Assembly: GCA_937898195.1 (NCBI GenBank)
Contig: CALEJD010000040.1
Location: 24,052-88,051 of the forward strand
Direction: 5' to 3'
DNA: 64,000 nt
Origin: an uncultured Clostridia bacterium
GTDB lineage: Bacteria; Bacillota; Clostridia; Oscillospirales; Acutalibacteraceae
The notes under the pieces were generated by a model. That model saw only the letters and a list, made by a program, of their open reading frames with translations, made no database searches and had not been told where the DNA came from. This document shows positions 1 through 64,000 of the stretch, piece by piece (positions within the stretch are counted from its first letter, which is position 1; every line of letters starts with the position of its first letter). A program made the translations under genes and the position numbers.

Positions 1-21
1 GCGTTATCTAAAATTGCCCCA

Positions 22-3000
22 ATGGTTCCTATGCTTGGTGCACTTGGTGCCGCCGCCGCTGTTGTTGGTTATGGTGTTTACGAAGCATATAAGTCTACTC
101 ATAAATATAGATTAGAAGTTGACAATTTAGAAGCGTCTAATAAAAAGTCTATTACCACAATTAACGAAAACGCTGAAGAAGCGAAAAGGCTTACAGAGAG
201 GATTGACGAACTTTCCAAAGTAGAAAATAAGACCAATCGTGAAAAAGCGTTGATGGCGGCTTACGTTGAGCACTTGAATGAACTTTATCCAGACCTAAAT
301 CTGCAATATGATAAAGAGAAGGATAAATTGAATCAGACAACTGATTCAATTTATAAATACATCGAAGCCAAGAAAGAAGAAGCAAAGGCGGCGGCGTATG
401 AAAAGAACTTTGAGAAAGCCTTAAACAAACAAATTAAACTGGAAGGCAAGCGAGCAGACGCACAGAAAGAATTAGACCGAGCGCAAAAGCAATATAATAA
501 AGAAGTCGAAAGTGGCTATGTTAACGACATGACCATCAAAAGACTACAAAAGGCTAAAGCGGAAGTTAAAGACTTAAACGTCGCATATGCTGAAATTACC
601 AAGGAAGTTACAAAACAAAGTAACAACATGGTAAAAAATTCAGACGCTTGGAAGGACTTGAAGAAAAAGGCTGACGAAGCGGGCGTTAGTATGTCTAAAG
701 GGCTTAAAGACGCTATTAATGAGGGTGTATACGCCATTCCAGAGTCACTAAAAGACTTAAAAAGTTTAATTTCTTTTGACGATATTGCCCAAGGATTAAG
801 TCTGTCTTCCGATGGTAGGGAACTTGTCGAGTCTTTACAACAAGGCATGCGTGAGGGTCATTTAGATATTAATGATGCATTGAACATTGCTACGCAAATG
901 GATGAAATGCGTGGCAAACTCAATTCAGAAGGTAGTGCCGCCGTTGCCGACCTTGCACAACAATTTTCTTCTGGTGAAATTGATTTTTCTGAATTCCAAA
1001 AGAAACTTCAGAGCGTCTTATCTAATGAAGATTACGAGACTAAATATCGTGTAGATGCAGAAGTTAATGACGAAGAAGTTGAAAATGCTAAAAGCGAAAA
1101 TAAGGAGCCAGTAAGTTATACTGCAACTGGTAAGGGCGACAATTCTGACGTAAAGAAAAAAAAGACTGACGATAAAAAACCAGTAAACTATAAAGCAACT
1201 GGTAAGGGCGATAATGAGGATGTAAAGAAAAAGAAAAAGGACGACAAGAAACCAGTAACTTATAAAGTTAAAGGGGAAGCAACTGGTGGAAAGTCGAGCA
1301 AGAGTGTTAAGGCTACCGCAGATACATCTGGAGCCACAAGCAAGATATCTGGCTTATCAAAATTGCTTTCTGGATTAAAGAATAAAGCCGTTAGTATCAA
1401 AGCAAATGTTTCTGGTAAAGGTAACGTATCTTCTCTTAAATCTGACATAAAGAATTTACCAAGTAGCAAAACTGTCAATATTTATGTTAAAAAACATGGT
1501 AGTGCAAACATCCCCGGTCAAGCGTCTGGCACTAAAAACGCCCCTGCTGGTTTATCCGAAGTTAACGAGGAAGGATTTGAGTTTATTCGTGATGCCAAAA
1601 CTGGCAAACTGCGTATTGCTGATGGCGGTAAGCGTACAATCACTTATCTGAATAAGGGTGACATCGTTTATACACATAAAGAATCGCAGAAGATGCTTGA
1701 AAGCGAAGGCGATGTTATCATCCCCCAACACAAGTCTGGTACCAAGAAAAAGCAAAAGGCCTACGACAAGGCATATAAAAATATAAGTAATGCACATGAG
1801 CGCAAAATGAAGGAACTTGAGTACGCCGCACAACGTGACCATTGGAGTGATGTAAAACTTGCCCAAGCGAAGAAGGCGCAATTAGATGCAACCAACAAGC
1901 AGATTGCCGCTCTGAATAGTAAATACGGTAAAAAAATCACCAAGCAATCTGCAATGGACACACTTGATGCCGAGTTTGATATCAAGAAGGCTCAACTTGA
2001 AGCCGAACACGATGCGCAGACACAGGCTGTCGAAAGCGCAATTAGCGGGCAACTTGGATACACCAAGGATTTATCAACCGTTGTTCGTCAGATTAATAGC
2101 AGTTCAAGGTTAAGCGCAGAAGAGAAGCAGAAATATCTCAAGGAAGCGTATAAGGAAAATGTTGAATATCTGCAAAAGTTATTTGACAAGAACAAGAAGA
2201 CATATGATGAAATGGCGGGCACCCTAAAGAGTTACTATGACCAAGGGATGATTACTGCCAAGGAGTATTATGACTATCTTGATGACCTTGCGGAAAAACA
2301 GTTAGATAAGGAAAAAGATAGGATATCTAAACTGAACGAAGTAAAGGAGAACGAATACGACCTTGCAAAAGCATATGTGCAATATCAGATTGACAAATTG
2401 GAAGAACAGAATGATTTGATTGAGAAACAGGCTGACTTGGAAAAGGCTCGCACACAGCGTGTTAAAGTGTATCGCCAAGGTGTCGGGTTTGTTTATGAAC
2501 AAGACACCGAAGCCATTCGTGAAGCGGAGAAGGCAATTGACGATTTGTCTGACTCCCCCGAACTAAAGAAGTGGAAGGATATTCTTGAGTTGTTTGGGGA
2601 TATGGAAGCGTTGGCTGACATCAAGGAACTTGAGAATAAACTTGGTAAGACTTCTGGCGAATTATTCGGTGGCATGGGCACAGATTTAGCACAATGGGAG
2701 ACGTTTATACGCTCCAACCTTGCAACCACACTTGGATATAGCAGTCTACTTGACGCTATGGACGAGTTAGAAGGACACGACGCTATTGTTGGCTGGCTAC
2801 AAGGTGTTGGCGAAACAGTATCCGAATCCCAAATCCAGCAAGCCATAGACCGTAATCGTTTTGCGTCTGGCACACTATCTGCACCAGCAGGGTTTGCCAG
2901 AGTAGCGGAAAACGGTTATGAGATTGCGCTTCTTGGTAAAGGCGATGCGGTGATGCCGCACAATGTGTCGGAGAACTTAATGCAGTGGGGACGGTATAAT

Positions 3001-3156
3001 CCTGTGGAAGTTATGCAGGGCGGCGTTGGCGGCACTGTTGAAAACTTCCATTTTGATAGTCTGGTTCTGCCGAATGTTACCGATGCAAACGGCTTCATGC
3101 GTGAATTACAGAATTTGCCTAACAGGGCACTACAATATAGTAGGAGCAGGGGGTAG
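22..3156 (+). CDS. tail tape measure protein (frame open to nt 1, probably 5' truncated by the window)
   Basis: 1044-aa ORF with long K/E/A/Q coiled-coil segments and internal 24-aa tandem repeats; followed by tail and fibre genes; no in-frame stop upstream of nt 22. Confidence 0.8.
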   Translation: MVPMLGALGAAAAVVGYGVYEAYKSTHKYRLEVDNLEASNKKSITTINENAEEAKRLTERIDELSKVENKTNREKALMAAYVEHLNELYPDLNLQYDKEKDKLNQTTDSIYKYIEAKKEEAKAAAYEKNFEKALNKQIKLEGKRADAQKELDRAQKQYNKEVESGYVNDMTIKRLQKAKAEVKDLNVAYAEITKEVTKQSNNMVKNSDAWKDLKKKADEAGVSMSKGLKDAINEGVYAIPESLKDLKSLISFDDIAQGLSLSSDGRELVESLQQGMREGHLDINDALNIATQMDEMRGKLNSEGSAAVADLAQQFSSGEIDFSEFQKKLQSVLSNEDYETKYRVDAEVNDEEVENAKSENKEPVSYTATGKGDNSDVKKKKTDDKKPVNYKATGKGDNEDVKKKKKDDKKPVTYKVKGEATGGKSSKSVKATADTSGATSKISGLSKLLSGLKNKAVSIKANVSGKGNVSSLKSDIKNLPSSKTVNIYVKKHGSANIPGQASGTKNAPAGLSEVNEEGFEFIRDAKTGKLRIADGGKRTITYLNKGDIVYTHKESQKMLESEGDVIIPQHKSGTKKKQKAYDKAYKNISNAHERKMKELEYAAQRDHWSDVKLAQAKKAQLDATNKQIAALNSKYGKKITKQSAMDTLDAEFDIKKAQLEAEHDAQTQAVESAISGQLGYTKDLSTVVRQINSSSRLSAEEKQKYLKEAYKENVEYLQKLFDKNKKTYDEMAGTLKSYYDQGMITAKEYYDYLDDLAEKQLDKEKDRISKLNEVKENEYDLAKAYVQYQIDKLEEQNDLIEKQADLEKARTQRVKVYRQGVGFVYEQDTEAIREAEKAIDDLSDSPELKKWKDILELFGDMEALADIKELENKLGKTSGELFGGMGTDLAQWETFIRSNLATTLGYSSLLDAMDELEGHDAIVGWLQGVGETVSESQIQQAIDRNRFASGTLSAPAGFARVAENGYEIALLGKGDAVMPHNVSENLMQWGRYNPVEVMQGGVGGTVENFHFDSLVLPNVTDANGFMRELQNLPNRALQYSRSRG
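1108..1290 (+). repeat. 72-bp (24-aa) tandem repeat inside the tape measure gene, about 2.5 copies
   Basis: Units start at 1108, 1180 and 1252; peptide PVxYxATGKGDNxDVKKKKxDDKK. Confidence 0.8.
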
Positions 3157-3202
3157 CAATATCCCCCTACTCCATTTTACATAATGGAAGGATGGTGATT
3201 AG

Positions 3203-3997
3203 ATGGGTGTTGCTAAAGACATACAGACCGCCATACGAACAATTACAGAACAGGCTATAACAGACGCTCCGTTTGATAAAACAAGAAGGGGCGTGGTAAG
3301 GGGAATAAACGAAGATAATAATACATATACTGTTCATGTAGATGGAATGACTTACGATGGAGTAAAGTCTACTAACGGTTCTGCCGTTCATATTGGTGAT
3401 GTTGTGGATGTGACTTATCCAACTAATAATACGTCTCAAATGGTGATTAGTGGTATCACCGATATGACACAAAGTGAGATTGACGACTTTGTACAGTCGC
3501 TTGGATTGCATGGACGGTCAATATGTCCATATGATGTTGGCGATATTTACGAAACGACTAACTCCGCAAACCCAAGCACAAAATGGGATGGCACGACTTG
3601 GAATCTGGTAAGTGAAGCCGCTGATTATATTGTTGAAGAAGGCGCAAGTGGTATTTGGACGTATCGTAAATGGGCAAGTGGCATTGCTGAATGTTGGGGG
3701 ACATATTTTGTTGCTTCTTCGACATACGCCAACGGCGGGTCGAAATCAATATCACAAACTCTACCAATAACTTTTTCGGACATACCGAGTGTTGTGACAA
3801 GCGGAAGTATCACAGGCACCACCAACTCTGGCACAAGATATACTCGTGGTAACAATAGCACCACAATCGAAACGTATTTAAATAACATGTCTGGTGGTTC
3901 TGTAACAAATACCGGATATGTTTACTTTTATGTGGTTGGTATATGGAAAACCAGAACAACTCCGCAAACGATTTATAAGTGGCGCAGAGTAAGTTAG
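3203..3997 (+). CDS. tail/baseplate protein with an N-terminal OB-fold-like segment and a C-terminal fibre-tip module
   Basis: SD GGTGA 4 nt upstream; N-terminus GVVRGI..HIGDVVDVTYP..VISG resembles gpV/gp5-type spike OB folds; C-terminal PYDVGDIYETTNSANPSTKWDGTTW motif shared with the 4009 and 6456 genes. Confidence 0.6.
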   Translation: MGVAKDIQTAIRTITEQAITDAPFDKTRRGVVRGINEDNNTYTVHVDGMTYDGVKSTNGSAVHIGDVVDVTYPTNNTSQMVISGITDMTQSEIDDFVQSLGLHGRSICPYDVGDIYETTNSANPSTKWDGTTWNLVSEAADYIVEEGASGIWTYRKWASGIAECWGTYFVASSTYANGGSKSISQTLPITFSDIPSVVTSGSITGTTNSGTRYTRGNNSTTIETYLNNMSGGSVTNTGYVYFYVVGIWKTRTTPQTIYKWRRVS

Positions 3998-4008
3998 GGG
4001 TGATGTGA

Positions 4009-4563
4009 ATGGATAATGAAGCAATAACAAAAAATGATTTACGAGCGATATTAGACCAACTTGGTATGCCATTTACACCGCTTGATTATTATCCCATAGG
4101 TGCATATTTTGAAACATCTGATTCAACCTTCGACCCCAACACAGTATGGGGTGGAACGTGGGTGCTTGAAACATCCGGGTATGTTCATGTATCTGGTGAT
4201 GCTTCTGGTACGTCAAGCCCATCATACCCGGTATCAAAAGCGAATAATAACAGTGGTGCTGGTGCGAGCGACGGTGGTTCGAGCACGGTTACGTTGACAG
4301 CGGAACAAAGCGGTGTCCCGGCTCATGCACATGGTTGGCAAGCAGCGATGGCTTTATTTGGGATAAAAGCAAACACAAAAGAAAACCTAAACCCCCAATT
4401 CGCATTAGTGTCCCAATCTAGAACATCGGGGGGTTATTTTTCTGATAGAATGAAGGACGGCTATGGTACGGCTACGGCAAACAACGCTACAAAAAACGCA
4501 ACATCTGCCCACAACAACATGCAACCATACATCAACGTCTATCGTTGGCACAGAACGGCATAA
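4009..4563 (+). CDS. short tail fibre / receptor-binding tip protein
   Basis: SD AGGGGTGA; motif YFETSDSTFDPNTVWGGTW and C-terminus NMQPYINVYRWHRTA, typical of Firmicutes phage fibre-tip proteins; paralog of 6456..7376. Confidence 0.7.
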   Translation: MDNEAITKNDLRAILDQLGMPFTPLDYYPIGAYFETSDSTFDPNTVWGGTWVLETSGYVHVSGDASGTSSPSYPVSKANNNSGAGASDGGSSTVTLTAEQSGVPAHAHGWQAAMALFGIKANTKENLNPQFALVSQSRTSGGYFSDRMKDGYGTATANNATKNATSAHNNMQPYINVYRWHRTA

Positions 4564-4619
4564 AAATATAAAATTACAAGATTGTACATAATATACATAA
4601 TAGAAGGTGGTGATAAGAT

Positions 4620-4925
4620 ATGATAAGAGGGACAACCCCCACGCTTGTGTTCCACACCCCATATAAGGGCGATATGGTAGCAAGCGGTTTTATCACTTTC
4701 ACCCAACGTGGTGATATTTTATTAGACATCCCCATTAGCGACAGCAGTGTGGAAGTGTCTAATAATGCTATTGCGCTGACGCTTACCCAAGCGCAGACGC
4801 TTTTGTTCGACCCACAAGGTAAAAATCTTGTTCAACTTCGATTGGTTCTTGAAGACGGGAGTGTCGTGGCAAGTAACATTGTCACTATATCCGTTGGGAA
4901 GATTTTGAAGGACGGTGAGATTTAA
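4620..4925 (+). CDS. hypothetical tail-associated protein
   Basis: SD GAAGGTGGTGA; lies within the fibre gene cluster; stop overlaps the next start (TAATG). Confidence 0.6.
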   Translation: MIRGTTPTLVFHTPYKGDMVASGFITFTQRGDILLDIPISDSSVEVSNNAIALTLTQAQTLLFDPQGKNLVQLRLVLEDGSVVASNIVTISVGKILKDGEI

Positions 4926-5191
4926 TGGATATGGAAAATGTATTCAAAATAAATCTTACGTTTGATAATGACGCTACATTTGATACGTTCTTTCAAGACC
5001 AAGATGGAGATTTTAATACGGATTTTGGAGAAACAACCACGGTCACAACATCTGACCATAGGGAGTTAACTCATAGGGATGCGTTGATGCAACACCCAAT
5101 TGCGTCCATTACGGATTTAACTGGCGAACTTGATGTGCGACCAGATGAATATATGTCGAACATAGAAATTTATGAGATATTGCAAGGTTAA
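4925..5191 (+). CDS. hypothetical acidic protein
   Basis: ORF translationally coupled to the upstream gene. Confidence 0.55.
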   Translation: MDMENVFKINLTFDNDATFDTFFQDQDGDFNTDFGETTTVTTSDHRELTHRDALMQHPIASITDLTGELDVRPDEYMSNIEIYEILQG

Positions 5192-5209
5192 GAAAAGGAA
5201 GGTATAAAA

Positions 5210-6433
5210 ATGTCAAAGAAATATTTAGACGATAGTGGGCTTTTATACTTTTGGCAACAGATAAAAACGAAGTTTGCTACCAAGGCGTTTGATAAAGTCA
5301 AGGTGGGCACAACAACCATCGAAGCCGATGGCACTTCTGACACGCTTGAACTGGTGGCTGGGACAAATATCACATTAACTCCCGACGCAACCAACGACGC
5401 TGTGACGGTTGCTACAAGTGCAGAAGTTAACCAGAATGCGTTCAGTAATGTTGCGGTTGGCAGTTCAACTATCGAAGCAGATGACAAAACAGACACGCTG
5501 ACATTGGCGGCTGGAAGTGGTGTGACATTAAGTGCGGACACAAGCACGGATACTGTGACGATTTCTGCTACTGGTACGCAAAATCAAGATGCGTTTAGTT
5601 ATGTAAAGGTCGGTAGTGACACTATTGCGGCTGATACGGAGACGGATACGTTAGAACTTGCGGCTGGTAATAATGTTACGCTGACCGCTGACACAACTAA
5701 CGATAAAGTTACAATTGCGGCAACGGACACAACGTACAGTGGAACCGCACCAATTACGGTAAGTGGCACTACAATCACTCATGATGCGTCTGGTGCTACA
5801 GCAGGTACATATGGTTCCACATCTGGGCAAACACCTGCGTTTGGCGCAAATGCTTCCGTGCCTTATGTGACGGTTGACGCAAAAGGACATGTGACTGCGG
5901 CTGGTACGGCGAACGTAACCATCCCCAACACGGCGGCGAGCGCAGATGGTGCTGGTTTAATGAGTTCCAGTGACTTTTCAAAACTGGCTGGAATTGAATC
6001 TGGTGCGCAAGTTAACACAGTCACTGGCGTAAAGGGAGACTCTGAATCCAGTTATCGGACTGGTAATGTGAACATCACCCCGGCGAATGTTGGTGCTGTT
6101 GCGACAAGCGCAGTTGGTAGTGCGTCTGGTGTGTGCCCGCTGAATTCATCCGGGACGGTTGATACGCAATATCTGCCATCCTATGTTGATGATGTTATTG
6201 AAGCGTATCCCCGGAGCGGTCAAACAGAACTGACAGCAACATGGCTGTCGTTGACCGATGGCGGTAGTGCACTTACACCAGAAACAGGCAAGATTTATAT
6301 CATTCTTACCGCATCGACATCATATGCTGTGAATACATGTTTCAGATGGAGTGGTTCGACCTATGTTGAATTAGCAGATGGAAATATTAGTTCCATTACA
6401 AACGCAGAAATTGATGTTATCCTTGCGGCATAA
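5210..6433 (+). CDS. tail fibre protein with three ~51-aa tandem repeats
   Basis: SD AAGGAAGG; N-terminus YLDDSGLLYFWQQIKTKF is shared with the 6456 gene; T/S/A/G/V-rich beta-type composition. Confidence 0.75.
   Translation: MSKKYLDDSGLLYFWQQIKTKFATKAFDKVKVGTTTIEADGTSDTLELVAGTNITLTPDATNDAVTVATSAEVNQNAFSNVAVGSSTIEADDKTDTLTLAAGSGVTLSADTSTDTVTISATGTQNQDAFSYVKVGSDTIAADTETDTLELAAGNNVTLTADTTNDKVTIAATDTTYSGTAPITVSGTTITHDASGATAGTYGSTSGQTPAFGANASVPYVTVDAKGHVTAAGTANVTIPNTAASADGAGLMSSSDFSKLAGIESGAQVNTVTGVKGDSESSYRTGNVNITPANVGAVATSAVGSASGVCPLNSSGTVDTQYLPSYVDDVIEAYPRSGQTELTATWLSLTDGGSALTPETGKIYIILTASTSYAVNTCFRWSGSTYVELADGNISSITNAEIDVILAA
5282..5725 (+). repeat. three in-frame tandem repeats (~153 bp each) in the fibre gene
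   Basis: AFxxVxVGxxTIxADxxTDTLxLxAGxxVTLxxDxxxDxVTIxAT starts at aa 25, 77 and 128. Confidence 0.75.
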
Positions 6434-6455
6434 GGATTGAAAGGAAGTGTCTAAT

Positions 6456-7376
6456 ATGGCAATAGAATATTTAGACAAAACGGGATTAACTTACCTTTGG
6501 AGCAAGTTAAAAACAAAATTTTCATCTGCAACAAATTGGCTTAACGGTAGTTCTACTGGTAGTGTAAGAACAAGTGGAAGTGCGGCTGAAGATAGTAGTT
6601 ATACTATTGGGGATTACGCTACGACTGAGGGGTTTAATACTAAGGCTAATGGGATGACTTCCCATGCTGAAGGTGACAGTACAACCGCTTCTGGTGTATG
6701 TTCTCACGCAGAAGGAATAGGCACAACCGCACAACGAAAATCTCAAACGGTTATAGGTGAGTACAACGTACTTGATACAACTGGCTCTGCATCAACTCGT
6801 GGCGACTACGCTTTTATCGTTGGCAACGGCACAGGCTCATCCGCTCGTTCCAATGCTTATGCTCTTGAATGGGACGGCGATTCAACGCAACAGGGTAGAG
6901 CGACTACGAAAGATATGACCTCTGCTGACATTGCCGATTTTATTACAGGTTTAGGTGGTCTTGGTACTCTCATATTCAATGCGGTATATCCTGTAGGCTC
7001 ATACTACGAAACCTCTGATTCTACATTTGACCCGAACAATTCATTTGTTGGAACGTGGACAAAAGTAAGTGATGGATATTTTCTGCAAGCAACTACGGAT
7101 AGTAGCAAAATAGGAACTACAGTAGCCGCAGGATTGCCTAATATTACTGGCGAGTTCTCTGCTATGACATACGGCGAAGGCTACTTTGTAAATGGCGCAT
7201 CCGGTGCATTTTATGCCGGGTCTAATTATCAATACAAAGGCGGTTCTACGGCATATTGGTCGAGTAATTCAAGAGGTCCGAAATTTGATGCGTCAAGGTC
7301 AAATTCAATATACGGAAACTCTACAACAGTTCAACCGCCCGCAATACTTGTATATATTTGGCACAGAACGGCATAA
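6456..7376 (+). CDS. tail fibre protein (shared N-terminal anchor, fibre-tip C-terminus)
   Basis: ATG at 6456 lies 8 nt after AAAGGAAG (the ORF track starts at GTG 6447); N-terminus IEYLDKTGLTYLWSKLKTKF; C-terminus YYETSDSTFDPNNSFVGTW...VYIWHRTA. Confidence 0.75.
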   Translation: MAIEYLDKTGLTYLWSKLKTKFSSATNWLNGSSTGSVRTSGSAAEDSSYTIGDYATTEGFNTKANGMTSHAEGDSTTASGVCSHAEGIGTTAQRKSQTVIGEYNVLDTTGSASTRGDYAFIVGNGTGSSARSNAYALEWDGDSTQQGRATTKDMTSADIADFITGLGGLGTLIFNAVYPVGSYYETSDSTFDPNNSFVGTWTKVSDGYFLQATTDSSKIGTTVAAGLPNITGEFSAMTYGEGYFVNGASGAFYAGSNYQYKGGSTAYWSSNSRGPKFDASRSNSIYGNSTTVQPPAILVYIWHRTA

Positions 7377-7388
7377 AAGGAGGTACAA

Positions 7389-7859
7389 ATGAGTAGTGAA
7401 GCAATAACAAAAAATGATTTATTGGCTATATTTGAAGGTATAGGCGTACAATCACCACTAATTACTGACGCAGAACTGGAGTCTTTGGGTACGGCTCTTG
7501 GAGTAACCAGTAATTTGTATAGCATTATCAATGAATTAGTGACACCGAAAATCGTCACGCCTTCCATAACCACAAGTACCGGGACGCTTAATAGTGCCGA
7601 GATTGTGAAGGTGGGAAGAGTAGTCACTTTGAAGTTAGATATAAAAAACTCAAGCACAGTAACTACAGGGAACAACATTTACAAAGGCACGATTGAACAA
7701 GCATACATCCCAAAGCGTTCCGCTTATGGTTGTGGCTACAATTATCAAACGGCTGGCATTTTAGCCGTCGTAGACAACGGCGAAGTAATTGTTAGATGCA
7801 CCGGAGCAAATCTATCAGCAAACTCCGGGCTTGTTGTAGCCGCCACCTATATCGTGTAA
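7389..7859 (+). CDS. tail fibre-associated protein (N-terminus paralogous to 4009 gene)
   Basis: SD AAGGAGGT; the first 25 coding nt after codon 2 are identical to the 4009 gene (EAITKNDL). Confidence 0.65.
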   Translation: MSSEAITKNDLLAIFEGIGVQSPLITDAELESLGTALGVTSNLYSIINELVTPKIVTPSITTSTGTLNSAEIVKVGRVVTLKLDIKNSSTVTTGNNIYKGTIEQAYIPKRSAYGCGYNYQTAGILAVVDNGEVIVRCTGANLSANSGLVVAATYIV

Positions 7860-7870
7860 ACCATCGAAAC

Positions 7871-7893
7871 AAGAGCATACGGCTCTTTTTTTT
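7871..7893 (+). terminator. rho-independent terminator
   Basis: AAGAGC-atacg-GCTCTT followed by a T run. Confidence 0.65.
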
Positions 7894-8016
7894 ATTGAAG
7901 GAGAAAACATGAACAGATTGCCCAAATGGGCACTCGACATAAACCGATGGGCGGCGGTTAAACCGCCCAATATTTTTACATAACGAAAACAAAATAGAAA
8001 GGAGAGTGATTACCAC

Positions 8017-9372
8017 ATGGCAAAACCTATGTTAGATATAGTGCCATCTTATGACGTAACTAAAGGTGTCACTTTAACCTTTAACGCAAACTATGGAACA
8101 AACTTGGTTCGTGGTAGCGAGTTAACAATCTATGACCAAGACCAAAATGTTGTGGCTCGACATTTATATGTCCCAAGTACATATAACGAAGCATCGACCA
8201 TACATAAAATTCCATCAAAGCAAGCACTTATAAACGAATCTATTACACCATCAGCGTATAGTGCTTCGGTTTCATATTCCGTTGACGCTGTGGTGGCTTA
8301 TGAAGATGCTACATACATTTGCATAGCACCCACTATTGGTAATGCGCCTACAAACACTACATATTGGGAGCGTATATTACCAGTTGAGTGGGAAGCAAGT
8401 TACATATCAAATGACTTTGCTACAAAATACGACAACCAAAAGCAATTACAATTTTCATTAATGACGTTTGTTTCGTGTGAAATAGACCCCATTATGGGAG
8501 ATTTTATTTTATCTGGAATAAGTGAACCCAGTAACACAAGGGGTGCATGGACATTACCTACTCCGACAGTTACATTTGATGAAATTGATGCGACAATTAG
8601 TACAACATCGTATACTATTGGTTTAACCTATGATACTAATCAGACTACAAGTGTAGGATTGGTTTATAATCCACCCAAGGTAGTGCAATTCGATTTATAC
8701 AACGCAGACGATGGGACATTAGTTAAATCCAGCGGCGAAGTGTACAATTCTGGAACGATGATATCTGACACGGAATATTACATGAATTACACATTTTCTG
8801 GGCTGGTAAATGGCACAACATACAATATTACCGCCACCATTACGTCGTTATTGGGCATGGAAGTTTCTGGTGAAAGTACAGATTTTCTTGTTAATGCTAC
8901 GACATATCAAATTAGTACGTTTAATGTAGAAAACGATTCTTGTAATGGTGGTGTAAAAGTTGTTAGTAATATCCTTGATGTATATGGGGAATCTAATCGT
9001 ACACCAGTGGATGGCGAACTTGATTTGACTAATGGTGGATATTGTACATGGACAGATGGACTTGGATTTACAAATAATTGGACGGCAAGAATTTGGGGTT
9101 ATGACTTTGAAGTAGCAGATACTATACCAAGCGACCAACATATTATTCACATGGCATCAACACAAGCAAGGGGAGTAATTGATGGATATATTGTCGAAGA
9201 CCCAGATGGATATAGGTTTGATTTATATGTATATCCAATTGGATACGATGGTGTAACAATGTACTTCCAAAGTAATGTGGTTAGTACACTTGGCACAAGC
9301 GCAGACCCATTGTGTATTGCTTTTGGATTTGATTACAATAATTCTGGTTCATACTTCGTAAAGATTGTGTAG
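8017..9372 (+). CDS. tail/baseplate structural protein with a CBM5/12-like motif
   Basis: SD AAAGGAGAG; YSVDAVVAYEDATYICIAPTIGNAPTNTTYWERI resembles chitin-binding type 3 repeats. Confidence 0.6.
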   Translation: MAKPMLDIVPSYDVTKGVTLTFNANYGTNLVRGSELTIYDQDQNVVARHLYVPSTYNEASTIHKIPSKQALINESITPSAYSASVSYSVDAVVAYEDATYICIAPTIGNAPTNTTYWERILPVEWEASYISNDFATKYDNQKQLQFSLMTFVSCEIDPIMGDFILSGISEPSNTRGAWTLPTPTVTFDEIDATISTTSYTIGLTYDTNQTTSVGLVYNPPKVVQFDLYNADDGTLVKSSGEVYNSGTMISDTEYYMNYTFSGLVNGTTYNITATITSLLGMEVSGESTDFLVNATTYQISTFNVENDSCNGGVKVVSNILDVYGESNRTPVDGELDLTNGGYCTWTDGLGFTNNWTARIWGYDFEVADTIPSDQHIIHMASTQARGVIDGYIVEDPDGYRFDLYVYPIGYDGVTMYFQSNVVSTLGTSADPLCIAFGFDYNNSGSYFVKIV

Positions 9373-9389
9373 AAGGGAGTGAGTGATAT

Positions 9390-10379
9390 ATGGCTAACTT
9401 TTTAATGGGCGATGTGTTATTTGGACAAAACGCTCTCACCAACACAACTGGATTTATGAATCAGATTGATTCTATTACTATCAGTAATGGAGTATTCACC
9501 CATGTTAATGTAGAAAATGTATTCGACGACAATCCATCTTCTACAGAACCAACAGAGTGGGGAGATACATTTATTATGGACGCTCCATTTACCGATGGTG
9601 TTAATGGGGGTTCTACTGGCAACCTTCTTGGTGTGGCTAACCAAATTCTTGTGAAGCGTAGACCATCTAATGTATACACAAACATAGGCGATGGATGGAT
9701 TACGATTGCCCGAATCCCGATTGCTACAAGTGAAGATTTGAAGTTTGTAATCTATGATTATACTTGTGCTAACAACACGCAATATGAATACGTCTTGATA
9801 CCAACATTGATTCAGAATCAAGGTGGGCTGGAAGTACAAGTTGAATCAAGCATTACAAATAACTCTACCGTTATTCCTGTGATGTCAGAATTTAATAAGA
9901 TATATATTTGCAATCTGACTGGCTCAAAAGGGATTGAAGCGAATACGTCCTATGACTCCATGAGTATTGAGAGATTGACAGGCACACACCAAACATTAGG
10001 GAGCAAATATCCAATTGTGGTTAGCAACTCAATTATCAATTATGAATCTGGCGGTGTGCATGGCAAGATTTTGAATGACAACTATGGTAATATCAACCCG
10101 GAAACCGGGCAAATGGTGCAATTAAATCGGAATGATATTGTCAAAGCCAGAGAAGAATATCGTGAGTTTATCACCAAGGGTAAGCCATACATCTTAAAAG
10201 ATTGGAACGGTAATTCATGGCTTGTCATGGTCACGGACTCCCCATCGTACACGTTTGATGATACTTGGGGAATGGGTATCGGTGAGATTGACTTCCACTG
10301 GACACAGATTGGTGAAGTTGAAGACCAAGAAGATTTAGATAAGGCTGGCATGGTCTATGTAGGTGGTGGTCAAGAATGA
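9390..10379 (+). CDS. tail/baseplate structural protein
   Basis: SD AAGGGAG; 4-nt overlap with the downstream gene. Confidence 0.6.
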   Translation: MANFLMGDVLFGQNALTNTTGFMNQIDSITISNGVFTHVNVENVFDDNPSSTEPTEWGDTFIMDAPFTDGVNGGSTGNLLGVANQILVKRRPSNVYTNIGDGWITIARIPIATSEDLKFVIYDYTCANNTQYEYVLIPTLIQNQGGLEVQVESSITNNSTVIPVMSEFNKIYICNLTGSKGIEANTSYDSMSIERLTGTHQTLGSKYPIVVSNSIINYESGGVHGKILNDNYGNINPETGQMVQLNRNDIVKAREEYREFITKGKPYILKDWNGNSWLVMVTDSPSYTFDDTWGMGIGEIDFHWTQIGEVEDQEDLDKAGMVYVGGGQE

Positions 10380-11899
10380 ACAACAAAGTCTTAATTCAAC
10401 CATATCGTGATATTAGTATCAAGATTTATATTCTTGATTATAAATACACTGTCATCGACGAATTAAGTGGGGTGGCAGAAGACATATCCTTCTCCAACGA
10501 TTCCACCAGCGATATCAGAAGAACAGCATCAATATCTATGGTTCTTGATAGTGGATACACAAACACTGGTGTGCTGAATGAAAGATACTTCTCTGCGGGA
10601 AACGGATTTTGGTTTGATAAATATCTACGAATTGATATTGGGATAGAGAACGAAGCGACTGGCGGTGAGATTGAGTATGTCCAACAAGGTACATATTTAA
10701 TTAACGAGCCGTCCGTAACATACAATGCCACAGATAACACCGTATCCTTTCAAGCGGTTGATTTAATGTCAAAGTTAACTGGTATGCGTAGTGGTAATAT
10801 GCAAGGGATTGCTTATGAAGTTCCCGCTGGAAGTATAATTAGTGATGTTATCGCTTCCACATTAAGAGAACAAGGATTTTATAACTTCGTGCTTGGTCAA
10901 CCAGAAGAACCAACGGTTCCTTATGATATAAAGATTGAGTCTGGTGGGACATCATACGACCTACTTTCCCAACTTCGTGATATTAATCCAAATTGGGAAA
11001 TCTTTTTTGACGTAGATGGAACATTTGTATTTCAGAAAATTCCGAGTGGCGAAATTATTGATGGCGTTCCAGAATATTCTCCAACAGTTGTGGCAGACGA
11101 TGATGTTTGGGATAGGTTACTAATTGATTATAATCTATCTACTTCTTTTGAGCAGGTTAAGAATTACATAGAAGTTTATGGAAAAACCATTGAGAGTGAT
11201 GACATAGCAGAAAATGTTACGGTTGATACAACCAATCGTTCAGTTAGTATGACTTGCTCGACGGCGAAGAAAAGCGACGAGTATTATAAATACGTTCTAT
11301 TTACTATTGGCGATACCACACAAGATAGGGTTGAGTTTACTAATTCATTACAAACATTAACCATTACGGATGGTGAAAACGTAACCACAACAGTTGATTG
11401 TACACCAAATATTTGGTATAACAATATGACTTATGTTGTTCGTGTGGGAATGGATGTTGTGGAATATCTTGGATATCAACAACCTTGTGCCGTTGCGTGG
11501 GAAAACAATGATTCTTCTCCGTTTTATGTCGGTGACACTATTGAACTTGGAGCAGAATCATACACCACACCAACAGATAAGATTATTGATGGCAGACCAT
11601 TTAGTAATATTGTTAGAGTGGTTATGTCTGGTGGTGAATATGATAATATTTATAGTAATCAACTTGCTATTGATAGAGCCGTGTACGAATTATATCAACA
11701 ATGCAGATTGCATGACCAATTAGATATTACATGTGTGCCAATATATTCATTAGATTCTAACCAGATTATCTCAATGACGCTTCCCAATGAGGACGAATTA
11801 AGTTATTGGATTATTAAAAGTGTTAACACAGATTTTAGTGTTACAGGTACACAAACAATTAATGCTATGAGATACTACGCAGAGTATCCTTCTAATTAA
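10376..11899 (+). CDS. baseplate / tail-tip (Tal-like) structural protein
   Basis: 507 aa; ATGA overlap with the upstream gene; N-terminus resembles siphovirus tail-tip protein N-domains (weak). Confidence 0.55.
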   Translation: MNNKVLIQPYRDISIKIYILDYKYTVIDELSGVAEDISFSNDSTSDIRRTASISMVLDSGYTNTGVLNERYFSAGNGFWFDKYLRIDIGIENEATGGEIEYVQQGTYLINEPSVTYNATDNTVSFQAVDLMSKLTGMRSGNMQGIAYEVPAGSIISDVIASTLREQGFYNFVLGQPEEPTVPYDIKIESGGTSYDLLSQLRDINPNWEIFFDVDGTFVFQKIPSGEIIDGVPEYSPTVVADDDVWDRLLIDYNLSTSFEQVKNYIEVYGKTIESDDIAENVTVDTTNRSVSMTCSTAKKSDEYYKYVLFTIGDTTQDRVEFTNSLQTLTITDGENVTTTVDCTPNIWYNNMTYVVRVGMDVVEYLGYQQPCAVAWENNDSSPFYVGDTIELGAESYTTPTDKIIDGRPFSNIVRVVMSGGEYDNIYSNQLAIDRAVYELYQQCRLHDQLDITCVPIYSLDSNQIISMTLPNEDELSYWIIKSVNTDFSVTGTQTINAMRYYAEYPSN

Positions 11900-11928
11900 A
11901 CGCAAGAAAATGAAAGGAGTGATGCAGA

Positions 11929-12618
11929 ATGAGTACGACATTTCCTAATGCTACGCAATCATTTAAGACTTGGCAAGATTTAACATCGGCTCAATTAAAT
12001 GCGTATGTACAGTATATAAATTACTTAAACCAAGGCAATTGGACGGCGGCGAGAAATGTGTTTGAGCAAGGTGGATTATCGCCTAATATGCTCCCCACAG
12101 CCGCAGATTTTAACGCCATGTGCGACACCATTTTGGAGTGCCAAGCGTTATACGAAGCGGAAGACACAAGTGCACAAGGTATACAAGACTTTATGGGTCA
12201 ATTTACATATCGTGGAACGTGGAGTTCGAGTTATATTAGTCAATATAAGAAATTCACGCTGGTGAAATATAATGGTGTGGTTTATCTTGCGGCTCAAGAC
12301 ATTACTACCACAACAGACCCTGCAACAAATTCTGCGTTGTCAAATCCACAGTGGTTAAAAATTGCGCCTGTGACGGCAACGAATGTTACAACTACATTTA
12401 CAGGACAATATGTGGGTGGAACGACGTATGCCGCTGGTGATGTCGTAATTTATAACAATAAATTCTATGTTGCGATAGATTCCACATCCGCAACTCCGAT
12501 AGACACATCCCATTGGACAATGTTGTTTGATATGAATCCATATATTTCGGTTATATCAACCACACGCCCAAACGATATCGTAACTGGCACAATTTGGTTC
12601 CAAGAAGTTACAACATAA
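11929..12618 (+). CDS. tail protein with two CBM5/12-like carbohydrate-binding motifs
   Basis: SD AAAGGAG; YKKFTLVKYNGVVYLAAQD...PQWLKI and YAAGDVVIYNNKFYVAIDS...SHWTML. Confidence 0.6.
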   Translation: MSTTFPNATQSFKTWQDLTSAQLNAYVQYINYLNQGNWTAARNVFEQGGLSPNMLPTAADFNAMCDTILECQALYEAEDTSAQGIQDFMGQFTYRGTWSSSYISQYKKFTLVKYNGVVYLAAQDITTTTDPATNSALSNPQWLKIAPVTATNVTTTFTGQYVGGTTYAAGDVVIYNNKFYVAIDSTSATPIDTSHWTMLFDMNPYISVISTTRPNDIVTGTIWFQEVTT

Positions 12619-12630
12619 GGCGGTGATAAG

Positions 12631-13239
12631 ATGACAAGATTATCACAAGATTATGAGCGCATGCAAAGCACACCGTCTGCTAATAAGGATTTAGTGGATG
12701 AATATCGTGACGATTTTGCACAGGGTGCGATTGGTACGGCGCAATCGTTAATCACATCTGCCACCGACCAGTTAGTAATGAACGCCAGCAAGTTGAATTC
12801 CCTTGTGGAAACCATCAACTACATGCAAGCGTTTTGGGCGGCTGATAAGGAGCAATTTGAGTCGTGGTTCTTGGGGCTGTTTGGTGCAAGCGCATATGAC
12901 ACAACCAAAACCTATCACTCTGGCACCATCGCATCATATAGCGGGGATTATTATATTTGTATCGTTGATGGTACGACGGGTGCGTGGAACGATTCTAAAT
13001 GGATGAAGTTGGGATATACTGGCGTTGGGTTGACATTCAAGGGTGAATATGACGTTAATGAGACATATCCAAATGGAGATTTGACCATTAAGGTTGTGGA
13101 TAATGTACCTACATGGCAATATTATAATGGGTCTGCGTGGACAACAATTGGTTATATGTATGGGAATTTAAGATATCTTGAAGACCCAACCGATGCGTAT
13201 GACGGGGAGATTTACATAACTCCCGGAGCGAATAGTTAG
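12631..13239 (+). CDS. tail protein with a CBM5/12-like motif
   Basis: SD GGCGGTGA; YHSGTIASYSGDYYICIVDGTTGAWNDSKWMKL. Confidence 0.6.
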   Translation: MTRLSQDYERMQSTPSANKDLVDEYRDDFAQGAIGTAQSLITSATDQLVMNASKLNSLVETINYMQAFWAADKEQFESWFLGLFGASAYDTTKTYHSGTIASYSGDYYICIVDGTTGAWNDSKWMKLGYTGVGLTFKGEYDVNETYPNGDLTIKVVDNVPTWQYYNGSAWTTIGYMYGNLRYLEDPTDAYDGEIYITPGANS

Positions 13240-13250
13240 GGGGTGGAGAT

Positions 13251-14090
13251 ATGGCGACATTTACGCAAGGCGATTACACATACGCTTATGACACAGGTTC
13301 AGTAGAACTGGCTGTCGAAGCCACGGATAAAACTAAAACGTCATACGGTACCATTCCTGCATATATTAATTATAACAATACACTATTTGTCGTAACGGGT
13401 GCGACTGAATGCTTTAAGAACTGTACTAATCTAACGAGTGTCGGTGGATTGCCGCATACATTGACGTATATGGACTACTGCTTTCAAGGATGCACATCAT
13501 TAGTAAACGCACCACAGGTTCCTTATGGTGTTATCCATATGGAGAGTTGTTTTAGGGATTGCACAAGTTTAGTTAATGCACCAGTGATTCCAGCCAGTGT
13601 ATATTATGCTAACTACGCATTCTCTGGGTGCACAAACCTTGAAGGATATGTTTTTATAGACCCAAGGGGCTACGTTGTCGCAAGGAGTGAGGGGTTAGCG
13701 GCTTCTTTTAATTTTATCTTTTATAACACTAACCTCGCGAAAGATATATATGTATACTTGGTTGGTACACATGGTCAAGAAACAAGTATGTCTTTTAAGC
13801 AATCAGACATTCGCTCAAGCATTTTACATGGTGCAGGGCACAATGTAAAATTTATGTGCGAACCACAAGATAAAATAACCTACAACAAGGCTTCAACATA
13901 TATGCTTAACAAGGATTCATCTGGTGCAATAAGGCAAACGTCGCTTTGCCCGGAAACTAACGCCAACATTATCCAAGTAGAAATCCCGGCTGTGACACAT
14001 CGTGGCGGCTATAATGAACAAGGGAGTAAACTGAGGGTTAGTCTTTATGATGCGCTAATGGATTTGGAAAACAGGACAATGGGGAGGTGA
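13251..14090 (+). CDS. BspA-type leucine-rich-repeat (LRR_5-like) tail/adhesion protein
   Basis: Repeated CFxxCTxLxxxPxxPxxV units (CFKNCTNLTSV, CFQGCTSLVNAP, CFRDCTSLVNAP, FSGCTNL). Confidence 0.65.
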   Translation: MATFTQGDYTYAYDTGSVELAVEATDKTKTSYGTIPAYINYNNTLFVVTGATECFKNCTNLTSVGGLPHTLTYMDYCFQGCTSLVNAPQVPYGVIHMESCFRDCTSLVNAPVIPASVYYANYAFSGCTNLEGYVFIDPRGYVVARSEGLAASFNFIFYNTNLAKDIYVYLVGTHGQETSMSFKQSDIRSSILHGAGHNVKFMCEPQDKITYNKASTYMLNKDSSGAIRQTSLCPETNANIIQVEIPAVTHRGGYNEQGSKLRVSLYDALMDLENRTMGR

Positions 14091-14096
14091 TGATGT

Positions 14097-15605
14097 ATGG
14101 CATACCATCGTGAGTTTACCGTTGGTGATTATAAATATATAGATGATTTGATATATATCCAGACCCCCGTTTATAATTATGTTCACGCAACGGCAACATC
14201 GAAAACAAAATCGTCATATGGGGCGATAACTAATAATTATATTATTATTAATGGCGTTCTGACCCCAACGATTTATTATGATGGCGAAGATTATATTGTA
14301 TTAAGTTTAGAGGGTTGTTTTAAGAATTGCACCAATTTGGTTAGTTCCCCATCAATCCCATCAACGGTAGAGTATTTGTCTGAATGTTTTAGTGGGTGCA
14401 CAAAACTAACGACTGTCGACGGGTTGCACGATTGTAGTGCTGATTCAATAGATTTATCATATTGCTTTTATAATTGTACTTCTTTAATAACGCCACCAAT
14501 GTTGCCACCATCGCCATCAGGATTAGATTTATCGGGTTGTTTTTCTGGTTGTACGTCTCTTATTGAAGGTGGAGTTCTGGACGGTAGTTACATTGCAAGT
14601 ATGTATCATTGTTACGATGGTTGCACTTCGTTGGTGACTCCACCTATTTTGCCAAATACGATTCAAACGATGGACGCTTGTTTTAAGAATTGTAGTAAAC
14701 TTCAGTCTGCGCCAATTATATACGACGAAGCATATGGCAACAATGTGTCGTTGGTAGACTGTTTCTTTGGTTGCACTTCGTTGAGTGGCGATGTTTATCT
14801 CCCAAGCAGTATTCGATACGTTGGTACAAGTATGTTTGAATCGACTGGCAACATTTCAAATAAAATTTACGTTCACACAAAGTCTGATAGGATAGATGAT
14901 ATAGTTGCAACAAGTTCGTTCACAGAAGACGGAGAAACAAAGTATACAGCGGTGGCTGGCTCAACAAATGTTAATATATGTAACACAAGAAGGTTGACCG
15001 ATGCGGAAAACACGTCGTTCGGTACAACCAACGGTGTTAGGATAGACATGTTGATAGACGGCTCAAAGGCTGGAATTATTGAAGGATTGTCAAGGTCTGG
15101 GATAGTATTTTACAATGCCATAACAAACACGCAAATTACCTTCCCGACCACTCTTGGTTGCGTTAGGTCTTATGCTATTGTTGATAACGTGCCGAACATT
15201 CCTACCGCCATTACGTTTAAGTTTTTAACACGGAATTATTATGAACCAACCATATCCGTTTATGCACCATGTACAGCCCAACCATGTGACCTTATACATG
15301 ACGGTGATACTAACCCCATGTCCATAAACATCACAACACAAAATGTTATTGTGCATGGTGCTGGGAGCGATGCTGTTACGCTATATACATTTCTTGGATT
15401 TCTTTATCGTTATATATATCCGAGCACATATGGCAGATTGATAGCAGACTTTATCGGAAAAAAAACAGATAGAATACAGCAATATGATGGCACAAACGAC
15501 AACACAAAACACATTAACATGACAGCGGATAGCATTAAGGTGACAAACGATTCAACTTTACAAGATGTTATTACGCAGTTATATAATGATTTGAGCGGGA
15601 CATAA
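14097..15605 (+). CDS. BspA-type LRR tail/adhesion protein, larger paralog
   Basis: At least 7 CFxxCTxL repeats; N-terminus FTVGDYKY..ATATSKTKSSYG parallels the 13251 gene. Confidence 0.65.
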   Translation: MAYHREFTVGDYKYIDDLIYIQTPVYNYVHATATSKTKSSYGAITNNYIIINGVLTPTIYYDGEDYIVLSLEGCFKNCTNLVSSPSIPSTVEYLSECFSGCTKLTTVDGLHDCSADSIDLSYCFYNCTSLITPPMLPPSPSGLDLSGCFSGCTSLIEGGVLDGSYIASMYHCYDGCTSLVTPPILPNTIQTMDACFKNCSKLQSAPIIYDEAYGNNVSLVDCFFGCTSLSGDVYLPSSIRYVGTSMFESTGNISNKIYVHTKSDRIDDIVATSSFTEDGETKYTAVAGSTNVNICNTRRLTDAENTSFGTTNGVRIDMLIDGSKAGIIEGLSRSGIVFYNAITNTQITFPTTLGCVRSYAIVDNVPNIPTAITFKFLTRNYYEPTISVYAPCTAQPCDLIHDGDTNPMSINITTQNVIVHGAGSDAVTLYTFLGFLYRYIYPSTYGRLIADFIGKKTDRIQQYDGTNDNTKHINMTADSIKVTNDSTLQDVITQLYNDLSGT

Positions 15606-15639
15606 AAAATAGGGCTATGCAATTTAGCCCTATTTTTTT
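15604..15639. terminator. bidirectional rho-independent terminator between the convergent late and leftward modules
   Basis: A run - TAGGGCTA-tgcaatt-TAGCCCTA - T run. Confidence 0.75.
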
Positions 15640-15985
15640 ACTCTTCATCTTCAAGGTTTAGGTCTGATACGGCACTCCATAAACCGTCACTAACCGTTTT
15701 AACTCTTCGCTCCTTCTTTGGTTTTGTTGGCATTGTTTTGAATACCCAATTTTCAGCCCCATCATATTCTTCTCGTTCGAGCCACCAATCATCGCCACAT
15801 ACGATTAAATCCATAGCGATTTCTTGTGCTCCAAATCCGTTGTCATAATTCACATCGAACAATTCTTGAAATTGGTTTTCTGGAATAGCAAACTCATCGC
15901 AACCAAACCACTTGATGTCATAAATGGTTTTTCCATACTCTCCTAACATGTCAATTGTTTCTTGTAGTAAGTTTATTTCACTCAT
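15638..15985 (-). CDS. hypothetical acidic protein
   Basis: Last gene of the leftward operon; start overlaps the dut stop. Confidence 0.6.
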   Translation of the reverse strand: MSEINLLQETIDMLGEYGKTIYDIKWFGCDEFAIPENQFQELFDVNYDNGFGAQEIAMDLIVCGDDWWLEREEYDGAENWVFKTMPTKPKKERRVKTVSDGLWSAVSDLNLEDEE

Positions 15986-16461
15986 TTTGTTGTACTCCCA
16001 AACCCACCAGTTCTATCTTCGTCAGACCAAGCACCTTCACAAATCATGTAGGGTAAGACAATTCCTTGTGCAAACCCCTTACCCTTCTCAATGGTTACTG
16101 CGTGGTCGGATGGGTTATATAATTTAATCATAATATGCCCTTCATTTTCTGCGTTACAGTAATCACCATCAATAATTCCAACAGTGTTGGCTAACCTAAT
16201 GCCATGCTTAAATCCAAGCCCAGAGCGTGGCACAATTATAAGCCCAAGCGTATAATCAATGTCGTTCACAACCCATCTTATTCCTGTAGGAATGGTGTGG
16301 TATTCGTTTGGGTTGATAGTGATGTCGTATGGGGCGAAGAAATCCATACCCATAGATTTTGCTGTGCCTTGCTTCGGTAGTTTAATATCTTCATATAATC
16401 CAGACATAAACGTACCAGCGTCCTTTATCCATTGTGATTCAGATATTTTTTCAAAGTGCAT
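15982..16461 (-). CDS. dut: dUTP diphosphatase (trimeric dUTPase)
   Basis: Motifs IVPRSGLGFKHGI, GIIDGDY and RTGGFGST; ATG 16461 is preceded by GGGAG and abuts the upstream stop (the track ORF extends to 16521). Confidence 0.85.
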   Translation of the reverse strand: MHFEKISESQWIKDAGTFMSGLYEDIKLPKQGTAKSMGMDFFAPYDITINPNEYHTIPTGIRWVVNDIDYTLGLIIVPRSGLGFKHGIRLANTVGIIDGDYCNAENEGHIMIKLYNPSDHAVTIEKGKGFAQGIVLPYMICEGAWSDEDRTGGFGSTTK

Positions 16462-16462
16462 A

Positions 16463-16894
16463 TTATACTCCCAGAATTGCCGTAAAGAATGCTCTTGCGA
16501 ATTCCTTTCCTTCTTTGTCATCCATAGTAATAGTAATTGGCTCCTCGCGGTGATACTCGTTTATCAACAGTGGTTTATCATAGGCACGGTGATACTCGTT
16601 TATCAACAGTGGTTTATCATAATTGTTGATTAGACGATGCCAATCATCTTTAACGACATCACGCTTCACATACTTGGGGTCGTTACCATATACATATTTC
16701 TTGAGTGCTTTTCTCCATTGTTTATGTGGCACCTTCTTCTTTAGCACACACATCAGAAATCCAGTCAGTTCATCGTACTCATCTTGCTCATCGCATTTAG
16801 AAATAGTCTTTGTGCCATCATCCCAAAACACAATGGTCGCTGGTTCGGAATAAATTACTCTCTCAATCTTTACCTTGTCACTCATCTTCATCAC
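16463..16894 (-). CDS. hypothetical protein containing an in-frame 13-aa tandem duplication
   Basis: Tightly packed in the operon; YDKPLLINEYHRA occurs twice. Confidence 0.6.
   Translation of the reverse strand: MMKMSDKVKIERVIYSEPATIVFWDDGTKTISKCDEQDEYDELTGFLMCVLKKKVPHKQWRKALKKYVYGNDPKYVKRDVVKDDWHRLINNYDKPLLINEYHRAYDKPLLINEYHREEPITITMDDKEGKEFARAFFTAILGV
16548..16621. repeat. 39-bp tandem duplication (35 nt identical)
   Basis: cggtgatactcgtttatcaacagtggtttatcata at 16548 and 16587. Confidence 0.85.
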
Positions 16895-17528
16895 TCTCCT
16901 TATTGATTCCAGTTAGTTCCTTAAACATTGGTAGCGTTAAGATATATTTACAAAATTCTCGCCACTCTGGTAGCCTATGATTGTATCTTTGCAGATACAT
17001 GGTTTTCAGTTGTCCATAATTGGTTACGATGTGTGCAGTTAGTTCAATTCCAGACGGAATGTTATACAATAGCCTTAAATAATTTTCCTTGTTCGGTTCT
17101 TCGTTATATTCATATAGAAGGCGATATACTTCCTTCTTCGTTCCTTCGGTGACGTAATCATTGAATACGTTTTGCTCCAGCAACCCCTTCACTCTATGCA
17201 TAGTGGACTGGCTACTTACAATCTCTGCAAAATGATAGCGTTGGAATTCCACCCACATCTTGTTTGTGCATGTTAGGTCGAATGACACAAGTACACCATG
17301 CAGAAAGTTATCATGTCCACTCCCACGTTCCATTGCACCTAATTTTTTAGCGATTCTTATAGCGTTGGAGTGGGTTACTTTAGCATCAACACTCATGGGG
17401 TAGCCGCTCGCTTCCATTGCTCTATGAAGATTATATACGTTGCAATCATTTATTCTCACCAAACCACGCCCTTTCGATGTGCTCAACAGCCTTACGCCTA
17501 TTTTCTGGCAAGAACTCCTTCGTGTCAT
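16878..17528 (-). CDS. ThyX-fold-like protein with a degenerate active-site motif (function uncertain; start uncertain, possibly GTG 17459)
   Basis: GHDNFLHGVLVSFDL...WVEFQRYHFAEIVSSQST and TNYGQLKTMYLQR align loosely to ThyX GHETPFEH...RHRxxSxxxxSxRY and NARSLMNFLNLR. Confidence 0.45.
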   Translation of the reverse strand: MTRRSSCQKIGVRLLSTSKGRGLVRINDCNVYNLHRAMEASGYPMSVDAKVTHSNAIRIAKKLGAMERGSGHDNFLHGVLVSFDLTCTNKMWVEFQRYHFAEIVSSQSTMHRVKGLLEQNVFNDYVTEGTKKEVYRLLYEYNEEPNKENYLRLLYNIPSGIELTAHIVTNYGQLKTMYLQRYNHRLPEWREFCKYILTLPMFKELTGINKESDEDE

Positions 17529-17859
17529 CTAATATAACTAAGTTTGACCATCTTGATAGTGACTTTCTTTGTTTTTCCGCTATGATGTTCATCCCTTCTT
17601 CAATATGTTCGTATCTAATTTCGTTAATCAGCAGACCACGAAGCAGAGCATTGGGAATGTCGCATGCTTTTAACTGATAAAACGGATTGACTTCATCTTT
17701 ATGTTCTGGCTCACCTGTCGGGATATAAAACAGCATATCTTGTCTCACATATTGCCACGGAAAGAATCCGTACTTCCACGCTACGCTGTAATACACGTCG
17801 ATGAAGTTATCGTTATTCTTTACTTCGTTAACCTTGAACCTAAACTTTACATCCTTCAT
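17446..17859 (-). CDS. hypothetical protein
   Basis: SD AAGGAG upstream of ATG 17859. Confidence 0.6.
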   Translation of the reverse strand: MKDVKFRFKVNEVKNNDNFIDVYYSVAWKYGFFPWQYVRQDMLFYIPTGEPEHKDEVNPFYQLKACDIPNALLRGLLINEIRYEHIEEGMNIIAEKQRKSLSRWSNLVILDDTKEFLPENRRKAVEHIERAWFGENK

Positions 17860-17995
17860 TTTGTGCTCCTTATTTTCGATTTAAGCAAGGTTTATATGTG
17901 CATTTGATACCTAACCCCATATCGGTATAAAAGTCGCTTAAATCTATATTTTCTTGCAAAATTTGCATTGTTTTAGGGGTAAGTAGGTGGGCAGA

Positions 17996-20992
17996 TTAAC
18001 CACACCTACTCCACCCACAAGACTTGCATATGTTACATCCACCTTCGTAGACAATCTTTGCTCCACATTCCGGGCATACTTCCCCATTTTCGCAACAATC
18101 AACTAACATATCTGGTGTTTCTTCATAAGGGAGACTCTCATGTTGGTAGTCCGTTTCTACACTATCCGAATCGTCAAATACCCTATTTTGAATTTTATCA
18201 TACAAGTCAAGCATGGCGTTTCCCAGCGCAGACGGACATGACGTTCCCTTGCTTGTATCATGCACCAGTTTTGTTCTATCGCAATATGCCTTGCATGGCT
18301 TGATAGACATGGCTTGGTCAATGATGGACTCAATAGGAATACCCCCACGCAGTGCAAGCGACATTAGCCTACTGATAAAGGTAAGGTTGCGCTCGCATCC
18401 ACCACCAGAGCCACATTCCACAAATGTCTCCATCGGTTCACCAGTAACTTCGTCAAAATCAAGGTGCATATATAACTTTCCGCAACCAGTTCTGATTGTT
18501 CGTTTTGCAGAAATTAAATCGTCACTTACATCCAGAATAATACCCCTTGGAATGTCTGTTGGCGTATCGTCGTTTTCTTTGTTACTGTCAGTAGACAAAA
18601 TGCCAACCCTTCTGCAACCATCCCTAAATACGGTGATGCCTTTCAGTCCAGCCTTCCACGCTTCCATATAAATTTTTTCCACTTCTTCTGGTGTGGTGTC
18701 ATTAGGAAGATTTATGGTCGAACTGATACTTGCGTCAACATACATCTGCCAAATGGATTGCATGTTGATTCTATCCATTGGGTGGATGGTGGAAGACGTG
18801 ACTACATACTTCGGTAATGCTCCGTCATCACTAATCCCCATTACTTCCATCAATTCCTTAATTGCCTTTGGGCGTTCTGTATACACCACATCTTCGCCAT
18901 GGAGTGATTTAGTTGTTCTCTGCCATGACGTAGCGTAGTAAGGCTCGATGCCGCCACTTACCTGTAGCATCGTTGACAATGTGCCAGTTGGTGCAATGGT
19001 AAGCAGTTGGGAGTTGCGAAGACCATCACGCATCACAAGGGCTTTGTATTTATCCATATCTTTCATTACGAAGTTGAAATATGTAGAGTCAAGCACCTTC
19101 TCGTTGAACTTTGGATATTCATCGTTTTCTCTTGCAAGGTCGGATGATACTATAATGGCAGTTTTTGCGATGGTCTGCGCTACCTTCCTACATACCTTTA
19201 GCGATGCTTCACTGCCATATTCAACACCAAGTTTAATTAACATATCGGCAATGCCGAATACGCCAAGCCCAATTTGCCGCCAATCTCTCACCGCTTCTCT
19301 CTGTATTTCAAGGGGATGGAGTGGCAATCCTTCATCAAGCACATCATTAAGTGCCTTAACCGCTATTGCGACAGTGTGCTGAAGTTTTTCAAAATCAATG
19401 TGCGATTCGCTAAATGGATTGTACGGATTTACCACAAATTCAGATAGGTTGATGCTACCAAGTAGACAAGACCCACCTGCTGGCAGTGGTTCCTCTGCAC
19501 AGTTATGCACAATCATGTCGTTTGCTACGAAATTGTGATATTTTTCTACCGCAATATCATATACGTCTTCTGTTTCTGAATTCCAGCGTACTTCTTTAAC
19601 ATACCAATTATTACCAACTTGCTTACCTTGGTTTTTATTTAAACGCTTCGCCTTATTTTTTTTAGGCAGAAACCTTCCGTTTCTGGAGTCCCTATTATAT
19701 TCAATAGTTCTTCCCGTGTTGGTAATTTTAGAATGTTCAGAATGACTTAACGCTTTAAGATTCCCAACTCTATTGTTAAATGTGTCTCCATCAACATGAT
19801 GAACATCTAAACCAGTAATATCTTCGTAGTATCCCAATACAAATCTATGCTCTGGCACATATTTTGTTCCACTTAAACCTACAGAAACATGACTCTCTCC
19901 CTTCATTTGACGATTCAAGCCTTTGATTTTGTCGCCCTTCTTGAGTGATTTTGCTTCTACCCACCCACGATTGGTGGTAAAAATCAAGTGGTCTGGGGTA
20001 CAAGTAATATTCCCCTTACCTGTAATTACAGTTATTGTTTGAGCGTCTTTTCGTGTACACCAAATTTTCTTTGCTCTACCAATAGTTAATTCACCATCAG
20101 AATTCATGCAATACACATCTGGTTGTAATCCTACCAAGTCCTTAATGGGTATATTGCCATCCGTGGTTTGAATTAATGTATTGCCAGATAAGCAGGGATT
20201 TGTACCTGCGTATTCAAATTCATCATCTTCGCTCAACAAATTCCAAGCATTAATCCTATCCCAAAACAGAACTCCCGGTTCACCCATATCCCAATTATTA
20301 TACGCAAGTTTTTTAAATAACCTTCTTGCATTAACCGTTTTCGTAATGGTTTGGTTGACTTCGGGGCGTTCGTAAGACAGGGTGATATCTTCGTTTCGCT
20401 CAACCGCTTCCATGAACGCATCTGTAACACGCACAGAAATGTTAGCCGTTGTTACCTTATCCAAATCGGATTTAATATCAATGAACTCTTCGATGTCGGG
20501 ATGGTCGCAAGCAATAGAAATCATAAGAGCACCCCTACGCCCATTTTGTCCAATTAGGCTTGTGGTCATTCCGTATAAATCCATAAAGGACACCGCACCA
20601 GAAGTCTCTTTTGCTGTGTTGTTGACCCTTGCTCCCTTCGGTGCAAGATTTGAAATATCAATCCCAACACCGCCACCATAAGAAAAAGTTCTTGCCAGTT
20701 TACTTGCTGTATCATAAATAGATTCAATACTATCTTGTGGGGGCGTCAATACATAGCAGTTACTGTAGGTAACTTTTATTCCTTCTTTATATAGCCCACG
20801 ATTAGCAAGAATTCTTCCACCAAAAATAAATCTCTTGGCTTCAATTTCTGAACGCACAGATTCATCGCCACCACTTACTCTGTCAAGCCATTCATCAAAT
20901 GACTCGTTATTGTGTCTATACTTCTTTTCCCAGATGTCAATGCCGATTTCGTTGTCTTTTCCGAGCCATTTTACGACTTTTTCATCAACCAT
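17996..20992 (-). CDS. nrdJ: adenosylcobalamin-dependent (class II) ribonucleotide reductase, intein-containing
   Basis: Motifs FIFGGRILAN, YSNCYV, catalytic GTNPC...AEEPLP split by the intein, and a C-terminal CPECG...CNICKSCGWSRCG Zn ribbon. Confidence 0.85.
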   Translation of the reverse strand: MVDEKVVKWLGKDNEIGIDIWEKKYRHNNESFDEWLDRVSGGDESVRSEIEAKRFIFGGRILANRGLYKEGIKVTYSNCYVLTPPQDSIESIYDTASKLARTFSYGGGVGIDISNLAPKGARVNNTAKETSGAVSFMDLYGMTTSLIGQNGRRGALMISIACDHPDIEEFIDIKSDLDKVTTANISVRVTDAFMEAVERNEDITLSYERPEVNQTITKTVNARRLFKKLAYNNWDMGEPGVLFWDRINAWNLLSEDDEFEYAGTNPCLSGNTLIQTTDGNIPIKDLVGLQPDVYCMNSDGELTIGRAKKIWCTRKDAQTITVITGKGNITCTPDHLIFTTNRGWVEAKSLKKGDKIKGLNRQMKGESHVSVGLSGTKYVPEHRFVLGYYEDITGLDVHHVDGDTFNNRVGNLKALSHSEHSKITNTGRTIEYNRDSRNGRFLPKKNKAKRLNKNQGKQVGNNWYVKEVRWNSETEDVYDIAVEKYHNFVANDMIVHNCAEEPLPAGGSCLLGSINLSEFVVNPYNPFSESHIDFEKLQHTVAIAVKALNDVLDEGLPLHPLEIQREAVRDWRQIGLGVFGIADMLIKLGVEYGSEASLKVCRKVAQTIAKTAIIVSSDLARENDEYPKFNEKVLDSTYFNFVMKDMDKYKALVMRDGLRNSQLLTIAPTGTLSTMLQVSGGIEPYYATSWQRTTKSLHGEDVVYTERPKAIKELMEVMGISDDGALPKYVVTSSTIHPMDRINMQSIWQMYVDASISSTINLPNDTTPEEVEKIYMEAWKAGLKGITVFRDGCRRVGILSTDSNKENDDTPTDIPRGIILDVSDDLISAKRTIRTGCGKLYMHLDFDEVTGEPMETFVECGSGGGCERNLTFISRLMSLALRGGIPIESIIDQAMSIKPCKAYCDRTKLVHDTSKGTSCPSALGNAMLDLYDKIQNRVFDDSDSVETDYQHESLPYEETPDMLVDCCENGEVCPECGAKIVYEGGCNICKSCGWSRCG
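19502..20194 (-). mobile_element. 231-aa intein with an HNH homing-endonuclease domain
   Basis: Starts with Cys (CLSGNTLIQT) and has a TPDH block B; HNH motif HHVDGDTFNNRVGNLKALSHSEH; ends IVHN followed by Cys +1; removing it restores TNP-CAEEPLPAGGSC. Confidence 0.85.
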
Positions 20993-21152
20993 GCAATCCT
21001 CCTACTACATAAAATCCAATTCCAGAAAACGTCATCAACAGTGCCGTAATTCCACAAGGAACATAGTATTCCTTATACTCATTATACAACACATCAATGG
21101 CGCACTGAATAGCCAAAAAAGTCATAAGTGCTCCAATGTTCATAAGTACCAT
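20985..21152 (-). CDS. 55-aa small membrane protein
   Basis: SD AAGGAG 8 nt before the ATG; two hydrophobic segments; stop overlaps the nrdJ start (ATGGTTGA). Confidence 0.45.
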   Translation of the reverse strand: MVLMNIGALMTFLAIQCAIDVLYNEYKEYYVPCGITALLMTFSGIGFYVVGGLHG

Positions 21153-21214
21153 TTTGTCTTCTCCTTTTGTTTCTTTTGTTACGTTACTTTCTATTATTTC
21201 TTTTGACTACTTAT

Positions 21215-21243
21215 ATTATACCACTTATATATTATTCTGTCAA
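21215..21243 (-). promoter_or_regulatory. consensus sigma-A-type promoter (leftward)
   Basis: TTGACA-17 nt-TATAAT with TGG before the -10. Confidence 0.65.
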
Positions 21244-23481
21244 GGCTAAAAACTCATATAGCCTTGTATTTCTATTATCATCACCAGTTCTGCTAATGGC
21301 TTCCCTAATTACATTTGGGTCGCCAATTTCAATTAATCTATCTGTCATTCTCGTTTGACTTGTATAAAGCAGTTGCCTATTCCATACACGCTCATGCGCA
21401 CCAATAATGACATTGATAATATATCTACATTGACTACCTTGGAACTTATAGGGATTTGAACTATACGAAAGATGTAGGTTATTAATATCTTTAGTGGTAT
21501 AAATGAAGTTTTCGCCTTCAATTTCTACCACTAACATATTGCCGTTGACCACACCACTTTCTTTTCTCGCATCAATTACCTTTCCTACTTGACCATTATA
21601 TACGGCACTTTTTTTCGCATCGTCGAGTGAAAAAGAATCGTCCCAAGAAATCTCTTCATATCCATCAAGTGTAACGGCATTATAATTGTTCTTAACATTC
21701 ATTACAAGGTCGCCTTTGTGAATTAAAACCGTAGTGTCGTTGTGCTTCGTCTTCATTTCAATATCACCACGACCAAGCGGATTAATTTCGGCTTGGATAA
21801 GATTGTTTAGTTTAATTGTTCCGTAGGCTCCAATATTGTATGGCACGAGAAGCATAATGTCTTTAGGACTAACTCCATCTTCTACAAGACACATATATAC
21901 ATCAACAATTTGTTCAATATCACCATTAAATGGGATGAACGTATAGTCACCTTTTTCTCCCATAGTAATTGGCTTACCATCTTCGACTTGTTCTTTGGTC
22001 AAATACATCTTCCCTTGTCTGGTTAATGCAGATACATAACTCGCACCACCTTCTTCAAATCGAAAACATTTTGTTAGGGTATACTTTGGAATCATGCCGC
22101 TTCTACCCATATCTTTGAATATCCTACCAAGACCAATAGAAGGTATTTGTGCAGAATCTCCAACAAATACATACCTATGTGATTGGTAGTTGTCGCCTAC
22201 AGCATAAAATATCATTTGGAGAAGTGACACGGACAACATAGATGATTCATCAATGATAATTGCGTCTACATCGACAAGCCCGCTACCCATAACCGCTCTA
22301 TGGATTGTGCTTGCAGGTCTGCCAGTTTGTTCTGATAATCTGCTTGCGGCTTTTCCAGTTGGAGACATCATACAGTATGTCATATCGTTATCTTCAATCA
22401 TTTGAATCAATGCCATTAATGACGATGTTTTTCCTGTGCCACTTGGGGCATCAAGCATGATAATATTATGCTCACAGAATCCACGCAATACGTTCTTTTG
22501 TTCCTGCGTTAGTTCCCCATCTTTAATTTTAGTGTACTTCTTAAAATCCCAATCGGTAAGTGGAGTTGAAGCCACACGGATTTCTTTTATAGTTTCTGCA
22601 CAAAACAATTCCGCACGATATGTCGATTCTCTTTGAATTATATTTTTATCTTCTTCGTAATGAATCAATTCAGAATCTATTGCAACATCTTTAATCAGTG
22701 GGAGAATGTCTGCGTCAATACTATAGATATAATCACCAAGTCGCACAGCGTCTACATAAGTTGAGCCGTCTTCTTCAAACCTTTGAATAGCATAATCCAA
22801 CATATATTCAATGCGCCTATTTGACTCTTTTAGGGTTTTGTCGTGGCTTAATATGCAAACATCTGCACTACGAAATCCACGATGACATACAGATATGAGT
22901 GCATAATATGGGTCGTCATATATAAGTTCAATAGCATTTTCCATATCTCCGCACTCGTTCATAAGGTTGTTGCACTCTTCTACCGATAGAGCGAATGGCT
23001 CACATTTTTTACGAAGAAGGAACGTATTATATTTTCTCCCAACCTTTCGTACATATTGTTCAAATCTTTTGTTGGATACGTTATAGATTTTATCTACATC
23101 AATCTTATCCTTGTTGCCGCTTAAAATAAGACGAACAAAATCTGGATACGCATCATGCACATATTGCGCTTGACTCTCCGACATAATTTCTGTCAGAAGT
23201 TCGTAATCCATATCGTTGGTAATATCCTTAATGTCATCAAAAGATAGCGCAGGAATATCCACCAATAGATACGTTGTGCCGTATTGCGTTGGCGGTAGTT
23301 CCTTTAACTCCAATTCATATTTTTTATTTACCGTCAGTCGATGCTGTGTGTCCTTCACAGCAATGGTATGGTAGCGTGGATTGATGGCAAGATTATCGTA
23401 CTCACCAATAGGTATACATGCTATGAGTTGAAATTTATCATTCCGATGTATTGTTCTTATTGCTTCACAGTTTACTATCAT
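21232..23481 (-). CDS. SF1 RecD/Dda-like DNA helicase
   Basis: Walker A DAPSGTGKTSS and Walker B IIIDESSM; C-terminal SF1 motifs (YSSNPYKFQGSQCRYI, LLYTSQTR). Confidence 0.8.
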   Translation of the reverse strand: MIVNCEAIRTIHRNDKFQLIACIPIGEYDNLAINPRYHTIAVKDTQHRLTVNKKYELELKELPPTQYGTTYLLVDIPALSFDDIKDITNDMDYELLTEIMSESQAQYVHDAYPDFVRLILSGNKDKIDVDKIYNVSNKRFEQYVRKVGRKYNTFLLRKKCEPFALSVEECNNLMNECGDMENAIELIYDDPYYALISVCHRGFRSADVCILSHDKTLKESNRRIEYMLDYAIQRFEEDGSTYVDAVRLGDYIYSIDADILPLIKDVAIDSELIHYEEDKNIIQRESTYRAELFCAETIKEIRVASTPLTDWDFKKYTKIKDGELTQEQKNVLRGFCEHNIIMLDAPSGTGKTSSLMALIQMIEDNDMTYCMMSPTGKAASRLSEQTGRPASTIHRAVMGSGLVDVDAIIIDESSMLSVSLLQMIFYAVGDNYQSHRYVFVGDSAQIPSIGLGRIFKDMGRSGMIPKYTLTKCFRFEEGGASYVSALTRQGKMYLTKEQVEDGKPITMGEKGDYTFIPFNGDIEQIVDVYMCLVEDGVSPKDIMLLVPYNIGAYGTIKLNNLIQAEINPLGRGDIEMKTKHNDTTVLIHKGDLVMNVKNNYNAVTLDGYEEISWDDSFSLDDAKKSAVYNGQVGKVIDARKESGVVNGNMLVVEIEGENFIYTTKDINNLHLSYSSNPYKFQGSQCRYIINVIIGAHERVWNRQLLYTSQTRMTDRLIEIGDPNVIREAISRTGDDNRNTRLYEFLALTE

Positions 23482-23777
23482 TCTTCTTCCAATTCAGTTA
23501 GTTTATAGTCGCACCACGCACTAATCCAATTTTCCACTGCTTCGCTTGGATGCTCGTTTACCCACCGCATACCAATAGAACGAAGTTCAAAACACGGCTC
23601 TTTGTCATCGTAGATTAAATTTGCTACGGAATAACAATATTCTTTTGGTTCGTCATATTCATTCTTTGTCCATTTAACAACATCAAATTGAATTGGTGTA
23701 TTTTCTGGCGACTCTCCAAAGTAGTTAATATCACGAATTTGAAATCCGTGGAATCTATCTGTATACTCTCTCAACAT
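23478..23777 (-). CDS. hypothetical protein
   Basis: Overlapping start/stop within the operon. Confidence 0.6.
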   Translation of the reverse strand: MLREYTDRFHGFQIRDINYFGESPENTPIQFDVVKWTKNEYDEPKEYCYSVANLIYDDKEPCFELRSIGMRWVNEHPSEAVENWISAWCDYKLTELEEE

Positions 23778-24097
23778 TCATCCCACCTTTCGTAATAATC
23801 ATATTCTTCCGGGTTCCAAAATTTCTCCATCCAATTTTCAATTTCTTCGATGTTCTCCCATCCATTGAGCCATGTGATGTTTATGGCGTTGTGAGTCCCC
23901 TTCTGGTAGAGTTGAGTCTCCGCTTCATATCGTGGTTCATCGAAGTGTTTGTGTATACACTTTTTTACATCAATATAATACTTCTTTCCAACATTGTCAT
24001 CAAATCGCTTCTGGAAAAGCGTTTCTACAAAATCTCCCCAGATAGAGGGTGGTGTAAATTTTTTATATCCAGCGTTGATTAATTTTTCATCATTCAT
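23771..24097 (-). CDS. hypothetical protein
   Basis: Lies within the operon. Confidence 0.6.
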   Translation of the reverse strand: MNDEKLINAGYKKFTPPSIWGDFVETLFQKRFDDNVGKKYYIDVKKCIHKHFDEPRYEAETQLYQKGTHNAINITWLNGWENIEEIENWMEKFWNPEEYDYYERWDEC

Positions 24098-24099
24098 AA

Positions 24100-24291
24100 C
24101 TATTCTCCAATCTTTTGGTTTATCAGATTCTTATAAGCAAGAATCATAGCGTAGCCACCACGCAAGTTTTCTTCTTGAATGATTCTAAATGTCTCTCTGA
24201 TTAATTCGGTCAACGCATCTACTCTTCCTTTAACATATCCATGCTTATATGCTTCAGTTCCTTCATATGAATGTTTTGCTCTATCTGCCAT
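24100..24291 (-). CDS. hypothetical protein
   Basis: Lies within the operon. Confidence 0.55.
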   Translation of the reverse strand: MADRAKHSYEGTEAYKHGYVKGRVDALTELIRETFRIIQEENLRGGYAMILAYKNLINQKIGE

Positions 24292-24820
24292 GTAAATATC
24301 TCCAATCTCTATATTTATATTTTATATCTCTAAACCATGTCTTAATTCTAAACCAAGGCGTTCCATAATAATCAATAATATGCGTCTTCTTGTAGTAACC
24401 GATATCTACGCCATAACCAAACGCCACCTTATATTTGTGTCCACGATATTTCATTTTGCAGATGTAATAGTTGTGCCCACGTCTTTTCTTGACCTTGATA
24501 TCGCAAAGGTCATCGCCAACATAGAACCAATCGTGCCAATATTTCCACTTGACGAATTTTTCACAGCCGAAGTATACTCTACCTTCGTCTCCCTTATGCC
24601 ACGGAAATTCCTTGCAATAAATAGTCATGACATACTTATAGAATCCAATGGTCAAATCTTCGTCACCAATATATGCGAATTGGTTGTTGTTGAGTCTCCC
24701 GCAATACAGTTCTTCGTCTTTGTCAGACCATCCAACCATCTTCTCCATATCTTCAAACATTTCGGTCTGAATCAGTTTGCCATCCTTCCATGCGATGGCT
24801 CCATAGTCAATCATAGCCAT
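24281..24820 (-). CDS. hypothetical protein
   Basis: First gene downstream of the promoter at 24845..24873; SD AAGGAG. Confidence 0.6.
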   Translation of the reverse strand: MAMIDYGAIAWKDGKLIQTEMFEDMEKMVGWSDKDEELYCGRLNNNQFAYIGDEDLTIGFYKYVMTIYCKEFPWHKGDEGRVYFGCEKFVKWKYWHDWFYVGDDLCDIKVKKRRGHNYYICKMKYRGHKYKVAFGYGVDIGYYKKTHIIDYYGTPWFRIKTWFRDIKYKYRDWRYLHGR

Positions 24821-24844
24821 TTCTTTTATCTCCTTTCTTTATAT

Positions 24845-24873
24845 ATTATACCACATATATAAAGAAAAGTCAA
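24845..24873 (-). promoter_or_regulatory. consensus promoter (leftward)
   Basis: TTGACT-17 nt-TATAAT with TGG. Confidence 0.65.
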
Positions 24874-24875
24874 TA

Positions 24876-25061
24876 TTAATTTGACTTACTTCTTAATTCA
24901 TCCAATATTTTCTGCGCAATCCTTCGGTCTATCTCATTGATGTCTTCGCTATTAGCCAATAGTTGCAAGCCGTGCTTTATATTCATCAATTCAGTTATGT
25001 TTGTTTCCATTCGTGCACCACTGATGTACTCACCATCATGGTATATAAACTTGAACTTCAT
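24876..25061 (-). CDS. hypothetical protein
   Basis: 61-aa ORF; weak SD. Confidence 0.45.
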   Translation of the reverse strand: MKFKFIYHDGEYISGARMETNITELMNIKHGLQLLANSEDINEIDRRIAQKILDELRSKSN

Positions 25062-25129
25062 TTAATTACCTATCTATTTCCATCAACTTTCACATCTGAA
25101 ACTGTTTTTTCCTATCATTTTTTCTATAC

Positions 25130-25393
25130 TCATTCTTCCCTCCGTTCTCCGTGGTGGCAGAAGCCTTGTATGTACACTGCCCTGTCCATTTCATCGCAGT
25201 ATACCGACTCCGGCACAAGGGATTCGCTTGCGTTTTTGCAATCCTTACACCTAACCACTTCCCGGAGAGGGCACCAATCTGGTTTTGCGTCACTGTCCTC
25301 TTTTTGTAGTTCTTCGACCATGCAGAATCCACAAACATCGAACTTGCAATAATAGCAAGTCTTCGGCATTGGCATATCAATCAGTATTGCCAT
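25130..25393 (-). CDS. Cys-rich small protein (AILIDMxMPxTC...CPLREV type)
   Basis: ATG 25393 after GGGAG; paralog of 38094..38399; ends FCHHGERREE like the 27186 gene. Confidence 0.6.
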   Translation of the reverse strand: MAILIDMPMPKTCYYCKFDVCGFCMVEELQKEDSDAKPDWCPLREVVRCKDCKNASESLVPESVYCDEMDRAVYIQGFCHHGERREE

Positions 25394-25721
25394 CACTTAC
25401 TCCCCTCGTCCTTGCTCCCACAATCTTGCATCCACACTGTGGGCAATACTTACTTCCTGCCCAGTTCATCGGATTGCTACCTATGCCTTTGTCTGCAATA
25501 CCTATATGTGTTGCAACGTATCCGCACTCGGAACATCGCCACGCAGGAATGTTCCAGTCCATGCCGTTCGGGTCATACTCCCACTCGCCTTTAGGTCTAT
25601 CGCCATAATCTCCGTAAGCAAAATATTCAATGATATCCGTTATTTTTGGCTCAAATATCTTTGGCATCATTGGATGTCTTCTTAATTCCACTAATTCGCC
25701 TATCATTCCTTCATACGTCAT
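25377..25721 (-). CDS. Zn-ribbon protein (PKGEW...CSECG...CPQCG)
   Basis: Member of the tandem Zn-ribbon family. Confidence 0.65.
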   Translation of the reverse strand: MTYEGMIGELVELRRHPMMPKIFEPKITDIIEYFAYGDYGDRPKGEWEYDPNGMDWNIPAWRCSECGYVATHIGIADKGIGSNPMNWAGSKYCPQCGCKIVGARTRGVSDGNTD

Positions 25722-25971
25722 GTTTTTTACCTCTCATATCAGCACCGCAGTTGGGGCAGAAATTTGCCGTGTACGAACTCGTTATTTTTTTGCAATTCGT
25801 ACAGCGGTAATCTTCATTAACAGTAATTTGCCACTCCCCCTTTGGTGGCTGTTCTCGCACGTCTGCCTTGAATTGTGCTTCTACTCCAGTTTTCCAACCT
25901 TTTATAAATGCTTCAGAATAATATCCTTCGTTATCAATATTTAATCGTAGTTTTTTCACTTTATTTTTCAC
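25711..25971 (-). CDS. Zn-ribbon protein ending CPNCGADMRGK
   Basis: PKGEW motif; CTNC...CPNCG ribbon. Confidence 0.65.
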   Translation of the reverse strand: MKNKVKKLRLNIDNEGYYSEAFIKGWKTGVEAQFKADVREQPPKGEWQITVNEDYRCTNCKKITSSYTANFCPNCGADMRGKKHDV

Positions 25972-26260
25972 CTCTCATATATGCTCCGCAGTTGGGGCAG
26001 TATTTGAATTCTGATAACTCCATGCTCCCACACTCGGAACAGGTGTATGTTGTTATTAGGCATAACTCATCTGCATATCCTTTGTTCCACTCCCCTTGCG
26101 GTCTATTTATGTCAATTGTTGGTGCTTCATCAATTTCCATCATTAATGACACAACTATATCTGTTTCAAAAGGGTACTCTTTTTCCTCTCTTCCACAAGG
26201 GTCGGAAGGCATCCACTCAAGCACCTTGCGTTTCAATGCAGTTGCATCAATCAATCTCAT
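25961..26260 (-). CDS. Zn-ribbon protein ending CPNCGAYMRGEK
   Basis: PQGEW motif; CSECG...CPNCG ribbon. Confidence 0.65.
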   Translation of the reverse strand: MRLIDATALKRKVLEWMPSDPCGREEKEYPFETDIVVSLMMEIDEAPTIDINRPQGEWNKGYADELCLITTYTCSECGSMELSEFKYCPNCGAYMRGEK

Positions 26261-26754
26261 TCATCCTCACCGCCTCTCATCTTCGCTCCGCACTCTGTAC
26301 ACCAATTCCTTGCATCCGCAAAGTCAAAAACCTCTCCGCACTTTGAACATCTGACAGCATCAACATCGTCTGGGTATGTTGCCGTTTCCCATTCAATGTG
26401 TGTATTTGGGAAATCGACATCATTAGTCCTGTAAACTTTCTTTACAGGAATCCACACACCACTCTCTCGCTCGTTCTTGCCTTTTGTGTAGCCATACAAA
26501 AGCATTTCCTTGCAATCTTCTTTTGCTCTCTGTGTTAGTTCTCCACCATCTGCTTCTGCATAGTATTCCCACACATCATCTGCTTCTGCTGATAGCCATT
26601 CTCTAAACTTGACATACATATCCTCTCGCTCTGACGGGATAGACATAAGGATTTTTACGGCACTCTTTGTGTCAACGTAACCATAAGCACCGTCTTGATT
26701 TGCTTCTTTGACTATCGCTTCTATCGCCGCCTGTCTGCTGATTAAGTCACTCAT
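26257..26754 (-). CDS. Zn-ribbon protein (LISRQAAIEAI N-terminus) ending CTECGAKMRGGEDE
   Basis: Family motifs; ATGA overlap with the neighbour. Confidence 0.65.
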   Translation of the reverse strand: MSDLISRQAAIEAIVKEANQDGAYGYVDTKSAVKILMSIPSEREDMYVKFREWLSAEADDVWEYYAEADGGELTQRAKEDCKEMLLYGYTKGKNERESGVWIPVKKVYRTNDVDFPNTHIEWETATYPDDVDAVRCSKCGEVFDFADARNWCTECGAKMRGGEDE

Positions 26755-26997
26755 TTACTCACCTCTCATCTTCGCTCCGCAGTTCGGGCAGTAGTTGTCC
26801 ACAATCCTAATGGCATGACAAACTGAACATTCTCCATGAACGTGTCCTTCCACGGTGTTTGGAATGAGTTCTTCGTGTAGCCACTCGCCACTCTCTCGCT
26901 CTGCATCCAATGCTTGTATTGCCATGTCAATAGCTTCGTCATATTCATCATCACACATTAGCTCACGAAGCAAGTCTTTTGCTTTTTCCCTTGTCAT
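26755..26997 (-). CDS. Zn-ribbon protein ending CPNCGAKMRGE
   Basis: N-terminus MTREKAK..AIDMAIQAL is paralogous to the 27186 gene; SGEW motif. Confidence 0.65.
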   Translation of the reverse strand: MTREKAKDLLRELMCDDEYDEAIDMAIQALDAERESGEWLHEELIPNTVEGHVHGECSVCHAIRIVDNYCPNCGAKMRGE

Positions 26998-27000
26998 TAT

Positions 27001-27219
27001 TTATCCTTTCAATATGTCCTTCTCTGCTATCCCCTCTACGTGTTGTTTGTTGCTTTGACCATCTTCAACAAAAAAGCAATCTTTAATGATTAAACCGTAG
27101 GTTATTCCGTGGTCTTTATCAATGCAGATGTGCTCTATCTCTGCCTTTACTAATACACTCTCTCCGACTTCAAACTTTGTTGTAATCACTCTTCTTTTCT
27201 TTCCGCCCTTGAACACCAT
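27001..27219 (-). CDS. hypothetical protein (start uncertain; GTG 27189 would remove the overlap)
   Basis: ORF within the operon. Confidence 0.5.
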   Translation of the reverse strand: MVFKGGKKRRVITTKFEVGESVLVKAEIEHICIDKDHGITYGLIIKDCFFVEDGQSNKQHVEGIAEKDILKG

Positions 27220-27443
27220 TCAATAGGATTTGCACTATGTTCGCTATAACCAAGTCTGACTTTCGTATAAGAAACTGCTTGGTAGCAATAATCTTGATGT
27301 ATACACTCATTACAGTATATTGGCTCTGCCGATAGTGCTTCTATTGCCATATCTATGGCTGTATCCATGCTCGGAAAAATATTTGCTTCTTTTAATTTAA
27401 TCTTTGCGTACAACATTTCTTTTATTGCTTCTTCCCTTGTCAT
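27186..27443 (-). CDS. Cys-rich small protein (MTREEAIK..AIDMAIEAL) ending CSRAERKEE
   Basis: Paralogous N-terminus to 26755..26997. Confidence 0.6.
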   Translation of the reverse strand: MTREEAIKEMLYAKIKLKEANIFPSMDTAIDMAIEALSAEPIYCNECIHQDYCYQAVSYTKVRLGYSEHSANPIEWCSRAERKEE

Positions 27444-27604
27444 TCTGAATCACCTTCCTCAAACCATATCTCTACGAATTGATTTGCCCATTCTGATAGT
27501 TCTTGTTCCATTTCTTCTTCCGTATAGTCGTCGGGAAACTCAAAATCTTCTTCGTATGTTGCATCTGGGAAACCAAAACTACACTTCCCCGTCCTTTTAA
27601 TCAT
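27440..27604 (-). CDS. 54-aa acidic protein (below the ORF-track size cut-off)
   Basis: ATGA overlaps at both ends; SD GGTGA 6 nt upstream. Confidence 0.55.
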   Translation of the reverse strand: MIKRTGKCSFGFPDATYEEDFEFPDDYTEEEMEQELSEWANQFVEIWFEEGDSE

Positions 27605-27987
27605 TCCGTATCACCGCCCATCTTCTGTATCAGTTCTGTCACTACCGCTTCGTGCATATCATTTGCGCTGTTGTCAATTTGTGGATATGTCACACACAAT
27701 TCTTCCCATGTTTCAGCGAACAACCCCCACGGCGATTCAAACTCAATAATCTTGGTTACATCAGCATCCCAATACCCATATTCAAACGTCGCCTTGAAAG
27801 CCATTGTTTCAAACCACCGATTAACACCTATGGTTTCCATTCTGCCATTAGGTGATTCGTATGCTCCAACAGTTGACACGACAACCTTTTTCTCGCCACA
27901 TTCAAGCAACGTATTTCGTCTAAAACGGCATCTATGCCCACCGATAAAGTGCCCTACCCATCCTCGTTCTGTTCTCTTTACGCTCAT
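27601..27987 (-). CDS. hypothetical protein (GWVGHFIGGHRCRFRRNTLL motif)
   Basis: SD GGTGA; lies within the operon. Confidence 0.6.
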   Translation of the reverse strand: MSVKRTERGWVGHFIGGHRCRFRRNTLLECGEKKVVVSTVGAYESPNGRMETIGVNRWFETMAFKATFEYGYWDADVTKIIEFESPWGLFAETWEELCVTYPQIDNSANDMHEAVVTELIQKMGGDTE

Positions 27988-28002
27988 TCCGTATCACCGC
28001 CC

Positions 28003-28233
28003 TCATCGTATGTCCCAATGTAAATACTCATATTCTTCTTCAATCTCTTTTTGCCAATCTGGTATACTTTCATTCCGACTGATACAGTCTGTGGTCGTTG
28101 CGGATTCTGCATCACCCTCTTTTGCGCACTCACCGCCAAAAAATTCATAGTTCCCTTTCGGCTTTACATATTCGCTCTTCTCTCCAGCCAGACACCTCGT
28201 TTTAGAAAAGTTTTTATGAACTGTCTGACTCAT
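28003..28233 (-). CDS. hypothetical protein
   Basis: Start overlaps the upstream MRGEK tail, which acts as its SD. Confidence 0.55.
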   Translation of the reverse strand: MSQTVHKNFSKTRCLAGEKSEYVKPKGNYEFFGGECAKEGDAESATTTDCISRNESIPDWQKEIEEEYEYLHWDIR

Positions 28234-28403
28234 TTTTCACCTCTCATATAAGCAACCTTGTCTGTGCGGTTGGTATACACTTTCCTGTCATACCCTTTTG
28301 CACAACGGTATGTCTCGGAGTTACAATTCCCAAGCCTGTCTGCATATTCACATAGCCTATAAAAGTGTCGGCATATACGCTTATTCGGTGTTGTTATCTT
28401 CAT
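28230..28403 (-). CDS. small Cys-rich protein ending YMRGEK
   Basis: ATG 28403 lies 5 nt after GAGGTGA (the track starts at GTG 28412). Confidence 0.5.
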   Translation of the reverse strand: MKITTPNKRICRHFYRLCEYADRLGNCNSETYRCAKGYDRKVYTNRTDKVAYMRGEK

Positions 28404-28992
28404 TGGTTTCACCTCTCATATCAGCACCACACTCTGGGCAGAAGTTCGCTTCGCAAGTGATTATAACACCACACTCCGAGCAAGAACATTTTGGTGAAAA
28501 ATAATAGCCAGTTATGCTTGAATCACTTGCAATGTGTTCATGTATCCACACCCCCTTCTTCCGCTCTGGCTCTACTGGTGGACATTCATTCAACGCTTGG
28601 TTTATTCCAGTCAGTGTCATGCCCTTTTCTTTTGATGTTTCGTTGTATGTAACCCAATAGGCATTATCTTCTATGATTCTCCACAAATCATGTTTACTAA
28701 TAGCGTCCTCACATACTGGCTTTGGTTTGACTGGTGGGAGAATGTTGAGAATCTCTTGTACTCCTTTGCCTGTAAAGTACGGCACCTCCCCATTAGTGCA
28801 ATCATGTAGTGCTATTTCTTCTATCGCCTGTTGCCGACTGATACAGTCCTCGCTATTCTCCCACTTCCCCCTTGGTCTACCTTCATAAGCGCGAATCAAA
28901 TCGTCAATATCAGCCCTTTTCCACTCGTCAGATTCTTTGTGCTTCCAAAGAATCCTGCTCTCATCAACCTCTGTTCCTATCTGTATAATCAT
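28381..28992 (-). CDS. Zn-ribbon protein (ISRQQAIEEI) ending CPECGADMRGE
   Basis: First gene after the promoter at 29019..29047; family motifs RPRGKW, KKGVWI and CSCSECG...CPECG. Confidence 0.65.
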   Translation of the reverse strand: MIIQIGTEVDESRILWKHKESDEWKRADIDDLIRAYEGRPRGKWENSEDCISRQQAIEEIALHDCTNGEVPYFTGKGVQEILNILPPVKPKPVCEDAISKHDLWRIIEDNAYWVTYNETSKEKGMTLTGINQALNECPPVEPERKKGVWIHEHIASDSSITGYYFSPKCSCSECGVIITCEANFCPECGADMRGETNEDNNTE

Positions 28993-29018
28993 TTTGTATG
29001 CCTCCTATCACTATATAT

Positions 29019-29047
29019 ATTATATCACATATATTTATCATTGTCAA
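29019..29047 (-). promoter_or_regulatory. consensus promoter (leftward)
   Basis: TTGACA-17 nt-TATAAT. Confidence 0.7.
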
Positions 29048-29171
29048 TAAAAATATGGCTATAACGCCATATTTTATCTTTGCCACCACGCACAATTAAG
29101 TCTTTGCGGCACCCTATACCACCAGTAATCTTTTTCGCTCATACGCTTTAATACGTCTTCAATTGTAATTT

Positions 29172-29423
29172 TTACCAATTTGTAAAGTCCTTTCCCTTTT
29201 CAGTAAAAACATATAGTGGATATTCACCTTTTACACAATCCCAAAAGCATTGTTTTGCTTCTTCAATATCTTTTAAGTTAAATGTCTGTTCTGCTCTAAT
29301 TGTTTCACCACTTTCAAAGATGGTAACTTCAACACTCATTTCTACTGTGTTTTCTGGAATGGAGATAATAATATCGTCACATTCACCTTCATACATTTTT
29401 CGGTCTGTCATTTTGTTAGTCAT
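29172..29423 (-). CDS. hypothetical protein
   Basis: Lies within the operon. Confidence 0.55.
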   Translation of the reverse strand: MTNKMTDRKMYEGECDDIIISIPENTVEMSVEVTIFESGETIRAEQTFNLKDIEEAKQCFWDCVKGEYPLYVFTEKGKDFTNW

Positions 29424-29619
29424 GTTTAATTTCGTCCTCCTTGTTAAGAAACATCGTATATACGGGCACTCTATCGCAACACACTAATCTTCTATCTTCA
29501 CACGCACTTACATATTTTGCAAATTTCTGTTGCGATTTTTCGTTGTTGAAGGCGGTTACTATTGGTTCTGTTTGACCTATTTGTTCGTATATTATGGTAT
29601 ATACATATTGACTAATCAT
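29416..29619 (-). CDS. hypothetical protein
   Basis: Lies within the operon. Confidence 0.55.
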   Translation of the reverse strand: MISQYVYTIIYEQIGQTEPIVTAFNNEKSQQKFAKYVSACEDRRLVCCDRVPVYTMFLNKEDEIKHD

Positions 29620-30603
29620 TTATCTCCACCTTTCGCTCTGAATTTCTGGTATAAAACTTAATATGTGTTTAATAACGTCTACTGTCCATCCATCGCCAAT
29701 AACATCGCAAGCCTGTCCGTATGAAAGATTATCACAATAGCCAGTGGGTAGAGTCTGCGCCATTTCCATTTCTCTTCTCGTTAAAAATCTGCACCAATCC
29801 TTATACGGCATCATGCCACTATTAGGACACCTATCTTGTTTGCGACTAATACAACCGACCTTATCAGCGTTGATTAAATTAGCACATTTGGTCATTGTGT
29901 TAATGGGCGATTCGCCATTACTCCACATACGAATTCGACTTGGCGTTTTATTTGGTATCGCTTCGTTGCACCTATTTATATCCGTATCTATATAGTCTTG
30001 ATAAGATATATGTTTGTCTTTTGGGGATGTTACATTTGGTATATTAGTCCAATAATATCTCGCTCTGGTTTGATATGATACTAACTTACTATCAATCATA
30101 ATGCCATTTACGTCAAGGTAATTATCTAATTCTTCCTTACTGTCTTTTCTCATTCGGACGTTTTCAAGCAAGAAATATTTGGGTTGTATTTCTTTAAGTA
30201 ATCTTATATACTCATAGAACAATACGCTTTTATCACCTTTCAGCCCATCAATTGTATTTCCGTTACCGCTTGTTACTCTTAATGTACTAAAATTCTGGCA
30301 TGGACTACCACCTATAATTATATCTGGCTTTTCTTCCAAGATTTTGGTAGGTTCTTCTCCGTAACATTTATTATGATGAAAATCCCAATCGGAATATAAT
30401 GCGTGTGTCTCTTCGTCCCAATGAAGTTTAGTCACATCACCAACCTGTATGGTGTTAGGGTAGTGTAGTTGAGTCGTTTCAATAGCAATTTTCTTAATTT
30501 CAGACGAGATATACTTGTTTTTAACGCCATCAAAAGTTATACCAAGACGCTCAAACGCAATTTGTCCACAACTAATGCCATCAAATAAACTTAATACTAT
30601 CAT
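29620..30603 (-). CDS. DNA (cytosine-5)-methyltransferase
   Basis: Motif I LSLFDGISCG, motif IV GGSPCQNFS, motif VI LLENV, and C-terminal GDGWTVDV. Confidence 0.85.
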   Translation of the reverse strand: MIVLSLFDGISCGQIAFERLGITFDGVKNKYISSEIKKIAIETTQLHYPNTIQVGDVTKLHWDEETHALYSDWDFHHNKCYGEEPTKILEEKPDIIIGGSPCQNFSTLRVTSGNGNTIDGLKGDKSVLFYEYIRLLKEIQPKYFLLENVRMRKDSKEELDNYLDVNGIMIDSKLVSYQTRARYYWTNIPNVTSPKDKHISYQDYIDTDINRCNEAIPNKTPSRIRMWSNGESPINTMTKCANLINADKVGCISRKQDRCPNSGMMPYKDWCRFLTRREMEMAQTLPTGYCDNLSYGQACDVIGDGWTVDVIKHILSFIPEIQSERWR

Positions 30604-30622
30604 AATGCGCTCCTAATAAATG

Positions 30623-32278
30623 TTATACTATCTTTATTTCAAATTCTTCAATAACTATTTGCTTCGTCTTCTTACCACGAAATTCATTAACGCTTGGTTT
30701 CCCAATTATATCTATATTAATTATACCACCTGTACCAACCTTTAGCAAGTCTTTTTTTTCTTTTGAACAAAAGAACATGATAAACTCAATATCCCCATAT
30801 AGAAATTTAATTGTAGTTTTACCAGCACCAAGTTCTTTAATATCTTCGCCGCTAATGGTTATATTAGAAAAATATACTGTTGGCTCCGGGATACCGTGAC
30901 CCCACAACATTTTACCAGCGTCATTCATATCGAATATCTCTGGTGGCATAAACACGTTATCTGTAGCATACATAACGTGAATGGTTGGCTCTTCTAAATT
31001 CAGTTGTCTACAAAATGTTGACAACTCATCTGTGTTTTCTGCTGACCAACCGATTCCACAAGATTGTTCATGCCCAGCACAAAATGCTACGCCTTCGCAT
31101 CCTAACAACTGACTTCTAATTGGTATTGGGCTACGAACAGAGCCAGATAGGAATTTATCTCCATGTACAACAATGCATGGGCATTGGTATTTATCGCTTA
31201 ACTTTGTAGCAACTAATCCTGTGTATGGTGTATTAGGTGACTTAAAAATCTTAATCCTGTCGCCAATGTATCCGTTAGATAACACTTCCTCGTACAACTT
31301 GTTTGTTTCATTTCGTTGCTTGGCGTGTTGCTCCTTGATTTTATTAATAAAATCATTCACACTATTGCTTAATACATCACCAAGCGCAAGCATATCAAAC
31401 AATTGTGTTTTTAGTGATTTGTTATCGCTCCTACACACAGCGTTGATTTTAGGTATGACGTTCCATGCCAATGTGGTTGGTGTTATATCAGCGTTAGATA
31501 TAAACTCGTGACACATAGCACGAAGGGTTGGGTTGGCGATATGCTCCAATCCCCACTTCACAATCATTCGATTTTCGTTGTAGCGCATATCCATAACATC
31601 GCCAATGGTTGCCAGAGCAACAAGGTCAAGGCACGATTGATGAAGCTTGCTATTATGCTTCTTGCAAAATGCGGTGATTAACTTATGCGTCACGCCAGCA
31701 CCACACAGTTGCTTGTTCTTTACACCACGGCTCTCTTGGTTGTTAATGATGGTGGCATATATGTTATCTTCGTTTGCTTCATGGTGGTCTGTAACTAATA
31801 TCGGGATGTCCATCACATTATACAAATACGCACACGCATCTATGTCGTTTGTGCCAGCATCTGGTAGCCATATAAGCCCCACTTCTTGGTCATTGTCATC
31901 GCTTATGTAGCAATTTATCTGCTCCATCATTTCTTTACTTAATCCGTGTTGCTTACCACCATGAAAAAGTGCCTCGATATTTGTTGAACTTACACCTTCT
32001 GATAACAGAAATTTGTATGCAATAGTAGTAGCACAATAGCCGTCGCAGTCGCTATCACAAATTAGGAGAATCATTTTGTCATGAATGTTGGCTTCGTAAA
32101 TTGCTCCTTCTAATACTTCAACACCCTTTTCTATATTGTCGTAGTTTTCATAAGGCTCTACAAAACTTGCAGGTGGGTTAAGATAATTCTCTACATCTAC
32201 TACACCACATCTACGCAGATATTCGTTTATGGTTGGTGTTTCGTTTTTCTGAAATAAAGATTCAATTTTCATTATCAA
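30623..32278 (-). CDS. DHH-family RecJ-like single-strand exonuclease
   Basis: Motifs CDSDCDGYCA, LPDAGTND and VTDHHEA. Confidence 0.7.
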   Translation of the reverse strand: MIMKIESLFQKNETPTINEYLRRCGVVDVENYLNPPASFVEPYENYDNIEKGVEVLEGAIYEANIHDKMILLICDSDCDGYCATTIAYKFLLSEGVSSTNIEALFHGGKQHGLSKEMMEQINCYISDDNDQEVGLIWLPDAGTNDIDACAYLYNVMDIPILVTDHHEANEDNIYATIINNQESRGVKNKQLCGAGVTHKLITAFCKKHNSKLHQSCLDLVALATIGDVMDMRYNENRMIVKWGLEHIANPTLRAMCHEFISNADITPTTLAWNVIPKINAVCRSDNKSLKTQLFDMLALGDVLSNSVNDFINKIKEQHAKQRNETNKLYEEVLSNGYIGDRIKIFKSPNTPYTGLVATKLSDKYQCPCIVVHGDKFLSGSVRSPIPIRSQLLGCEGVAFCAGHEQSCGIGWSAENTDELSTFCRQLNLEEPTIHVMYATDNVFMPPEIFDMNDAGKMLWGHGIPEPTVYFSNITISGEDIKELGAGKTTIKFLYGDIEFIMFFCSKEKKDLLKVGTGGIINIDIIGKPSVNEFRGKKTKQIVIEEFEIKIV

Positions 32279-35200
32279 TCATCCTTTATAATTGCATAAC
32301 ATTGGACTATCTGCTCATACTCACCAGTTTTCATCCATTGCTTCTTGCCATTAGCGTCTTCGCCAATAAGTTTGACCTTCTCTTTGGTTCTAAATGCCAC
32401 TTTTAACAAATCGTCTTGTGCACACGGTAACTTCTTGTACCATTTCGCATCACATTTGTATTCAAATGATTGGTTAGAAGCAAGATGATATAACGATAAC
32501 CAAACCCTATCCCATTTATCCTTATGTGCTGATTGCACTACATATTCGTCCATGGCAACACTCACATTCCCAACATCAACGTAACCAAGATGTTTGATTT
32601 GGTTACGAATCAACATTGGAACATCCTCCCCATGCAAAGGAGTAATGTCTATAATGTGCTGGATTAAACCCTTGTTATTTATTTTGCTAAATGTTTTTTC
32701 TGTTTCCTTGTCCGAATACTCACGCACAACAGGAATAAGCCAAGGTTCGTTCTCTATTTTTTCTTTCTTGATGGTCTTACATTTGTGAAATTTATCATAC
32801 CACCCACGCATATCCTTTAGTGTTCCAACGGTTCCAAATTTATCGAAAAACCCAATGTCAATTAGAATATCCATAGACTTGGAATTGATTCTATTATTAT
32901 CCACTTTGATATCTTCACACATTTCAAGCACATCAATGAACGTCTGTGGGTTTCTTTCTGCTACCTGTAGCATAATATCGGCGGCTACAGACTGCATGGA
33001 CTTAATTGAGCCAAGCCCCTTATATATAGTGTTGGTTAACTTGTCGCACACATAAACATTCTTTGCATATCCAAGTTTTGGTGCTTTAATAGTAAACCCT
33101 TTAGACTTGGCGAACTTTGTGCCCCTTGCGATATCATCATCAGTTCTTGCGTTATTAAGAAACGCTGTAATAAATTCAAGTGGATAATAGTATCTTAACA
33201 TAGCACATGTATATCCAATCATTGAATATCCAGTTGAATGATTGTAACCAAACATATAATTGCTACTGTCTTCAATGATTTGGAGGAATGCCTTCGCTTC
33301 CTTTTCTGCTACGTCTCTTGGCTTGTCTGATTTTTCACAATACCCTTCGAGAATTTGTGGTAACGCCGCTTGCAGTCTGTCCATTTGCTTGCGCCCAATG
33401 GCTCTTCTTACATTGTCAGCATCAGAACCAGACAGCCCACATATATCTTGTAGGAACTTAATTACGTCTTCTTGGAATACAAGAAATCCATTATTATCCT
33501 TTAATAATTCATCAATCTGTTCAGAAGGATTATGATTGGTTTCGTGTGCAAACAATCTATCCCTATAAGATTCTCCACTTGGTCTAATAGCGGCGTTGAC
33601 TAATGACATATGATTAAGCATGTGTGGTTCAAAATCTTTTAGACACTTAAACGCATAATCAGATTCAAATTGGAATAACCCTACTGGTGATGTAATCATA
33701 TCTTTCCATACGTTTTCATCATTCCAATTTATTTCATGAGATTTAGGATATGGTATTCCAGCGAGCCTACATGTATCACGAATAATCTGCACGTTTTGTA
33801 ATCCTAAAATATCATACTTAACCAAATTAATTTCATGAATTTCCTCCATATTGATTGGCAGTACAACTTGCCCATCGGAGTTAATAAACCCACCATAATT
33901 ATCAATTAAATTAATTGGCGATGCGATGATGCCAGCAGGATGTTGGGATTGTGAGATTACACATCCGAGCATACCATCATAATAGTAAAATACTTCTGGA
34001 TATTTTTTTCTTGTTGCTTCTTCGTCTTCTTCAAATTCTCTCTTAATCTGGTCTGCTAATTTGAGTGAATATTCAGACTCCTTTCCACTCTTTTCTTCTT
34101 TGTGTCTCAATGCACGACATATATCATCAATAGTCCCTTTTGATTGAATCGTATCGCTCGCAAGTATATATGCTGTATTCTCTATGCCAAAACGGTCAAT
34201 AATGTATTGATACACCAATGACCTTTGGTCTGGAGACACATCAATATCAATATCACCAATTTCTTTCCTGTGCTCGTTACAAAACCTTGAGAACATAGTA
34301 TGCCATACTACAGGGTCAACATCAGTAATGTCTGACAAATATGCGGTTTCGCTACCCCCAACAGACCCACGACAAAATCCAATAGGAATGTCATTTTCCC
34401 AACACCAAGAAATCATTTCAGACATGAATAGCATAAAGCCACTCATGCCAACTTTATGGAATACGCTTAATTCTTCTTTGATTTTATCACCATATTCTTT
34501 TGCTTTAGATTTATCAATAGTGCCTGTGTTGACCTTTTGCTTGTATTTATCACGCAACCTCTCAAGTAAAACCTTCTCGTCTTCTTCTCCGTAAAGGATT
34601 GGATACTTAAACGATGTGTCTAACTCAAAATCAACAATGCTGTCTGCCATAATGTTAGTGTTTTCAATCGCTTGAAGATATATTTCTTCATGAGTCCCTT
34701 GCTCCTTAAACGCCTCACAGAGTTCATCATATGATTTGTATGTTAAATCAAAAATATCCTCGTCGCCAAACTCAATTTCTTTTGACCATTGTAACATAGT
34801 ACGACACTCTGCCTTGTACTGATTGAGACTATGTGTGTCCGTACCTGCAATAAGGGGTATGTTGAATTGTTCAGATAGAGTAGTAAGGTATCTGTTATAT
34901 ACGATTTGCTCTGGATGGTTATGTGGTTGAATTTCTAAATAATCATAGTGTTTAATTAAAGACCAAAAGTTATCAAAGTTGTCATCTTTAGATTCGTGCA
35001 TGTAACACAAGGTATTAAGCGGACTCGCTAAACATGCAGAAATTTTAATAACATTATCACTAATGTTCATAAATTCATTAAAAGATAATCTTGGTCTATA
35101 ATAAAAGTGGTCTGGTTGCGATGCGATATAGCATAGCCTGTTTATTTCCTTTACTCCTTCATAATTTTTAGCCAACAAAACAGTATGATAATTATCTCTT

Positions 35201-35436
35201 ACCTTTGGTTCAAGTTGTTCTGTCAGATAACATTCTACACCATGGATGTACTTGATTCCGTTGGCATCACAATACATTTTTTTTTCGACCCAATTATAAA
35301 CATTACCATGCTCCGTAAAAGCGATGGCTGTTTGACCAAGTTCTTTTGCTTTGTTTACATAGTCTTTATAATTAGTGCAACTGTCAAGCAAAGATTGTTC
35401 AGTATGAAGATGATAAACTACATAATTCTTTTCCAT
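32275..35436 (-). CDS. dnaE: DNA polymerase III alpha subunit (DnaE-type, N-terminal PHP domain)
   Basis: 1053 aa; PHP motifs YHLHTEQSLLDS and FTEHGNVYNW; polymerase core GIDIDVS and HPAGII. Confidence 0.85.
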   Translation of the reverse strand: MEKNYVVYHLHTEQSLLDSCTNYKDYVNKAKELGQTAIAFTEHGNVYNWVEKKMYCDANGIKYIHGVECYLTEQLEPKVRDNYHTVLLAKNYEGVKEINRLCYIASQPDHFYYRPRLSFNEFMNISDNVIKISACLASPLNTLCYMHESKDDNFDNFWSLIKHYDYLEIQPHNHPEQIVYNRYLTTLSEQFNIPLIAGTDTHSLNQYKAECRTMLQWSKEIEFGDEDIFDLTYKSYDELCEAFKEQGTHEEIYLQAIENTNIMADSIVDFELDTSFKYPILYGEEDEKVLLERLRDKYKQKVNTGTIDKSKAKEYGDKIKEELSVFHKVGMSGFMLFMSEMISWCWENDIPIGFCRGSVGGSETAYLSDITDVDPVVWHTMFSRFCNEHRKEIGDIDIDVSPDQRSLVYQYIIDRFGIENTAYILASDTIQSKGTIDDICRALRHKEEKSGKESEYSLKLADQIKREFEEDEEATRKKYPEVFYYYDGMLGCVISQSQHPAGIIASPINLIDNYGGFINSDGQVVLPINMEEIHEINLVKYDILGLQNVQIIRDTCRLAGIPYPKSHEINWNDENVWKDMITSPVGLFQFESDYAFKCLKDFEPHMLNHMSLVNAAIRPSGESYRDRLFAHETNHNPSEQIDELLKDNNGFLVFQEDVIKFLQDICGLSGSDADNVRRAIGRKQMDRLQAALPQILEGYCEKSDKPRDVAEKEAKAFLQIIEDSSNYMFGYNHSTGYSMIGYTCAMLRYYYPLEFITAFLNNARTDDDIARGTKFAKSKGFTIKAPKLGYAKNVYVCDKLTNTIYKGLGSIKSMQSVAADIMLQVAERNPQTFIDVLEMCEDIKVDNNRINSKSMDILIDIGFFDKFGTVGTLKDMRGWYDKFHKCKTIKKEKIENEPWLIPVVREYSDKETEKTFSKINNKGLIQHIIDITPLHGEDVPMLIRNQIKHLGYVDVGNVSVAMDEYVVQSAHKDKWDRVWLSLYHLASNQSFEYKCDAKWYKKLPCAQDDLLKVAFRTKEKVKLIGEDANGKKQWMKTGEYEQIVQCYAIIKDD

Positions 35437-35437
35437 T

Positions 35438-35827
35438 TTACCACCATAAGTATCTATGACATACCTTTAACATATCGTAAACTTCATCCATAATCTCCAC
35501 ATGGTCTGTGCTTATACTACTAAAATTCATGGCATCTTTACATTTGCCAATCATCTTATCAATCATTTCTAATTCTGTATATTCTTCACCAAGATACTCA
35601 CACTTGTGATAGTTTAAGTCAACAATTTCTCCACCAATTTCTTTATACATCATAAGACGCTCATAGATAAGTTGTGCGAATGTTGAATCTAAATCCCATG
35701 TTTCTATATCACAAAACCCATAGATTTTTTCTTGCTCGCACCAACGCTCATGTCGCTCGTCGGTTTCATCATGATAACCAAATATTTTTTCTTTGGGTAT
35801 TATCTCTTCAAGATATTTCCTATTCAT
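35438..35827 (-). CDS. hypothetical protein
   Basis: Lies within the operon. Confidence 0.6.
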   Translation of the reverse strand: MNRKYLEEIIPKEKIFGYHDETDERHERWCEQEKIYGFCDIETWDLDSTFAQLIYERLMMYKEIGGEIVDLNYHKCEYLGEEYTELEMIDKMIGKCKDAMNFSSISTDHVEIMDEVYDMLKVCHRYLWW

Positions 35828-35853
35828 ATGTATACCGCAACCTCTCTGTTATC

Positions 35854-37077
35854 CTATTCCTTTGCTTTATAATTATATATTGGTTTGATTATGCGCTCAA
35901 TTTTTACGGTATCTCCAATGTGGTTTATAATTTCATCAGCTGGTTTATAAGCCATTGGGGACTCATCTAACGTAGATACATCAACAGATGTGGTATATAT
36001 TCCCACCATAGATTCCTTAAAATCAATCATGGGGATGCTTTCTTTTGCTTGTTTTCTACTCATTAGCCGCCCTGCGCCATGTGGAGCCGAGCAATTCCAA
36101 TCTTCATTTCCTTTTCCAATAGCAATAATGCATCCATCACGCATATTCATAGGGATTACAACCCTTTCTCCTTTCTTTGCGGAGATTGCCCCTTTACGAA
36201 CCATGTTGGTTCTCGGCTCTATGTAATTATGGATTGTTTCAAAAGACTCATTTGTATCCCACTTCATTTTTTCCATAATTGTACGAGCTATCATAAAACG
36301 ATTATCAGAAGCAAATGTTTGACACAGACGCATATCATTAAGATAATCTAATCGGTCTTTTCCCGTGAGATAGCTAAGTTCTTTTGGTAATTCTGGTATA
36401 TATTTTTTAAACCACTGATTTAATTCTTGCCACGCACTGTTAATTTCTTTTTCTTTCCCTTGTGATTTAAAATTTTCAATTAACTCATTATGATAATAAT
36501 TTATTTTATGTTTTCTATCACATTTTTCAATTGCAAGATTTTGATAATAGTCTGCGACCTGTTTTCCTAAGTTGCGAGAACCAGTGTGAATAACTAAATA
36601 CCTATTACTTTCGGAATCTTCGTCAATTTCAATAAAGTGATTACCTCCACCAAGAGTACCCAATGATTTTTGTAATCTATCTATATTTTGTAAATGCTTA
36701 TAACAGCGAAACCTTCTAAAAAAATATTCTTTACATATTTCAATTGAATGTATACTGCGACCGCTCGGTATGTATCGTTTTACAACTTCATCTAACTTCT
36801 CAAAGTCAATATAAATTTGTCCAAGATTAACTGTAAGCATACCGCAACCAATGTCTACTCCTACAATGTTCGGTATAACCTTATCGCCTAAGTCGGCTGT
36901 AAAACCAATAACACAACCAGCACCAGCGTGTACGTCGGGCATAATGCGAATTTTGCAATCCGAAAAAGCGGGGTGCCCTGTCAAAGTTTTAATTTGTTCG
37001 AGTGCTTCATATTCAATATTATCAGTAAATATTTTAAGATTCAAAGTAGCTCCCCCCCCCTTTTTTTTTAAGGACAA
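35854..37077 (-). CDS. rtcB: RtcB-family RNA 3'-phosphate ligase (start uncertain: TTG 37077 or TTG 37044)
   Basis: Motifs MPDVHAGAGCVIG, GVDIGCGM, GGGNHFIE, HTGSRNLG and APHGAGR. Confidence 0.85.
   Translation of the reverse strand: MSLKKKGGGATLNLKIFTDNIEYEALEQIKTLTGHPAFSDCKIRIMPDVHAGAGCVIGFTADLGDKVIPNIVGVDIGCGMLTVNLGQIYIDFEKLDEVVKRYIPSGRSIHSIEICKEYFFRRFRCYKHLQNIDRLQKSLGTLGGGNHFIEIDEDSESNRYLVIHTGSRNLGKQVADYYQNLAIEKCDRKHKINYYHNELIENFKSQGKEKEINSAWQELNQWFKKYIPELPKELSYLTGKDRLDYLNDMRLCQTFASDNRFMIARTIMEKMKWDTNESFETIHNYIEPRTNMVRKGAISAKKGERVVIPMNMRDGCIIAIGKGNEDWNCSAPHGAGRLMSRKQAKESIPMIDFKESMVGIYTTSVDVSTLDESPMAYKPADEIINHIGDTVKIERIIKPIYNYKAKE
37052..37069. repeat. C9T9 homopolymer pair (A9G9 on the coding strand) at the glycosylase-rtcB junction
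   Basis: tccccccccc ttttttttta read directly from the sequence. Confidence 0.9.
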
Positions 37078-37502
37078 AACCTCATTTCTTCATCAAACCT
37101 ATTTGCTATAACCATCCATTCGCTTTCGCTAATACCACCACAATCATATTTTTCTTGTAAGTTACATAAACATTGGACGAGATATCTATCATTATGCCAA
37201 TTAACAAATACATCCTCTATTGGTATGGTTAATATGTCATAACAATCCTCGTATGCAAAATCAAAATACTTTATAAACTTTTCAAATTCAAGTTTATAAT
37301 CACGATTTAACATATAACATTGTACTAACATAGTATATCTGATAAAATGCTCAATAGGGTAATCCATAATTTTATTTACAAGAATATGATTCGGCGTACC
37401 TTTATCTCGTATACTTTTAGCAATGCAACAACACTCTCGCCATTGCCCAAGAAGTTGCTGGCGTGGTAAGTATTGAACTAAATCTTTGTGCCACAACCGC
37501 AT
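37068..37502 (-). CDS. pyrimidine-dimer DNA glycosylase-like protein (DenV / TIGR02328-like)
   Basis: N-terminus MRLWHKDLVQYLPRQQLLGQWRECC matches the MRLWH..LP.QQLLGQHRE signature. Confidence 0.6.
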   Translation of the reverse strand: MRLWHKDLVQYLPRQQLLGQWRECCCIAKSIRDKGTPNHILVNKIMDYPIEHFIRYTMLVQCYMLNRDYKLEFEKFIKYFDFAYEDCYDILTIPIEDVFVNWHNDRYLVQCLCNLQEKYDCGGISESEWMVIANRFDEEMRFCP

Positions 37503-37510
37503 GTTTCAAA

Positions 37511-37696
37511 TTACCTGCCTTCAAAACTCTCATCAATATCACCAACTTCAATCATCATAGAATAAGTATTATCATTATATTTTGTTGGAGTAATTGTAAG
37601 AATGTAACCTTGTTCCAGAAAACATTTAATCACATCGTCCCCATGGTAGGAATCAAAATACTTATCTGTTTTAATTTCAAAAATCTTATCGCTCAT
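37511..37696 (-). CDS. hypothetical protein
   Basis: Lies within the operon. Confidence 0.5.
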   Translation of the reverse strand: MSDKIFEIKTDKYFDSYHGDDVIKCFLEQGYILTITPTKYNDNTYSMMIEVGDIDESFEGR

Positions 37697-37991
37697 CGTT
37701 CATATACTCTCCTATCTCATATTTTTTCTTTTTACTATATAGATTTCTAATAATTTTACTTACTTCATCTTTTGTAATGTATTTTGGGCAATCGTATGGT
37801 TCTGGTTTGTCCCACTCGTTATAGTATGTTATATTGCACGGGCACTCATATAGACCCGTTGCTTCTTCACAATACACAATCGTTGCCCCATGCTCATGGT
37901 CTTCACCATAGAAATAACAATCTGTATGCGCTACGCTTTTCATCCATTCTTCCCTTCGTATTCGTCCCACCACATACCGCACTTGGTGCAA
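37686..37991 (-). CDS. Cys/His-rich hypothetical protein
   Basis: Lies within the operon. Confidence 0.55.
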   Translation of the reverse strand: MHQVRYVVGRIRREEWMKSVAHTDCYFYGEDHEHGATIVYCEEATGLYECPCNITYYNEWDKPEPYDCPKYITKDEVSKIIRNLYSKKKKYEIGEYMNDER

Positions 37992-38093
37992 ATCTTATTT
38001 GGCTCTGCTCTACATTCATCTTCAGCGTCACCAAATTTAATTTCTTCCACTTCTTCCCATTCGTGGTCGCAGAACCTCGATTTAATCAGATAC

Positions 38094-38399
38094 TTAATCC
38101 TTCTTAACTTGCTCATCTTTATTTCTCATTTTTGTGCAATTAGTGTAATCCAAATAATACACCAAGCAAGATTTACATGGCTCATCATATATGAACGTAT
38201 TAACATCCTTACACGAATCACACACCCTACTATGCATTATCTCTTGTTTTGTATACACTTCACGAAGCGGGCAGTCCTTATATCTCATGTTTGGATTCCC
38301 GGAAAAATCTCTCCATAGAATAGGACATCTTTTTCTGTCTATACCGAATATGCAATTGCCACAAGTATCTGGCATATCCATATCAATCAGTATCGCCAT
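38094..38399 (-). CDS. Cys-rich small protein (AILIDMDMPDTC...CPLREV), paralog of 25130..25393
   Basis: ATG 38399 after GGTGGTGA; the track starts at GTG 38411. Confidence 0.6.
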   Translation of the reverse strand: MAILIDMDMPDTCGNCIFGIDRKRCPILWRDFSGNPNMRYKDCPLREVYTKQEIMHSRVCDSCKDVNTFIYDEPCKSCLVYYLDYTNCTKMRNKDEQVKKD

Positions 38400-38400
38400 A

Positions 38401-39060
38401 TCACTCACCACCTTTACTTACAACCTCGCCGTCTGCCTTTAACGAAAAGTTTATGAGAGATTCTTTAGTTAGCATCTTCGCTCCGCACCACCAGCAGTAC
38501 GGCACTTCTTGGCTCTTGGAGTGCAAATCGCTATGTCCGCACTCGGAGCAAATGTATCTGTAATTGTCGTTATCGGTATCCTCTTTACGTTGTTCGTCTG
38601 CCAGTATCCACTCACCATGTACTGGCTCTGCGGATGGCGTGGTTTCCGTTTTTGCGTCTCGCAATCCCATTACATAGGCGTCTCGCATATCCGATTCGCC
38701 ATACGCACCTTTTCTTTTCCAAGTTCCTTTTGGCTCTGCGGATGGGAGTGATTTAACCTTATCAGATAGTTCCGTCATAGCAGAATCGGTAAGACCTAAT
38801 CTTCGATAGTTTTCTAATATAACATTTCTCACCGCCTGTCTGCTGATAAGGTCGTCGTCTGTAATAGTTTCTACTGGCGACAATTCATCTACAGCAATAT
38901 ATGCGTCAGACAATCCGCATTGTCGCTCTCTTGAAAACGATATGAAGTTGTCAGTATATTCGTCTGGGTGCTTCGTTGCGTTGTTTATTTCTCTTTCAAT
39001 AAATTCCGATTCTTTATCAATAGCATCTAATGCCGACTGCTTGGTAATCAGTTCAACCAT
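38401..39060 (-). CDS. Zn-ribbon family protein (LISRQAV, two LPSAEP-x-G-x-W modules, CSECG...CWWCGAKM)
   Basis: Family motifs. Confidence 0.65.
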   Translation of the reverse strand: MVELITKQSALDAIDKESEFIEREINNATKHPDEYTDNFISFSRERQCGLSDAYIAVDELSPVETITDDDLISRQAVRNVILENYRRLGLTDSAMTELSDKVKSLPSAEPKGTWKRKGAYGESDMRDAYVMGLRDAKTETTPSAEPVHGEWILADEQRKEDTDNDNYRYICSECGHSDLHSKSQEVPYCWWCGAKMLTKESLINFSLKADGEVVSKGGE

Positions 39061-39202
39061 TATCGCTCACCTCGTCATATCCTTCCCAATAATCTTTTTC
39101 TCCGCTATACGCTCTGCAACACTCCCAGCACACGCCTTTAATGATGCCATGGTTGTGCTTGCAGTTGTCGCAAGATTTGTTGTTGTTTATTTCGTTATTC
39201 AT
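39053..39202 (-). CDS. 49-aa Cys-rich protein (CDNC...CWECC)
   Basis: SD AGGTGA 4 nt upstream; stop overlaps the next start (ATGGTTGA). Confidence 0.5.
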   Translation of the reverse strand: MNNEINNNKSCDNCKHNHGIIKGVCWECCRAYSGEKDYWEGYDEVSDNG

Positions 39203-39206
39203 GTTA

Positions 39207-39293
39207 TCACCTATGGTTCCAACTATCATCTACTTCAAAGTTCCAGACAAAGAATGCTACAAACGCTACTCCAATTCCTATCAAAATCATCAT
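39207..39293 (-). CDS. 28-aa hydrophobic micro-protein
   Basis: SD GGAGGTG 6 nt upstream; first ORF after the promoter at 39328..39356. Confidence 0.35.
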   Translation of the reverse strand: MMILIGIGVAFVAFFVWNFEVDDSWNHR

Positions 39294-39327
39294 GTTTAAC
39301 ACCTCCACCCTTTCTTTTGTTGTATAT

Positions 39328-39356
39328 ATTATACCACACTTTTGTGATGGTGTCAA
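39328..39356 (-). promoter_or_regulatory. consensus promoter (leftward)
   Basis: TTGACA-17 nt-TATAAT with TGG. Confidence 0.7.
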
Positions 39357-39364
39357 CATTTTTT

Positions 39365-39616
39365 TTATTTTGATTTACTCACCCACTCACCAATTTTACA
39401 ATGTATAAAATCTTCTGTAGTAAATTCTGTTTTATTGTCTTTCTTTTGCGGCTGTTCAACTTGCATGCCACTAATCAATCCAAGAATACACGCTCCAATA
39501 AATACCGCAATCCATATAATTGCCCCACTTCCAAAAAGCAAAAGTAAAATAAAGATTGTGCCAAAAAAGAATAGTCCTAATAAAATCCATCCTACCCAAT
39601 TTATTCCACTATACAT
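39365..39616 (-). CDS. membrane protein (two TM segments)
   Basis: Hydrophobic N-terminal 50 aa. Confidence 0.6.
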   Translation of the reverse strand: MYSGINWVGWILLGLFFFGTIFILLLLFGSGAIIWIAVFIGACILGLISGMQVEQPQKKDNKTEFTTEDFIHCKIGEWVSKSK

Positions 39617-40694
39617 TTATCGCAATCCTTTCTTTGTACAACTTCTCGTACACTTCTCTCCCACGGTCTGTCGGAGATTCCTTATGTCCCAACGAATCAT
39701 CCGTGTCATATAGAACGCTACATTTTGCATAGCCTTTAAAAAGCCTTGCGATTCTTTTGACGTTCTGTATATATGCTTGATGCTCCTTACTATCTCTTTT
39801 TTCATAATCTTTATCTATTCCTATAATTACTTCCGAGACACCCATTTTGAGAATCATATCTCTGCGTTGCTTGCCCAGATTCATGCCAAACATTCCAACC
39901 CCTGTGTTTTGTGGATATATGCTGTCAAGTTGAAGTACCGCTTTTGGCGATTCAAACAGTTGAATTTGTTTAGTGTAGCGGATATACGGTTCATTCATGT
40001 TCAGTCCGTATAATACTTCATGGCTTTTGAATCTGTAATCCAATCCGCTTACCGTGTGTAACGGGATGTATTTCTTACCCTTGCTTAATTCATGCTGACT
40101 TAAATTCCTACAATGTATACCAATTAGTTCTCCATCCAAATCATAAACAGGAATTGTGATTTGGTTTTTCGCTGGGTAAAATCCAATGCCAAATTTTTCC
40201 ATAGTGTCTTCCGATATACCATCAGATAAAAACGCCCGATGGTGGTATGGCTTCAAAAAACGTAGGATGTCCTTGGGGTATCTTTTACCAAGATATGTTG
40301 ACTTTTTTTCTACTTGGTAGACAGATAAGCGTTCTTTCCATGGTGGTAGGGTAAATCCTTGACCTATACCTTCTCTGCCAGTTTTAATGCCGCTTACCTT
40401 GCATATATAGTTAAGTATATCTTGGAATCGAAATCGCTTCCCCTCTAATTTCCATCGGTCAGAAATTAGGTCAATGATGTCCCTTGACTTATTACATTCG
40501 GTAAAACAAAATGTAGTGCGTGTGTTTAGATAGAAATAAAGTTTATATGACGCATCCGCTGGGTCAAGGTTGTGGCATATGGTTGGAAGTTGCCAATATT
40601 CACTCGATTTTTTTATTTCTTCCACGCCAAGTGAATGAAATATGGCTTCGTAATTTTCTAATGTCAGTTGTGATAAAATTTCCTTTGCGTTCAT
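39609..40694 (-). CDS. dnaG: DnaG-like DNA primase (degenerate CHC2 Zn finger plus TOPRIM)
   Basis: ICHNLDP...FCFTECNKSRDIIDL; TOPRIM-like EVIIGIDKD. Confidence 0.7.
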   Translation of the reverse strand: MNAKEILSQLTLENYEAIFHSLGVEEIKKSSEYWQLPTICHNLDPADASYKLYFYLNTRTTFCFTECNKSRDIIDLISDRWKLEGKRFRFQDILNYICKVSGIKTGREGIGQGFTLPPWKERLSVYQVEKKSTYLGKRYPKDILRFLKPYHHRAFLSDGISEDTMEKFGIGFYPAKNQITIPVYDLDGELIGIHCRNLSQHELSKGKKYIPLHTVSGLDYRFKSHEVLYGLNMNEPYIRYTKQIQLFESPKAVLQLDSIYPQNTGVGMFGMNLGKQRRDMILKMGVSEVIIGIDKDYEKRDSKEHQAYIQNVKRIARLFKGYAKCSVLYDTDDSLGHKESPTDRGREVYEKLYKERIAINV

Positions 40695-40792
40695 TACTTA
40701 AATCTTCTGCCACCACCTACGACTAACCACGATGCGTATAAAATCAGTGCGCATGTTCCGAAAAAGCATATATCAAGAATCGACATCTTCAT
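40694..40792 (-). CDS. 32-aa hydrophobic micro-protein
   Basis: SD GGTGGTGA; stop overlaps the primase ATG. Confidence 0.3.
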   Translation of the reverse strand: MKMSILDICFFGTCALILYASWLVVGGGRRFK

Positions 40793-40931
40793 TCACCACC
40801 TTTGTTCCTGCGTCACACATAGCATCTATAAAATCATTAAACGGATAGATATCATCAAACCCCCTTGAGAGCCAATAGTCATAAAGTTCTATCGTGCTCG
40901 CTTCTACAATAATTCCATTTTCTATTTTCAT
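40773..40931 (-). CDS. 52-aa acidic protein
   Basis: SD GGTGGGGTGA upstream; TAAATG junction with the upstream gene. Confidence 0.5.
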   Translation of the reverse strand: MKIENGIIVEASTIELYDYWLSRGFDDIYPFNDFIDAMCDAGTKVVNEDVDS

Positions 40932-41384
40932 TTATTCACCCCACCATTTATTAACATTATATAAAACTTTATGAGATTTGCCTTCTTGCATACTGTTGTG
41001 GCAGTCCTCAAGGATGTCTGCGAATTCTTCTTGTGTCAACCTTCTGTTACTTCTAACTCCACGCAAGGGATATTTATACCATTCAAGTCTTACACCGCTT
41101 GGTTTATGCCAGAAATGCCACTCGTTTGAGTCATCGTCATCCCAACTATATGGAATGATTTGAAACGTATCGTTCTGAAAGTATTCTCTACCCATGTCTT
41201 TCATATAATAAACCCAAACAATTTGATTCACACGACGCTCCATATGAAATTGAATTGGGTCAATTTCCTTATCGTACAAATTACATTGGTTACAACTGCG
41301 CCTAAATGAGTCCCTACACACCGCCACCTCTTTGCAATTCTTACATCCCATATTTACTCCTTTGGTATATCTTCTTCGCTCCAA
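40932..41384 (-). CDS. hypothetical protein with an N-terminal Cys cluster
   Basis: CKNCKE...CNQC. Confidence 0.6.
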   Translation of the reverse strand: MERRRYTKGVNMGCKNCKEVAVCRDSFRRSCNQCNLYDKEIDPIQFHMERRVNQIVWVYYMKDMGREYFQNDTFQIIPYSWDDDDSNEWHFWHKPSGVRLEWYKYPLRGVRSNRRLTQEEFADILEDCHNSMQEGKSHKVLYNVNKWWGE

Positions 41385-41641
41385 TAATTATTGTAAAATT
41401 CAATCCTTGCTTCCTTTTGTGTCCAATCGCCGTCTGGCTTTTGAATGTCTTTCATTCCTTGGCACACACACTTCATTGGTTGTTGCTCGTTAGCAATTTG
41501 TTCGCACAATCCTGCGAATTGCATGACGAGCATTTCAAAAGCCAATGGCTTAATTGTTTGTGTTTGTATTAATGCGTTGCCTACATATAGTTCTATTTTA
41601 TATGTAGGCAAGTCAATTGTGTTAAAGTTAAATATGTTCAT
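41354..41641 (-). CDS. hypothetical protein
   Basis: Lies within the operon. Confidence 0.55.
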   Translation of the reverse strand: MNIFNFNTIDLPTYKIELYVGNALIQTQTIKPLAFEMLVMQFAGLCEQIANEQQPMKCVCQGMKDIQKPDGDWTQKEARIEFYNNYWSEEDIPKE

Positions 41642-41643
41642 GA

Positions 41644-41982
41644 TTAGATAAACTCAATCTTGTATCCAAGTTCTTCTTCTAACTTTTCTTTGCTGACATA
41701 TCTTTTTGATGCAACATAGTAACAATCTGCTTTGTCCTTTGCGTTTCTCCAATTATATGGGGAATAAAATGCAGGATGCTTCGGGCGATAGACGCACTGG
41801 ATATCTTTATATACATCTTCGAGATAATCAAAACCCTCCTTGTAAATAACAACGAATCCATCTTCGTATGACATAATCATACCATACAAATCGTATTCGT
41901 TATTATACTTATCAAACAAAATTATGATGTCTCCAGTTTTGGGCTTCACTTCCAATACCCATTTAGTATAATTATTTTCCAT
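41644..41982 (-). CDS. hypothetical protein
   Basis: First gene after the promoter at 42027..42055. Confidence 0.6.
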   Translation of the reverse strand: MENNYTKWVLEVKPKTGDIIILFDKYNNEYDLYGMIMSYEDGFVVIYKEGFDYLEDVYKDIQCVYRPKHPAFYSPYNWRNAKDKADCYYVASKRYVSKEKLEEELGYKIEFI

Positions 41983-42026
41983 CTTTGCTCTCCTTTTATA
42001 ATAAAATAACCCTTACCTATGGTTAT

Positions 42027-42055
42027 ATTATACCACTTGGCAAGGGAAAAGTCAA
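42027..42055 (-). promoter_or_regulatory. consensus promoter (leftward)
   Basis: TTGACT-17 nt-TATAAT with TGG. Confidence 0.65.
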
Positions 42056-42059
42056 TAAC

Positions 42060-43550
42060 TTATTGATGGTAGATGTGCAATTTTTCTATTGTTTCCAACG
42101 GCTCCAACGCTTTTGTCGTTGCGTATAGGTCTTGCACTCTGCCAGTTCCAAGGTCAACATATTGATATACACGAATATATTTTGGAAACCTTGATGCTCT
42201 ACCTTTGATGTTATGGGTAATCATGTTTGGTTTAGGAAGGTCTGGATACATGGCTATGTATGGTTCAATCTCTGACATTTGCTTTTCTGATAATGGTGTG
42301 ATTATCATAGAGCAATCAGCCTTGCGTACTTGCGACTTACCACCAGCCAAACACGCTTCTGTAGGATATGGCATTTCTAATTCTCTACCATTTAGTTGCG
42401 TTCCAGTAAGAATAGGTATGTTGTGCTTTCTTGACATTTGCTTTAGTCTGTCTGTCAATGTAAGCAACACCATATCTTCACGCATTGGAATTCCAGACTC
42501 TTGCGCTAATTCGTTCGCAACATATCCTTGATTTTGTACATAATCAAATACTACCAGTTTTACGTTCTTATTTATAATGTAGTCTTCAATAATCTCTTCC
42601 AAATTTTTCGCTGTGAATTCCGGGTCATCAACAACATAAATCCCGCTTTGTTCAAGTATCTGTCTGGCTTTGTCTACACGCTCTTCTTCGTCGTGGATGT
42701 AAAGCCCATCCATAATTTTGTTCCTTGACACCCCAGAAATCCAAGCAATAAACATTACATCAAGTTCTTCCCTTAAATCCATTTCTGTGTTGATGAACAA
42801 CACATTCCCAATATAGGATTTATTTGTCCTATATTTTTTCTTTTCAAGGTCGTAGTAATATTTAATTCCACTCATACAAGCATCGCCAATAGATGTGACG
42901 GTTTTGCCGCTTCCACTTGCGCCAGACCGTAGTGTAAGTCCCATAATGCCACGATATATGTCGTTCAAGTATGGAGACTGGAACGATAATCCAAGTCTTG
43001 GAGTTTCTTTAAACACTTCCTTCGTATGTTCAAAATCACTACCAGCCTTATAGTGCTCTACGTTTTCTGTGGATATATAATTTTGTTTTATATTTAGACG
43101 CTTTTGTTCAAAGTGTTTGTCAATATCACGAAGAGAAATTGAATTTAATTTATTTCGTTGTGAGACTTCATCTTTCGCTTCGTCATACAATTCTTTAATA
43201 TCAAATCCAACCGCCTTATATTCACGAAGCATAGCGAACTTACGAACTACGTCATAATGCACAGCGATATTTTTCTCACTCGCAATTTGCTTTATCTCTG
43301 GTATAAATGACATAAAATCATATTGGTTGCAGAGATTATATTGCTCTGGGTAGTTGCGCAGAAAAGTATCAACAACAACATTGTCAATTTCTTCCGCACC
43401 AGACGCAACAAGATTATACATTGTTCGATACAAGATGTGGTGAAATTTAGATTCATCACATCCTTTGCAACGAAAATCATTCTCACCAATGCGATATTTG
43501 TTGCTCAATATTAAGTTGGGTTTGTTAGCGAAGCACCCAAGAAGTAGCAT
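42060..43550 (-). CDS. dnaB: DnaB-like replicative DNA helicase
   Basis: Walker A RSGASGSGKT and Walker B LVVFDYVQ; RecA-like C-domain. ATG 43550 lacks an SD, but an in-frame ATT 24 nt upstream follows GGAAGGT. Confidence 0.8.
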   Translation of the reverse strand: MLLLGCFANKPNLILSNKYRIGENDFRCKGCDESKFHHILYRTMYNLVASGAEEIDNVVVDTFLRNYPEQYNLCNQYDFMSFIPEIKQIASEKNIAVHYDVVRKFAMLREYKAVGFDIKELYDEAKDEVSQRNKLNSISLRDIDKHFEQKRLNIKQNYISTENVEHYKAGSDFEHTKEVFKETPRLGLSFQSPYLNDIYRGIMGLTLRSGASGSGKTVTSIGDACMSGIKYYYDLEKKKYRTNKSYIGNVLFINTEMDLREELDVMFIAWISGVSRNKIMDGLYIHDEEERVDKARQILEQSGIYVVDDPEFTAKNLEEIIEDYIINKNVKLVVFDYVQNQGYVANELAQESGIPMREDMVLLTLTDRLKQMSRKHNIPILTGTQLNGRELEMPYPTEACLAGGKSQVRKADCSMIITPLSEKQMSEIEPYIAMYPDLPKPNMITHNIKGRASRFPKYIRVYQYVDLGTGRVQDLYATTKALEPLETIEKLHIYHQ

Positions 43551-43653
43551 CGCATCATCTATACTGTACAGAATTTTATTTACCTTCCTTTGTTATACCC
43601 TTTAGGGTGCAATTTACTATCTGATATACGACTTTGTACCCTATTGGGTATAA

Positions 43654-43791
43654 TTATGGCAATCGTGGTGAGATAATAGAGTAGCACATGATTTTAGCCA
43701 TAAATATAAGGATTGGCTTTAGTTCTTTGACCGAAGACGCTTGATTAATCTTTGCCACAAGTTTATCACACACATCTTTGTTTCTAACCAT
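43654..43791 (-). CDS. 45-aa hypothetical protein
   Basis: SD AAGGAGA 5 nt upstream; start overlaps the upstream stop. Confidence 0.4.
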   Translation of the reverse strand: MVRNKDVCDKLVAKINQASSVKELKPILIFMAKIMCYSIISPRLP

Positions 43792-43909
43792 CACGTCTCC
43801 TTGCGCTTTTGCTTTTACGCTTTCCTTCTTCTATCTTTAACTTATATTCCAGTTTAGATAGTCTACTTCTGCGCTCTGAAAATTCTGTCTTACCCTTTTT
43901 CTTTGCCAT
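43784..43909 (-). CDS. 41-aa highly basic protein (MAKKKGK...KSARRRDG)
   Basis: ATG 43909 after AAGGAA, directly after the upstream stop. Confidence 0.5.
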   Translation of the reverse strand: MAKKKGKTEFSERRSRLSKLEYKLKIEEGKRKSKSARRRDG

Positions 43910-43910
43910 G

Positions 43911-44108
43911 CTAATTCCTTTCGTAATATAATATAAGGAAAAATCCAAGAATAACCCCAATTCCAACCTCAATCCAAATTGGTGCAAGAACCCACACCCA
44001 TGACCAAGATATCACGTTGCATAATTTGAGTACGATAAACATGATGCCGAGCATGCCGCCAAAACTAACGCCACCACCTGTACTGATTTTTTTATCTATA
44101 TCTCTCAT
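43911..44108 (-). CDS. small membrane protein (two TM segments)
   Basis: Hydrophobic; W-rich. Confidence 0.6.
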   Translation of the reverse strand: MRDIDKKISTGGGVSFGGMLGIMFIVLKLCNVISWSWVWVLAPIWIEVGIGVILGFFLILYYERN

Positions 44109-44578
44109 TCTAAACTCAACGCCTTTCCACGCACAGGTTTGCTCCTTGCTATAACCTTGCGTTCATTACTGTTCAATTCCTTCTTCTTTAGTTCTTCTTG
44201 AAGTTTATGTTGTTGTTCGTATAATTGCTTTAGTTCTTCATAGGCTTGTGGTAAGAACTGTCCCATACCATATTCATTATACCACCTTTTTTCGAGTGTG
44301 TCAATATGATACTTTGCCGCCATCAACATCCCCTTATACTTCATGCCTTGCTTATGATATTTTTCCGCTTGATTCAGTAATTGAAAATACAAGGTTGAGT
44401 TACGATACTCTTTGTCGTATAGATGCCATACATAATCAATAAACCTGTCACGTTGTCCTTCTTCTGTCTGTAGCCATTGCTTTAGGCATTCCGGGCAGAA
44501 CCATCTATTGATATACTCTATCATATTTTCTTTATCGTGTACTTCCTTGCACACATAACAAGTTCTTATTTCTGCCAT
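44105..44578 (-). CDS. hypothetical protein with an N-terminal Zn ribbon
   Basis: CYVC...CPEC. Confidence 0.6.
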   Translation of the reverse strand: MAEIRTCYVCKEVHDKENMIEYINRWFCPECLKQWLQTEEGQRDRFIDYVWHLYDKEYRNSTLYFQLLNQAEKYHKQGMKYKGMLMAAKYHIDTLEKRWYNEYGMGQFLPQAYEELKQLYEQQHKLQEELKKKELNSNERKVIARSKPVRGKALSLE

Positions 44579-44580
44579 TT

Positions 44581-45255
44581 CTATTTACTCATTGACTCCA
44601 AATAAATATCGTGCTCAAGTTTTGCTTGGTCTATTACGTTAGGAGATATCTGCTCGCTTGCCTTATATATATTAACCACTCCAATAGGTGGCATATCTTC
44701 ATTGTATGGACTGATATCCATATCAACACACACAGTCTTATTGATTAACTCGCTATAATCTCCATCGCACTTCACATGAATAATGTTGTGATAATATGGG
44801 TTGATAATCAATATTCTATCCACATCGTCATACTTGTCCAAATACACTCCAACTATATGTGCTAAAAAAGACGGATGAAACGCAGACGCAGATATATAAT
44901 CAGCCCGGATGCTGTTCGGACTTATAATACCACCATGCATATAGATTCTACTTGCCTTATTAGAATAGGAAGTATCAACTACTTCTCCGTCTTCTGATTC
45001 GGTTTTGATTTCTGATTCAAGCGCATTGAGTTCCTTTGCTACCGAAGTAAACATGCTTGAGCCATTACTTACTCTACCGTAAAAAGATATGTAAGAATCG
45101 TTCACATCAACTACACCTTTGTATGTTAATGTGATATCATTATCGGATGTGCGTCTGACATCTATGTTGAGTTCAGACAGCACACCCTTTAATATTACTT
45201 CGTTCTTACATAATTTGATAGCGTCTTCTATGGTACTAATCATTAGAACGGACAA
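44581..45255 (-). CDS. hypothetical protein
   Basis: Lies within the operon. Confidence 0.6.
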   Translation of the reverse strand: MSVLMISTIEDAIKLCKNEVILKGVLSELNIDVRRTSDNDITLTYKGVVDVNDSYISFYGRVSNGSSMFTSVAKELNALESEIKTESEDGEVVDTSYSNKASRIYMHGGIISPNSIRADYISASAFHPSFLAHIVGVYLDKYDDVDRILIINPYYHNIIHVKCDGDYSELINKTVCVDMDISPYNEDMPPIGVVNIYKASEQISPNVIDQAKLEHDIYLESMSK

Positions 45256-45857
45256 TCATCAGCATCAACTTCTTCAAAGCCAACAGGCAGGTCATCAGTG
45301 GGGGGTGTCTCAACAGGCTTGGCTCCGTTGTTGGCAAACGGATTTGCAGACCTATCGACAGTGGATTCTTGCTCAAGTTTCTTGAATTCGGGCACATCGA
45401 AATCGCCATCCTTAATAGTCTGCACACTCCTGCGTTCAGCCACATAAGTTCTCACCTTGACCTTCGGTGCACCGTTCTTATCCTGCCCCATGTACTGCTC
45501 TTCGCCAATAACGAACCCAATGTTCAACCCAACAAACTTCTGCTCGTCATTGTCCCACTTGTATCCATTGTTTGACTCTTCCAGTGCTGTAACAAATCCC
45601 TTAAAGAACGGAAGAGACTGCTCCTTATAGGACACTACGGTGGAAGGATAGTTGAAGTCACGCTCCTTCTTGCGCTTCTCATACATACCAACAAACTCTT
45701 GCTGGTCTGGTGTAACGGCTTCTGCGATATCATACCCAACACGCAGATATTCCTTTTCTGGAACGTCTTCTACGCTCTTAATCACACAAATAAACCCGCC
45801 TACTGGATTTCTAAACTTGGTAAATTCCTGTACATTATCGAGATTAATTTTCTTCAT
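45243..45857 (-). CDS. DUF669-like putative ssDNA-binding protein with an SSB-type acidic tail
   Basis: Ends EEVDADDCPF (compare the bacterial SSB tip DDDIPF); adjacent to a Sak4-like ATPase. Confidence 0.55.
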   Translation of the reverse strand: MKKINLDNVQEFTKFRNPVGGFICVIKSVEDVPEKEYLRVGYDIAEAVTPDQQEFVGMYEKRKKERDFNYPSTVVSYKEQSLPFFKGFVTALEESNNGYKWDNDEQKFVGLNIGFVIGEEQYMGQDKNGAPKVKVRTYVAERRSVQTIKDGDFDVPEFKKLEQESTVDRSANPFANNGAKPVETPPTDDLPVGFEEVDADDCPF

Positions 45858-45875
45858 GGTTTAATTTCTCCTTTA

Positions 45876-46532
45876 TTATTCTGCTTTCTTGGTTGTTTTG
45901 GATTTCTTTACCGTCAGTGGCGGCATTTCATAATAATCTCTAATAGTAGCGTCCACCGCTTTCAAATCGTTATCAATCATTTCTGACTCAAACATACCCA
46001 TAGGAGACTTTGCCGTGGACACATTGTCGTCTCTTGTGATAAACTTATATCCTTCTTCGGTCTGCATTGCACGAAGAACAATAGTAAATAGTCCTTCCAG
46101 TTTCAATTGCTGGTCAATCATTTTACCAATTGTCTTTGCCTTAACCTTGTGCATTTCCGCATCATCTTCTGTGTGCATGGTAATATAAACAATTACATCG
46201 TCTGGCACCGACTTGGTAATGAAGCCCAACATGTCCACGAACTTCTTCGCCATTTCGGTAAACTTCTGAAAACCAGTCTCATTTGCTCTTGAAAATGATT
46301 CAAACACCATGAGATAGCCAGCATCGTCAATGACATACGCCTTCTTGGTAGGGTTAGCAAGATGTTTGGCAATATCTTCATAAGTTGCGTTATGAATAAT
46401 AGGCAACTTGCCTTTGAAGGGCAGGTCTTTATTCGTCACGTTAAACACGCTGACTTCTTCTGGCTTGAAGTTTCGCAGTGAAGCCGATTTACCACTTCCA
46501 CTTTCTCCAATAATCAATACACATTTAGCCAA
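45876..46532 (-). CDS. Sak4-like / AAA_24 RecA-core ATPase (recombination)
   Basis: Walker A IIGESGSGKS near the N-terminus; about 218 aa; Walker B-like AYVIDDAG. Confidence 0.6.
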   Translation of the reverse strand: MAKCVLIIGESGSGKSASLRNFKPEEVSVFNVTNKDLPFKGKLPIIHNATYEDIAKHLANPTKKAYVIDDAGYLMVFESFSRANETGFQKFTEMAKKFVDMLGFITKSVPDDVIVYITMHTEDDAEMHKVKAKTIGKMIDQQLKLEGLFTIVLRAMQTEEGYKFITRDDNVSTAKSPMGMFESEMIDNDLKAVDATIRDYYEMPPLTVKKSKTTKKAE

Positions 46533-46538
46533 TTCTTA

Positions 46539-46793
46539 TCACTCCTTTTCTTCTAAATAACCGTTTAAGATATCTTCTCGCATTACAAAATCATTGGCTG
46601 TAATGGTCACGCTCGTATGTGGCGTTCCATTTTCTGAAATGAAATCTGACACATCTTGACACATAGATTTTAATCTATGATATTTAATCATATCAATATG
46701 TCCAAGATTCTTTTCTTCTCTCTCTTCTATGTTAGGAAACAACACGCAATCATTCCTCCTTTTTAAAATATTTCCCATAAATCTCTCTTGCAA
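46539..46793 (-). CDS. hypothetical protein (start uncertain; GTG 46745 follows AAGGAGGA)
   Basis: Lies within the operon. Confidence 0.5.
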   Translation of the reverse strand: MQERFMGNILKRRNDCVLFPNIEEREEKNLGHIDMIKYHRLKSMCQDVSDFISENGTPHTSVTITANDFVMREDILNGYLEEKE

Positions 46794-47637
46794 TATCTTT
46801 TATTTTACTCATGGAATCACCATTATTTACATATATTTCCACGGCGTAGTCTTGGATGTTTTGGAACGCAGTGGCATCATACGTTAACCTACCGTGTACT
46901 TTCCATTTGGGGTCGCCCCGCAGAAGCATCCGCTCTTCTCTCACATCTTCATCTGCATCAATGTAAATTACCATAGGAATTTTCTTCCCATCATAATGTT
47001 TGAGCAGATACTCCACTCCATCAACATCAATGACATACAAATCTGCTTCGTCAATCTGTTCTCTGGTTGCTCCATATAATTCGCCGTTGTAATTGGTAAC
47101 AGCACACATGTTTTCCAATTCATTAAATTTCTTCTCTGAAACAAAGATGTGCGCATCGTCAAACACATTGCGTCTTTGTCTTGTGGTGTATGATTTGACT
47201 TCCTTCAACCCATAGGTTTCTCGCATGTATCTGCACAACATAGATTTGCCGCTCCCAGATTTACCTACGATTAAAATAATATAATCACTCATTGTTCTTT
47301 TCGTCCCTAATTTCTTTTGATACTCTTTTTCCTTTTCTAATGAAGCAATCTCTTTCTTTCTTGATAACAACACACGGATACTTTCGTCTTGTAAGTATCC
47401 ATACACTTTTCTTAATGGGTAGCCGTGCTTGAGCATATCTTTCGCTTTGAATTCTACAAACATTGGCACGTTGCTCAAATCACAATACCTTGATACTTTA
47501 AGACAATTATTTTCTAATTCTTTTTTCTTCCTACGTTTTGCTATCCAATCTTGAAGTTGAATGAATCCAAATGCCATGGTGCCAAATGTGACGATAATCG
47601 CAACACATAGCAACAAAATTGTTGTAAACTTAACCAT
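46750..47637 (-). CDS. guanylate-kinase-like nucleotide kinase with an N-terminal transmembrane anchor
   Basis: TM segment FTTILLLCVAIIVTFGTMAFGFI; P-loop GKSGSGKS followed by SYTTRQRR. Confidence 0.6.
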   Translation of the reverse strand: MVKFTTILLLCVAIIVTFGTMAFGFIQLQDWIAKRRKKKELENNCLKVSRYCDLSNVPMFVEFKAKDMLKHGYPLRKVYGYLQDESIRVLLSRKKEIASLEKEKEYQKKLGTKRTMSDYIILIVGKSGSGKSMLCRYMRETYGLKEVKSYTTRQRRNVFDDAHIFVSEKKFNELENMCAVTNYNGELYGATREQIDEADLYVIDVDGVEYLLKHYDGKKIPMVIYIDADEDVREERMLLRGDPKWKVHGRLTYDATAFQNIQDYAVEIYVNNGDSMSKIKDIAREIYGKYFKKEE

Positions 47638-48467
47638 CAGAACACCTCAATATCCATCGTGTCTCTAACTACCTTCTGTTCATTCCTAATCTTGGCGTAA
47701 CGTGTAGTAACACTGATATCGCTATGCCCCATACATAATTGAATTCTTTCAAGTGGCACATTGTGGTCAAGCATGGACGTTGCCCACAGATGTCTAAAGG
47801 AATGGTTGTGAACATTCTTATCAACTCCAGCCTTTTTAGCGGCGAGTTTAAGAGACTTATTAATCCCTTCCTTCGTCATCGGTGTGCCATTATTACTAAC
47901 AAATAAGTTGTCGATGCAATTATTGCGGATGGTCATATAATGGTTAATATACTCCATGGTCTTGTCATTAATATGTACCATCCTGCGCTTGCCACCCTTG
48001 CCAAGAATATTTACATCATTACCATTAAAGTCATCAACCTTTATGCTAATCAGTTCAGATACACGCATACCAGTAGAAGCCAAGGTTGCCATGATTGCCT
48101 TGGTTCTAACACCATTAGCCGTACACCCTACAGCATTAAGCATCATGTTTACGTCTTCCGATGTTAGCGTTGGCTCTACTTTGTTGGTAATGCGTGGGGG
48201 TTTTAGTTTCTTGGTGGGATTGGATTCCAGCACATCAATGTCAAAAAGAAAATCATAGTATCTTTTCACAGACCCTATACGCCTTGCGATGGTTGCGCTG
48301 GACAGACCTTCGTTGGTCATACAGTTCTTCCACTCAAGCAGGTCTGCGAGTGTGATTTCTTCTTCTGGTTTGTTGACATAGTTAAGCATAGATGTGATGT
48401 CTGCGCCATAACTTGCCTTCGTATTCTCATTATTGAATGTTCCAAGATAAAGATTTAATTTATTCAT
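47637..48467 (-). CDS. tyrosine recombinase (XerC/D / phage integrase family)
   Basis: R in GMRVSEL, HSFRHLW, GHSDISVTTRYAK (R-H-R-H/Y catalytic pattern). Confidence 0.8.
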   Translation of the reverse strand: MNKLNLYLGTFNNENTKASYGADITSMLNYVNKPEEEITLADLLEWKNCMTNEGLSSATIARRIGSVKRYYDFLFDIDVLESNPTKKLKPPRITNKVEPTLTSEDVNMMLNAVGCTANGVRTKAIMATLASTGMRVSELISIKVDDFNGNDVNILGKGGKRRMVHINDKTMEYINHYMTIRNNCIDNLFVSNNGTPMTKEGINKSLKLAAKKAGVDKNVHNHSFRHLWATSMLDHNVPLERIQLCMGHSDISVTTRYAKIRNEQKVVRDTMDIEVF

Positions 48468-48516
48468 TTGATTATTTTCTTTCTGTTTTGGATTTTTATT
48501 TTATCTTGCTATATAT

Positions 48517-48545
48517 ATTATACTACTCTTATGACGAAATGTCAA
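48517..48545 (-). promoter_or_regulatory. consensus promoter directly upstream of the recombinase gene
   Basis: TTGACA-17 nt-TATAAT; the -35 box lies inside the 3' end of the methylase gene. Confidence 0.65.
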
Positions 48546-49290
48546 GCGCTTTCTCTATTCTTTCTTTCGAAATATTAAAATATTGTTCTTCTAATTCTAT
48601 CCCTATAAAATCTCGATTTGTATTTATGCATGCTATTCCTGTTGAGCCAGACCCCATGCAATTATCAAGAACAAGATTCTTTTCTTCTGTATAAGTTTTA
48701 ATTAAATACTCAAGTAATTCTGTTGGTTTTTGTGTTGGGTGCAATCTCTGTCTTGGTGGCACTGGTGGAAATTTTATAATACTGCTTGGATGTTTATCTG
48801 TGTATGTATTATACTGTTTTTTCATATTATTATTATGCAACATTTTGCATGTATTCAATCCACCACCATTATAGACAGGCTTATCTCTTTGAATTTTTTG
48901 TGGATAATAAACCATAGATGTATCATTACTTGTATAGCATGCTTTACCATCACTAAACACACATATTAATTCATGTATTCTACCACATTGATAATTCATT
49001 ACTTGAAAATTACTTGGCTTTCCTTTATCCCAAATCCAATCGTATTTATAATCTTCTAAATTACTATATCTTAATGTAGTTGCAAATGGTTCATTAGCGA
49101 ATAAAACTATTGCATGTAATGGTTTAATGATTCTTTTATATTGTTCCCACAGAGCGTCAAATGGAATCACGCTATCCCACTTACAAGCAGTGCTCCCATA
49201 TGGTAGGTCACATAATATCATATCTATACATTGGTCTGGAATATCATTCATTAATTCGATACAGTCGCCATGATATATATTATATTTCAT
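48529..49290 (-). CDS. DNA methyltransferase, N6A/N4C beta class
   Basis: N-terminal ILCDLPYG (DPPY-type) and C-terminal DNCMGSGSTG (FxGxG-type). Confidence 0.8.
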   Translation of the reverse strand: MKYNIYHGDCIELMNDIPDQCIDMILCDLPYGSTACKWDSVIPFDALWEQYKRIIKPLHAIVLFANEPFATTLRYSNLEDYKYDWIWDKGKPSNFQVMNYQCGRIHELICVFSDGKACYTSNDTSMVYYPQKIQRDKPVYNGGGLNTCKMLHNNNMKKQYNTYTDKHPSSIIKFPPVPPRQRLHPTQKPTELLEYLIKTYTEEKNLVLDNCMGSGSTGIACINTNRDFIGIELEEQYFNISKERIEKALDISS

Positions 49291-49495
49291 TTAATACCCT
49301 CTCCACTTCTGATGTATGTTTAATCCAGTTTATCATTTCTTCTTCTGTATTGCCTGTAATCATCTTTTCATTATCCCATGCTTGACAATCTAAATATGAA
49401 TCAACAATGTCTAAAAGCATGTTATTATTGAACACATATCCCTTATATGTTAGATATTCTGAAAATATATTTTTTATCGTTCTATTGTTATCCAT
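49280..49495 (-). CDS. hypothetical protein
   Basis: Lies between the two methylase paralogs. Confidence 0.55.
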   Translation of the reverse strand: MDNNRTIKNIFSEYLTYKGYVFNNNMLLDIVDSYLDCQAWDNEKMITGNTEEEMINWIKHTSEVERVLNEI

Positions 49496-49497
49496 TA

Positions 49498-50244
49498 TTA
49501 CTTCTTTTGATTACTTATATTTTCTATCCTTTCTTTTGCGATATTAAAATACCCTTCGTTTAATTCCATCCCAATAAATTTACGATTTGTATTTATACAA
49601 GCAACACCTGTGGAGCCAGAACCCATGCAGTTATCAAGAACTACATCGTTTTCATTTGTAAATGTTTTAATTAGATTTTCCAATAATTTAATTGGCTTCT
49701 GAGTTGGATGCAAGTTGCTTGTCAAGCAATCACGTTGATATTTCCAGACTTGCGTCGGGTATCGCCAACCAGTATCTTTATATTCAAATACCCTCTTTTC
49801 TTGTTGGTCAGTTAGCGTGCCTAATTTGCCATTCTTTACTTTATTACTCCTTGGCTTACCATCATACTTTATCATTTGCGGGTTATATGTTGGTTGCTTA
49901 TTATAAAATATTGATATTGTTTCTATTGTTTTACCAACACGCTTTTTAACTTGATTGACGTTAGTTAATCTTTCTTTTTCCCAATATATATCATATTTAT
50001 ACCACGACAGATTTGAACATCGCAATAAACTGCTAAATGGTTCTTGTCCAAATAATGCAATGACACCATTAGACTTAATAATACGCACATATTCCTTCCA
50101 TAAATCATTAAATGGGATAATTGTGTCCCATTTACATGCAGTTGTACCATAAGGCAAATCACACAATATCATATCTACGCTACCACTTGGAATGTCCTGC
50201 ATTAATTCTATGCAATCGCCTTCATGTATTTCAAAATCACTCAC
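49498..50244 (-). CDS. DNA methyltransferase, N6A/N4C beta class (paralog of 48529..49290)
   Basis: Motifs ILCDLPYGTTACKWD and LDNCMGSGSTG. Confidence 0.8.
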   Translation of the reverse strand: MSDFEIHEGDCIELMQDIPSGSVDMILCDLPYGTTACKWDTIIPFNDLWKEYVRIIKSNGVIALFGQEPFSSLLRCSNLSWYKYDIYWEKERLTNVNQVKKRVGKTIETISIFYNKQPTYNPQMIKYDGKPRSNKVKNGKLGTLTDQQEKRVFEYKDTGWRYPTQVWKYQRDCLTSNLHPTQKPIKLLENLIKTFTNENDVVLDNCMGSGSTGVACINTNRKFIGMELNEGYFNIAKERIENISNQKK

Positions 50245-50265
50245 TTTAATACCTTTCCCTTATTA

Positions 50266-51077
50266 TTAAATACTTTGTAATCTGTTTTTTATAATCTCAC
50301 AATAATCCTCACTCAATTCTATACCAACCCATCTTCTGTTAGTTAGAGTAGCCATTTTTGCAGTCGTTCCACTTCCCATAAATGGGTCTAAAATTATATC
50401 GTTTTCGTTAGACCAAGAAAGTATATGGTCTTTTACTAAACTTTCTGGGAATGGTGCTGGATGCTTTTTAGAAAACTCGTCATGACCTGTAGTTTGGTTA
50501 TATTTCCATATATTGAACCTTCTTCCCATTTTTTTAGTCTCTATCTTACGATACTTTCTACCTTCGTCTGCTGTATATTTATCTCTATTCGTGTTTACGA
50601 CACTATTGCCAACAACTTTATTTTCTCTGTCATATATTAAATTATACGTTGATATTTTTCCTTTAGAAAGTACAAACATATATTCAAAATTTTGAATATA
50701 ACATTTATTACTTCCACATGCACCCACACCATTTTTTTCATATATCATAGTATCGAGTACATTCCAACCAATTTCTTTGAAATATAACGCTTGCTTGAAG
50801 GAAGTTAAAGATTCACAACCGTCTTTTGTTGCATCACCCACAATCCAAACACAAGCCCCCCCGTCTTGGTTACTCTTAACAATTCTTTAGCAACATTTTC
50901 AAAATCAAAAGAATATCCTTCTTTGTATTTTCTTAAATCGTCGTATGGTGGACTTGTAACAGTCAAATCAATACATTCATCATCTATGTCTCTTAATTTC
51001 TTAACACAATCTCCTTGAAGCAAGAATCCAGACTTGTCTTTATAATATGATGTTTTATATAATTCTCTTAAATTCAT
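50266..51077 (-). pseudogene. SPPY-type DNA methyltransferase interrupted by a frameshift at a G7 tract (C7 at 50856..50862 on the plus strand)
   Basis: N-terminal ORF (TSPPYDD...RVTKTGG) and C-terminal ORF (ACVWIVGDATKDG...PFMGSGTT) join into one ~270-aa methylase if the run has 8 G. Confidence 0.75.
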
Positions 51078-51223
51078 TATTCCTTCTCCTTAAACTTTTT
51101 ACACCTTTTACCACACTCGCATTTACGCAATTCGCCAGTCTTTCCAAAGTAATCGCAGAACTTATCCCATCCATAAATATAGATATCATCTTGATATTCG
51201 CACTTATTACATCTTTCGTCCAT
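51077..51223 (-). CDS. 48-aa Cys-rich protein (CNKC...CECGKRC)
   Basis: SD AGGAG 9 nt upstream; TAATG junction with the downstream gene. Confidence 0.5.
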   Translation of the reverse strand: MDERCNKCEYQDDIYIYGWDKFCDYFGKTGELRKCECGKRCKKFKEKE

Positions 51224-51235
51224 CTTTCTTATCTC

Positions 51236-51316
51236 CTATCCTTTCTTATCAATCATCGTGTTCCATATGGCTCCACTAAAGAAACCAAACACAAACGCTA
51301 CTGTTAATGCTACCAT
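51236..51316 (-). CDS. 26-aa hydrophobic micro-protein
   Basis: SD AGGAG 5 nt upstream; starts just after the upstream stop. Confidence 0.3.
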   Translation of the reverse strand: MVALTVAFVFGFFSGAIWNTMIDKKG

Positions 51317-51317
51317 A

Positions 51318-51629
51318 TTATCTCCTTGCGTTTATACGTTCTATAACATCTTCTGCGGTAAGAAATCCAACAACAGTATCGCCATCTGTTTTCGGGTCAA
51401 CAATGTTGCCATAAATCTCCAGAAGTCCATCTTCATATCCATAAGAACCGTACTGACACATAGCGTCCCATTCACATTCCTTGCCGTCTTTAGGTACACA
51501 AATTTGATGTCTGTCCATAATATATACTGACAAATCTTCATCACATTCCCACCGATGACTAACTTCGTATCTCTCGTATGGTATGTTGTTTTCTTTTAGA
51601 TACACTTCCAGTTTATCGAGTTCGCTCAT
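51318..51629 (-). CDS. hypothetical protein
   Basis: Lies within the operon. Confidence 0.6.
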   Translation of the reverse strand: MSELDKLEVYLKENNIPYERYEVSHRWECDEDLSVYIMDRHQICVPKDGKECEWDAMCQYGSYGYEDGLLEIYGNIVDPKTDGDTVVGFLTAEDVIERINARR

Positions 51630-52291
51630 TATCTATTCTCCTTTAGCCATTTACAATATTCATCCCAATATCCATGCTTGTGTAGCCAGTTATTAGCCTT
51701 TAACATTTCCAACTTCATTTGTGCTTTAGCGTTTGCTCCACAATGAGATTCAATAAATTCATCTTGCGACCTTGCAATCTGCAAACCTTTGAGTTCACCC
51801 CTTGCTTTTTTATATTTGTCCATATCCTTCTCCGGTATGGTATAGGGGGCTTTAGGTAGGTTCCGATTACTAAATGGGGATATGGATGCGCCACTCGTTT
51901 TCAATTTTATAATTGGGGCAAGCGCATCTAAATGCTTGGCATCAAATGTGAAGTACACTTCCCAATCCATAATATCCACATCGTTTACGAATCCAGCGTT
52001 ATGCAATTCATCCACAATTTTATCAACAGATTTACCCCCAACCTTACCAATTACGGACTCGTAATAACTACGCAGGACATTGGTTCCTAATTTCAGTTTT
52101 GGACAGTAGCATGCCAATTCGCTACCAACGCCATGCTTGATTTCAATTCCAGAGCGTCCACTCAAGTAAAAATCTCCAAATGATTCTTCAAGGTTGCCAT
52201 CTTCGTCTCGCACAAAATCATTTGTGCTCTGGTCATAATGCGCCTTAACCCTATACTTCCCTTTATAATGCTGTGCCAGATAGTTATCCAT
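51629..52291 (-). CDS. hypothetical protein
   Basis: ATG 52291 lies 8 nt after AAGGTGA (the track ORF starts at TTG 52330). Confidence 0.6.
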   Translation of the reverse strand: MDNYLAQHYKGKYRVKAHYDQSTNDFVRDEDGNLEESFGDFYLSGRSGIEIKHGVGSELACYCPKLKLGTNVLRSYYESVIGKVGGKSVDKIVDELHNAGFVNDVDIMDWEVYFTFDAKHLDALAPIIKLKTSGASISPFSNRNLPKAPYTIPEKDMDKYKKARGELKGLQIARSQDEFIESHCGANAKAQMKLEMLKANNWLHKHGYWDEYCKWLKENR

Positions 52292-52400
52292 TTTTCTTAT
52301 CACCTTCTTTTGTGGTACTGGAGAACACAATGCGTTTCTCCCCAGCCTTCTTGGGTCTGCCTACAAAGGCATAATTCGATTTCGATTTTGATTTTTCCAT
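52284..52400 (-). CDS. 38-aa basic protein with a GRPKK (AT-hook-like) motif; first ORF of the long leftward operon
   Basis: SD GGAGGT 7 nt upstream; directly downstream of the promoter at 52427..52455. Confidence 0.45.
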   Translation of the reverse strand: MEKSKSKSNYAFVGRPKKAGEKRIVFSSTTKEGDKKNG

Positions 52401-52426
52401 ATCGCTTACCTCCTTCGCTTGCCTAT

Positions 52427-52455
52427 ATTATACCACAAGTTGTGTCGCATGTCAA
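52427..52455 (-). promoter_or_regulatory. perfect consensus promoter heading the replication module
   Basis: TTGACA-tgcgacacaacttgtgg-TATAAT. Confidence 0.75.
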
Positions 52456-52466
52456 CAACTTTTGCA

Positions 52467-52620
52467 GGGGGTGGTTATCCAAATTTCATTTTGAAAACAA
52501 AGTCGCATACTAAAAATCTGATTTCAATTTTCTTTTTTCAACCGGGTGGTTATCCAAATATATATGGCTGAATACGATTTTAATTTAGGATTTTGATTTC
52601 AATTTTCATTTTACCAAAAA
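52467..52620. repeat. repeat block 1: two GGGTGGTTATCCAAAT boxes plus TGATTTCAATTTTC units
   Basis: Boxes at 52467-52484 and 52544-52559; TGATTTCAATTTTC at about 52519 and about 52594; homologous to 61849..61990. Confidence 0.8.
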
Positions 52621-53112
52621 TTGGCACCACCTGCTACCATATACATATACCCTAATTCCTTTAGAAAAATTGAGATAATGATACCTATTTTCGATTTTAT
52701 ATACGATGTGGATACATTACTCATATAGTATATATCCATTCGTTATAACGTGAGTAACGTAACATATTATATTATGGTATATGCGTTATATATATAGATA
52801 TATGTATATACATAATGCATATTGATATGTTATATGTTACGCCGTTTTGCTTCATCGTAGCGTCGTGGCTCAACTCGATGCCAAGATATACATGTTCATT
52901 GACATTTGCGTTTAGATTATCTACGACACGTTCATAATTAAATTTATTTGCTATCGTTTTGGTGTAGGTTGGCTTTTGTTTATATATTATGCTTTCATTA
53001 AACACAATGTTAAAATTACAACGATACATTGAAGCAAAATCAACAACACGCTTTAATAAATCAAAATAACAAAACAAAATTTATTAACATAAAACGTGTT
53101 AATAAATCAAGA

Positions 53113-53150
53113 TAAGGTGTTTAGTTCTAACTTTCATACTAAACACCTTA
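53113..53150. terminator. perfect 13-bp stem hairpin (possible end of a leftward non-coding transcript)
   Basis: TAAGGTGTTTAGT-12 nt-ACTAAACACCTTA. Confidence 0.45.
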
Positions 53151-53455
53151 AACAAAATGGAGGTAAAAAAATGAAAAACACGCTTTCCTTCTTTTTATTT
53201 TTCAAAATCAATTTATAAAACAAAATTAATTTTGAATTTTGAAAATTGAATAATATTTTTGTGGGAGTTTTTGTTTTGCGCACTTTACCCCTTCGCTCGT
53301 CGCAAGCCTATATATTATGGGGGAAACTGATTGCGCGTACTTTACCCCTTTTCACACACCCTATACGCTTTCACACGCTAATGCGTTAATGCGCGTCGCA
53401 CTTTATCACGTTATCACGCTAATGCTTTAGCGAATGAAAGTGCATAATTATTCAC

Positions 53456-53530
53456 GAAGAACGTGCGTTTGCAAACATTTGTTCTTGCCGAAATCAGTCG
53501 CAAACATTCGTTCGCAAACGCACGTTCTTC
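53456..53530. repeat. perfect 17-bp inverted repeat with a 41-nt spacer
   Basis: GAAGAACGTGCGTTTGC ... GCAAACGCACGTTCTTC. Confidence 0.9.
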
Positions 53531-53752
53531 ACGTTCCCGGATACTTGTCAAAATTTTCCTGTAAATTTTTGACAAATTATTTTTTTGCATCTTGAGTGTT
53601 TGCGACTATAGATTCCAATTATCTGCCATTCCGTTCTTAAACATAACTTATTTGTTCAGATTGAACAAACAAGTTTTCTCCGTTTCTGATTCCAATTATC
53701 AGAACGTGAAATATTAAATTGTATTTTTTACTGTATCCTATTGACTATATAC

Positions 53753-53781
53753 ATTATACCACTTATTGATACTAAAGTCAA
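53753..53781 (-). promoter_or_regulatory. consensus promoter firing leftward into gene-free structured DNA
   Basis: TTGACT-17 nt-TATAAT with TGG. Confidence 0.6.
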
Positions 53782-53826
53782 GAGAAAATTTTATAAAACA
53801 TACAGAAAATATTTTTTTAAAAAATG

Positions 53827-53855
53827 TTGACAATAGATGCAAAGTATGGTATCAT
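53827..53855 (+). promoter_or_regulatory. rightward promoter, divergent from 53753..53781
   Basis: TTGACA-17 nt-TATCAT with TGG; followed by GGGGAAGTGTGAAGTGTAA and A17. Confidence 0.55.
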
Positions 53856-54121
53856 AAAAAGGGGAAGTGTGAAGTGTAAAAAAAAAAAAAAAAACGAATG
53901 GGAAACGATGGTATTTCTTATTCAAGATGCACGATTCTGTACAATATGCCCATCAGACGCTCTATTTTACGTTTTGGCGGGATTTATAATGTAAAGGATG
54001 TTTATATTGACTACCTATATAAAAGTCCATTAGAACGTAAATTAGGGCTTCCATATATTTCCAATTCAACAGAATCGGGACGCATGCTTTAATGCTTTAG
54101 TGTGATAAAGTGAATGTGGAT

Positions 54122-54158
54122 AAAAAAATGATGGTCTGTGTTAACCATCATTTTTTTT
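54122..54158. terminator. bidirectional rho-independent terminator
   Basis: A7-ATGATGGT-ctgtgtta-ACCATCAT-T8. Confidence 0.75.
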
Positions 54159-54163
54159 CTGTT

Positions 54164-54352
54164 TTATCTTTTGAGATTGTATTTTAACACCAAATCTTCG
54201 ATGTCCTCTTCTACCTCCATTCTGTTATCCGCACTTGACCAAAACTCATCATCTACATACGTTTCGTAGTGTTCCATTACTTTTCTAACCTCAATATGAT
54301 AAGCGAGCATTCTGTCATCGTACATTGTCATTCTATCTACTACGTTTTTCAT
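54164..54352 (-). CDS. 62-aa acidic early protein
   Basis: SD AGGAGGT; own promoter and terminator. Confidence 0.7.
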   Translation of the reverse strand: MKNVVDRMTMYDDRMLAYHIEVRKVMEHYETYVDDEFWSSADNRMEVEEDIEDLVLKYNLKR

Positions 54353-54393
54353 CTTATACCTCCTGTATGTTCTGATGTCTTTAACTTGATTAC

Positions 54394-54422
54394 ACTATAC
54401 CATACCATCGGTATGTTGTCAA
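54394..54422 (-). promoter_or_regulatory. early consensus promoter
   Basis: TTGACA-17 nt-TATAGT with TGG. Confidence 0.7.
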
Positions 54423-54737
54423 GTATTTTTTTTATAAATTTTTCTGCAAAATATTTTGCACCATAATTGCCATGTTTACATAGAACATCGTACACAAAAT
54501 ACTTACTACCATTTCTTTCCAATAAATCGGTAAATCGAAAAATAATAGCTTATAGGCATATGCTTCTGTTTTTCCTATCGTTTGAAATAGATTGTATAAG
54601 TACAAAAATTTCATCGAGAACAGGGGAAATCGTCGATTTAAGCGATTTTTTAAAAGAAAAGGTATTTTAGTACGCCAAACCCCCGAAACCCCCAAAACTT
54701 TAGCACGTTAAAACTTTAATGTGATAAAGTTTTGGCA

Positions 54738-54768
54738 ATAAAAAAATCGGATTAATACATCCGATTTT
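54738..54768 (-). terminator. rho-independent terminator (leftward)
   Basis: AAATCGGAT-taataca-ATCCGATTT followed by T7 on the minus strand. Confidence 0.65.
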
Positions 54769-54953
54769 CCATAATAAATATAATTCTATCCGCTAATTCA
54801 TTCATCTGTTTTTCTGTAATATGCTTCCATTTATAGCACCAATCAATTCTATTGCATATCCAATCAATGCTTTTGGTTTTGTAGTTGTATACACAATTTT
54901 ATTACTTTATCACTTTAACGCACTAAAGTTAAGGGGTAAAAATAAAAGAACAT

Positions 54954-55148
54954 TTAATGTTCTTTTATCTCTTCAAACCCAATGAAATTGATTATTGAAT
55001 ATTTCACTACATCATTATTATATCTAATAAAATTGAATGTATCATTTACCTGTTTCAGCGTTTCACCGTCAACGTGTTTAATAATTGGTGAACCAATTAA
55101 CTTACCATTGTTGTCTTTTCTGAAATAACTATAAGTGATTCTAAACAT
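54954..55148 (-). CDS. 64-aa early protein
   Basis: SD GGAGGT. Confidence 0.65.
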   Translation of the reverse strand: MFRITYSYFRKDNNGKLIGSPIIKHVDGETLKQVNDTFNFIRYNNDVVKYSIINFIGFEEIKEH

Positions 55149-55250
55149 AATATACCTCCATAAAGCTCTAATTTTAGTTTTAAACGTGTCTTATATGCTC
55201 ATTGATAGTTTATATTATCTTTATATAAAACACGCTTAAATCGCCATTTT

Positions 55251-55811
55251 TTACCTTGATTCCATATAACTATATCTTGGCGTACTTGTCAAAATCTGAC
55301 AATTACTTTTTTCTGCGTCAAATCTCAAATCGCTTCCGCATTTTCCACATCTATAGTTATGGTAATTTTTGGTAAATTTACTTGCACGTTCTCTGATAAT
55401 AACTTGCCCACATCCTTCACATACAAATACATAATTATGCTTCTTTTCTCTTGTTGGTTTTTCAATTCCAAAATCTGAATATGAATTTGTGCGTGTGATT
55501 GTATACTTTGTGTTGCGTGTTACATAATCCGCCAATCTTTTCCATTCATTTTTATGCGTCATGCAATCCTTACATGTGTGCAATACCTCATGGATAATTG
55601 TACTCATAATCGCAACATCATTAGCATTGTCATCAAAGATAAGATAGTTAAAATTAAGTGAATATGTATTTGTTACGTTATTTCTTCTACATTGTCCGAA
55701 TCTGTTTTTAGCACGATAGTTCAATTTGACTTCAACGATGTTACCATACTCAATATTTAAGTCATCAAGAATTTCAAGTGCACTATGATACATTTCCATA
55801 TAGTTTTTCAT
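55251..55811 (-). CDS. SprT-like zinc metalloprotease with a C-terminal Zn ribbon
   Basis: RFGQC..., HEVLH (HExxH), CEGCG...CGKCG; ATG 55811 after GGAGGT lies downstream of the promoter, so the longer track ORF is unlikely. Confidence 0.65.
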   Translation of the reverse strand: MKNYMEMYHSALEILDDLNIEYGNIVEVKLNYRAKNRFGQCRRNNVTNTYSLNFNYLIFDDNANDVAIMSTIIHEVLHTCKDCMTHKNEWKRLADYVTRNTKYTITRTNSYSDFGIEKPTREKKHNYVFVCEGCGQVIIRERASKFTKNYHNYRCGKCGSDLRFDAEKSNCQILTSTPRYSYMESR

Positions 55812-55852
55812 TTCATACCTCCGATAATGTATGTGCTTTATCTTACGATAAC

Positions 55853-55881
55853 AATATATCATACATCGTTATATTTGTCAA
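55853..55881 (-). promoter_or_regulatory. early consensus promoter
   Basis: TTGACA-17 nt-TATATT. Confidence 0.65.
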
Positions 55882-55924
55882 GTTCTTTTTTAAGTACAAT
55901 TCTTTAGTGCTTTAGTGTGATAAA

Positions 55925-56116
55925 TTACCTTACATCCTCCATTTCCATATGTGGATATTTCTCTTTAAGCATTAACATAATTTCATGGTATGTTGCAAAA
56001 TAATCTTTTTCCTCAAGATAAGAATAACTAAACAGAAATTCATCCATGCTTAACGTCATAAAATCATGCATTTTGTTCATGTCATCCGCAAATGTCCAAT
56101 TACTAATATCCTTCAT
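55925..56116 (-). CDS. 63-aa acidic early protein
   Basis: SD AGGAGGT. Confidence 0.7.
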   Translation of the reverse strand: MKDISNWTFADDMNKMHDFMTLSMDEFLFSYSYLEEKDYFATYHEIMLMLKEKYPHMEMEDVR

Positions 56117-56156
56117 GTTAACCTCCTATAATGTTACACTATCAATTTACAATATC

Positions 56157-56185
56157 ATATTATCATACATTGGTTTATTTGTCAA
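56157..56185 (-). promoter_or_regulatory. early consensus promoter
   Basis: TTGACA-17 nt-TAATAT. Confidence 0.65.
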
Positions 56186-56230
56186 GTAAAATGTGCAAAA
56201 TATTTTTATAAATATTTTTCTAAAAACTAC

Positions 56231-56259
56231 TTGACAAACGTTGAAAAATATGTTAATCT
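56231..56259 (+). promoter_or_regulatory. rightward promoter, divergent from 56157..56185
   Basis: TTGACA-17 nt-TAATCT; followed by GGGGAAGTCTAAGTCTAA and an A run. Confidence 0.5.
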
Positions 56260-56295
56260 AATAGGGGAAGTCTAAGTCTAATAAAAAAAAGATAT

Positions 56296-56324
56296 AAAAA
56301 AAACGGTCTGAATTTTCAGACCGT
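56296..56324 (-). terminator. rho-independent terminator (leftward)
   Basis: ACGGTCTG-aattttc-CAGACCGT followed by T8 on the minus strand. Confidence 0.7.
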
Positions 56325-56332
56325 TCCTATAT

Positions 56333-56527
56333 TTACAACAAATCAGTTTCCATTTCCCTAATATAAAATTCATCCATATCATAAAGTTTTTTAATAAGTT
56401 CTAATTTTTCCCTTGCTCTTTTTTCGCTTGCGTATGCCATAATCATACTACTGGTTATAACATTGTCTTTAGATTTTGTTTGTAATGATATAACACCAAA
56501 TTTATCACATATTGCATATACTACCAT
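56333..56527 (-). CDS. 64-aa early protein
   Basis: SD GGAGGT. Confidence 0.65.
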   Translation of the reverse strand: MVVYAICDKFGVISLQTKSKDNVITSSMIMAYASEKRAREKLELIKKLYDMDEFYIREMETDLL

Positions 56528-56549
56528 AATTTACCTCCAAATATTTATG

Positions 56550-56993
56550 TCAATTTTTTTCTTCAACCATTTCTTTAATGTCATCAATTGTAATGGTTTG
56601 ATTTTTATAATTTTCAAAGAGTGCCTTGCAATCATCTACTGTAGAACAAATATTGTTGCAAATACAAGTGTCGCAATCGTTACAAAAATCTTCAAAGTCA
56701 TTTTCAAGTTCTAAACTTTCAATTGATTCATTCAAAGTTTCTTCCATTTCATCTTCGGGCAAATTTCCATTTTCTGTCAATCCAATATTCTCATAAATAT
56801 AGTCACGTTCAAACCATATAAAATCGTTTACTTCCGTATCAGTCGGAACATTATCACAAAACACCATCTCAAGAAAATCCATAAATTCATTTTCTTTGTT
56901 TGCGTTCTGAATGTCTGCAATAGTATCTATTGCTCCACTCCATACCATATCAGCAAGTTCATAAAACCCATTGATTTCTTTTCTAACTTCCAT
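56550..56993 (-). CDS. 147-aa strongly acidic early protein
   Basis: SD GGAGGT; D/E-rich with a CNDCDTCICNNIC cluster. Confidence 0.7.
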   Translation of the reverse strand: MEVRKEINGFYELADMVWSGAIDTIADIQNANKENEFMDFLEMVFCDNVPTDTEVNDFIWFERDYIYENIGLTENGNLPEDEMEETLNESIESLELENDFEDFCNDCDTCICNNICSTVDDCKALFENYKNQTITIDDIKEMVEEKN

Positions 56994-57031
56994 GTTGTTA
57001 CCTCCAATTATATAACCTTTAACATAGTTAT

Positions 57032-57060
57032 ACTATATCATGCTTTATTGTCATTGTCAA
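57032..57060 (-). promoter_or_regulatory. early consensus promoter
   Basis: TTGACA-17 nt-TATAGT. Confidence 0.7.
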
Positions 57061-57067
57061 GTATTTT

Positions 57068-57295
57068 TTAATAATAATTTTTTGGTGCGTTATCAATTTC
57101 TCTGCGAGTAAATCCCATTTCCAAAAGTTTCTTAATCATGGTTTCTTTTTTAACATACCACCTTAATTCAATATCATGGTATGTAGAATTATATACTTGA
57201 TTTGACGGTCTTGTGTATGAATTCATTTTATATAATTCTAATTCATAACTATTATTCATTGATTTTAATTTATATCCATAATATGTTCTTCTCAT
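57068..57295 (-). CDS. 75-aa early protein
   Basis: ATG 57295 lies 6 nt after GAGGTG. Confidence 0.6.
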   Translation of the reverse strand: MRRTYYGYKLKSMNNSYELELYKMNSYTRPSNQVYNSTYHDIELRWYVKKETMIKKLLEMGFTRREIDNAPKNYY

Positions 57296-57308
57296 TTTAT
57301 GCACCTCA

Positions 57309-57578
57309 TTATTCCATCATTTCATTAATGTAAATCGTTTCTCTGTCATCATGTTTAAGCCATGATACCCATTCACATTCTACTTTTATATTACGTCTGT
57401 TAAGCACTTCTTTCCACATGTCGTTAATGAACATATAAAAATCATTTAATGCTTCTGCTTTTGCGTTATCTTTATTATTAGAGATTACGATTTCACTATA
57501 CAATTTTTCGTTTCTAATTCCACTAAATATTGTATTTGTTCTTCCGTAAATTGTTACATAATATTTCTTCATGCTCAT
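57309..57578 (-). CDS. 89-aa early protein
   Basis: SD GGAGGT. Confidence 0.65.
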   Translation of the reverse strand: MSMKKYYVTIYGRTNTIFSGIRNEKLYSEIVISNNKDNAKAEALNDFYMFINDMWKEVLNRRNIKVECEWVSWLKHDDRETIYINEMME

Positions 57579-57592
57579 TGTCTATACCTCCA

Positions 57593-57841
57593 TCAATCCC
57601 ATCCTAACATTTCATATATTTCATCCATGTTAAATGGTTTACTATTTACATCGTGCTTCGGTGTATCTAATATCTTGTCAATTCTCGCTTGTTCTGTTTT
57701 GTGTTGCCATAACAATGGTTCGTTACCTTTTACCATATTTTCTGTGACTGTATATCTTTTTCCCCTATATTCATATTCAAGATATACGGTTTCCCTGTCG
57801 TATCCTGTGCCATACCATTTATCAATAAATTTTGCCTTCAT
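57593..57841 (-). CDS. 82-aa early protein
   Basis: SD GGGAGGT. Confidence 0.65.
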   Translation of the reverse strand: MKAKFIDKWYGTGYDRETVYLEYEYRGKRYTVTENMVKGNEPLLWQHKTEQARIDKILDTPKHDVNSKPFNMDEIYEMLGWD

Positions 57842-57869
57842 TCTTTCAACCTCCCTTATTTACAATACC

Positions 57870-57898
57870 ACTATACCATATTTCAATCCCATTGTCAA
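57870..57898 (-). promoter_or_regulatory. early consensus promoter
   Basis: TTGACA-17 nt-TATAGT with TGG. Confidence 0.7.
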
Positions 57899-58290
57899 CA
57901 ACTTTTTTTCAACAAAATAAAATAAAAAAAACTACCATTTTTTCAATGTTTTTTACCACTATTTTATAAAATTACGTTCGGCAAATCGCAAATTAGAGCC
58001 TCGCAAAAATCAAAAGAATGTTGGAATTTCAACGATTATAGCCATTCTTTAGCACTTTAGTGTAATTTTGCCATATAGTTATACCTTGAATTTATGTATT
58101 TTTATGCAAATTTCATACATAAATCGTTATAAATGTTGAAATTGCAAGGGTTTCGACGTTTTTACCTATCGTACAACAAGCCTAAAATAAGCCTAAAATC
58201 GTCGATTTAAGCGTTTTTCCCAAAATATGGTATGAATACTCATGTATATTATACATAAGGGTTGGCACGATACTTGCATAGCCAAATTTG

Positions 58291-58546
58291 CTTTAATGCT
58301 TTAGAATACAAAAGTAAAATTTTACTTTTGTACTTTATAATTTGAATACTTTAATTTGCTAAAGTGTAACATTATAATCCACTTTTATGTTGTAAAGCAT
58401 TAAAGCATTATCGCTTTAATATGGTAAAGTTATAAAATATTAACGTCTTAATACATTAAAATATCATTGCTTTAATATGGTAAAGTCTTGTGTATTGAAT
58501 ATTGTATACACATTTTTAGCACATTAATACTTTAATGCGTTAAAGT
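58291..58546. repeat. gene-free cluster of ACTTTA-N6-TAAAGT palindromes, a 22-bp perfect palindrome and a TGTATACA palindrome
   Basis: Sites at 58348, 58413, 58469 and 58529; CAAAAGTAAAATTTTACTTTTG at 58309-58330; TGTATACA at 58503-58510. Confidence 0.85.
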
Positions 58547-58556
58547 TTTTGAACAT

Positions 58557-58594
58557 GAAAAAAGGTTACCAATATTTTACACGGTAACCTTTTC
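58557..58594 (-). terminator. rho-independent terminator (leftward)
   Basis: AAAGGTTACC-12 nt-GGTAACCTTT followed by a T run on the minus strand. Confidence 0.7.
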
Positions 58595-58629
58595 CAATTT
58601 ATTTATAGGAGGTTTTAGAGAATTTCTGA

Positions 58630-59193
58630 TTAATAATCATATTGTACTATTCTACCATCCCAAAGTTCATAATAGTAACCATCTTCAATAATCGCTTCGC
58701 CAAGTCCTTCATAATCAATATAATTTGTTAACCAAGATTCAATATTACAACATTCATCAACATAATTTTCTGCAACGTCATACGCATCATTCCATACATA
58801 CGATATAATACTCATATCAAAATAATCATTGTTGTAATTGTTAAGCACTTCTTCAACATCTTCTTCGTTAAGTGCGTATTCATCATGCATCTTTTCAATT
58901 TCAGATTCACGCACATATGATTCAAATTCTTCATGTTCACCATTTGCAATCATATCAGCAACATCGCTAAACGTATCATCGCCATCAGTATTTTTCATAC
59001 GATTAAACACATCTTTCGTAACCCATGTTTCAACATCATCAAAATCTTCATCAATACGCACACTACAACGTGCATTTGATACAATAGGTTTACCACTATA
59101 ATCTAAATGAATTATGCCATCACTATTAAGTTCAATATATCTGCATCCATCGCATTCATCTTTAATTCTATAAAGGATAATGTACTTACTCAT
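58630..59193 (-). CDS. ardA: ArdA-like anti-restriction protein (acidic DNA-mimic family)
   Basis: C-terminus YDVAENYVDE...LTNYIDYEGLGEAIIEDGYYYELWDGRIVQY parallels Tn916 Orf18 ArdA YDVARYYIEE...LQNYIDYQAYGRDLDLSGTF...GIFEI (recalled from memory); very acidic. Confidence 0.55.
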   Translation of the reverse strand: MSKYIILYRIKDECDGCRYIELNSDGIIHLDYSGKPIVSNARCSVRIDEDFDDVETWVTKDVFNRMKNTDGDDTFSDVADMIANGEHEEFESYVRESEIEKMHDEYALNEEDVEEVLNNYNNDYFDMSIISYVWNDAYDVAENYVDECCNIESWLTNYIDYEGLGEAIIEDGYYYELWDGRIVQYDY

Positions 59194-59207
59194 ATTTATA
59201 CCTCCAA

Positions 59208-59750
59208 TTACGCACGTTCTTCAACTTCGTTAAGCAAATCTTCAACTTCAGTTTCGCAAAACTCGCCAATACTTGTATCGTTATCCCAATCCCAAACATT
59301 ATAGCACTCTGCCATAATATCTATATCACAACAATATTTACCATCGGCAATGGTTTTATATTGCATACGAGATTCAAGTTCAAACCATTCTGTTTCATCG
59401 TCAAATCTTACTAAAAATCTATCCGTATAATTTGCTCTTACATCACCATATCTATGTACCATAATCGCCATATATGTATATCCATTTATTCCCAATTCTG
59501 CTACATCAATATCGTGGTCTATATTAGCATTCCAATTATAAGTATTCCATCTATGGGCTGCATGTTCTACAATCCAATCAATTGACTTTCCTGTAGTTTC
59601 AATTTCATAATCCTTTAATTCATAAAGCAATTCAAGAACATTGCCACAAATTACATCATCTTTAATTTCACCGTTCGGCTCATATATCCAAGCCTTACAT
59701 TCTTTATTGACTTCCTTAATATCCTTAATTACTGCGTCCAATCTTGTCAT
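59208..59750 (-). CDS. 180-aa acidic early protein
   Basis: ATG 59750 lies 8 nt after GGAGGT (the track starts at TTG 59765). Confidence 0.65.
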   Translation of the reverse strand: MTRLDAVIKDIKEVNKECKAWIYEPNGEIKDDVICGNVLELLYELKDYEIETTGKSIDWIVEHAAHRWNTYNWNANIDHDIDVAELGINGYTYMAIMVHRYGDVRANYTDRFLVRFDDETEWFELESRMQYKTIADGKYCCDIDIMAECYNVWDWDNDTSIGEFCETEVEDLLNEVEERA

Positions 59751-59793
59751 ATTCATAACCTCCAATTATGTTATAACTTTATCTTACAATAAT

Positions 59794-59822
59794 ACTATAA
59801 CATATCTTTAATCATTTATCAA
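59794..59822 (-). promoter_or_regulatory. early promoter
   Basis: TTGATA-17 nt-TATAGT. Confidence 0.6.
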
Positions 59823-59961
59823 GTGTTTTTTTTAACAAATAATCAATATCCGACAATTTACTATTCATCGCCAATTGCAAATCAATACCATTGATTCCAA
59901 TTTTTTCCAATTCCCTTTTTATCTCGTTTTGTTTTGTTATTGGTAGTTCTGCAATATACAT
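59812..59961 (-). CDS. 49-aa early protein
   Basis: Weak SD AGGAAA; starts right after the upstream stop. Confidence 0.4.
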   Translation of the reverse strand: MYIAELPITKQNEIKRELEKIGINGIDLQLAMNSKLSDIDYLLKKTLDK

Positions 59962-59962
59962 T

Positions 59963-60109
59963 TTATTTATTTCCTAACTTTATTCTTATAATTTTATGCT
60001 CCAAAATCTTTAGTTCATCTTTTTGATGGTTATATTCCATTTCAATTCTTTTGCCTTGCTTTAATTTCTGTGTAATTACCTCTAATGCTTCCTTATTAAT
60101 ATATTCCAT
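59963..60109 (-). CDS. 48-aa early protein
   Basis: SD GGGAGGT 5 nt upstream. Confidence 0.55.
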   Translation of the reverse strand: MEYINKEALEVITQKLKQGKRIEMEYNHQKDELKILEHKIIRIKLGNK

Positions 60110-60126
60110 TTATTACCTCCCAAATT

Positions 60127-60549
60127 TTACCATTCTTCATCTTCTTCATCTTCCAAAAGTGCCCAATGAATACTTCCATCACAATCCGCATCCATATAGT
60201 CCTCAATAGATTCATCCCATAAATTGTTCATGTCAAATGTTCTATAAAGGAAATTTGCAAGCTCCAATGGGTTTTTATAATAGTGTCTTTCAAGTTCCTT
60301 TGTCGGGCGCATACCACCATCAGCATAAACATAAATTGTAATGAGATTATCATTATCCACCATTAGTTTAATATATCCCATTTCATTTTCATGGAACACC
60401 ATAAACTCACAAACACGCTCGTTACAATTCCAGTCAAAATCTGTACCATCATTACCATTCATATAGTAAATTTTTCCATCAAGTTCATTTCCGATAATTG
60501 GATATTCTTCCCTAACTTCATTAATAATGTTCAAAATCTGTTTAAGCAT
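60127..60549 (-). CDS. 140-aa acidic early protein (ends EDEEDEEW)
   Basis: SD AGGAGGT. Confidence 0.7.
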   Translation of the reverse strand: MLKQILNIINEVREEYPIIGNELDGKIYYMNGNDGTDFDWNCNERVCEFMVFHENEMGYIKLMVDNDNLITIYVYADGGMRPTKELERHYYKNPLELANFLYRTFDMNNLWDESIEDYMDADCDGSIHWALLEDEEDEEW

Positions 60550-60587
60550 ATGTTACCTCCTATTACATAACTTCTTTTAACACATAT

Positions 60588-60616
60588 ACTATATCATACA
60601 TTGGTTATATTGTCAA
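60588..60616 (-). promoter_or_regulatory. early consensus promoter
   Basis: TTGACA-17 nt-TATAGT. Confidence 0.7.
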
Positions 60617-60625
60617 GTATTTTTT

Positions 60626-60922
60626 TTAGATTTTGTTAAAATCTTCATCATACCAATTTCCATCTTTATCCAATGTATATTCCGATACCTTCCAAAATTC
60701 CCTTACGCAATATTCAAGTTCTTCAATACTCTTCAAATCATCAAAATGTTCATAAGCACAAATCGTATATACATATGTTGTTAGGCAATTCAATTTTGCT
60801 TCTGCATTAAGTTCGTCATATGTGAGAAATGTTTCTTCTCCCATATCATTCAATTCATCTTCAATTAATGTAATTACATTACTTGACAAACACATGTGCT
60901 CTATTACATCGCCTAAATTCAT
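60626..60922 (-). CDS. 98-aa acidic early protein
   Basis: ATG 60922 lies 6 nt after GGAGGA. Confidence 0.65.
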   Translation of the reverse strand: MNLGDVIEHMCLSSNVITLIEDELNDMGEETFLTYDELNAEAKLNCLTTYVYTICAYEHFDDLKSIEELEYCVREFWKVSEYTLDKDGNWYDEDFNKI

Positions 60923-60924
60923 CC

Positions 60925-61122
60925 TTATTCCTCCATCCAATCATACCATGAGCGCACTTCATCTTCATGCAATCCCATATCAACATAAATTCCTATAAGT
61001 TCTTCACGTTCCTTAATATTTCTATAATTGTAATAATTATCCAAATGTTCACCAATCCAATTGCACATATTAGTTAACAAGTTTTCAATTTCTGCATTTG
61101 TATAGTCATTATGCCAAGTCAT
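60925..61122 (-). CDS. 65-aa acidic early protein
   Basis: SD AGGAGGT. Confidence 0.65.
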   Translation of the reverse strand: MTWHNDYTNAEIENLLTNMCNWIGEHLDNYYNYRNIKEREELIGIYVDMGLHEDEVRSWYDWMEE

Positions 61123-61125
61123 AAT

Positions 61126-61341
61126 TTACCTCCTATCAATCGTACCAAGCCAACTATTGAATTCATCCCAATCAACTTCACACACATCATAGTCCTCAAA
61201 GAATTCAAGAACATTCTCAAACATATTCTTACAAGCGATAAATTCATCATCAGAAAGTTTTGTACCTTCATAAAGTGCTTCAATACAATCGTTTACATCC
61301 ATGTTTGTATTGTGAAATCTGCAATAATTCATATTTGCCAT
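61126..61341 (-). CDS. 71-aa acidic early protein
   Basis: SD AAGGAGGT. Confidence 0.65.
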   Translation of the reverse strand: MANMNYCRFHNTNMDVNDCIEALYEGTKLSDDEFIACKNMFENVLEFFEDYDVCEVDWDEFNSWLGTIDRR

Positions 61342-61352
61342 ATCGTACCTCC

Positions 61353-61445
61353 TTAATAAATACCATCAATATAATGATTTCCAAGCCCTGTAATAATAGT
61401 CACCAATGCGAAAGCGATAATCGCCTTTATTGTTTCTCTATCCAT
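61353..61445 (-). CDS. 30-aa hydrophobic micro-protein
   Basis: SD AGGAGGT 6 nt upstream; first ORF after the promoter at 61492..61520. Confidence 0.4.
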   Translation of the reverse strand: MDRETIKAIIAFALVTIITGLGNHYIDGIY

Positions 61446-61491
61446 ATTCAACCTCCTACCATATCAATTATTATTTTTCAATTTCAACGTA

Positions 61492-61520
61492 ATTATATCA
61501 TATCTGTTTTTATTTGTCAA
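61492..61520 (-). promoter_or_regulatory. early consensus promoter
   Basis: TTGACA-17 nt-TATAAT. Confidence 0.7.
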
Positions 61521-61827
61521 GAAAAATCTCAATATTTTTCATTCCAAAATATTCCAATGTTAGTACAAATGCGACAAGATTTTTCACGTTATGATTATTG
61601 ATTTTTCTTTTTTCATTCGCATAATCTTCAAATGCAAATCGAAAAGCATAAAGGTCATAAGCCATACCACGCATCACAATATCCTCTAACCTATCATCCC
61701 AATGCTCATTTTCCATTGTGTGATACTTAATAAAATCCTCTGCATAATCCTTTTCCTCAATATAATGGTCATAAAATCTCCCCATAAATTCAAATCCATC
61801 CATTGTAATTTCTGTTTTGATTTTCAT
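61510..61827 (-). CDS. 105-aa early protein
   Basis: SD GGAGGT. Confidence 0.65.
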   Translation of the reverse strand: MKIKTEITMDGFEFMGRFYDHYIEEKDYAEDFIKYHTMENEHWDDRLEDIVMRGMAYDLYAFRFAFEDYANEKRKINNHNVKNLVAFVLTLEYFGMKNIEIFLDK

Positions 61828-61848
61828 TTCATACCTCCGATTACATAA

Positions 61849-61990
61849 GGGGTGGTTATCCGATTATCAAAATCAATAAGGGGTGGTTATCCAATTATTG
61901 ATTTCAATTTTCGTTTTTTGATTCTGAAATTGATTTCATTTTTCATTTTTTGATTTTGAAATTGATTTCATTTTTCAATTTTTCATTTTG
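61849..61990. repeat. repeat block 2: two ATAAGGGGTGGTTATCC boxes plus three TGATTTCAWTTTTC units
   Basis: Boxes at 61849-61864 and 61880-61895; same orientation as block 1. Confidence 0.8.
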
Positions 61991-62056
61991 CTATCGTGCG
62001 CACCTTGTACCAATATTTTACACGTTGAATTAAAATCAATTTTCATTTGCAAACGT

Positions 62057-62085
62057 ATAATATCATATCTCGTTTTATTTGTCAA
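62057..62085 (-). promoter_or_regulatory. early consensus promoter with a ~230-nt leader containing repeat block 2
   Basis: TTGACA-17 nt-TATTAT. Confidence 0.65.
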
Positions 62086-62931
62086 TACCTTTTTTTATTT
62101 TGTTTTATTTTTTTTATCATGCGCATGTTATATATAATGTATGCTTTTGATTATAAGTATATTGTTGTTGTTATTTTTACATACAATATTTTTCATATCA
62201 CCTTATAACGCTTTAATTTGCGTTTTAAGCGATTTTTTATATTGAATGATAAATTACCTTACATTGATACAAAATGCTCTTAAAACTTAAAATAAGCACA
62301 TTAAACACTCGTTTTTAGGGATAATCATATAACATCATGTATTATTTTTCTACCATATTATTATATGTGATTTTGATATAAAAAAAATAATCAATTTGTT
62401 ATCAAAATATTACTAATTTGTTTATGAAAAAATAAACAAACATGCTTTAAGAATAAAGAAAAAGATTTTAATGATTTAATACTTTAATTAATTAAAGTAA
62501 AAAAAATGAAACAATACGCTTTAAGAATAAGAAAATAAAATCAATTTTACTTTTTTTCAATTTAACACTTTAATCAATTAAAGTGTTATCAAAAAAAAAC
62601 ATTATCAAAATCAAAATTCAAAATTAAAAGAATTTTTAAGAATAAAAAAATCAAAAAAATTTTCATTTTTTTTTCAAAAATCTCTGTGGCATATATATAT
62701 GGGGAAATATAAAAAACGCACTTTACCCTCCGCAAGCGAGTCCCCCTCTGCTTTTTCACATTAAAGTAATGAATCGAATCAAATTTTAACGCTTTAACGC
62801 TTTATCGCTTTAATTGAATAAAGTGCATATTCATTCATTCCAAATTTTTCCATTTTTGGCAATTTTTCCATTTCTATTTTCTTCCATAAACAAGCGTTTG
62901 CGCTCGCCTGTTCTGTCAGATTTTGGAAGTG

Positions 62932-62965
62932 AACAATTGTTTTTATCCATATAAAAACAATTGTT
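62932..62965. repeat. perfect 15-bp-stem hairpin / cruciform
   Basis: AACAATTGTTTTTAT-ccat-ATAAAAACAATTGTT. Confidence 0.9.
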
Positions 62966-62968
62966 TGT

Positions 62969-62977
62969 TGTGGATAA
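62969..62977. promoter_or_regulatory. perfect DnaA-box 9-mer
   Basis: TGTGGATAA (reverse complement TTATCCACA), 3 nt from the 15-bp hairpin. Confidence 0.4.
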
Positions 62978-64000
62978 CCCACGTTATCATTCTACCACAA
63001 ATTAGTATTAAATACAATGCAAAAATTTTTGCATTTCATACGCTAATACTTTAATGTATGAAAGTTATTTTTATAGTATCGTGCAATTGTATATTGTATA
63101 CACAATTTTAATACTTTAATGCAATAAAGTGCCTCTGTCAGAAACCTTTACAATTTAATACTTTAATTTAATAAAGTATGTATATTGTATACATCTTTTA
63201 ATACTTTATAACTTTAATTGATTAAAGTATTAAAGTATACAATTTTGCATACTGTATACAATATTTTATTGCTTTAATTGAATAAAGTGTTAATGTGTTA
63301 AAATATATATTTGCATATTGTATACAATAGTTTAATGATTTATCATTTTAATATTTTAACTTGCTAAAGTATTTTATACGTTATAACTTTATTGAATTAA
63401 AGTATTAAATTGTTAATATGGTAATATTTTAATGTGTTAAAGTTTTGTATACAAAACACACAAAAATACATTGATTTTTTTATGGTCTGAAATTTATTTT
63501 TTGTATCGGGAAATCGAAAAATAAAGCCTCAAAAAATCTTAAAAAATCGCTTAATTGCAAGGGTTTGAGGCGATTTTTTAACGCTTTAGCGTATTTTTGT
63601 CATGTAGTTATACCTTGAAATTATAAAAATTTTTTTGTTTTTGCACACAAAAACGCTCGAAAGCCTTGTACCGCAAGGGTTTGCCGACTTTTGATTTTGA
63701 AAAATTAGCGCAAAATGACGCCTTATTTTTTGATTTCCCGGTTTTTTGTGTGTTGTGGTCTGATTTTATTGTGTGAAAACACAATAATGATTGGTATAAC
63801 TTTTGCATAGGATAATTTTTGCTTTAGCATATTAAAACTTTAATGCGTTAAAGTAAGAATCACGTACACTTTAGCACGTTAAAATTTTAATGTATTAAAA
63901 TTTCTTGACCAAAAAAATAGTAAAAAATGGTAAAATTTTGGCATAAATTTTGCTACATTATATATAAAAAAGGCACTAAAAAATAATTTCAAAACATGCA

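Follow-up and report, generated by a model that had tools for sequence, protein, structure and literature searches.

Conserved DnaA-type boxes in two modules of an uncultured gut phage: a candidate two-part replication locus

The window, i.e., the whole stretch of 64,000 nucleotides that was analysed, is part of an uncultured gut phage (contig C40, 106 kb; positions prefixed with C40 refer to the contig, all others to the window). Near its right end a DnaA-type 9-mer, TGTGGATAA, is located next to a perfect hairpin, and comparison with 11 relatives supports the view that this 9-mer is a functional, conserved DnaA-type site. We tentatively propose that hairpin and box form module B, the lesser part of a conserved bipartite locus at which a DnaA of canonical specificity (TTWTNCACA) would dock, and that this locus may act as origin of replication. 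A candidate origin core had been suggested here by a first-pass annotation. The 9-mer conserved in 11 relatives, the position in the most meltable DNA of the phage and the failure to find a phage initiator speak for this suggestion; the poor conservation of the hairpin, the position of the skew minimum and the absence of DnaA-trios do not support it. The single box next to the hairpin is not the main site, since a stronger DnaA-box cluster (module C) sits 3.9 kb to the right, outside the window. The features of the window are:

54115-54123, plus strand: isolated perfect TGTGGATAA, adjoining a CTTTA-N6-TAAAG dyad; not conserved in relatives
62340-62680, no strand: extremely AT-rich tract left of B; AT-rich in relatives too
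62717-62728, plus strand: CGCACTTTACCC motif, common to the non-coding modules A (53279-53347), B and C
62845-62887, plus strand: three iteron-like repeats, TTTTTCCATTTTTGG, TTTTTCCATTTCT and TTCTTCCAT
62894-62915, no strand: degenerate LexA (Cheo)-box-like GCGTTTGCGCTCGCCTGTTCTG, from alignment and a scan for the Cheo core
62932-62965: hairpin with left arm AACAATTGTTTTTAT (62932-62946), loop CCAT (62947-62950) and right arm ATAAAAACAATTGTT (62951-62965)
62932-62941 and 62956-62965: the palindrome AACAATTGTT, present twice in the hairpin arms
62943-62951, minus strand: left box of B, decayed (TTATCCAtA), inverted partner of the perfect box
62969-62977, plus strand: right box of B, TGTGGATAA; extended form TTGTGGATAAC at 62968-62978
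63016-63035, no strand: 20-bp palindrome AATGCAAAAATTTTTGCATT, the conserved right-hand landmark of B

The hairpin and the repeats around it

Reading of the sequence placed the 15-bp perfect hairpin and the canonical 9-mer exactly where the first-pass annotation had seen them; the right arm of the hairpin is followed by TGT and then by the box. Folding of the hairpin as single-stranded DNA gave −15.8 kcal/mol (z = −5.4), a value that was equalled by 0 of 200 shuffles. The 106-kb contig contains just two further perfect hairpins with stems of 15 bp or more, both of them GC-cored bidirectional terminators, and 20 Markov-2 simulations produced none of this kind. The presence of the hairpin is above chance.

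As a conserved core the hairpin did not hold up. It is present only in the phage of the window (REF) and, with a 1-nt bulge and an altered loop, in L050, the closest relative of REF, and is missing in 10 of the 11 relatives that keep the boxes. The duplication of the palindrome AACAATTGTT is also restricted to REF and L050; a single copy is found in L051-L053, and zero copies in L054, L143-146 and G001. The apex of the hairpin coincides with the decayed left DnaA box. Judged from these alignments, the hairpin is a recent lineage-specific rearrangement, consisting of a duplicated palindrome and a decayed left box, and not the core of the element. This corrects the first reading: what is conserved is the pair of boxes, the striking hairpin being evolutionary noise around it, and the window does not contain the main cluster.

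LexA-like sequences are interleaved with the boxes (the LexA reference used was the Cheo box, CGAAC-N4-GTTCG). The left copy of AACAATTGTT reads GAACAATTGTTT, one mismatch from the GAAC-N4-GTTC core, and L053 has a perfect GAACAATTGTTC where the hairpin arm of REF reads GAACAATTGTTT. At the position of the degenerate Cheo-like element, beside the left box, CGAACACTTGTTC is found in L051 and GAACATCCGTTC in L053. Sites with 9 or more of 10 matches occur only twice on C40, in modules A and C. In the REF subclade the box pair of B brackets a LexA-box-like palindrome, and C also has a LexA-like box.

Several repeats are common to the non-coding modules. CTTTACCC has 6 copies in C40, all on the plus strand and 4 of them within A, B and C, and in 7 phages CGCTTTACCC accompanies the C boxes without variation. 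The first 15-mer of the iteron-like repeats of B recurs exactly in C; repeats of this TTCCATTT type (3 in B, 4-5 in C) are limited to REF and L050, and L054 has similar TTTACCAT repeats. To the right of the 20-bp palindrome an operator-like array of CTTTAAT dyads and TGTATACA palindromes begins. We do not regard the minus-strand ORF 62794-62982 as a gene, since the relatives do not maintain its frame: 1 nt is deleted within it in L050, and large indels occur there in phages further removed.

Conservation of the boxes in modules B and C

Relatives were collected by protein homology search and subsequent retrieval of the contigs encoding the matches. The comparison set comprised 12 phages, with an anchor protein 49-87% identical to that of the window; boxes were counted in the 11 phages with recognisable B/C landmarks, and module C was available in 7 (REF, L050-L054, L143). 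With the B region as query against phages, and the C region as query against phages as well as plasmids, BLAST returned spurious matches or none. Protein-anchor searches of IMG/VR (first cassette gene, 217-aa gene, 105-aa family) returned nothing, and an Rfam scan of B and C revealed no RNA family.

In 11 phages module B is an inverted pair, TTATCCACA ... TGTGGATAAC, whose boxes form a near-palindrome of 33-35 bp. The right box is perfect at the syntenic site in 10 of 11 relatives, directly left of the GCAAAAATTTTTGCAT palindrome; the L050 version, TGTGaATAA, is still consistent with TTWTNCACA. At the aligned position of the left box L051, L053, L143 and L144 have a perfect TTATCCACA, and L052, L054, L145, L146 and G001 a box with one mismatch. 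REF itself has one perfect and one single-mismatch box in B.

Module C (C40 90922-91211) consists of 2-4 tandem boxes that are arranged as direct repeats with variable spacing and are roughly helically phased: start-to-start spacings are 12, 14, 22-24, 31-33 and 43 bp, close to whole helical turns. Pairs of TGTGGATAA are present in C of all 7 phages, with a gap of 3 bp in the leading pair of L051, L052 and L054 and of 5 bp in that of REF and L050; C of REF has two perfect boxes and degenerate ones. The distance from B to C is 3.2-4.7 kb across the phages. In REF the two modules flank a 2-kb cassette of small early genes, which comprises 5-9 small genes in REF, L050-L054 and L143, and B and C sit in gene-free gaps of 1.3-2.7 kb beside early genes.

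The first-pass annotation had cautioned that a lone 9-mer may be within chance expectation, and for the window by itself this is true: it contains 4 perfect boxes versus 1.11 expected, a number reached by 4 of 100 shuffles. On the whole contig 8 perfect boxes, all on the plus strand, compare with about 1-2 expected, and the extended 11-mer TTGTGGATAAC has just three copies in the 106 kb, one in B and the others at C40 90921 and 90935. Module C is the strongest canonical DnaA-box cluster in the whole 2-Mb assembly. Across the 11 phages the roughly 2.5 kb of B and C contain 33 perfect boxes and 10 with one mismatch, and only 3 perfect boxes were seen in the roughly 195-200 kb examined outside B/C. 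With a background of about 1.1 perfect boxes per 64 kb, the local enrichment at B/C is about 800-fold. Spacers between the boxes vary, while the boxes themselves stay fixed. Position 5, which is N in TTWTNCACA, accounts for five of the 10 module mismatches (P = 0.003), and the outgroup L142 adds two further position-5 mismatches. Both modules are poor in boxes, B having 1-3 and C 2-4. Box clusters were absent from more distant relatives that share the type of replisome (57-63% DnaE identity).

Genomic setting, initiator search and host

The A/T runs described at 62580-62690 by the first-pass annotation are present. A nearest-neighbour scan ranked 62340-62670 and 63146-63360 lowest in duplex stability among the 100-200-bp windows of the whole genome, at more than 3 SD from the mean. 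Module B lies between these two stretches, about 250 bp from the left and about 170 bp from the right one as measured from the box, and is contiguous with neither. The AT-rich tract left of B could serve as unwinding element, or as bent or UP-like DNA. A regular-expression scan for DnaA-trios on both strands of 7 phages (five or more consecutive [T/A]A[G/A], searched with a four-trio pattern whose matches below 15 nt were discarded) gave none adjacent to B or C, and the GC-cluster signature of basal unwinding was not seen next to either module.

The first-pass annotation had tied its proposal to the position of the skew minimum. The cumulative GC skew has its global minimum at C40 99053, and with AT skew included the minima are at C40 99053-99146, about 12 kb to the right of the locus, which shows only a local dip nearby (at about 88 kb). 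The minima (about 99.05 kb) and maxima (about 39 kb) coincide exactly with gene strand switches. Since the skew follows the coding strand, it neither proves nor disproves an origin. Minus-strand genes with similar skew are present on both sides of the locus, so that an asymmetry linked to replication cannot be seen. Most genes point away from the locus in a common orientation and converge near its antipode at 39.6 kb.

The phage encodes a DnaB-like helicase, a primase and a DnaE polymerase (Pol III alpha), and the B/C locus is 20-30 kb away from these genes. As the first-pass annotation had stated, no initiator is recognisable: Pfam, PHROGs and NCBIfam identified none on the phage, nor a helicase loader or a DnaA domain. 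A six-frame search of the contig detected no DnaA domain IV homologue, Bac_DnaA and Bac_DnaA_C had no match on C40, the sole dnaA being on the host contig C78, the cassette and flanking proteins gave no informative Pfam or PHROGs match, and no Rep-type initiator gene is recognisable near B/C. The search was extended to genes next to dnaB. A 204-aa protein appears SSB-like, with a C-terminal DDCPF tip; its matches to the SSB fold are weak and non-significant. The structure model of a 224-aa protein is of low confidence (pLDDT 49). The partition genes ParA and ParB were not found on the contig, and the idea of a phage-plasmid was dropped. The contig also encodes a 276-aa Xer-like recombinase. 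About half of the phage genes are without assigned function.

The contig belongs to a bin of Candidatus Fimenecus. The flanks of Fimenecus dnaA use boxes of the TGTTGAAAA type, whereas the phage carries the canonical TTATCCACA, and the DnaA of the Fimenecus bin is unlike that of B. subtilis in its recognition helix. A close relative of the phage was found in none of 111 further Fimenecus genomes, and the link to a Fimenecus host is therefore weak. A comparison of the phage contig with the rest of the bin found no CRISPR-like or other DNA match; its tetranucleotide correlation to the bin centroid (r = 0.91) is the lowest of 38 large contigs. Distant DnaE relatives are binned in Lachnospiraceae, Oscillospiraceae and unclassified Clostridia.

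Candidate origin and alternative functions

If B and C act as an origin, host DnaA would occupy both modules, and DnaA-DnaA contacts would join them as in Firmicute bipartite origins or the P1 arrays. The complex, situated in the most meltable DNA of the genome, would start or license theta replication, and the phage's DnaB-like helicase, primase and DnaE polymerase would then take over. The interleaved LexA-like boxes may render the locus responsive to DNA damage. The analysis shows the sequences, their conservation and DnaA-like mismatch profile, the instability of the local duplex and the lack of a recognisable phage initiator; DnaA binding, bridging of B and C, and origin function are inferred.

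The bipartite oriC of Firmicutes, clostridia included, offers a precedent: in B. subtilis and C. difficile oriC1 and oriC2 flank dnaA (PMC7561715). The phage locus resembles it in having two canonical DnaA-box clusters with 2-3 kb of genes between them, AT-rich, easily melted DNA near one cluster, and a Firmicute-type setting with GGAGG ribosome-binding sites and Cheo-type LexA-like boxes. It differs in the number of boxes (1-3 and 2-4 versus 9-19 and 5-9), in having neither a DnaA-trio nor a GC-cluster unwinding module (of the basal unwinding system, which combines a DnaA-box pair, a GC cluster, DnaA-trios and an AT-rich element, the consensus box pair is present), and in that the intervening genes are small and of unknown function, not dnaA; there is no sequence homology. 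Under the published cluster definition of at least three boxes that are on average less than 100 bp apart (PMC7561715), clusters are present only in C of L051, L052, L054 and L143 and in B of L051 and L052; B and C of REF fall short of this definition.

Among mobile elements, the P1 origin, which has two DnaA-box arrays, and iteron plasmid origins, which carry DnaA boxes as well (PMC4980987), likewise place a small number of boxes for the host DnaA at the margins of non-coding, AT-rich DNA that contains repeats. The phage shares the two separate arrays with P1 and, in REF, the iteron-like TTCCATTT repeats adjoining the boxes of B and C with iteron origins. Unlike P1, it has no recognisable Rep initiator gene nearby and no ParA/ParB, and it supplies its own helicase, primase and Pol III alpha; its iteron-like repeats are conserved no further than L050.

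The genes for the replisome are 20-30 kb away and operator-like arrays and LexA-like boxes surround the modules, so that a hub of transcription control fits equally well. Such a control or anchoring module, bound by host DnaA and LexA, would gate the early cassette or local non-coding transcription, or titrate or tether DnaA in the way suggested for the T5 injection-stop region, and would couple early phage development to the replication or SOS status of the host without starting replication. We regard this as a serious possibility, still short of probable. It would account for the LexA-core-like boxes (GAAC-N4-GTTC) beside or between the DnaA boxes of B and C and also in module A, for the density of operator-like palindromes between divergent early operons, and for the absence of DnaA-trios; weak promoter-like hexamers, read by eye, lie between or just past the B boxes. 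A parallel exists in T5-like phages, which have conserved pairs of DnaA boxes in an early, untranslated region that does not serve as their origin (10.1101/866236). This is the injection-stop (iss) region of the first-step-transfer DNA; its box pairs, 3 bp apart and associated with inverted repeats, occupy two sites with a distance of 1.8-4.3 kb, and the region adjoins early host-takeover genes (10.1101/866236). The phage locus likewise has canonical or near-canonical boxes in a large untranslated region rich in repeats and palindromes next to early genes, pairs with a 3-bp gap (C of L051, L052 and L054), two sites a few kb apart, and boxes that are conserved between phages with diverged coding regions. 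Its B boxes are part of an inverted repeat as in T5, while the C boxes are tandem, and it belongs to an unrelated lineage with a DnaE-type replisome and a Firmicute-type host. The function of the T5 boxes is itself only a proposal (10.1101/866236), so the parallel draws on a hypothesis. Furthermore, some 900-1000 bp separate the B boxes from the strong early promoters to their left and right, no strong promoter overlaps them, and DnaA boxes of mobile elements have so far mostly proved to be components of origins.

The 9-mers might instead be the sites of a phage-encoded DNA-binding protein that by coincidence shares the sequence of the DnaA box. The near-palindromic layout of B is one favoured by dimeric regulators, the one bin to which the phage is linked has other boxes and a DnaA whose recognition helix differs, and the large share of genes without assigned function would leave room for such a protein. 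Nevertheless, we consider this explanation improbable: the C boxes, as tandem direct repeats with variable spacing, are unlike operators, over 30 of the boxes agree with the near-universal DnaA consensus at 9 of 9 positions, mismatches cluster at the one position that DnaA ignores, and the six-frame search of the contig revealed no homologue of DnaA domain IV.

Even less credit can be given to the literal first version, in which hairpin and single adjacent box are the origin core and the hairpin is essential, e.g., as a cruciform or an initiator-loading site. Statistically the hairpin does stand out as exceptional, and it abuts a box in highly meltable DNA, but its absence from nearly all relatives that keep the boxes, its imperfect form in L050 and the decaying DnaA box at its apex make this version very unlikely. 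Chance occurrence without function, to which the expected number of perfect 9-mers in the window alone would lend itself, is effectively refuted by the syntenic conservation in 11 relatives and the local enrichment.

Should DnaA indeed dock at B and C, the phage group would be added to the small number of phages that are known to use, or suspected of using, the chromosome initiator of their host, and the modules would provide a concrete, testable site for origin mapping and for the engineering of uncultured gut phages. To our knowledge, dependence of phages on host DnaA is poorly documented outside plasmid-prophages such as P1, and we know of no case of host-initiator borrowing in large Firmicute phages. 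The box type is also a possible clue to host range, being canonical in the phage and of a different type in the co-assembled bin. The most far-reaching version of our proposal, that a clade of large uncultured Firmicute phages with a helicase, primase and Pol III alpha of their own, but with no initiator gene, starts replication from a miniature, chromosome-like two-part origin that is fired by host DnaA and gated by LexA, is conceivable but doubtful at present; if it is true, the type of box (canonical TTATCCACA versus the TGTTGAAAA of Oscillospirales/Fimenecus) would report the true host lineage.

The hairpin and the gene-free gap around it

A perfect 15-bp hairpin (window 62932–62965) beside a perfect DnaA 9-mer (62969–62977) in AT-rich DNA, here called module B, had been taken as a candidate origin core in the first-pass annotation, and both elements lie exactly at these positions. 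As single-stranded DNA the hairpin folds with −15.8 kcal/mol (z = −5.4). In the 106 kb of the phage contig C40 a perfect stem of 15 bp or more occurs three times, the other two being terminators, and none arose in twenty Markov simulations; the hairpin is beyond chance. The 9-mer is canonical, but a single box by itself is within chance expectation. The window holds four perfect boxes (1.1 expected), and all eight boxes of C40 are on one strand. The extended box TTGTGGATAAC occurs only three times in C40, in module B and, 14 bp apart, at C40 90921 and 90935, in a second gene-free gap 3.9 kb further right (module C).

Module B sits in a 2.4-kb gap without genes (gap B), with a leftward early-gene island on its left; on its right, six or seven small genes form a rightward cassette of 2 kb. 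The two least stable 100–200-bp stretches of the whole genome flank it, and the remainder of the gap is packed with CTTTA-N6-TAAAG dyads and TGTATACA palindromes.

Features of the two gaps
Window 61845–61906: two tandem 31-nt repeats, ATAAGGGGTGGTTATCC(G/A)ATTAT, just upstream of the RBS of the minus-strand 105-aa early gene
Window 61897–61992: a 32-nt repeat in three tandem copies (ATTGATTTCAATTTTCGTTTTTTGATTCTGAA), separating the early gene from its promoter
Window 63527–63580 and 63655–63700: two stem-loops with T runs, GCCTCAAA...TTTGAGGC and CCTTG..CAAGG, inside gap B
L001 (the C40 locus holding module C) 4570–4860, i.e., C40 90920–91210, equivalent to window ~66870–67160 (outside the window): module C

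The 31-nt repeat, present in three copies in the related contigs G001 and L142, has a DnaA-box-like core with two mismatches (TTATCCAAT) and could be a leader RNA or operator element. Both T-run stem-loops are conserved, being found also in G001, and may terminate short non-coding transcripts initiated close to module B. Module C has two perfect TGTGGATAAC boxes 14 bp apart, followed by a degenerate GGTGGATTG and a GC-rich block; further on it carries an invariant CGCTTTACCC, a LexA-like palindrome (TGTTTGCGCAAACA), TTCCATTT repeats and an inverted cTATCCACA. The plus strand is rich in GT on the left side of the module and in CA on its right side, and no canonical DnaA-box cluster in the whole 2-Mb assembly is stronger than this one. 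CGC(A)CTTTACCC and LexA-like sites are common to B, C and a third non-coding site, module A (window ~53230–53560), while TTCCATTT-type repeats stand beside the boxes of both B and C in the window phage and in its relative L050, one 15-mer being identical.

Box pairs in related phages

Relatives were gathered from other metagenomes via homologues of the 105-aa early gene beside the gap. The contigs L050–L054 and L143–L146 encode an anchor protein 55–87% identical to that of the window phage; the IMG/VR fragment G001/L041 and an outgroup, L142 (anchor 49% identical), were added. Every contig of sufficient length showed one common order: early genes, gap B, the cassette of small genes, gap C and finally a leftward block with Gam and a deoxynucleotidase among its genes. 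The B and C modules (~2.5 kb) contain 33 perfect and 10 one-mismatch canonical DnaA 9-mers, and only three perfect boxes occur in the remaining ~195 kb. In the alignments the boxes are fixed and the spacers variable. Five of the ten mismatches fall at position 5, the free position of the DnaA consensus TTWTNCACA (P = 0.003), to which the outgroup adds two, and start-to-start spacings in module C tend to lie near whole helical turns. This confinement, constancy, mismatch pattern and spacing are strong evidence that the 9-mers are functional sites, read by a protein of canonical DnaA specificity.

In L051–L053 the sequence of module B is [LexA-like box] TTATCCACA - (T/A)AAAACAATTGTTT(A)T - TGTGGATAAC, i.e., an inverted DnaA-box pair bracketing a 10-bp palindrome, which in L053 (GAACAATTGTTC) is a perfect GAAC-N4-GTTC LexA (Cheo) core. 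A second subclade (L054, L143–146, G001) has no palindrome, and its two boxes start 56–67 bp from each other. The window phage carries a duplicated palindrome and a left box decayed to TTATCCAtA; the hairpin consists of the two palindrome copies pairing, with the decayed box as the loop region. In L050, the closest relative, the left arm is one T shorter, the loop is CCGT and the right box is TGTGaATAA. Since the palindrome state differs between the subclades and the hairpin is already altered in L050, what is conserved is the pair of boxes and not the hairpin. The description that fits the element best is a conserved DnaA docking locus in two parts, of which it is the minor half.

The phage and its host

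C40 (106,350 bp, 37.7% G+C) is the largest of the 113 contigs in an assembly of 2.0 Mb, and the window covers its positions 24052–88051. It probably represents a whole phage genome assembled as a circle, because its ends (1–33 and 106318–106350) lie in near-identical halves of a tRNA-Tyr-like sequence. The two ends overlap there with a single mismatch, which suggests that a circular assembly was opened at paralogous tRNA copies. Six tRNA genes lie near the ends, and the cluster directly downstream of a ROOL RNA runs Gln, Pro, Asp and then, across the contig junction, Tyr-like, Leu, Met, Thr. Among the phage genes are those for Pol III alpha (DnaE), a RecJ-like nuclease, DnaB-like and RecD-like helicases, a primase, a Sak4-like annealase, RtcB and three N6/N4 methyltransferases. 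By DnaE (~41% identity) its closest named relatives are large Clostridioides difficile phages.

Further features of the phage and the bin
L001 18743–19316 (C40 105093–105666): full-length ROOL RNA (Rfam RF03087, 339 bits)
Window 17996–20992 (minus strand): ribonucleotide reductase large subunit, split by an intein with HNH endonuclease domain
Window 45243–45857 (minus strand): 204-aa protein ending in DDCPF, at least 66% identity across >160 metagenomic clusters
Window 47637–48467 (minus strand): short (276 aa) XerC/D-like tyrosine recombinase within the replication module
Bin assembly (G000) contig C78 4200–4400 and 5900–6000, loci L059–L107: dnaA region with TGTTGAAAA/TTTTCAACA repeats in both flanks

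The conservation and DDCPF end of the 204-aa protein, combined with OB-fold matches to SSBs that are weak and non-significant, suggest a phage single-strand-binding protein. The recombinase may act as a dimer resolvase and not as an integrase; neither ParA nor ParB was found on C40.

The bin in which C40 was placed is Candidatus Fimenecus. The dnaA flanks of the bin and of 38 of the 39 Fimenecus-like genomes carry TGTTGAAAA/TTTTCAACA repeats and never TTATCCACA, and outside the phage the bin's own genome has no canonical box cluster. The DnaA recognition helix reads RNHSTVNSS in the bin versus RDHTTVIHA in B. subtilis, at positions that we take to be base-contacting from the E. coli DnaA domain IV–DNA structure. 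Flanks and helix together suggest that the DnaA boxes of this genus are of a non-canonical type. Either the host is not Fimenecus, then, or the DnaA of Fimenecus does not read the phage boxes. The former is more likely, because no close phage relative was found in any of the 111 other Fimenecus genomes, C40 shares no DNA with the rest of the bin, and it is the bin's compositional outlier.

Possible roles: origin firing or transcriptional control

The origin proposal of the first-pass annotation is supported in part. That the docking locus fires an origin is a tentative reading, though the one we place first. Where mobile elements have been studied, conserved DnaA boxes are mostly origin components (PMC4980987), and the two-cluster layout resembles the bipartite clostridial oriC (PMC7561715) and the P1 origin with its two DnaA-box arrays (PMC4980987). 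Easily melted DNA lies alongside module B, most genes run outward from this locus and meet close to its antipode, and a search of the phage recovered no initiator, helicase loader or DnaA domain, in line with the first-pass annotation. However, boxes are few, DnaA-trios were not found, and the box clusters are missing in more distant relatives with the same type of replisome. The cumulative skew minimum also lies elsewhere, at C40 99053, simply the switch point from leftward to rightward genes; only a local dip is seen at ~88 kb.

Close behind, and likewise tentative, is DnaA/LexA-responsive control or anchoring outside any origin. The interleaved LexA-like boxes and operator-rich surroundings fit a transcription-control hub, and T5-like phages have very similar conserved DnaA-box pairs in an early, untranslated stretch distinct from their origin (10.1101/866236). 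A site for a phage-encoded protein is improbable. A literal hairpin-core origin is more improbable still. Chance is hardly credible. What is new in the docking locus as described is that it is bipartite, that LexA-like sites are interleaved with the boxes and that its box type does not match that of the bin.

Follow-up and report, generated by a model that had tools for sequence, protein, structure and literature searches.

A composite cluster of palindromes and convergent octamer arrays in a phage genome from an uncultured Clostridia bacterium: candidate operators of early transcription

We find that, within the window (the whole 64,000-nucleotide stretch of DNA analysed here), a cluster at 63.0-63.5 kb is built from eight octamer arrays (63049-63442) which alternate with five TGTATACA palindromes, and that arrays of the same grammar recur in other gaps between early genes of this phage and in many other phages. 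The arrays are most likely docking sites, beside early-gene promoters, for putative regulators; and our reading of the cluster and the arrays together, as composite operators at which oligomerising regulators would act on early transcription, is one to which we give an even chance. The basic element is an 8-bp CTTTAAnn unit, arranged head-to-head as (->)n(<-)m, with the 8-bp register strictly kept.

The original prediction was of five TGTATACA-centred palindromes, each followed 10-40 nt later by an “ACTTTA dyad”. All five palindromes were found where it had placed them, and their centres, re-measured at 91, 67, 66 and 127 bp apart, agree with the spacings given there. The order of palindrome then dyad holds for four of the five, but at the fifth (63446) the dyad precedes in mirror image (TAAAG-ttt-TGTATACA). 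The dyad itself is indeed enriched, but is actually the centre of a convergent array of 2-5 CTTTAAnn octamers in 8-bp register; and the gap from palindrome to first octamer, far from being loose, measures 3 bp exactly, or that plus multiples of 8. The cluster and its surroundings are made up as follows:

63049-63456: composite cluster of 8 octamer arrays and 5 TGTATACA palindromes, syntenic with 10640-11060 of relative L020 and 2920-2640 of relative L106
63049-63064: octamer array of 2 units, CTTTAATG TATGAAAG
63095-63102: TGTATACA palindrome 1, 3 bp ahead of the array at 63106-63129
63106-63129: octamer array of 3 units, TTTTAATA CTTTAATG CAATAAAG, missing from L020
63153-63176: octamer array of 3 units
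63178-63194: ATGTATAttgTATACAT, containing TGTATACA palindrome 2 (63186-63193), 2 bp ahead of the array at 63196-63235
63196-63235: octamer array of 5 units, near-identical in L020
63253-63260: TGTATACA palindrome 3, 3 bp ahead of the array at 63264-63303
63264-63303: octamer array of 5 units
63317-63328: palindrome 4, ATTGTATACAAT, 3 bp ahead of the array at 63330-63369
63330-63369: octamer array of 5 units, degenerate
63379-63410: octamer array of 4 units, identical in L020
63427-63442: octamer array of 2 units
63443-63456: palindrome 5, TTTTGTATACAAAA, in mirror-image placement 3 bp past the array at 63427-63442, and followed by CACAAAAATACAT, which is kept in L020 and L106
62466-62497: 4-unit array whose core is a perfect 16-bp palindrome, in the same noncoding region as the cluster
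62560-62583 and 62784-62823 (5 units): further arrays in the same noncoding region
63822-63853 and 63869-63900: two 4-unit arrays right of the cluster

In 62200-64000 we counted TGTATACA five times, where first-order Markov simulations of the region gave an expectation of 0.054 and never more than two copies in 5000 runs; the dyad CTTTAA-N5-TAAAG, allowing at most one mismatch, was found 12 times against 0.14 expected. Tandem repeat finder (TRF) rows have a period of 8. The same register emerges from other loci (the relatives L020 and L106 being left out of these statistics), where CTTTA to CTTTA spacings peak at 8 (259 cases) and then at 16, 24 and 32; CTTTA to TAAAG spacings peak at 11 (665), 19 (272) and 27; TAAAG to TAAAG spacings peak at 8 (195); and the divergent arrangement, TAAAG to CTTTA, has no sharp peak. 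This register and orientation pattern is also seen in 52-64 kb of the window and is absent from its 1-52 kb. The distance from TGTATACA to CTTTA is 11, 19 or 27 in the window, in L020 and in the unrelated locus L078, and the TGTATACA centre lies about one helical turn away from the first TTTA of the adjoining array. Both close relatives, L020 and L106, keep the alternation of palindrome and array, with varying unit number; and the octamer grammar also turns up in some 100 unrelated viral contigs, besides cultured Staphylococcus phages, a range which runs from rumen clostridial phages to Staphylococcus phages with unrelated flanks. Searching the GenBank phage collection at nucleotide level with the region gave no match in near or distant mode. 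Thus the earlier preference for a cooperative nucleoprotein assembly site over simple low complexity is supported by the 8-bp register, by the fixed palindrome-array spacing, by the alternation kept in the relatives and by the recurrence of the grammar elsewhere.

The cluster is not alone in the window. We located 25 octamer arrays, all at 53.4-63.9 kb and in at least eight gaps between early genes, with 46 dyad strand matches window-wide (2.3 expected), every one of them inside 53425-63884. A sixth copy of the palindrome and array pair, previously placed at 58490-58546, is present (58503/58514-58545), but is not the sole extra copy, as another lies at 54886/54897-54928; about 15 more arrays in the window are without a palindrome. 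Several other repeat families occupy the same gaps. Dispersed features, with the nearest promoter, are:

58291-58545: dispersed copy, with arrays at 58291-58314, 58349-58364, 58382-58445 and 58470-58485, then TGTATACA at 58503-58510, 3 bp, and an array at 58514-58545
58558-58593: bidirectional terminator hairpin GGTTACC...GGTAACC, read from the sequence, separated from the array end by 18 bp and closing the leftward gene 58630-59193 at its 3′ end
54886-54928: dispersed copy, with TGTATACA at 54886-54893, 3 bp, and a 4-unit array at 54897-54928, adjoining the terminator hairpin at 54945-54965
54698-54729: 4-unit array adjoining the terminator hairpin at 54746-54765
54087-54123: 3-unit array (54087-54110), 4 bp, and a perfect DnaA box (54115-54123), then a terminator (54122-54159)
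53425-53527: 2-unit array (53425-53440), then four one-mismatch LexA-like boxes (53459, 53473, 53502 and 53516)
62057-62085, minus strand: strong promoter of sigma-A type closest to the cluster (TTGACA-17-TATTAT with TG), from which the leftward early genes are transcribed

The arrays are confined to the early, hyperplastic part of the genome, where they lie between a terminator and the next promoter. In locus L074 the order within a gap is terminator, arrays, about 50-70 nt, TTGACA-17-TGnTATAAT, a Shine-Dalgarno site and ATG, and in both L074 and L003 arrays stand upstream of almost every early gene. Around 812 strong promoter-like sites, dyad centres concentrate at -50 to -175 and are nearly missing from -25 to +100. 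This placement between terminator and sigma-A promoter, repeated in many gaps, argues for operators rather than for a single origin, centromere or packaging site. However, the cluster itself lies 950-1375 bp upstream of the nearest strong promoter, which far exceeds the -50 to -175 typical of other phages, and the promoter association could in part reflect co-location in short intergenic gaps. An arrangement of tandem sigma-A promoters, one per 66-nt unit, was rejected because we saw by eye no consistent -35/-10 spacing and a promoter scan gave only weak matches inside the cluster. We also dismissed a likeness to the late -10 motif of Kayvirus, TGTTATATTA, and one to the MotA box of T4 (TGCTTTA), since the elements occur in both orientations and in a multi-copy register.

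If the arrays and palindromes are composite operators, a DNA-binding protein that oligomerises would touch each octamer with a single subunit or a single dimer, while a dimeric regulator would occupy the palindrome: a phage protein at TGTATACA here, and host LexA in other lineages. The array binder and the palindrome binder might then cooperate or compete to silence or time many strong early promoters, giving either early shut-off or lysogenic/SOS control. The five-fold cluster could be a high-avidity nucleation or switch site, the hub of a divergent control region of about 3 kb.

That noncoding region, of about 3 kb between the leftward and the rightward early operons, is also where a replication origin would have to be considered, in which a phage initiator would use the arrays and palindromes as iteron-like sites and, with the adjacent host DnaA boxes and A+T-rich DNA, open the duplex between the divergent operons, and the dispersed arrays would serve autoregulation or handcuffing. 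Left of the cluster lie:

62931: LexA-like box GAACAATTGTTT, with one mismatch
62943-62951: DnaA-like near-match box TTATCCATA
62969-62977: perfect DnaA box TGTGGATAA, about 75 bp left of the cluster, kept in L020 (10636) and with near-matches in L106

Perfect DnaA boxes exceed expectation both in the window (4 against about 0.5, by our estimate for uniform sequence, with two adjoining arrays) and across loci (28 against 7.3). The cluster region has a G+C content of 23.5%, and the cumulative GC skew is lowest where the strand switches, at about 63 kb; in locus L084, a noncoding region of 2.5 kb has a 700-bp array alongside a second family of iterons. An origin thus keeps some probability for this cluster on account of its conserved DnaA boxes, high A+T and neighbouring strand switch, and the DnaA boxes, base composition and switch of strand and GC skew fit an origin and an operator equally well. 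Yet the elements are not unique to this site, recurring as they do in the gaps described above and before nearly every early gene of L074 and L003. The units are of 8 bp and convergent, in contrast to the 17-22-bp direct iterons in helical phase of iteron-type origins; no initiator gene adjoins the cluster, the replication genes lying some 20 kb off; the DnaA boxes at the cluster number just one or two; and the skew minimum is weak evidence, since phage GC skew tracks gene orientation. We consider an origin improbable, and the centromere, packaging site and genome terminus, which had been named beside it, less likely again; all of these fit less well than operators do for elements which recur in at least eight gaps.

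The boxes for host factors bear on a further possibility. Across loci we found 89 GAAC-N4-GTTC boxes against 10.9 expected, and 59 of 71 strict ones lie 200 bp or less from a dyad, positions which make up 17.5% of bases. Spacing from these boxes to CTTTA peaks at 13 and 21; perfect LexA boxes adjoin arrays in other phages, and 14 LexA boxes in nine loci do so in register, the box often standing there in place of TGTATACA. A CtsR-like box lies beside an array in Staphylococcus phage OPT-SC01. The Firmicutes LexA/Cheo box, CGAAC-N4-GTTCG, was not found in 63049-63456, and within the window one-mismatch boxes occur at 62931 and 53459-53527. An earlier suggestion that the site titrates a host factor is therefore borne out in so far as host LexA, DnaA and CtsR-like boxes do adjoin arrays, but in a different sense from the one proposed. 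We suggest, tentatively and with clearly less confidence than for operators in general, that the CTTTAAnn array is a widely shared “adapter” operator of Firmicutes phages, along which an oligomerising protein would coat the 8-bp units and, by contact in a fixed register, help or hinder a dimeric regulator on the abutting palindrome, be it a phage TGTATACA binder or a host protein (LexA, or possibly DnaA or CtsR). Were this true, phages would have whole sets of strong early promoters wired to the host's stress and cell-cycle sensors, and the five-fold cluster of the window would be a master switch. The temperate Bacillus phage GIL01 is controlled by host LexA with a small phage cofactor, and is alike in tying phage early promoters to host LexA boxes with a phage-specific element alongside. 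GIL01 differs in having one or two dinBoxes and a cofactor that is not known to bind DNA, whereas octamer arrays flank the boxes here; the window cluster, moreover, bears TGTATACA and not LexA boxes.

A close parallel in layout is offered by SPBRE, the element to which MrpR (YopR), master repressor of Bacillus phage SPbeta, binds (PMC10516654). In both cases a short element is repeated in many early intergenic gaps beside sigma-A promoters, and the phages are large siphophages whose genes resemble the SPbeta set, as in the DnaE-type polymerase of this phage and the YonF-type terminases of other loci with arrays. However, each SPBRE is one site of some 15-20 bp (AAATACAAAAAATATGTATA, as it reads in SPbeta) that lies close beside the core promoter or flanks it, where the arrays here are runs of 8-bp units at -50 to -175; the SPBRE copies in SPbeta differ from both the octamer and TGTATACA. 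Dyads in SPbeta are at chance level only, and arrays were absent from two noncoding gaps of SPbeta and from the first 24 kb of Phass-1. Nor did we find in the window a catalytically dead, tyrosine-recombinase-like repressor such as MrpR: the only protein of tyrosine-recombinase fold there, the product of 47637-48467, is XerD-like (E=1e-26 to 1a0p), aligns with E. coli XerD through the RH and GH...Y catalytic motifs, and was rejected as an MrpR-like repressor since BLASTP against MrpR gave no alignment and its catalytic motifs are conserved.

As to what might bind, the array grammar matches that of ribbon-helix-helix (RHH) proteins: omega, with its heptad operator/centromere arrays (inc18 plasmid pSM19035); MetJ, with 8-bp metboxes; and ParG, with ACTC-N4 arrays (TP228). 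Shared features are contiguous 7-8 bp units in register, variable copy number (2-10), a position upstream of promoters, the use of direct and convergent orientations with the divergent disfavoured (a criterion from work on omega), and possible dual use as operator and centromere. The unit sequence is different here, the setting is a phage whose genome carries arrays by the dozen, and these are joined to a second palindromic operator; neither the window nor the array neighbours yielded an RHH gene. Pfam and PHROG scans of the window proteins and of 65 small basic ORFs beside arrays gave no shared RHH/HTH family, and phmmer with omega, Arc, CopG, MetJ, ParG and YonN (RHH/HU queries) gave no match; the search covered 64 kb of the phage genome plus, at each locus, flanks of at most about 7 kb, and RHH domains are themselves short. 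All-against-all ORF clustering of 104 loci gave as the commonest neighbours of arrays a late sigma-like protein (phrog_5767), a zinc-ribbon protein, TerL, a HAD-like protein (by its DMDGT motif, without Pfam match) and a 235-aa family without Pfam match; these families reflect genome layout and were ruled out as binders. A 38-aa peptide with a GRPKK motif (52284-52400) had no tblastn match in L020 or any other locus. Within the cluster region itself there is no ORF above 66 aa, no tRNA and no Rfam match, and an RNA gene was dropped as an explanation on the strength of the last two results. The apparent conserved 66-aa ORF (63608-63808, minus strand) is without a Shine-Dalgarno site and is not intact in L106.

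A regulator of this type could also serve partition, with one protein repressing dispersed promoters and using the cluster as the centromere of a plasmid-like prophage, in the manner of omega of pSM19035, ParG/parH or KorB/OB. KorB of plasmid RK2 binds OB operators, TTTAGCSGCTAAA. There the likeness lies in a palindromic core with TTTAG...CTAAA ends, in sites at variable distances from many promoters, and in one protein being both global regulator and centromere binder; but spacing here is 1 bp longer (TTTA-N6-TAAA against TTTA-N5-TAAA), the core is multimerised in 8-bp register, and no ParB-family gene was found. In keeping with a centromere are the resemblance of the grammar to type Ib partition centromere/operator arrays, the presence of a single large cluster plus many promoter-proximal arrays, distant DnaE relatives which include phiCD211-like phages and a record named Clostridioides phage pCD1602_4, and the XerD-like recombinase, active on our reading, which could resolve multimers. 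Nevertheless, no ParA, ParB or ParG-like gene was found among the window ORFs scanned or beside arrays, and arrays are shared by Herelleviridae Staphylococcus phages, which are probably strictly lytic and so would need no centromere. We regard partition as very unlikely.

About as doubtful is a genome terminus, with the cluster as terminal-repeat boundary, packaging site or injection-stop signal. Circumstantially, the contig of L020 stops about 250 bp beyond the cluster, and the GenBank record of Staphylococcus phage vB_SurM-PSU4 begins within an array; Baoshanvirus-type phages have arrays in the early region encoding terminal-repeat (Tre) proteins, or near the record end, amid repeat-rich noncoding DNA; and the late sigma-like, zinc-ribbon and TerL genes are no more than a few kb from arrays in 32 of the 104 loci. 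But metagenome contig ends commonly land in repeats, arrays are scattered over many sites per genome, and the L106 sequence continues through the cluster region into rightward genes. Searching the GenBank phage collection at nucleotide level with the region gave no match in near or distant mode.

In large SPbeta-like and Herelleviridae phages, early promoters of near-consensus, host type number in the dozens, and SPbeta is the main case in which their silencing or timing is understood; literature searched by motif strings held no account of the grammar reported here. Being conserved and easy to search for, this DNA grammar marks early promoters in phages of the gut, the rumen and Staphylococcus, has a physical link to host LexA boxes, and so gives a concrete handle for finding the regulator: bait DNA (63040-63460, with a mutant control of CTTTA to CAGTA and TGTATACA to TGCATGCA), reporter designs and a genome-scanning pattern. 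It could serve to predict where the early regions of uncultured phages lie, and perhaps the lifestyle of such phages; and a binder, if new, would offer synthetic biology a compact cooperative DNA-binding module.

Considering how such arrays spread, they could instead be selfish or recombinogenic intergenic cassettes without a dedicated binder (compare T4-type promoter/stem-loop cassettes and MITE/BOX-like repeats), moving by recombination and shuffling early genes. Their confinement to the hyperplastic early region, always with terminator and promoter, would suit this, as would the differing unit number among close relatives and the other repeat families in the same gaps. We think it highly improbable, however: across phages with unrelated flanks only the 5-bp cores, the 8-bp register and the orientation rule are conserved, a pattern that marks selection for protein recognition and not common descent of a mobile sequence, and the spacing of arrays to LexA boxes and to TGTATACA is fixed.

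The five TGTATACA-centred palindromes at 63087-63456, and the CTTTAA-N5-TAAAG dyads which the original prediction described as alternating with them, were all found to lie at the positions it had given; 5 copies of TGTATACA and 12 dyads are present in 62200-64000, versus 0.054 and 0.14 expected from first-order Markov simulations of that region. Across the whole window the dyad (allowing up to one mismatch) gives 46 strand hits versus 2.3 expected, and all 46 fall within 53425-63884. The dyad proved to be the middle of a longer element, with many period-8 rows reported by Tandem Repeats Finder. In spacing histograms over the other loci with arrays (excluding L020 and L106, the window's two close relatives), the CTTTA to CTTTA distance has its top peak at 8 (259 cases), followed by 16, 24 and 32; CTTTA to TAAAG peaks at 11 (665), 19 (272) and 27; and TAAAG to TAAAG peaks at 8 (195), while divergent TAAAG to CTTTA distances in these loci gave no sharp peak. 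The pattern is repeated in 52-64 kb of the window and is absent from 1-52 kb. Because of the period-8 rows and the sharp distance peaks, we conclude that the element is a convergent array, (->)n(<-)m, of 8-bp CTTTAAnn units in strict register.

There are 25 arrays in the window, each of 2-5 units apart from one with 8, and eight of them lie in 63049-63442, interleaved with the palindromes. Measured from the start of TGTATACA, the next CTTTA is 11, 19 or 27 away, corresponding to a 3-bp gap and then whole units; the window and L020 share this rule with locus L078, which is otherwise unrelated to them. The last palindrome (63446) has a mirror-image placement, after an array. In the window's lineage, TGTATACA would be the operator of a dimeric regulator to which the arrays are joined. 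The window itself comes from the genome of a large tailed phage whose host is Gram-positive (Firmicutes-type), and is laid out as follows.

Gene blocks, promoters and candidate regulatory sites of the window
Up to ~15.6 kb, rightward: tape-measure and tail genes
16-52 kb, leftward: replication and nucleotide-metabolism module
53-62.2 kb, leftward: numerous small, mainly acidic genes with GGAGG-type ribosome-binding sites
62085, 61520, 60616, 59822 and 57898: near-consensus extended -10 sigma-A promoters
52455: sixth such promoter, found by eye, upstream of gene 51629-52330
58503/58514-58545 and 54886/54897-54928: dispersed palindrome-plus-array modules
4 bp from array 54087-54110: perfect DnaA box
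~75 bp left of the cluster at 63049-63456: another perfect DnaA box, conserved in L020
62931: LexA-like box with one mismatch
53456-53530 (boxes at 53459-53527): four LexA/Cheo-like boxes, GAACGTGCGTTT, AAACATTTGTTC, AAACATTCGTTC and AAACGCACGTTC, with one mismatch each

Each dispersed module has its array 5-25 bp away from a bidirectional terminator, which belongs to the leftward gene before it. Beyond 62.2 kb the rest of the window drops to 23.5% G+C, and a search there for ORFs longer than 66 aa, tRNAs and Rfam matches found none. L020 (a viral contig of 47 kb from rumen, with early proteins at 67-90% identity to those of the window) and L106 (a contig from a goat-colon metagenome-assembled genome) are both syntenic with the window around the cluster, and both retain the palindrome/array alternation, a DnaA box or near-box at its flank, and TTGTATACAA...CACAAAAATACAT at its close. 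They differ in unit number, L020 being without one of the window's units and L106 having fewer. The L020 contig ends ~250 bp beyond the cluster; L106 continues through ~1.6 kb of further noncoding DNA to rightward genes with strong ribosome-binding sites, and the cluster is therefore located in a ~3-kb divergent control region. DnaA boxes, high A+T and a strand-switch/GC-skew minimum coincide at the cluster, and the nearest strong promoter is ~1 kb away; the 63.0-63.5 kb region may thus, with lower probability than an operator role, act as an origin of replication. Less likely still is that it serves as a centromere or terminus, or in recombination alone.

Other repeats were seen in the window. 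A conserved module of ~200 nt has two copies in the window (57970-58170 and 63500-63705) and is also present in L020 (~6760-6900, 11090-11313) and L106 (~2600-2390); it comprises, in order, aaatcg...aaagcctc, CTTTAGCxCTTTAGxG, TTTTGyCATrTAGTTATACCTTGAA and gcaagggttt...ctttt. It may encode a small RNA, as a weak rightward promoter-like site (63597-63624) is followed by a terminator-like hairpin. A repeated block, CGCACTTTACCCC adjoining tatatatggggaaa, occurs at 53277-53345 and 62690-62745, and again in L020 (~10300-10345) and L106 (~3270-3225), and a 32-bp unit, ATTGATTTCATTTTTCATTTTTTGATTTTGAA, is repeated in tandem ~2.9 times (91% match) at 61897-61990, between promoter 62085 and the first leftward gene. 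The control region has two additional palindromes: ATTGTGTGAAAACACAAT at 63768-63785, whose L106 counterpart at the matching place is TTGTGTAAATACACAA, and ATGCAAAAATTTTTGCAT at 63017-63034, partly retained in L020.

Scanning IMG/VR for two dyads within 20-50 bp gave 104 loci on very diverse contigs of 5-310 kb, mainly from rumen and gut samples, with at least 8 dyads in 63 of the 104 and 30-43 in some; almost none have proteins in common with the window. Many come from large phages of Firmicutes whose terminase is a relative of those of Geobacillus E3, Enterococcus EF1/H1, Brevibacillus Sundance ‘YonF’ and Bacillus phages. In locus L074 each gap contains, in order, a terminator, an array, a GC-rich palindrome, an array, ~50-70 nt, a promoter (TTGACA-17-TGnTATAAT), a ribosome-binding site and ATG. 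Relative to 812 strong promoter-like sites, dyad centres are concentrated at -50 to -175 with almost none at -25 to +100, a distribution which must partly be a product of short intergenic gaps; this shows that the arrays lie upstream of core promoters and never on them.

Short GC-rich palindromes (e.g. gggccgcggccc) typically lie between two arrays in L003, L074, L102 and L067, where array centres are 30-33 bp apart, and may either bind another protein or serve as a structural spacer. In L084 and L007, arrays of ~700 bp occupy multi-kb noncoding regions. Directly following the 700-bp array of L084, at 2795-3035, a second family of repeats is represented by five copies, TATTAACAG(C/G)G...AAA(A/T)ATTGCT; the noncoding region here measures 2.5 kb, and a LexA-like cgaacaatcgttcg is close by. 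Arrays are also present in cultured Staphylococcus phages: in OPT-SC01, within the region encoding terminal-repeat (Tre) proteins; in phiSA_BS1/BS2, with that of phiSA_BS2 close to a record end in noncoding DNA rich in repeats; and in vB_SurM-PSU4. Two of these, phiSA_BS2 and vB_SurM-PSU4, are assigned to Baoshanvirus (Herelleviridae). SPbeta, judged by its chance-level dyads and by two noncoding gaps, and the first 24 kb of Phage Phass-1 (L110, OQ749652.1) were without arrays. Phass-1 is a terminase relative of the array-bearing phages and is placed in the ‘code 15 clade’, which has stop-codon recoding; the same may hold for some IMG/VR loci whose ORFs are fragmented, with consequences for ORF-based analyses there.

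Predicted binding sites of host regulators lie near arrays. GAAC-N4-GTTC (LexA/Cheo) boxes are eight-fold enriched across the loci (89 versus 10.9 expected), and 59 of 71 strict boxes lie within 200 bp of a dyad, positions that make up 17.5% of bases. Distances from box to CTTTA have peaks at 13 and 21, corresponding to a 1-bp gap and then whole units, with 14 boxes in nine loci abutting arrays in register. Before the array of OPT-SC01 (L109, PQ046924.1; 2930-3085) stands tttgactttgactaactttgacc, which on the opposite strand reads as a CtsR-type direct repeat of GGTCAAA, and phiSA_BS2 has a degenerate version in the same place (L112 2530-2555). Because of the in-register LexA boxes and the adjoining DnaA- and CtsR-like boxes, the arrays would thus behave as modules fused to putative operators of dimeric regulators. 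The four boxes at 53456-53530 form a 28-nt inverted repeat within the second large noncoding stretch (52.4-54.16 kb), which suggests possible SOS-linked control, and the L106 control region holds a perfect AGAACACTTGTTCT. GGGTGGTTATCC(A/G)A(A/T)T occurs four times, and every copy contains a DnaA-box-like TTATCCAAA/TTATCCGAT: two (52469-52484, 52544-52559) lie immediately upstream of promoter 52455, and two (61849-61864, 61881-61896) are downstream of promoter 62085, within the 5' leader of gene 61510-61827.

The strict register, orientation rule and fixed spacings, the conservation of only 5-bp cores across unrelated phages, and the placement of arrays between terminator and promoter together point to predicted sequence-specific, cooperative protein binding that would regulate early transcription. 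Ribbon-helix-helix proteins (omega, MetJ, ParG) bind 7-8-bp units in direct and convergent, not divergent, arrangement and variable copy number, a grammar which the arrays appear to match; a search for a ribbon-helix-helix or other candidate binder in the window and beside the arrays found none. The SPBRE/MrpR regulon of the related phage SPbeta (PMC10516654) is the functional analogue, although it is unlike the arrays in both sequence and architecture. The literature searched for the motif strings and related descriptions gave no match, and the only promoters described in a Kayvirus transcriptome paper are early ones of sigma-70 type and TGTTATATTA late ones. The arrays would fall within a known kind, either cooperative operator arrays or an early regulon that extends phage-wide.

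The 16-52 kb module encodes ribonucleotide reductase, an ExoV/Dda-like helicase, a DnaE-type polymerase, RecJ, a DnaB-like helicase, RtcB, a XerD-like recombinase and several methyltransferases; its DnaE places phiCD211-like Clostridioides phages and large Bacillus siphophages nearest among cultured phages (~37-43% amino-acid identity). The large subunit of ribonucleotide reductase (998 aa; 17996-20992, minus strand) has PHROG matches to HNH endonucleases at residues ~367-456, and these suggest a possible inserted homing endonuclease or intein. The XerD-like tyrosine recombinase (47637-48467, minus strand), within the same module, matches E. coli XerD at E=1e-26 in an alignment that runs through the catalytic motifs, and could act in integration or in the resolution of multimers. 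It is the sole tyrosine-recombinase-fold protein found in the window, and a MrpR-like repressor was ruled out for it, its catalytic region being XerD-type and without likeness to MrpR. At least four DNA methyltransferase genes or fragments (29620-30603, 48529-49290, 49498-50244 and 50266-51077) comprise one C5 and two or three N6/N4 types, the last being seemingly split into overlapping ORFs (50266-50841 and 50805-51077).
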